Source: Thermosulfurimonas dismutans
GTDB lineage: Bacteria > Desulfobacterota > Thermodesulfobacteria > Thermodesulfobacteriales > Thermodesulfobacteriaceae
Direction: 5' to 3'
NCBI RefSeq assembly: GCF_001652585.1
Contig: NZ_LWLG01000024.1
Span: 1 to 16,975 of the forward strand
Length of the DNA stretch: 16,975 bases
In this document: in pieces, positions 1 through 16,975 of the stretch
Numbering within the stretch: position 1 is the first letter of the stretch
How the letters are laid out: every line of letters begins with the position of its first letter
Notes under the pieces: model-generated
The model's database searches: none
Told to the model about the DNA's origin: nothing
What the model saw: the letters and a program-made list of their open reading frames with translations, nothing else
Translations under genes and position numbers: made by a program

Positions 1-2
1 CC

Positions 3-281
3 TTTATGATAGGACTTTTTTCTCTGCTTGAAGCCATGACAGATCAACCTTTGCCTTTGATTTTGAAAGATCTTCCATTGGAAAAGGATGTTGAGGAGGC
101 CCTTTTGGGGCGTGAAAGTCCTTTTACACCGTTACTTCGCTTGGTGAAGGCTTATGAAGAAGGGCGATGGCAGGAGTTGTATAATATACTGAAAGGCCTA
201 CCGATTTCTGATGAGGTTCTTCCGAAATTTTATATCAAGGCCTTATCCTTTGCTCAGCGGGCTTTTGTGCTAGGGAAATGA
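3..281 (+). CDS. C-terminal fragment of an HDOD-type (EAL plus modified HD-GYP, COG3434/YuxH-like) signal-transduction protein. The 5' end lies outside the window.
   Basis: The frame is open to the left window edge. The pattern GLFSLLEAM..PL..IL..LPL...V.EALLGRE.P...LL.LV.AYEEG.W matches my recollection of the conserved C-terminal tail of HDOD proteins. The stop TGA (279-281) overlaps the mpl ATG (278-280) as ATGA. Confidence 0.55.
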   Translation, partial: FMIGLFSLLEAMTDQPLPLILKDLPLEKDVEEALLGRESPFTPLLRLVKAYEEGRWQELYNILKGLPISDEVLPKFYIKALSFAQRAFVLGK

Positions 282-1678
282 AAAGTATTCATCTCCTAGG
301 TATAGGTGGTATTGGGATGGTAGCCTTGGCGGGTCTCCTCAAGGCCCGTGGTTTTGAAATTACCGGCACGGAAGCTACTACTCCTTATCCTCCTGCGAGT
401 AAGGTCCTGAAGGACCTTGGGATTGAGCCTATCTTGGGGTTCCGAGAGGAGAATATAGATTTGGTTAAACCTTCGGCCGTGGTGGTAGGAAATGTTATCC
501 GGGCCGATAACCCTGAGGTCAAAAGGGCTAGGAAGCTGGGGCTTCCGCTCCATTCCATGCCCTCTGCCCTGGCTGAATGGATTCTCCCTGATAAAAAGTC
601 CTTAGTAGTGGCGGGAACTCACGGGAAGACCACGACCACGGCTTTGCTGGCTCACACTTTGGAGGCCCTTTCGAGCGAGCCTACCTATCTTGTGGGAGGG
701 ATTCTTCGATCCTCTGGGCTCAATTTCAGGTACGGTGATGGACCTTTTGTGGTCCTTGAGGGGGACGAATACGATTCGGCCTTTTTTGATAAGAGGCCCA
801 AATTTTGGCACTACCGGCCCTGGGCCGCCATCCTCACCGGAGTGGAATACGATCACGCCGATATTTATCCCGATTACGGAAGTCTCCTTTCGGCCTTCCG
901 TGGTTTTGTGGGTCTTATCCCACGGGAAGGGGTACTGGTCTTTTGTGGAGATGACCCTGGGGCGAGGGAAGCTGTTCTAGAAAGTTCTTGCCGCCTCATT
1001 TCGTATGGCAAAGACCCTGGAAATGATTATGTGCTCGAAGCCTTTGAGCCTCAGTCCTCTGGGAGCACGATGCGGGTCAAAACTCCCGAGTCTCGTTTGC
1101 AGATGAGAATTCCTCTTTTCGGTGAGCACAATGCCCTGAACGCCTTGGCTGTTATGGCCTTGCTTTTAGAGCTCGGTTTTTCTATAGAAGATACCACTCG
1201 GGCTCTTTCTACTTTTCAGGGCGTCTTACGCCGCCAAGAGGTTCTCTATAGGGGTAAGGTTACGGTGATAGACGATTTTGCCCATCATCCCACGGCGGTG
1301 AGGGTTACCCTCTCGGCCCTCAGAGAGGCCTTAAGGCCGGTCCGTCTTTTCGTGTGTTTTGAGCCTAGAACAAATACCAGTAAAAGAGGGATTTTTATGG
1401 CCGAATATATGAAAAGTTTGGCCTTGGCAGATCGGGTGTTCATCAAGGAGCCTCCGGGGCTCGAGAGGATTCCGGAAGAAGAACGTCTTGATCTTGGGGG
1501 GCTGGCAAATGAACTCAATAATAAAGGAGTTCCGACCAGCATTGAAACCGGGATCCATCTTGGGGAGCGATTAGCCGAAGAGCTTCGGGCTGGCGACCTG
1601 GTAGTCTTTATGTCAAGTGCCTCTTTTGGGGAGGTTTATTCCGAACTGATCGAGTACCTTAAGGACCGTGGACTTTGA
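278..1678 (+). CDS. mpl: UDP-N-acetylmuramate:L-alanyl-gamma-D-glutamyl-meso-diaminopimelate ligase (murein peptide ligase, Mur ligase family)
   Basis: It has an N-terminal Rossmann motif (LLGIGGIGM) and the P-loop AGTHGKTTTTALLAH. EGDEYDSAFFDKRPKFWHY and VEYDHADIY closely parallel E. coli Mpl (EADEYDCAFFDKRSKFVHY, LEFDHADIF). DDFAHHPTA and FEPRTNT are also present. Mpl is favoured over MurC because of the FFDKR.KF.HY block. Confidence 0.85.
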   Translation: MKSIHLLGIGGIGMVALAGLLKARGFEITGTEATTPYPPASKVLKDLGIEPILGFREENIDLVKPSAVVVGNVIRADNPEVKRARKLGLPLHSMPSALAEWILPDKKSLVVAGTHGKTTTTALLAHTLEALSSEPTYLVGGILRSSGLNFRYGDGPFVVLEGDEYDSAFFDKRPKFWHYRPWAAILTGVEYDHADIYPDYGSLLSAFRGFVGLIPREGVLVFCGDDPGAREAVLESSCRLISYGKDPGNDYVLEAFEPQSSGSTMRVKTPESRLQMRIPLFGEHNALNALAVMALLLELGFSIEDTTRALSTFQGVLRRQEVLYRGKVTVIDDFAHHPTAVRVTLSALREALRPVRLFVCFEPRTNTSKRGIFMAEYMKSLALADRVFIKEPPGLERIPEEERLDLGGLANELNNKGVPTSIETGIHLGERLAEELRAGDLVVFMSSASFGEVYSELIEYLKDRGL

Positions 1679-2318
1679 GCGTCTGAAGCGTATCCAGGAA
1701 GATTTGGCCCGGAAGGCCTGTTTTAGGCCTTTACAAAGAGAGATCCGAGTGGTGGCCGGGATGGATGTGGCCTATTCTCGAAATAGTGAACGGGCCTATC
1801 CGGCAATGGTTCTCATGAGATGGCCGGATCTCGAGCTCCTGGAAGAGATAACCCTGTTAGAGTCGGTGAACTTTCCTTATATCCCCGGATACCTATCTTT
1901 CAGAGAGGTGCCCCTTCTTAAAGCCGTGGTTGCAAGAGTTGCCCAGAGACCCGATCTAATTTTTGTGGATGGTCAGGGATTGGCCCATCCCCGGCGGGCA
2001 GGGTTGGCCGTTCATCTAGGAGTGGAGCTTGGGCTCCCCACCATCGGTTGTGCCAAAAGGCCTCTTGCCGGGGAGTTTGTCTGGCCTGAGGAGCATTTCG
2101 GAGCCACCAGTCCTATCTTGTTCCATAAAGAGGTGGTAGGTTATGTTCTTAGGAGCCGTAAGGGAGTGAAACCCATTTTTGTTTCTCCGGGAAATCTTAT
2201 TACCCCCGAGGAGGCTTTGGACTATACTCTAAGGGCCCTTAAAGGGTTCAGGTTGCCGGAGCCTTTAAGGAAGGCCCATCTTTTGTCGGTTAAAGCCAGG
2301 AAAAGCCATGAAGGGTAG
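1668..2318 (+). CDS. nfi: Endonuclease V (deoxyinosine 3' endonuclease)
   Basis: GMDVAY, YIPGYLSFREVP, FVDGQGLAHPRRAGLAVHLG, PTIGCAKRPL and GFRLPEPLRKAH are collinear with E. coli Nfi. The GTG start overlaps the mpl 3' end by 11 nt. Confidence 0.9.
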   Translation: MDFERLKRIQEDLARKACFRPLQREIRVVAGMDVAYSRNSERAYPAMVLMRWPDLELLEEITLLESVNFPYIPGYLSFREVPLLKAVVARVAQRPDLIFVDGQGLAHPRRAGLAVHLGVELGLPTIGCAKRPLAGEFVWPEEHFGATSPILFHKEVVGYVLRSRKGVKPIFVSPGNLITPEEALDYTLRALKGFRLPEPLRKAHLLSVKARKSHEG

Positions 2319-3018
2319 GGTGGCTGTTATTATAGCTGCTGCTGGTCGGGGCGAACGACTGGGAAGTGAGATTCCCAAACAGTTTCTTGAAGTCGCCGGT
2401 AAACCCGTCCTTATTCATACCCTTTCAATATTTGAAAACCATCCTGAAATTTCGGAGATAGTGGTAGCGGTTCCAGAGGGATGGGAAGAAAGGGTTGAAG
2501 AGCTTTGTCGGAAATTTGCCATCCATAAAGTATTTCGAGTGGTTACGGGAGGGGCTAGCCGTCAAGAGTCAGTTTTCAAGGCCTTTGAGGCCCTATCTCC
2601 AGAAAACAAAATCGTCCTAGTCCACGATGCCGCAAGACCTCTGGTGCCTTTCCGAGTGATCTCGGAGGTCATTCAGGCTATAGAACGTTTCGGAGCGGCT
2701 ATCTGTGCTGTTCCGATAAGGGACACCGTGAAGGAGGTCTCCGAAGACTTGAAAGTGATCAGGACCTTACCCCGTGAAAGGCTCTATTTGGCTCAGACCC
2801 CTCAGGGAAGCTGGTGGTCGTGGTTTGCGGAGGCTTTCTCAAAAGCCTTGACCTCTGGAGGAGTCTATACCGATGAGGCCTCCCTTCTTGAGGCCGCGGG
2901 CTTTACTGTGCAAGTAGTCCCTGGCTCTTTTACAAATCTTAAGATTACTTATCCGGAGGATCTAATTTTAATGGGAGAGCTTCTCAAGAAATCCCTTGAC
3001 ACAAATCCCAAAATATGA
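2308..3018 (+). CDS. ispD: 2-C-methyl-D-erythritol 4-phosphate cytidylyltransferase (MEP pathway)
   Basis: Motifs are VIIAAAGRGERLG..IPKQFL, VHDAARP, and QTPQG followed by a TDEASLLE-type motif. The length (236 aa) is typical of monofunctional IspD. The start overlaps nfi by 11 nt. Confidence 0.92.
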   Translation: MKGRVAVIIAAAGRGERLGSEIPKQFLEVAGKPVLIHTLSIFENHPEISEIVVAVPEGWEERVEELCRKFAIHKVFRVVTGGASRQESVFKAFEALSPENKIVLVHDAARPLVPFRVISEVIQAIERFGAAICAVPIRDTVKEVSEDLKVIRTLPRERLYLAQTPQGSWWSWFAEAFSKALTSGGVYTDEASLLEAAGFTVQVVPGSFTNLKITYPEDLILMGELLKKSLDTNPKI

Positions 3019-3053
3019 GGTGATAGATAAAAAACCTGAAGGAGGGGTGAGGT

Positions 3054-3398
3054 ATGTTCAAGGCCTGGAGAGGGAATGTGAAGAGATTGGTGGCGGTTTT
3101 AGGCCTTTCCTCCATGCTTGTCATTCCGGTAGGCTGCGGTCTCTCCAAAGAGGACAAGGCTATGCTTCAGCAGGCCATAGAAGCCTCTAAACAGGCTCAG
3201 GCAGCGGCTGAGGAGGCCAAGAAGGCTCAGGCCCAGGTGGAAGCTGAGTTGGCCCGCATTGAAGCCGCGGCCAAGCAAGCGGCTATGGCGGCCGAGCGGG
3301 CCGATGCCGCAGCCAATCGGGCTGCCGAAGCAGCTGAAAAGGCTAATGCCGCCGCGGCCAAAATGGAGAGGATCTTTGAAAAGAGTCTGCGCAAATAG
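3054..3398 (+). CDS. OprI/Lpp-like alanine-zipper outer-membrane lipoprotein
   Basis: A strong SD (GGAGGGGTGAGG) precedes the ATG. The signal peptide ends in a lipobox-like VIPVG|C. The mature part is an Ala/Glu/Lys/Gln coiled coil. The C-terminus AAKMERIFEKSLRK resembles P. aeruginosa OprI (..ERALRMLEKASRK, from memory) and E. coli Lpp (..YRK), including the terminal Arg-Lys. Confidence 0.65.
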   Translation: MFKAWRGNVKRLVAVLGLSSMLVIPVGCGLSKEDKAMLQQAIEASKQAQAAAEEAKKAQAQVEAELARIEAAAKQAAMAAERADAAANRAAEAAEKANAAAAKMERIFEKSLRK

Positions 3399-3410
3399 AA
3401 CCTAAAGGCG

Positions 3411-3462
3411 GGGTCCCTACCGGATTTGTCCTACCGGACGAGGGATCCCGTCAGCTTTTTTT
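3411..3462 (+). terminator. Possible intrinsic terminator for the lipoprotein gene, embedded in the 3' end of the convergent transpeptidase gene
   Basis: GGGTCCC (3411-3417) can pair with GGGATCCC (3442-3449) with one bulge. An inner CCGG/CCGG pairing also exists. A T7 run lies at 3456-3462. The 6-nt spacer between stem and T-run makes it non-canonical. Confidence 0.3.
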
Positions 3463-4313
3463 ATGTATTTCCGGACTTTAAAAAAGTCCAAAAGTAAATT
3501 CTTTCCGGTAAGATCCTCAAGAAAAGCGGCTTGTTTTATAACCTCAAGGATGGGATCTGGGAAACGTTTTTCGATATCAGGAAAGACCTGAAGATAGACC
3601 GTATTTCCTTTAACTCCCAGTTTGGTCGGCTGGTAGATAACCTTAACCGGCGTTCCGATCGGAACTAGAGGAAAAAGAGCCTCGATGTCTTCGGGATAGA
3701 GTCTTATACAACCGTGACTTACCCTCCGGCCGATGCCCCAAGGTCTGTTGGTGCCGTGGATGGCGTAGGCTTCTCTAGAAAGATAAAGGGCATAGTCTCC
3801 CAGGGGATTGTCCGGTCCCGGAGGAACTACCGGTGGTAGAGTGGGATCTTCCTTGCGGATGGATTCCGGGACATGCCAATAAGGTTTTTCTTTTTTGTGA
3901 TAGATAGTGTAGAGCCCTTCTGTTGTGAGTTTGCCTTCGGTGCCTATCCCGACAGGGGCGGTGTAGACCACCAAATTTTCCCCTTCACGGCGGAAATAAT
4001 AGAGCCGCATCTCTGGAAGATTGACTATGATTCCGGTACGAGACTCTGGAGGGAGAACAAACATTTTAGGGATAACAAGTCTTAGACCTTTAGGTGGTAT
4101 CCAAGGATCCACCCCTGGATTGGCCAGAACTATTTGATTGTAACCGAGATCATAGGTTCGAGCGATGTCTAGCAGGGTTTCGTTATCCGAAACGGTATAG
4201 TGTAAAATCTCTCCTATTACGGTTTCATCAGCGGTAAGGATAAAGCGATCCAGGGAAAAGGCCGGTGTTATGCTAAAGATTAAGAAAAGGAGTAGCAGGT
4301 TCCAGGCTTTCAT
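3417..4313 (-). CDS. Periplasmic L,D-transpeptidase (LysM plus YkuD/ErfK-YbiS-YcfS-YnhG catalytic domain)
   Basis: It has an N-terminal signal peptide (MKAWNLLLLFLIFSITPAFS) and a LysM-like segment (YTVSDNETLLDIARTYDLGYNQIVLANP). The catalytic block PPGPDNPLGDYALYL..AIHGTN.PWGIGRRVSHGCIRLYPEDIEALF closely parallels E. coli YbiS/ErfK (PAGPDNPMGLYALY..AIHGTN..GIGLRVSQGCIRL). Confidence 0.9.
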   Translation of the reverse strand: MKAWNLLLLFLIFSITPAFSLDRFILTADETVIGEILHYTVSDNETLLDIARTYDLGYNQIVLANPGVDPWIPPKGLRLVIPKMFVLPPESRTGIIVNLPEMRLYYFRREGENLVVYTAPVGIGTEGKLTTEGLYTIYHKKEKPYWHVPESIRKEDPTLPPVVPPGPDNPLGDYALYLSREAYAIHGTNRPWGIGRRVSHGCIRLYPEDIEALFPLVPIGTPVKVIYQPTKLGVKGNTVYLQVFPDIEKRFPDPILEVIKQAAFLEDLTGKNLLLDFFKVRKYIKKADGIPRPVGQIR

Positions 4314-4330
4314 GCTAGAAATTTTAAACT

Positions 4331-6667
4331 ATGAGTACATCTCGAAAAGTCTACAATAATATTCTTGATCTTATAGGAAATACTCCCCTGATAAAACTGC
4401 GTCGTATTCGAGTCAAACCCGGGGTTGAGATCTGGGGAAAGCTTGAGGCTGCCAATCCTGGAGGCTCGATCAAGGATCGTATCGCCCTTTCCATGATCGA
4501 AGATGCCGAGAAGAAGGGCGTGCTTACCCGGGACAAGATCGTGGCCGAGGCCTCAAGTGGGAACACGGGTATCGGACTTGCCATGGTCTGTGCAGTCAAG
4601 GGGTACCGGTGTCTCATTGCCATGCCGGAGTCGGCCTCCATTGAGAGGCGCAAGATCATGCAGGCCTATGGGGCTGAGATCCTTCTTACTCCGGCCGAAA
4701 AAGGCACGGATGGGGCCATTGAGGCCATCTATGAGTTAGTGAGGACTTATCCGGATCGATATTTCAACCCGGACCAGTTTAACAACCCCGCCAACTGGCA
4801 GATGCACTATCGAACCACTGGGCCGGAGATCTGGCGGGATACCGAAGGTCGGGTAACACATGTGGTGGCCTCTATGGGTACTACCGGCACCCTCATGGGG
4901 TTGGCGCGTTATTTCCGGGAAAAAGCCTCTCACGTAAATGTTATTGGGGTGGAGCCTCTTCCGGGACATAAGATCCAGGGTCTCAAGAACATGAAAGAAT
5001 CCTATCCTCCCGGCATTTACGATAAGAAACTCCCCCACCAGATCGTGAACGTGGAGGACGAAGAGGCCTATGAGCTAGCCCGGAGACTTGCACGGGAAGA
5101 AGGTATCCTGGTGGGGATGAGTTCCGGAGCGGCCCTGGCCGGGGCTTTGAAGATTGCCCGCGAGATCGAGGAAGGCCTTATCGTGGTCATATTTCCGGAC
5201 GGCGGAGAGCGCTATCTCTCTACCCCCCTTTGGGTCTTTCCGGAACCTCCCCGGAAGGAGGATTTTCGTCTTACCAATACCCTTTCCGGCAAGAAAGAAG
5301 TCTTCGAGCCTTTGGAGTCTGGGAAGGTAAAGATCTACACTTGCGGCCCTACCTTGAACCGCAGACCCCATCTCGGACTCTACCGCCGGATGCTTACGGC
5401 GGATATCCTCAGGCGCTATCTTGAATACCGCGGTCTTTCAGTCACCCACGTGGTCAACCTCACGGACTTTGACGACAAGACTATTGCGGCCGCTGAAGCC
5501 GCCGGCCGTCCCTTAAAGGAGCTTACCGAAGAGTTGGCTCAGGAGTTCTTTGAGGATCTTGGAGTTCTCCGGATAAAACCGGCTACCCATTATCCCCGGG
5601 TGAGTGAACACGTAGAGGACATGTTGGCTCTTACGCGGGAACTCCTCCGTAAAGGGCTGGCCTACGAGAAGTACTCCTCCATTTATTTCGATGTCTCCAA
5701 GCTTCCGGACTATGGGCGGCTTTCAGGGGTAGAGACGGCAGCGCTCAAGCCCGGGGTTACTGTAGATCTTGACGAGTATGAAAAGGACTCTCCTGCGGAT
5801 TTTACCCTTTTCAAGAGGGTAAGCATCCTGGAGCTTAAACAGGGTTATTTTGTAGACACGGAGTGGGGTAAGGTGCGCCCAGGGTGGCATATCCAGTGTG
5901 CAGCCCTGTCCATGAAATACCTTGGGGAAAGTTTCGACATCCACACCAGCGGTACCGATCTCCTCTTCCCCCACCACGAAAACGAGCGGGCCATCGCCCG
6001 GGCTCTGACCGGAAAGGAGCTGGCTCGTTTTTGGATTCATTCCGCCCTGGTCCTCTTCGAGGGTCGTAAGATGTCGGTTTCGGCTGGAAACGAGATCACC
6101 CTTGCGGATCTCAGGGCAAAAGGTTTTCGGGGACGTGAAATCCGGTTCTTCCTGCTTCGCAGCCATTACCGCAAGCCTTTGAACTTTACCTGGAAGGCCC
6201 TAGAGGAGGCTAGGAAGGCCCTTTCGAATCTGATAGTTTTCTGTGCCCTCCTTCATAACGCCCCTTTGGGATCGGAAGCTCCCGAGGTCCTTACGGCCGT
6301 TGAGGAGCTTAGGGAGGGTTTTGAGGCCGCTATGAACGATGACCTCAACACTCCCCAAGCGGTGGCCGAGCTATTTAGATTTTCCCGGAGGCTTTACCCT
6401 TGGGTTTCGGAAAGAGGCCTTTCCGAGGGGACTCGTATGAAAGCCCTTGAGGTCCTTTTGGGGATCAACCAGGTCCTAGATATCTTGGTTTTTCCTGAGG
6501 AAATCCGTTCGGAGGAGATCCAGGAGGTCCTTTCTGAGAGGGAGGCCGCCCGCCGGGCTGGAGACTACGAGACCGCGGATCGCCTACGGGAGGAACTGAG
6601 AGCACGCGGTTATCTGGTACTTGACACCCCTGCCGGAACTAGGGTTTTCCGTCTGCCAGATGAGTAG
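4331..6667 (+). CDS. cysS: Fusion protein. The N-terminal part is a PLP-dependent cysteine synthase (CysK/CysM type, about aa 1-300). The C-terminal part is a full-length cysteinyl-tRNA synthetase homolog (about aa 312-778) with degenerate HIGH and KMSKS motifs.
   Basis: Cysteine synthase marks are GGSIKDR (PLP lysine), SSGNTG, GTTGTLMG, MSSGAA and FPDGGERYLST. CysRS marks are FRLTNTLSGKKEVFEPL, YTCGPT, RPGWHIQC, DLLFPHHENE, AMNDDLNTPQA and the C-terminal EREAARRAGDYETADRLREELRARGYLVLDTPAGTRVFR. The signature motifs read HLGL (5369-5380) and KMSVS (6068-6082). There is no stop or start codon at the junction. Confidence 0.85.
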   Translation: MSTSRKVYNNILDLIGNTPLIKLRRIRVKPGVEIWGKLEAANPGGSIKDRIALSMIEDAEKKGVLTRDKIVAEASSGNTGIGLAMVCAVKGYRCLIAMPESASIERRKIMQAYGAEILLTPAEKGTDGAIEAIYELVRTYPDRYFNPDQFNNPANWQMHYRTTGPEIWRDTEGRVTHVVASMGTTGTLMGLARYFREKASHVNVIGVEPLPGHKIQGLKNMKESYPPGIYDKKLPHQIVNVEDEEAYELARRLAREEGILVGMSSGAALAGALKIAREIEEGLIVVIFPDGGERYLSTPLWVFPEPPRKEDFRLTNTLSGKKEVFEPLESGKVKIYTCGPTLNRRPHLGLYRRMLTADILRRYLEYRGLSVTHVVNLTDFDDKTIAAAEAAGRPLKELTEELAQEFFEDLGVLRIKPATHYPRVSEHVEDMLALTRELLRKGLAYEKYSSIYFDVSKLPDYGRLSGVETAALKPGVTVDLDEYEKDSPADFTLFKRVSILELKQGYFVDTEWGKVRPGWHIQCAALSMKYLGESFDIHTSGTDLLFPHHENERAIARALTGKELARFWIHSALVLFEGRKMSVSAGNEITLADLRAKGFRGREIRFFLLRSHYRKPLNFTWKALEEARKALSNLIVFCALLHNAPLGSEAPEVLTAVEELREGFEAAMNDDLNTPQAVAELFRFSRRLYPWVSERGLSEGTRMKALEVLLGINQVLDILVFPEEIRSEEIQEVLSEREAARRAGDYETADRLREELRARGYLVLDTPAGTRVFRLPDE

Positions 6668-7331
6668 TTACCTCCGCGAGGTTCTGCTAGAGATTTATCG
6701 CGGTCTTTATTACCATTTCGGGCCGCAGCACTGGTGGCCGGCGGAGAGCCCCTTCGAGGTCTGTGTGGGAGCCATCCTTACGCAGAACACCAACTGGCGC
6801 AATGTGGAGCGGGCTATCGAGAATCTCAAAACTCGGGGGTTTCTTTCCCCGGAGGCCTTGCACCGTCTCTCCGTGGAAGAACTGGCCGGACTAATACGCC
6901 CGGCGGGTTATTTTAGGATCAAGGCCCAGAGATTGAAAGCCTTTGTGGATTTCCTGGTCTCACGATACGAAGGTGAGCTCTCGGCTCTAGCGGAAAAGGA
7001 AACCGATGAGATCCGTAAAGAATTGCTTTCCATAAAAGGTATTGGCCCCGAGACCGCCGATAGCATCTTGCTTTACGCCCTGGAGCGTCCGGTCTTCGTG
7101 GTGGACGCCTACACCAAGCGCATCCTCCTGCGGCATGGTCTTACCACGGAGGAGGCCGGATACGATGAACTCCAAGAACTCTTCATGAAAAGTCTCCCGC
7201 GGGACACGCAACTTTATAACGAATATCACGCTCTGCTCGTGGCCTGCGGAAAACACTACTGTCTTTCCCGCAAGCCCCGCTGTTCTTCCTCGGAAAAGAA
7301 TTCCTGTCCCCTGGTCAGGGTTATGACCTAA
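6660..7331 (+). CDS. Endonuclease III-related HhH-GPD superfamily protein (COG2231-like DNA glycosylase family)
   Basis: Motifs are WWPAESPFEVCVGAILTQNTNW.NVE.A, AGYFRIKAQRLK, the HhH motif IKGIGPETADSILLYAL, and VVDAYTKRIL. The tail is Cys-rich (C-x4-C-x6-C-x7-C). I prefer the ATG at 6660, which overlaps the upstream stop by 8 nt, over the track start at 6621. Confidence 0.8.
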   Translation: MSSYLREVLLEIYRGLYYHFGPQHWWPAESPFEVCVGAILTQNTNWRNVERAIENLKTRGFLSPEALHRLSVEELAGLIRPAGYFRIKAQRLKAFVDFLVSRYEGELSALAEKETDEIRKELLSIKGIGPETADSILLYALERPVFVVDAYTKRILLRHGLTTEEAGYDELQELFMKSLPRDTQLYNEYHALLVACGKHYCLSRKPRCSSSEKNSCPLVRVMT

Positions 7332-8224
7332 CCGGTGACAATGAGCACCACCCCTAGTAACATGATGGAGGCCGCAAAGAACCTGGCTTGCAGATGGCTT
7401 TCCTGGAAAAAAGCCCCGCCGAAAAGAATGCCGAAAAGGATACTGGTCCGCTTGACGGCGATCATGTAGGCTGCCGGGGCCAGGCTTATGGCCTTCATAT
7501 GACAGATGATCATGAGGGCCTGGGTGAGCCCTAAAAGAAGCACGCCCTTTAAGTTTTGCTTAATAAAATTTAGGATCCTTGGTCTGAAAAAGAGCTTGAG
7601 CACCGCTGGCACAAAAAGCCCTAAGAGGACGAAGTAACTTCCGGCAAACCAGAGGGGGTCTGAGAGCAAAATGGCCTTTTTCCCAAAAACAGTGGTCACG
7701 GCGTAGATGAGGGCTACGGCCAGCATGAGAAGGGATCCCCGCTCCCGAAAAAGGGCTCGGAAGGGGGTAAGAGGGCCTTCTTTTAGCACCGGAAGATGTA
7801 GCAAATAACTTCCTAAGACCACCAGGCCGATGCCGCCTATCCCTTTCCAGGAGAGTTTTTCTCCCAGGACTATATAGCCCGTAAGGATGATGAAGGTCGG
7901 GGTGAAGGAGAGGAAGGGTAAGGTAAGGGATAAAGGCGAGATCCGGATGGCTTCCATGTAAAGAAGTATGGCCAGGGTTTCAAGTGGAAGGAGAAGGCCT
8001 ACGGTCTTCAAGAATTCTGGATTTTGCAGGGCCTTGCTGAAGTGGGAGAGAAGCTCTGAAGTCGGAAAAAAGATCCAGAGGAAAAACAGCAGAAAGGGGA
8101 GGGGCCCAAGGGTACGGGCGGTGGCCATGAGGACCATGCCATCTCGGGCAAAAAACTTCTTGTTCAGGGCGTCCCCAAGAGCCACGAAAAAGGCCGCCCC
8201 CAGGGCCAAAGTAAACCAGATCAT
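7328..8224 (-). CDS. EamA/DMT-superfamily integral membrane transporter
   Basis: It is about 10 hydrophobic helices arranged as two EamA-like halves. Each half ends in a motif like GYIVLGEKLSWKGIGGIGLVVLGSYLL. Substrate is unknown. Confidence 0.75.
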   Translation of the reverse strand: MIWFTLALGAAFFVALGDALNKKFFARDGMVLMATARTLGPLPFLLFFLWIFFPTSELLSHFSKALQNPEFLKTVGLLLPLETLAILLYMEAIRISPLSLTLPFLSFTPTFIILTGYIVLGEKLSWKGIGGIGLVVLGSYLLHLPVLKEGPLTPFRALFRERGSLLMLAVALIYAVTTVFGKKAILLSDPLWFAGSYFVLLGLFVPAVLKLFFRPRILNFIKQNLKGVLLLGLTQALMIICHMKAISLAPAAYMIAVKRTSILFGILFGGAFFQESHLQARFFAASIMLLGVVLIVTG

Positions 8225-8264
8225 TTGGGAAGGGATTCCTTTTATAGTTGAGTTTAAATGACAT

Positions 8265-8270
8265 TATAAT
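8265..8270 (+). promoter_or_regulatory. Candidate -10 box (perfect TATAAT) for xth
   Basis: TATAAT lies 15 nt upstream of the AAGGAG SD. The best -35-like hexamer, TTGAGT (8248-8253), is only 11 nt away, so the promoter assignment is weak. Confidence 0.25.
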
Positions 8271-8297
8271 ACCGTAATGCGTAATAAGGAGAAGACG

Positions 8298-9086
8298 GTG
8301 TCGCAGATTTTCGTCACTTGGAACGTCAATTCTCTGAAGGCCAGAAAAGCGCACGTTTTGCGTTATCTTGAGTTGAGGAAACCTTCGGTTCTCTGCCTTC
8401 AGGAAACCAAACTAAGGGACGAAGCCTTCCCTTTCGAGGTTTTTAAGGCTTTAGGGTATCACGTCCTGCACGCCGGAGGACCGGGGAGGAACGGAGTGGC
8501 CATTTTTACAAAGTATCCTCTGGAAGATCCTGTAAGGGGTTTTCCTGAAGAGGAGGATCCCCAGGCCGTAGAACGCCTCCTTTGTGCGCGCATCCGGGAG
8601 CTTTATGTCATTTCGGTGTACATCCCCAACGGAAGTCCGGTGGGGTCGGATTATTTTCTCTACAAACTGGAATTCATCTACCGCCTGCGGGAGTTTCTGG
8701 AAAGGCATTTTACTCCCGAGACTCCGCTGGCTCTCTGCGGGGACTTCAACGTGGCTCCGGAGCCCATAGACGTTTACGATCCGGAACTGCTTGAGGGGCA
8801 TATCTGTTTTCACGAGCGGGAGAGGGCCGCCATTAAAGTGCTTGCGGAATGGGGGCTCTATGATGCCCTGCGGCTCAAACATCCGGAAAGTCCCGGAATC
8901 TTTTCCTGGTGGGATTACCAGTTTGGGGCCTTCCGGGCGAACCGCGGAATGCGGCTTGACCACATCTGGGTGACTGAGCCTCTGGCCGAAAAACTCACGG
9001 ACTGTTTCATTGACCGGGACCCCCGGGGCTGGAAGAAGCCCTCGGATCACGCCCCGGTGGTCGCGGTCTTCGATTTACCGGACTAG
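8298..9086 (+). CDS. xth: Exodeoxyribonuclease III (AP endonuclease, EEP fold)
   Basis: Motifs are TWNVNSLKAR, LCLQETK, GDFNVAP, RLDHIW and the terminal SDHAPV. I prefer the in-frame GTG at 8298 because AAGGAG (8286-8291) lies 6 nt upstream. The track ATG at 8277 has no SD, and either start is possible. Confidence 0.9.
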   Translation: MSQIFVTWNVNSLKARKAHVLRYLELRKPSVLCLQETKLRDEAFPFEVFKALGYHVLHAGGPGRNGVAIFTKYPLEDPVRGFPEEEDPQAVERLLCARIRELYVISVYIPNGSPVGSDYFLYKLEFIYRLREFLERHFTPETPLALCGDFNVAPEPIDVYDPELLEGHICFHERERAAIKVLAEWGLYDALRLKHPESPGIFSWWDYQFGAFRANRGMRLDHIWVTEPLAEKLTDCFIDRDPRGWKKPSDHAPVVAVFDLPD

Positions 9087-10043
9087 GTCGCCATATTTTT
9101 CCACGATCCTTTCCACCACCCGGTGGGCAGTGTTGAAGGCCGCCATGATGCTTCCTTTCTCAAGGGCGATGTCCCCGGCCAGAAATACTCCTGGCAGATT
9201 GGTCTCGTAAAATTCGTCTATAACTGGTTTTCCGTCCTGAAACTCCACTCCGATGCTTCGCAAGAAACCGGCCGGCGTGCTTCCTCCTAGACAGTAATAA
9301 ACTCGATCGAAAAGCATGGTCTTCCCATCCTTGAAGACCACCTTTACACCTTCGGGATCAGGCTCGAGGTGATCTATGTCGGTGTTCAACATGAGATTTA
9401 CCCGCCCCTCTTGGGCCTTCTTTTCCAGGTTTTCATGGTTGACCGGATTGATGCGGAAGAACTTGGGACGTCGGTAAGAAAGATAGACCTCGTCACATCC
9501 CTCACAGAGGAAACAGGCGGTTTCGGCCGCTGTATCCCCCCCTCCTACCACCAGGACCTTCCCACCCTGTGGACACTCGCAGGGGGCCTCGAAGAAGACT
9601 CGATCCTTGATCTCCTTAGGTATGGGATAGTCCGGTTTGCGGGGTTTGCCGAAAATCCCGATGGCGATGACCACGATGGGGGTTTCGGCCACGAATTCGC
9701 TTCCGACCCTTACTTTATAGGTGCCGTTCCCTTTCTCGATGGCGTTCACTTCGCTCCGGTAGCGGATATCGAGTTCATATTCCTGGATGTATTTGGCCAT
9801 CCTCTCAAGGAAGTCTTCTTTGGTTTCGGTCTCGAAACGGCAGATACCCTCCGGTTCGATTACCATCTTGCGATATACGGCATCTACGCGTTTTCCTGGG
9901 CGATACAGACGCTGGATGGTATCGCAAAAGGCCTCAGCCTTTTCGAAAATGATTACCGGGGAAATGTTTTTGGCTTTGGCTTCTACTCCAACCGCAAGGC
10001 CAGCCGGGCCTGCCCCTACTACCACGATCTTGGCCTTTTCCAT
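9075..10043 (-). CDS. FAD/NAD(P)H-dependent pyridine nucleotide-disulfide oxidoreductase family protein (thioredoxin-reductase fold, substrate unknown)
   Basis: Motifs are the FAD-binding VVVGAGPAGLA, the NAD(P)H-binding VVGGGDTAAE, and the C-terminal GVFLAGDIA. The canonical TrxR CAxC is absent. It carries CEC and CFLCEGC around the second Rossmann motif instead. Confidence 0.75.
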   Translation of the reverse strand: MEKAKIVVVGAGPAGLAVGVEAKAKNISPVIIFEKAEAFCDTIQRLYRPGKRVDAVYRKMVIEPEGICRFETETKEDFLERMAKYIQEYELDIRYRSEVNAIEKGNGTYKVRVGSEFVAETPIVVIAIGIFGKPRKPDYPIPKEIKDRVFFEAPCECPQGGKVLVVGGGDTAAETACFLCEGCDEVYLSYRRPKFFRINPVNHENLEKKAQEGRVNLMLNTDIDHLEPDPEGVKVVFKDGKTMLFDRVYYCLGGSTPAGFLRSIGVEFQDGKPVIDEFYETNLPGVFLAGDIALEKGSIMAAFNTAHRVVERIVEKYGDLVR

Positions 10044-10050
10044 GTTTACA

Positions 10051-10078
10051 CCCCCCGAAATTATATCTTTCCGGGGGG
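10051..10078 (-). promoter_or_regulatory. Stable GC-rich hairpin in the usp-oxidoreductase spacer that includes the only SD-like G-run of the oxidoreductase gene
   Basis: The minus-strand RNA reads CCCCCCGGAAA-GAUAUAA-UUUCGGGGGG. That gives 7 G-C plus 3 A-U pairs, one bulged G and a 7-nt loop. The 3' arm ends 7 nt before the AUG (10043) and no U-tract follows. Confidence 0.35.
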
Positions 10079-10094
10079 CTACCTTAACATAAGA

Positions 10095-10553
10095 TTACTT
10101 CTTTTGAAAAGGGTTTACAGTGAGAACGGGACAAGGAGCCGTCTTGACCACCTTTTCGGCCACACTTCCGAAAAGGGCCTTTTCCAAACCTCCCCGACCA
10201 TGAGTCCCCATGACAATGAGGTCGATGTCTTTTTCTTTGGCAACCTCACAGATCTTGTCTGCCACATCTCCCACAGCAATTATCGTTTCTACGGTTGGGA
10301 GCCCGGAAAAGTATTCTTCTACGAAAGATTCCATCTTTTTCTGGGCTCCTTGATAAAGTTCTTTTTCGATGTTTTCTAGAGCTACATGGGGAACATAAAA
10401 ACCGGCAAACCTGGAGAGATCTTCCACTACGAAAATAACATGAAGTTTCGCCTCGAATTTTTCGGTGAGAACCCTGGCATAACCGGCTACCTTGGAGCAA
10501 GCGTCAGTAAAGTCTACCGGAAAAAGGATATTTTTGATTTCAACCATAGACAA
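10095..10553 (-). CDS. Universal stress protein (UspA family)
   Basis: Motifs are ILFPVDFTD, DLIVMGTHGRGGLEKALFGSVAEKVVKTAPCPVLTV (ATP-binding G-2x-G-9x-G(S/T) type). The SD AGAGGGGGG lies upstream. Confidence 0.9.
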   Translation of the reverse strand: MSMVEIKNILFPVDFTDACSKVAGYARVLTEKFEAKLHVIFVVEDLSRFAGFYVPHVALENIEKELYQGAQKKMESFVEEYFSGLPTVETIIAVGDVADKICEVAKEKDIDLIVMGTHGRGGLEKALFGSVAEKVVKTAPCPVLTVNPFQKK

Positions 10554-10610
10554 CCCCCCTCTTTAGTTTTAAAGTTCTTTAAATCCATTATAGCAGAATA
10601 GGAAGGAAAA

Positions 10611-11456
10611 ATGATAGACCTACACACCCATTCTACGGCTTCTGACGGTACTTATTCACCCGCCGAATTGGTGCAATTGGCTAAAGACGTGAGTCTTTCG
10701 GCCTTAGCGCTTACGGATCACGATACGGTAGAGGGACTAGGGGAGGCGATGGCGGCTGCTCGTGAGCTCGGAGTTCCTTTTGTGCCTGGGGTGGAAATCA
10801 GCGTTAAGTTTGATGGCCCCGGACACTGTCATATCCTTGGTTATTTTGTGGATGCGGACTCTCCGGTCCTTAGAGAGACTTTGGGTCTGCTGCAGAGGGC
10901 TAGGGAGGAAAGAAACCGGAAGATGATGGAGAAACTCCAGTCCTTGGGGGTGGATATTACCTTGGAAGAGCTTGAGGATCAGGCCAAGGGAGAGATCGGT
11001 CGTCCTCATTTCGCGGCCCTTCTGGTGAAGAAAGGGGTGGTGAAAAGCGTAGGAGAAGCCTTTGAGAAGTACCTCAAGAAAGGGGCCCCGGCCTACGTGC
11101 CCAAGGCTAGACTTACAGCGGAAGAGGCCTTTTCGGCCATTAGAGCCGCTGGGGGCCTGGCGGTCTTGGCGCATCCAATACATTTAAAGCTTTCCCCGGA
11201 GGAACTGGTCCGTTACGTGGAAGAACTAAAGGCCTTTGGTCTAGACGGTATCGAGGCCTATTATACGGATCATACCAAACAATTCACGACCCTTTGTCTT
11301 GAGATCGCCAGGCGCTACGATCTTGTGCCTACTGGGGGAAGCGATTTCCACGGACACAACAAACCGGATATAAAGCTTGGCAGGGGCTTTGGGAATCTCT
11401 CCGTGCCGGACGAGTGTTACGAAAGGTTGCGGCGTCGCTGGGAGGCTAAGAGCTAG
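10611..11456 (+). CDS. PHP-domain metal-dependent phosphoesterase (TrpH/YciV, RNase AM-like family)
   Basis: Motifs are IDLHTHSTASDG, ALTDHDTVEG, LAHP and GGSDFHG. The SD AGGAAGGA lies upstream. Confidence 0.85.
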   Translation: MIDLHTHSTASDGTYSPAELVQLAKDVSLSALALTDHDTVEGLGEAMAAARELGVPFVPGVEISVKFDGPGHCHILGYFVDADSPVLRETLGLLQRAREERNRKMMEKLQSLGVDITLEELEDQAKGEIGRPHFAALLVKKGVVKSVGEAFEKYLKKGAPAYVPKARLTAEEAFSAIRAAGGLAVLAHPIHLKLSPEELVRYVEELKAFGLDGIEAYYTDHTKQFTTLCLEIARRYDLVPTGGSDFHGHNKPDIKLGRGFGNLSVPDECYERLRRRWEAKS

Positions 11457-12202
11457 TCTTCTGATAACGGACCGACCAGCTTGAAAAGCTCTTCGAGCTC
11501 TTCGAGGGTCAGAGGTCGAATTTCGCCAGGACGAAGTTTACCAAGTGTAAGAGGCCCAAAACGAATCCTTACCAAGCGTTTTACTAGGCTTCCGGCGGCG
11601 GCGAAAATCTTGCGCACCTCCCTTTTGCGGCCTTCATGGAGTCTCACCTCGTAGACCGTCTCCCGCCGGTTGCGACGGACAAGCCTGATCTCGTCCGGGA
11701 AGACCCGGCGGCCCTCTACTTCAAGTCCCTCCTTAAGGATGCGAGCGAGAAGGTCTTCCCGCGGAGGTCTTGTAAGCCACACCCGATAGACTCTTGGAAT
11801 TTCGTAGCGGGGGTGAAGGAGCCTCTGGGCCAGATCGCCATCATTGGTGAGAAGTAGAAGACCTTCACTGTCCCGGTCGAGCCGTCCCACCGGAAAGACC
11901 CCCGGGGGCAGATCTTTGAGAAACTTGGCTATGGTCGGCCGGCCGTGGGGGTCCGATAGGGCGGTGAGATACCCCGGGGGTTTGTAAAAGCGGTAGTAGA
12001 CTTTTTGGGGGAGTTTTACCGAACGACCTCCCACTTCCACTTTGTCTCTCTCGGGGTCTACTTTGAAACTAGGTTCGGTGATCACCTCACCGTTTACCAG
12101 AACCTTGCCCTCTTGGATAAGGACTTCGGCCTTGCGGCGGGAGGTCACCCCAGCCCGAGCTAGAAACTTCGAAAGACGCACTCGATTCCTCGTTACGGGC
12201 AT
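11453..12202 (-). CDS. rluB: rRNA pseudouridine synthase of the RsuA/RluB family with an N-terminal S4 domain
   Basis: The S4 motif is RLSKFLARAGVTSRRKAEVLIQEGKVLVNGE and the catalytic motif is GRLDRDSEGLLLLTNDG. The Arg/Lys-rich body is also consistent. The exact family member (B, E or F) is not certain. Confidence 0.85.
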   Translation of the reverse strand: MPVTRNRVRLSKFLARAGVTSRRKAEVLIQEGKVLVNGEVITEPSFKVDPERDKVEVGGRSVKLPQKVYYRFYKPPGYLTALSDPHGRPTIAKFLKDLPPGVFPVGRLDRDSEGLLLLTNDGDLAQRLLHPRYEIPRVYRVWLTRPPREDLLARILKEGLEVEGRRVFPDEIRLVRRNRRETVYEVRLHEGRKREVRKIFAAAGSLVKRLVRIRFGPLTLGKLRPGEIRPLTLEELEELFKLVGPLSED

Positions 12203-12251
12203 TTCGTGTTAAAGTTAATCGAAAGGAGATAGCCTTGCCACAGGCCGATGG

Positions 12252-13574
12252 ATGATGTCTGATATGGAAACCTTAAGGGAAGCTGTGGAGGATTTCGCCC
12301 GTAAAAAGGGGGTTTGGGCCGAGCTCTGGGGGGAGATCGAGGAAGGCCTTTCGGTAGAGAGACGGGACCGGAGGCTTGAGGCCATCAGTCCTTATCGGGA
12401 AACGCTTTTTGCCGTTCGGGTGATCCATCGGGGACGGGCCGGTCTCTCCTACACCACGCGGGCTGAGCCGGAAGCCGTAAGAGAAGCTGCCGAGCGGGCC
12501 TACGAGGTGAGTAGATTTTCGGAAGAGGAGGCCGAGATCCCCGAATTTCGGGACCTTCCGGAGTTGGAAGAGAAATCGGTGGTCCGCAGATCGCCGGAAG
12601 AGTTAGAATCTTTTCTCCTCGAGGCCGAAGAGACCGCCCTTTCTTCGGACTCGCGGATCCACCGGATCGAAAGGACGGCCCTTTCTTTCTCCGAGACCAC
12701 CTATTTTATCTTTCAATCTGGGGGGCTTTCAGCGAGCTTCTGTGCAGGTTCTTATTCCTTTCTCATTTCCCTCACGGCTCGAGAAGGGGAAGAGGAACGC
12801 TCGGCCTGGGAATGGCGGGAGGCCCTGGATCTTTCGGAACTCGATTTCAGAGTTCTCGCCCGTTCGGCCGCTAGAAGGGCGCTCGACCTCCTTTCCGCTC
12901 GAAAGATCTCTTCCCGAAGGCTTTCCATCCTCTTTCCGCCCCAGGCAGCGGTGGTGCTTCTTGAAACCCTGAGCCATTCCTTTTGCGGAGACGAGGTTCT
13001 GAAGGGGCGCTCGCGCCTTGCCGGAAAACTAGGGGAACGCCTCTTTTCCCCGAAGATTATCTTGGTTGACGACGGTCTCCTCCCCGGGGGTCCGGAGACC
13101 AGACCCTTTGACGACGAGGGTGTGCCCCAGGAGAGGACGATCTTGGTCTCGGAAGGTACGATTTCGGCCTTCCTTTACGACACCCTTTGGGGACGGCGGG
13201 CCGGGAGACGTTCCACCGGAAACGCCCGGAGACCCTCCTTCAGAAGTCTTCCAACGATTTCGACCACCAATCTCTATCTTGAACCGGGGAGTTTCAGTCC
13301 AGAGGCCCTGCGTGAGGCCGAGTCCACGGTCTTTGAGGTTTACGAGATGCTCGGATGGCACACTACGGATCCCATCTCTGGAGATTTTTCGGTAGGGGTC
13401 TCGGGAGTGCTTCACGAGAGGGGCGAGAAAACTCCCATTTCGGGTATGGCCCTTTCTGGAAACCTTTTCGATCTTCTTGCTCGCGTTACGGCCGTGGGCG
13501 CGGACCTTACTTTTTACGGCGATGTCGGAAGCCCTTCCCTTCTCGTGTCCGGCCTCGACCTCTCCGGGGCCTGA
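12252..13574 (+). CDS. pmbA: TldD/PmbA-family protein, PmbA/TldE-like (no HExxxH metal site)
   Basis: It is collinear with E. coli PmbA, including a C-terminal GDFS.G..G pattern (ISGDFSVGVSGVLHERGE) and NLFDLL..V.AVG.D. I found no HExxxGH motif of the TldD type. Confidence 0.8.
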   Translation: MMSDMETLREAVEDFARKKGVWAELWGEIEEGLSVERRDRRLEAISPYRETLFAVRVIHRGRAGLSYTTRAEPEAVREAAERAYEVSRFSEEEAEIPEFRDLPELEEKSVVRRSPEELESFLLEAEETALSSDSRIHRIERTALSFSETTYFIFQSGGLSASFCAGSYSFLISLTAREGEEERSAWEWREALDLSELDFRVLARSAARRALDLLSARKISSRRLSILFPPQAAVVLLETLSHSFCGDEVLKGRSRLAGKLGERLFSPKIILVDDGLLPGGPETRPFDDEGVPQERTILVSEGTISAFLYDTLWGRRAGRRSTGNARRPSFRSLPTISTTNLYLEPGSFSPEALREAESTVFEVYEMLGWHTTDPISGDFSVGVSGVLHERGEKTPISGMALSGNLFDLLARVTAVGADLTFYGDVGSPSLLVSGLDLSGA

Positions 13575-13637
13575 AGCTTGCCTAATATGGTTAGAGTATT
13601 ACTTTAAGAAGTACTTCGTAAGAGAAGGGTGGTTAAA

Positions 13638-16385
13638 ATGGGGATTTTTACCAAAGTTTTGGCCAAAATCGTGGGCACTAAGAACGAGCGAGAGCTGAAG
13701 CGCCTCCGGCCCATTGTGGAGCGCATAAATGCCCTTGAGCCCGAGATGCGCAAACTCAAAGATCATGAGCTCGCCGGTAAGACTACGGAGTTCAAGGAAA
13801 GACTTTCGCGGGGGGAGAGCCTTGACGATCTTCTCCCCGAGGCCTTTGCGGTGGTGCGAGAGACTGGAAGAAGGGTCCTTGGAATGCGGCATTTCGATGT
13901 CCAGCTCATGGGCGGTATCGTACTCCATCAAGGAAAGATCGCGGAGATGAAAACCGGAGAAGGGAAAACCCTGGTGGCTACCCTTCCAGCCTATCTTAAC
14001 GCTCTCACCGGCAAGGGCGTCCACATCGTGACGGTGAACGATTATCTCGCCAAGCGCGACGCCGAGTGGATGGGAGCTATCTACCGGTTCCTCGGACTTT
14101 CGGTGGGGGTCATCGTCTCCGGGATGGATGATGCTGAGCGTAAACAGGCCTACGCCTGCGACATCACCTATGGGACCAACAACGAGTTCGGTTTCGACTA
14201 CCTCCGGGATAACATGAAGTATTCACTTGAGGACATGGTCCAGCGGGGCCACTACTATGCCATCGTGGACGAGGTGGACTCCATCCTCATAGACGAGGCC
14301 CGGACCCCCCTCATCATCTCTGGTCCCTCCGAGGAGTCTACCGAGCTCTATTACCACATCGATAAATTGGTTCGGCAGCTCAAGAAAGATGTCCATTTTA
14401 CGGTGGAGGAGAAGACCAAGACCGTGGTGCTCACCGAGGAAGGAGTGGCCGAGGTTGAGCGACTCCTCGGAATCGCTAATCTTTATGATCCCCGGCACGT
14501 AAACCTAGTCCATCACATAAACCAGGCCTTGCGAGCCCATCATCTCTTTCGTCGGGATGTGGATTACATCGTGAAAGACGGCAAGGTTATCATCGTGGAC
14601 GAGTTCACCGGGCGGCTCATGCCTGGCCGGCGTTGGTCAGACGGGCTGCACCAAGCCATCGAGGCCAAGGAGGGCGTCAGGATTGAAGAAGAGAACCAGA
14701 CGCTGGCTTCCATTACCTTCCAGAACTACTTTCGGATGTACGAGAAACTGGCTGGCATGACCGGTACGGCCGAGACCGAGGCCGTAGAGTTCAAGGAAAT
14801 TTATGATTTGGACGTGGTGGTTATTCCCACCCACAAACCCATGATTCGGATTGATTATCCCGATGTGGTCTATCGTACGGAGCGGGAGAAGTTTGAGGCT
14901 GTGGTGCAAGAGATCGAGGAACTATACCGGCAAGGGCGCCCGGTTTTGGTGGGTACTACTAGTATCGAAAAGAGTGAGCGGCTCTCTCGTATGCTCAAAA
15001 AGAAAAAGATCCCTCATCAGGTCTTAAATGCCAAATATCATGAGAAGGAAGCCGCCATTATCGCTCAGGCTGGTCGGCCCTATGCCGTAACCATCGCCAC
15101 CAACATGGCCGGTCGCGGGGTGGACATCCTTCTTGGTGGAAATCCTGAAGGCCTAGCCCGGGAAGAGCTCGAGCGCGAAGGTTATGATCTCGCTGAGATA
15201 GACGAGAGGGCCTGGCGCGAGGTTTTGAGTCTGGCTCGGGAGGGCAAAGATCCTACGGAAAAGTACCCTGAACGTTGGGCAGAGGTCCTCTACGAGAAGG
15301 TTAGGCAGTGTCAAGCGGACTACGATAAGGTGAAGGCCTTAGGAGGACTTCACATCATCGGGACCGAGCGACACGAGTCCCGCCGTATAGACAACCAGCT
15401 TCGGGGTCGGGCTGGGCGACAGGGTGACCCTGGTTCCTCTCGCTTCTACCTTTCTCTTGAGGACGATCTCTTGCGCCTTTTCGGTTCGGATAAGATCAGG
15501 GGCCTCATGGACAAGCTTGGTATGGAAGAGGGTGAGCCCATAGAACACCCTTGGCTTTCCAAGGCTATCGAGCAGGCTCAGAAGAAAGTCGAGGCCCACA
15601 ACTTTGAAATCCGGAAACACCTTCTCGAATACGATGATGTCATGAACCTCCAGCGAGAGACCATCTACAAGCAGCGGCGGGAGATCTTGGCGAGCGAGTC
15701 CGTCAAGGACTGGATCCTTGACATGATCGCGGATGTTTGTGAGGAGATCGTCTCCGAGTTCGTGGAAGAGAAGGCCCCGCCTGCGGAGTGGGATCTCAAG
15801 GGACTCTCCGAGCGTTTCCGAGCAGTTTTCGGCTTCGCTCCTCAGCTAGAACACATTCCGGAAACGGAAGAAGACCTGGTAGCCAGGCTCAAGGAAGAGG
15901 CCCTCTCGGCTTATGAACGCAAGGAAGAGGAAATCGGCCCTGAGCTTCTCCGGCATTTGGAGAAGATGTTCCTGCTCCAGACTATCGACACCCTTTGGAA
16001 GGATCATTTGTTGACCATGGATCATCTGCGGGAAAGTGTTGGGCTTCGGGGCTACGGACAGAAAGATCCCCTTCAGGAATACAAACGGGAGGCCTACGAA
16101 CTATTCACGGACCTTCTTGAGCGTATAAAGATCCAGACTTTGACCTATCTCTATCGGGTGCAGGTGGTACGAGAAGATGAAGTGAGGCAGCTTGAGGAGG
16201 AACGGAGGCGGCGTCAGATGCGACTGCGCTACGAACGGGGCGAGGAGACAGGTGAGGCTGAGCGGGCCAAACCGCAACCCATACGCCGTCAGAAGATTGG
16301 TCGGAACGATCCCTGTCCCTGTGGAAGTGGCAAAAAGTACAAAAAGTGTTGCGGTCGTCGTGAGGCCCAGGTTGCCGCTGCTTGA
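13638..16385 (+). CDS. secA: Preprotein translocase ATPase SecA
   Basis: Motifs are Walker [15 protein letters not shown], the DEAD-like [50 protein letters not shown] and the C-terminal zinc SEC-C motif [14 protein letters not shown] prefer the ATG at 13638, 8 nt after GAAGGG. The track GTG at 13629 is an alternative. Confidence 0.97.
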
Positions 16386-16395
16386 AGGATAACCC

Positions 16396-16975
16396 TTAAA
16401 GGTACTTCTTCCTTACCACCTCAATAGGTTCCGGGGGTCCGATGAAATAACCTTGGGAATAATCAATACCCATCTCTTTTACCAGGTTAAAAAGGGTTTC
16501 ATCCGCCACAAATTCTGCGACGGTTTTGATGCCAACTCGCCGAGCGAAATTGAGAATAGCCTCCACTAACAATCTGACATTCTCATCAGATGGGAGTCGT
16601 TTAATAAGAGAGGCATCAATTTTTAAATAATCAACTTTTAATTCTATAAGCCGTTCTAGATTGGAATAACCGATGCCAAAGTCATCGATGGCTATCTTGC
16701 AGCCTCTTTTTTTAAGTTCCTTTAGGAAATTAGCTATGGGCTCGTAATTCTTAATATCTTCGGTTTCGAGGATCTCAAAGACCATCCGCTGTGGTTCAAT
16801 CAAAATTTTGACCTTAGAAAGAAGAAACTCTTTTACTCCCGGAGTCTCAAAGTCTTGGAAAGAGAGATTTATAGAGACCTCAAAGGGGAGATCACGAAAA
16901 TCATCCAAGGCTCTTTCTATCACCACGCGCGTAATTTCAGGATAAATACCTGCCTTTTTTGAGACTTCCAGAAAC
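16396..16975 (-). CDS. EAL-domain c-di-GMP phosphodiesterase family protein. The 5' part lies outside the window.
   Basis: The frame stays open upstream of the track start to the window edge (..FLEVSKKAGIYPEITRVVIERAL..). Motifs are VSINLS, FEILETE, IAIDDFGIGYSNL, LKIDASLIK, VAEFV and DYSQGYFIGPP. Confidence 0.85.
   Translation of the reverse strand, partial: FLEVSKKAGIYPEITRVVIERALDDFRDLPFEVSINLSFQDFETPGVKEFLLSKVKILIEPQRMVFEILETEDIKNYEPIANFLKELKKRGCKIAIDDFGIGYSNLERLIELKVDYLKIDASLIKRLPSDENVRLLVEAILNFARRVGIKTVAEFVADETLFNLVKEMGIDYSQGYFIGPPEPIEVVRKKYL

Follow-up and report, generated by a model that had tools for sequence, protein, structure and literature searches.

Synthetase-derived pseudoenzymes that control amino acid metabolism are rare, and HisZ, a HisRS paralog that regulates the ATP phosphoribosyltransferase HisG, is the textbook bacterial case. 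Among proteins derived from CysRS, MshC has HIGH and KMSKS motifs and has no anticodon domain. A 2022 review gives only MshC and CysRS* as CysRS paralogs; the latter, which charges SelC* in Desulfobacterales, has no domain for anticodon binding, and its gene is linked to selC*/selB*. CysRS itself has been described as a persulfide synthase (CARS), with PLP carried on lysines K73, K76, K266, and K269 of the E. coli enzyme (PMC5660078). We found no description of a CysK-CysRS family in the literature searched.

Here we analyze a fusion of this kind encoded in Thermosulfurimonas dismutans. The window analyzed, 16,975 nucleotides long, is contig NZ_LWLG01000024.1 (positions 1 to 16,975, forward strand); an earlier note on its sequence had drawn attention to the gene.

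A single ORF joins a cysteine synthase to a complete CysRS homolog

The ORF contains no internal stop codon, and its product is 100% identical to an entry (P0001) named “cysteine--tRNA ligase [Thermosulfurimonas dismutans].” From the N terminus to the C terminus, the product begins with a cysteine synthase of the CysM type, which a flexible linker of 14 residues joins to a complete CysRS homolog; Pfam matches were to PALP, tRNA-synt_1e, DALR_2, and CysS_C:

4331..6667, + strand: whole ORF, cysteine synthase plus CysRS-like module (778 aa plus stop)
4343..5224, + strand: CysM-type fold-type-II PLP cysteine synthase domain, residues 5-298 (PALP at 12-290, E 5e-79; cysKM 385)
5225..5266, + strand: flexible Pro-rich linker, residues 299-312, PLWVFPEPPRKEDF (pLDDT about 59-60; no start codon)
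5267..6214, + strand: CysRS-like Rossmann fold and CP domain, residues 313-628 (tRNA-synt_1e at 325-628, E 5e-87)
6215..6490, + strand: helical stem-contact/anticodon-binding bundle, residues 629-720 (DALR_2 match)
6491..6664, + strand: C-terminal alpha/beta anticodon-binding domain, residues 721-778 (CysS_C match)

The earlier note had described one uninterrupted 778-codon reading frame in which the CysRS part follows a Pro-rich linker without a start of its own, and this description was correct: no start codon is present downstream of the linker, so that the CysRS-like module has no initiation site of its own. The linker differs in length between homologs, which on average are 0.32 identical to T. 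dismutans in this segment. A frameshift or stop at the junction, which according to the note would have removed the fusion, was not seen in more than 120 full-length homologs, each from independent assemblies; all share the same reading frame over the junction, and the fusion is therefore not an assembly artifact. In the predicted structure (pTM, 0.64), the mutual orientation of the two halves was not fixed by the model.

The cysteine synthase half retains all catalytic loops

The synthase half scored above the cutoff of the NCBIfam cysKM model (TIGR01136; 385.3 versus 344.15) and narrowly missed the narrower equivalogs cysM (383.2 versus a cutoff of 394.2) and cysK (339.1 versus 350.95). Its top structural matches were the CysM structures 2bhs and 2jc3 (46-47% identity; TM, 0.93). 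The motifs of an active enzyme that had been claimed for this half were all present:

4460..4480, + strand: GGSIKDR motif with the PLP Schiff-base lysine K48 (invariant in 98/98 fusions)
4553..4570, + strand: SSGNTG substrate-carboxylate (Asn) loop, residues 75-80 (S76, G77, N78, T79, and G80 invariant)
4877..4891, + strand: GTTGT PLP-phosphate loop, residues 183-187 (G183, T184, G186, and T187 invariant)
5120..5134, + strand: SSGAA motif, whose Ser contacts the PLP ring (S264 and G266 invariant)

K48 was also retained by every genome-derived family member scanned, and about 100 positions of the domain were shared by 23 or all 24 of the divergent members compared.

The CysRS half keeps the Zn/cysteine pocket and has altered ATP motifs

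The top Foldseek match of the CysRS half was 8qhp (TM, 0.92). The NCBIfam cysS model (TIGR00435) gave 366.3, above its cutoff of 340 but below the 470-517 obtained for canonical relatives; likewise, tRNA-synt_1e gave 292 bits, compared to 390-496 for the canonical CysRSs scanned. Motif register was set by HMMER alignments to the solved CysRS structures 8qhp, 3tqo, and 1li5, and invariance was judged against the 238 nearest canonical CysRSs and compared with 98 fusions. The relevant features are as follows:

5342..5344, + strand: C338, equivalent to E. coli Zn ligand C28 (invariant in 98 fusions; missing in Desulfovibrionales members)
5369..5380, + strand: HLGL replacing HIGH/HIGN, residues 347-350 (fourth position Asn in 238/238 canonical CysRSs)
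5384..5389, + strand: R352-R353 (R353 is a family-specific invariant Arg)
Residues 381-384: DDKT
5897..5899, + strand: C523, equivalent to E. coli Zn ligand C209 (GWHIQC)
5942..5953, + strand: HTSG replacing canonical H-x-G-G, residues 538-541
5966..5986, + strand: FPHHENE, in which H548 and E552 are equivalent to Zn ligands H234 and E238
6068..6082, + strand: KMSVS replacing KMSKS, residues 580-584

These alignments placed HLGL and KMSVS exactly where the earlier note had aligned them by eye, and its claim that the Zn/cysteine pocket is retained also stood: all four Zn-ligand equivalents (C338, C523, H548, and E552) are kept. T378 and D379, at the cysteine-contact positions, are present too, and so are the initial His of HIGH and the initial Lys of KMSKS. 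Its list of unusual ATP-side motifs held in part. HLGL, S540, and KMSVS are indeed unusual, but the oddity of DDKT had been overstated by comparison with E. coli, since DDKT, HTGG, and Asn as the fourth HIGH residue (HIGN) are the norm among the closest canonical CysRSs. HIGN-type CysRSs occur in archaea and several bacterial phyla, and the nearest canonical relatives come from Woesearchaeota, Bathyarchaeota, Aenigmarchaeota, and Nanoarchaeia.

The truly unusual changes are N to L at 350, G to S at 540, K to V at 583, the added R353, and the loss of about a dozen further canonical invariants. Positions N350, W494, G515, E522, G540, Q555, and K583 are identical in 238/238 canonical enzymes, replaced in T. 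dismutans, and variable in the family; the T. dismutans residues include F494 (W of DFxLWK), V515 (G of WGxGRPGWH), S540 (HxGG), and I555 (Q of ENEIAQS), and the canonical invariant W508 is likewise lost. Position 540, Gly in 238/238 canonical sequences, is Ser in 93 of the 98 fusions, and position 583, Lys in 238/238, is a gap, R, F, V, or H in the family. R353 is present in 98/98 fusions and is retained by the most decayed members as well, at a position where canonical CysRSs carry A, T, or S. In the Caldimicrobium/Thermodesulfobacterium type, the change of E552 to T always occurs together with that of E522 to H, a pairing by which the Zn site is apparently preserved.

The anticodon-binding residues are conserved across the family

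The tRNA-binding domains showed a different pattern. Within the helical bundle lies one further motif:

6338..6355, + strand: DDLNTP motif (D671 and L672 conserved family-wide)

In the C-terminal domain, R737, R741, Y746, D750, R753, G760, and D765 align to E. coli R423, R427, W432, D436, R439, G446, and D451, and these seven positions are conserved in 120-122 of 122 family members. E. coli R427, W432, D436, and R439 sit in the anticodon-binding domain, which contacts the anticodon; the matching positions are kept in 121-122 of the 122 members, those with a dead active site included. Many CP-domain residues are also conserved, even in members whose synthetase active site is dead. At equal catalytic-domain divergence, the identities of the two tRNA-binding domains were 0.34 and 0.44, compared to 0.31 and 0.41 for canonical enzymes, and the tRNA-binding domains thus diverge no faster than their canonical counterparts. 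As judged from the alignments, then, the feature conserved family-wide is the set of tRNA anticodon-binding residues and not the cysteine pocket, a point that the earlier note had missed.

A Desulfobacterota family shows stepwise decay of the synthetase half

The protein belongs to a monophyletic Desulfobacterota family whose members are encoded by one fused gene or by a pair of neighboring genes. In a tree built by neighbor joining only, Desulfobacterota fusions and split forms made up one clade (bootstrap, 95-96/100), and the canonical-motif fusions of Nanoarchaeota and Falkowbacteria branched outside it. The family comprises more than 120 clusters at 90% identity, from Thermodesulfobacteria, Desulfobulbales, Desulfobacterales, Syntrophales, and Desulfovibrionales. 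In the split forms the two halves lie 2-4 nt apart, and the pairing as such is therefore under selection. Comparison of the neighborhoods of family members revealed no conserved partner gene.

Across the family the synthase half is constant, with the PLP lysine and the SGNTG loop found in all members listed and cysKM scores of 355-385 bits. TIGR00435 scores, in contrast, fall from 470-517 in canonical enzymes to 451 (P0122), 366 (T. dismutans), 345 (Desulforapulum), 337 (Caldimicrobium), 235 (Desulfatibacillum), and 146 (Desulfovibrionaceae), and Desulfovibrionales members are without both Zn cysteines, HIGH, and KMSKS. Even neighboring genera differ at the KMSKS position, where we found KMSVS, KMSHT, KMSFS, and KLS--S (a two-residue deletion). 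T. dismutans is thus one of the least decayed members.

Discussion

The earlier note had offered two choices, a divergent housekeeping CysRS or a repurposed paralog. The second is favored because the CysRS half of the orthologs decays progressively while the CysK half is constant, and because residues invariant in 238/238 canonical enzymes are lost; the particular repurposings that the note had suggested found no support, as discussed below. We propose, with moderate confidence, that the protein is a predicted-active cysteine synthase tethered to a putative tRNA-Cys-binding pseudo-synthetase, probably coupling cysteine synthesis to tRNA-Cys or cysteine status. The CysM half would make free cysteine from O-acetylserine or O-phosphoserine and sulfide. 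The synthetase half would have kept its fold and its tRNA-Cys anticodon residues after selection for ATP-dependent cysteine activation was released, and it would bind tRNA-Cys via the GCA anticodon; in T. dismutans, the Zn site would probably also bind cysteine. Such binding would tie cysteine synthesis to demand or feedback, a regulatory mechanism that we propose by analogy, and routine charging of tRNA-Cys would be left to a separate canonical CysRS, presumably present in the T. dismutans genome. Coupling of this kind would be sensible in sulfidogenic bacteria, because sulfide is never limiting there. The HisRS-like domain of GCN2, which senses uncharged tRNA, provides a parallel.

Several observations count against a pseudo-synthetase. 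The cysS equivalog cutoff is still passed (366 versus 340) and the cysteine pocket is complete; R353, which lies next to HIGH, might make up for the missing Lys, as a HIGH-loop lysine does in some ArgRSs. Moreover, the T. dismutans gene lies close to ispD and ispF, a common location of housekeeping cysS in other bacteria. The protein could thus still be a functional bifunctional enzyme, i.e., a highly divergent but active CysRS, possibly the sole one in Thermodesulfobacteria, that would charge tRNA-Cys with CysM-made cysteine, R353 or other residues offsetting the altered HIGH and KMSKS. The retention of all Zn ligands, T378, and D379, the normally constrained tRNA domains with intact anticodon-domain residues, and the invariance of R353 across the family would all fit such an enzyme, and a search of limited reach turned up no canonical cysS in this lineage. 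Fully canonical fusions or adjacent pairs in Nanoarchaeota, Falkowbacteria, and one uncultured archaeon indicate that coupling of CysK to a working CysRS does occur. In addition, the K266A and K269A variants of EcCARS are reported still to support translation in vitro, the latter in PUREfrex (PMC5660078), which weakens KMSVS alone as an argument for inactivity. However, about a dozen 238/238 canonical invariants are lost, the catalytic positions vary among neighboring genera in a way that looks like relaxed constraint rather than a newly fixed solution, and the clade includes orthologs that cannot possibly be synthetases. We therefore regard a bifunctional enzyme as unlikely, if still a serious contender.

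Conservation of anticodon-domain and many CP-domain residues where the synthetase site is dead would also be expected if the pseudo-CysRS half docked tRNA-Cys and presented its 3' end, or a nucleoside, to the PLP enzyme for beta-replacement. The short flexible linker joining the CysK half to the N terminus of the Rossmann fold would suit this arrangement, and CysK-family enzymes take many nucleophiles. The outcome would be a SepRS/SepCysS-independent route to Cys-tRNA-Cys or an amino-acid-type modification of tRNA-Cys, either of which we hold to be quite improbable. The SGNTG loop, which binds a free alpha-carboxylate, is strictly invariant and so argues for an ordinary free amino acid substrate; a SepRS-like partner or other mischarging enzyme was absent from every neighborhood examined; and we know of no fold-type-II PLP enzyme that acts on tRNA. 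Tethered chemistry on tRNA thus seems to us a long shot, although a milder version, in which a bacterial metabolic enzyme is switched directly by uncharged tRNA, may apply.

Very unlikely, in our view, is a module with no role for tRNA at all, which would serve either as a purely cysteine-sensing allosteric domain, its Zn pocket binding product cysteine for feedback inhibition, or as a structural scaffold or oligomerization aid. The intact Zn pocket of T. dismutans, the paired ligand change in the sister group, and the precedent of HisZ are consistent with this idea, but Zn ligands are missing in many orthologs while anticodon-domain positions are kept in 120-122 of 122, and a scaffold would have no use for counterparts of R427, D436, and R439.

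The least credible readings are those that the earlier note had put forward, an MshC-like cysteine ligase for low-molecular-weight thiols or a CARS-type persulfide synthase: the cysteine pocket is retained and the host lives on sulfur chemistry, but the adenylation machinery that a ligase needs is exactly the part that decays, thiol-pathway genes are absent nearby, the MshC model TIGR03447 gave 200.2 against a cutoff of 485.1 with DALR_2 and CysS_C both present, and only two of the four PLP lysines of CARS are left (K383 and K580; K76 corresponds to A386 and K269 to V583). The note's account of the work of Akaike and coworkers (2017) on CARS and its lysine dependence agrees with the paper (PMC5660078).

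If the tethered pseudo-synthetase model is correct, it could explain how sulfidogenic bacteria, for which sulfide is never scarce, hold down the production of toxic cysteine, and a module that senses tRNA-Cys or cysteine would be the equivalent, at the protein level, of T-box control. The family also allows the loss of synthetase catalysis to be traced residue by residue while the anticodon-domain residues and the attachment to the synthase are kept. At a practical level, annotation pipelines name family members “cysteine--tRNA ligase,” which can mask the absence of cysS or make the gene look duplicated, and such annotation skews single-copy marker counts.

Comparison with known systems

With CysM, or O-acetylserine sulfhydrylase B (2BHS and 2JC3), the T. 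dismutans protein has all PLP and substrate loops in common, but it bears a 480-residue C-terminal extension and scores under the cysM equivalog cutoff. With canonical CysRS (E. coli 1LI5/1U0B; 8QHP), it shares the fold and domain order (Foldseek TM, 0.84-0.92), the Zn ligands, the cysteine contacts, and the anticodon-domain residues; unlike those enzymes, it has Leu at the fourth HIGH residue and Val at the second Lys of KMSKS, reads SG for the GG of HxGG, and sits behind a cysteine synthase. CysK and CysRS are also joined, with canonical motifs, in fusions from Nanoarchaeota (P0131) and “Ca. Falkowbacteria” (L030) and in an archaeal cysK-cysS pair (L029), and a CysE-like-CysRS fusion (P0243) pairs another cysteine biosynthesis enzyme with CysRS. 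In contrast to T. dismutans, these four keep HIGN or HIGH and KMSKS or KMAKS; P0131, the only one scored among the canonical-motif fusions and pairs, reached 517 with TIGR00435, and the origins of P0131 and L030 are separate from that of the Desulfobacterota clade. CARS resembles the T. dismutans protein in combining a CysRS scaffold with PLP chemistry on cysteine, but here the cofactor goes with a distinct fold-type-II domain fused to the scaffold.

HisZ offers a functional parallel: in both cases adenylation motifs have been lost and the module is physically coupled to the biosynthetic enzyme of the cognate amino acid, and, as with HisZ and HisG, some lineages encode the two halves separately. 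HisZ, however, is a class II derivative that acts as a separate subunit without an anticodon-binding role, whereas the anticodon domain is the best conserved part of the T. dismutans family, and regulation, established for HisZ acting on HisG, is proposed for this family by analogy only. Identity with CysRS* was rejected, since an anticodon domain is present, there is no selB-like neighbor, and the window contains no tRNA gene. Like MshC and CysRS*, the T. dismutans module derives from CysRS and would have a nonstandard role, but it is their opposite in what has been preserved: the anticodon domain is kept, and it is the ATP motifs that are decaying.

The fusion and its reading frame

The cysteine synthase-CysRS fusion is read through a single frame. 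Its domains, linker and altered motifs, together with the gene that overlaps its 3' end, are listed here.

4331-6667 (+): fusion ORF, 778 codons, no internal stops
Residues 12-290: PALP (Pfam, E 5e-79)
Residues 299-312: Pro-rich linker, low predicted confidence, differing in sequence and length among homologs
Residues 325-628: tRNA-synt_1e (Pfam, E 5e-87)
C-terminal part: DALR_2 and the CysS_C anticodon-binding domain (Pfam)
5369-5380 (+): HLGL in place of HIGH (HMMER alignment)
6068-6082 (+): KMSVS in place of KMSKS (HMMER alignment)
6621-7331 (+): endonuclease-III-like (HhH-GPD) ORF, TTG start, overlapping the 3'-terminal 46 nt of the fusion

The product is identical to the NCBI entry "cysteine--tRNA ligase [Thermosulfurimonas dismutans]." Its N-terminal half falls in the NCBIfam cysKM subfamily (385 bits; cutoff, 344), and its C-terminal half scores 366 against the cysS equivalog, barely above the cutoff of 340. 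The fusion is genuine: in over 120 full-length homologs, taken from separate assemblies, the reading frame continues across the junction, which also rules out a frameshift or assembly artefact. An AlphaFold model gave a pLDDT of 90 per domain and an overall pTM of 0.64. Right on the linker, at 5235-5261, sits a 9-bp hairpin, TCTTTCCGG...CCGGAAGGA, followed by GGATTTTCGT and including a Shine-Dalgarno-like AAGGAGG. The hairpin may be due to chance (5 terminator-like matches in the linker region versus 3.3 ± 2.1 in shuffled sequences), and an internal translation start at AAGGAGG was ruled out because no start codon was found after the linker.

Motifs of the CysRS half

The motif register that the earlier note had proposed for HLGL, KMSVS and the Zn pocket held up in HMMER alignments with three CysRSs of solved structure, 8qhp, 3tqo and 1li5. 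Equivalents of the E. coli Zn ligands are all present (C338, C523, H548 and E552), and HTSG stands where HGGG is expected. Among the 150 best representatives drawn from a library of 1.8 billion proteins, most canonical stand-alone CysRSs have HIGN, DDKT, H(T/C/A)GG and an intact KMSKS, a combination that is essentially invariant in the 238 canonical sequences of that type. Judged by these relatives, E. coli is the wrong yardstick for this half of the protein: the changes from KIIK to KTIA and from HGGG to HT.G and the loss of the His as such, which the earlier note had counted as departures, are ordinary type-level variation, since HIGN-type canonical enzymes themselves read this way. The changes that are unusual relative to canonical enzymes are instead N350L, G540S and K583V. 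Also lost are W494, W508, G515, E522, S524 and Q555, each present in 234 or more of the 238 canonical sequences. R353 is invariant and specific to the family.

Spread of the family and decay of its CysRS half

The best 120 database matches were all full-length fusions (56 to 85% identity) from Thermosulfurimonas, Thermodesulfatator, Caldimicrobium, Thermodesulfobacterium, Thermosulfuriphilus, Desulfofervidaceae and "Deltaproteobacteria" MAGs. None of the 120 has the canonical fourth HIGH residue or a canonical KMSKS, the latter being replaced, by subgroup, with KMSRS, KMSVS, KMSHT, KMSFS, KISGL or KLS--S (a two-residue deletion). A wider scan, in which a single genome stood for each GTDB species and the patterns came from the CysK half, found the same architecture, among the matches listed, in Desulfofustis, Desulfopila, Desulfocapsa, Desulfobulbales, several Desulfobacterales, Desulforapulum autotrophicum, Desulfobacula, Desulfatibacillum, Smithella, Desulfovibrionaceae, Desulfocurvus and one Polyangiaceae MAG. 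The two halves differ sharply in their behavior. The PLP lysine motif occurs in every family member, as does the SGNTG loop. The CysRS half is lost step by step and reads LHLGVLRR / PTLHLQC / RVD-ESEN in Desulforapulum; CGPR / LQLSEARR / PSWHIQT, without KMSKS, in Desulfatibacillum; and MGPP or PGPR / DDPDSWRR / PSWFLQL / FPHLENF, again without KMSKS, in Desulfovibrionales. Scores against the cysS model fall from 470 to 517 for canonical enzymes through 451 (protein P0122), 366 (T. dismutans), 345 (Desulforapulum), 337 (Caldimicrobium) and 235 (Desulfatibacillum) to 146 (Desulfovibrionaceae), while the cysKM score holds steady at 355 to 385.

The fusion is widespread, and its variant CysRSs form a clade of their own, a possibility that the earlier note had proposed to check: in a neighbor-joining tree of the CysRS part, all family fusions grouped together (95 to 96 of 100 bootstraps) as sister to the HIGN-type canonical enzymes. 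Clade members that seem to stand alone are split forms: a separate PALP gene ends 2 to 4 nt before the CysRS-like gene begins. Among canonical enzymes, those most closely related to the CysRS part come from archaea (Woesearchaeota, Bathyarchaeota, Aenigmarchaeota and Nanoarchaeia), in agreement with 8qhp being the best solved structural match.

Other pairings involve canonical enzymes. Two PALP-CysRS fusions with canonical motifs, P0131 (768 aa, Nanoarchaeota MAG) and locus L030 (6001-8637, Falkowbacteria MAG), lie outside the family clade and are therefore independent fusions. In one uncultured archaeon, cysK and a canonical cysS are adjacent (locus L029, 1928-4443). P0243 (711 aa) joins a hexapeptide (CysE-like) domain to a fully canonical CysRS. 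In another CysRS representative, P0134 (858 aa), DALR_2 (317-374) precedes a complete catalytic domain (411-722), an order that could reflect a tandem or rearranged CysRS.

Conserved surfaces

Mean identity to the T. dismutans protein within the family is 72% for the CysK half, 61% for the Rossmann/CP region, 34% for the helical domain and 44% for the C-terminal domain. Canonical CysRSs at equal catalytic-domain divergence gave 64% (Rossmann/CP), 31% (helical) and 41% (C-terminal), so the tRNA-binding domains of the family are under ordinary constraint. E. coli R427, W432, D436 and R439, which lie in the anticodon-binding domain that touches the anticodon in structure 1U0B and have been mutated for retargeting (PMC13449415), align by HMMER with R741, Y746, D750 and R753 of the T. 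dismutans protein. The anticodon-domain residues are kept also in Desulfovibrionales proteins that have no active site.

Conservation counts among 122 family members
R737: 122/122
Position 741 (R or K): 122/122
Position 746 (W, Y or F, aromatic): 122/122
D750: 122/122
R753: 121/122
G760: 122/122
D765: 120/122

A CP-domain block at approximately Y445 to R516 is strongly conserved and carries a family-specific insertion. Positions 522 and 552 covary strictly in alignment A1, where PGWHI(E/Q)C occurs with FPHHE(N/D)E and PTWHIHC with FPHHENT. In the Caldimicrobium/Thermodesulfobacterium type, E552T is always paired with E522H, beside the cysteine ligand, and a Zn ligand may have moved from E552 to H522. 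Where it survives, the Zn site looks actively maintained.

Gene neighborhood

No operon partner conserved across the whole family was found in the neighborhoods compared. In Thermodesulfobacteria, a divergent L,D-transpeptidase (YkuD) gene lies beside the fusion and the endonuclease-III-like gene comes after it; the latter directly follows the fusion also in T. marina and Caldimicrobium (loci L001, L002 and L005). Only 17 nt (4314-4330) separate the fusion start codon from the YkuD gene, and a search of 3900-7000 gave no sigma-70-like promoter; the promoters of both genes must therefore sit inside coding regions or belong to another class. Neither a tRNA gene nor any Rfam family, T-box included, was found in the window. 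Upstream, at 3054-3398 (+), lies a 114-aa Ala/Glu/Lys-rich ORF with a lipoprotein-like N terminus and a weak alanine-zipper match under the Pfam cutoff; in T. marina, an ORF of 110 aa occupies the matching position. Six Desulfobacterales loci (L016, L017 and L020 to L023) share a same-strand gene of ~300 to 360 aa, without a Pfam match, 6 to 185 nt downstream of the fusion. On a JGI metagenome contig (L085, 4209-7293) with the split form, a PALP gene is followed after 4 nt by a pseudo-CysRS gene and after a further 15 nt by a ThiF/MoeB-family E1-like gene. The arrangement, seen in one lineage only, is reminiscent of how the CysM/CysO/MoeZ thiocarboxylate route makes cysteine.

A tblastn search over 84 loci revealed no second cysS within 6 to 10 kb of any fusion. 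Searches with the two nearest canonical representatives as queries reached Acidobacteriota, Omnitrophica, Coatesbacteria, DPANN and Bathyarchaeota but not Thermodesulfobacteria.

Discussion

Every cell is known to need CysRS or SepRS/SepCysS for Cys-tRNA-Cys. A domain that has lost its Zn ligands along with HIGH and KMSKS is incapable of making it, so the decayed orthologs must share their cells with another enzyme. Within one clade, catalytic positions have eroded in parallel, each lineage in its own way. The simplest reading of this pattern is that the family, the T. dismutans line included, could do without catalysis from an early point in its history. Selection has preserved both the link to cysteine synthase and the surface that reads the anticodon. 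We infer that T. dismutans has a separate canonical cysS.

It is unlikely, on balance, that the CysRS half of the T. dismutans protein is still an active enzyme. In favor of this alternative, the cysS cutoff is passed, if marginally; the cysteine pocket is complete; the invariant R353 could make up for the lost lysine; the gene lies near ispD and ispF; genuine canonical CysK-CysRS fusions exist; and the K266A and K269A variants of EcCARS, the E. coli CysRS studied as a cysteine persulfide synthase, still support translation in vitro (PMC5660078). That the PLP half carries out tRNA-directed chemistry is more doubtful still, and the free-carboxylate loop of that half, which is invariant, speaks for ordinary substrates. 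The protein fails the defining features of MshC-type ligases and of CARS-type persulfide synthases (CPERS), so that the ligase and persulfide roles suggested in the earlier note are not supported, and it lacks those of CysRS* as well.

Full-text literature searches found no description of the fusion architecture. Neither the T. dismutans genome paper nor the strain F29 paper mentions CysRS or cysteine synthase, and a 2022 review of synthetase paralogs gives only CysRS* and MshC for CysRS. We read the protein as a predicted active CysM-type cysteine synthase tethered to a putative tRNA-Cys-binding pseudo-synthetase, the latter retaining a complete cysteine pocket in T. dismutans. It would be classified among the synthetase-derived pseudoenzymes coupled to amino acid metabolism, with a putative function, and is of real interest to the aaRS field.

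Most likely, cysteine synthesis would be coupled to tRNA-Cys and/or cysteine status. The family is confined to sulfide-producing bacteria, which would fit such coupling because sulfur supply there cannot act as a control signal. The proposal draws on analogy with two known systems, HisZ/HisG and, as a second parallel, the HisRS-like domain of GCN2.
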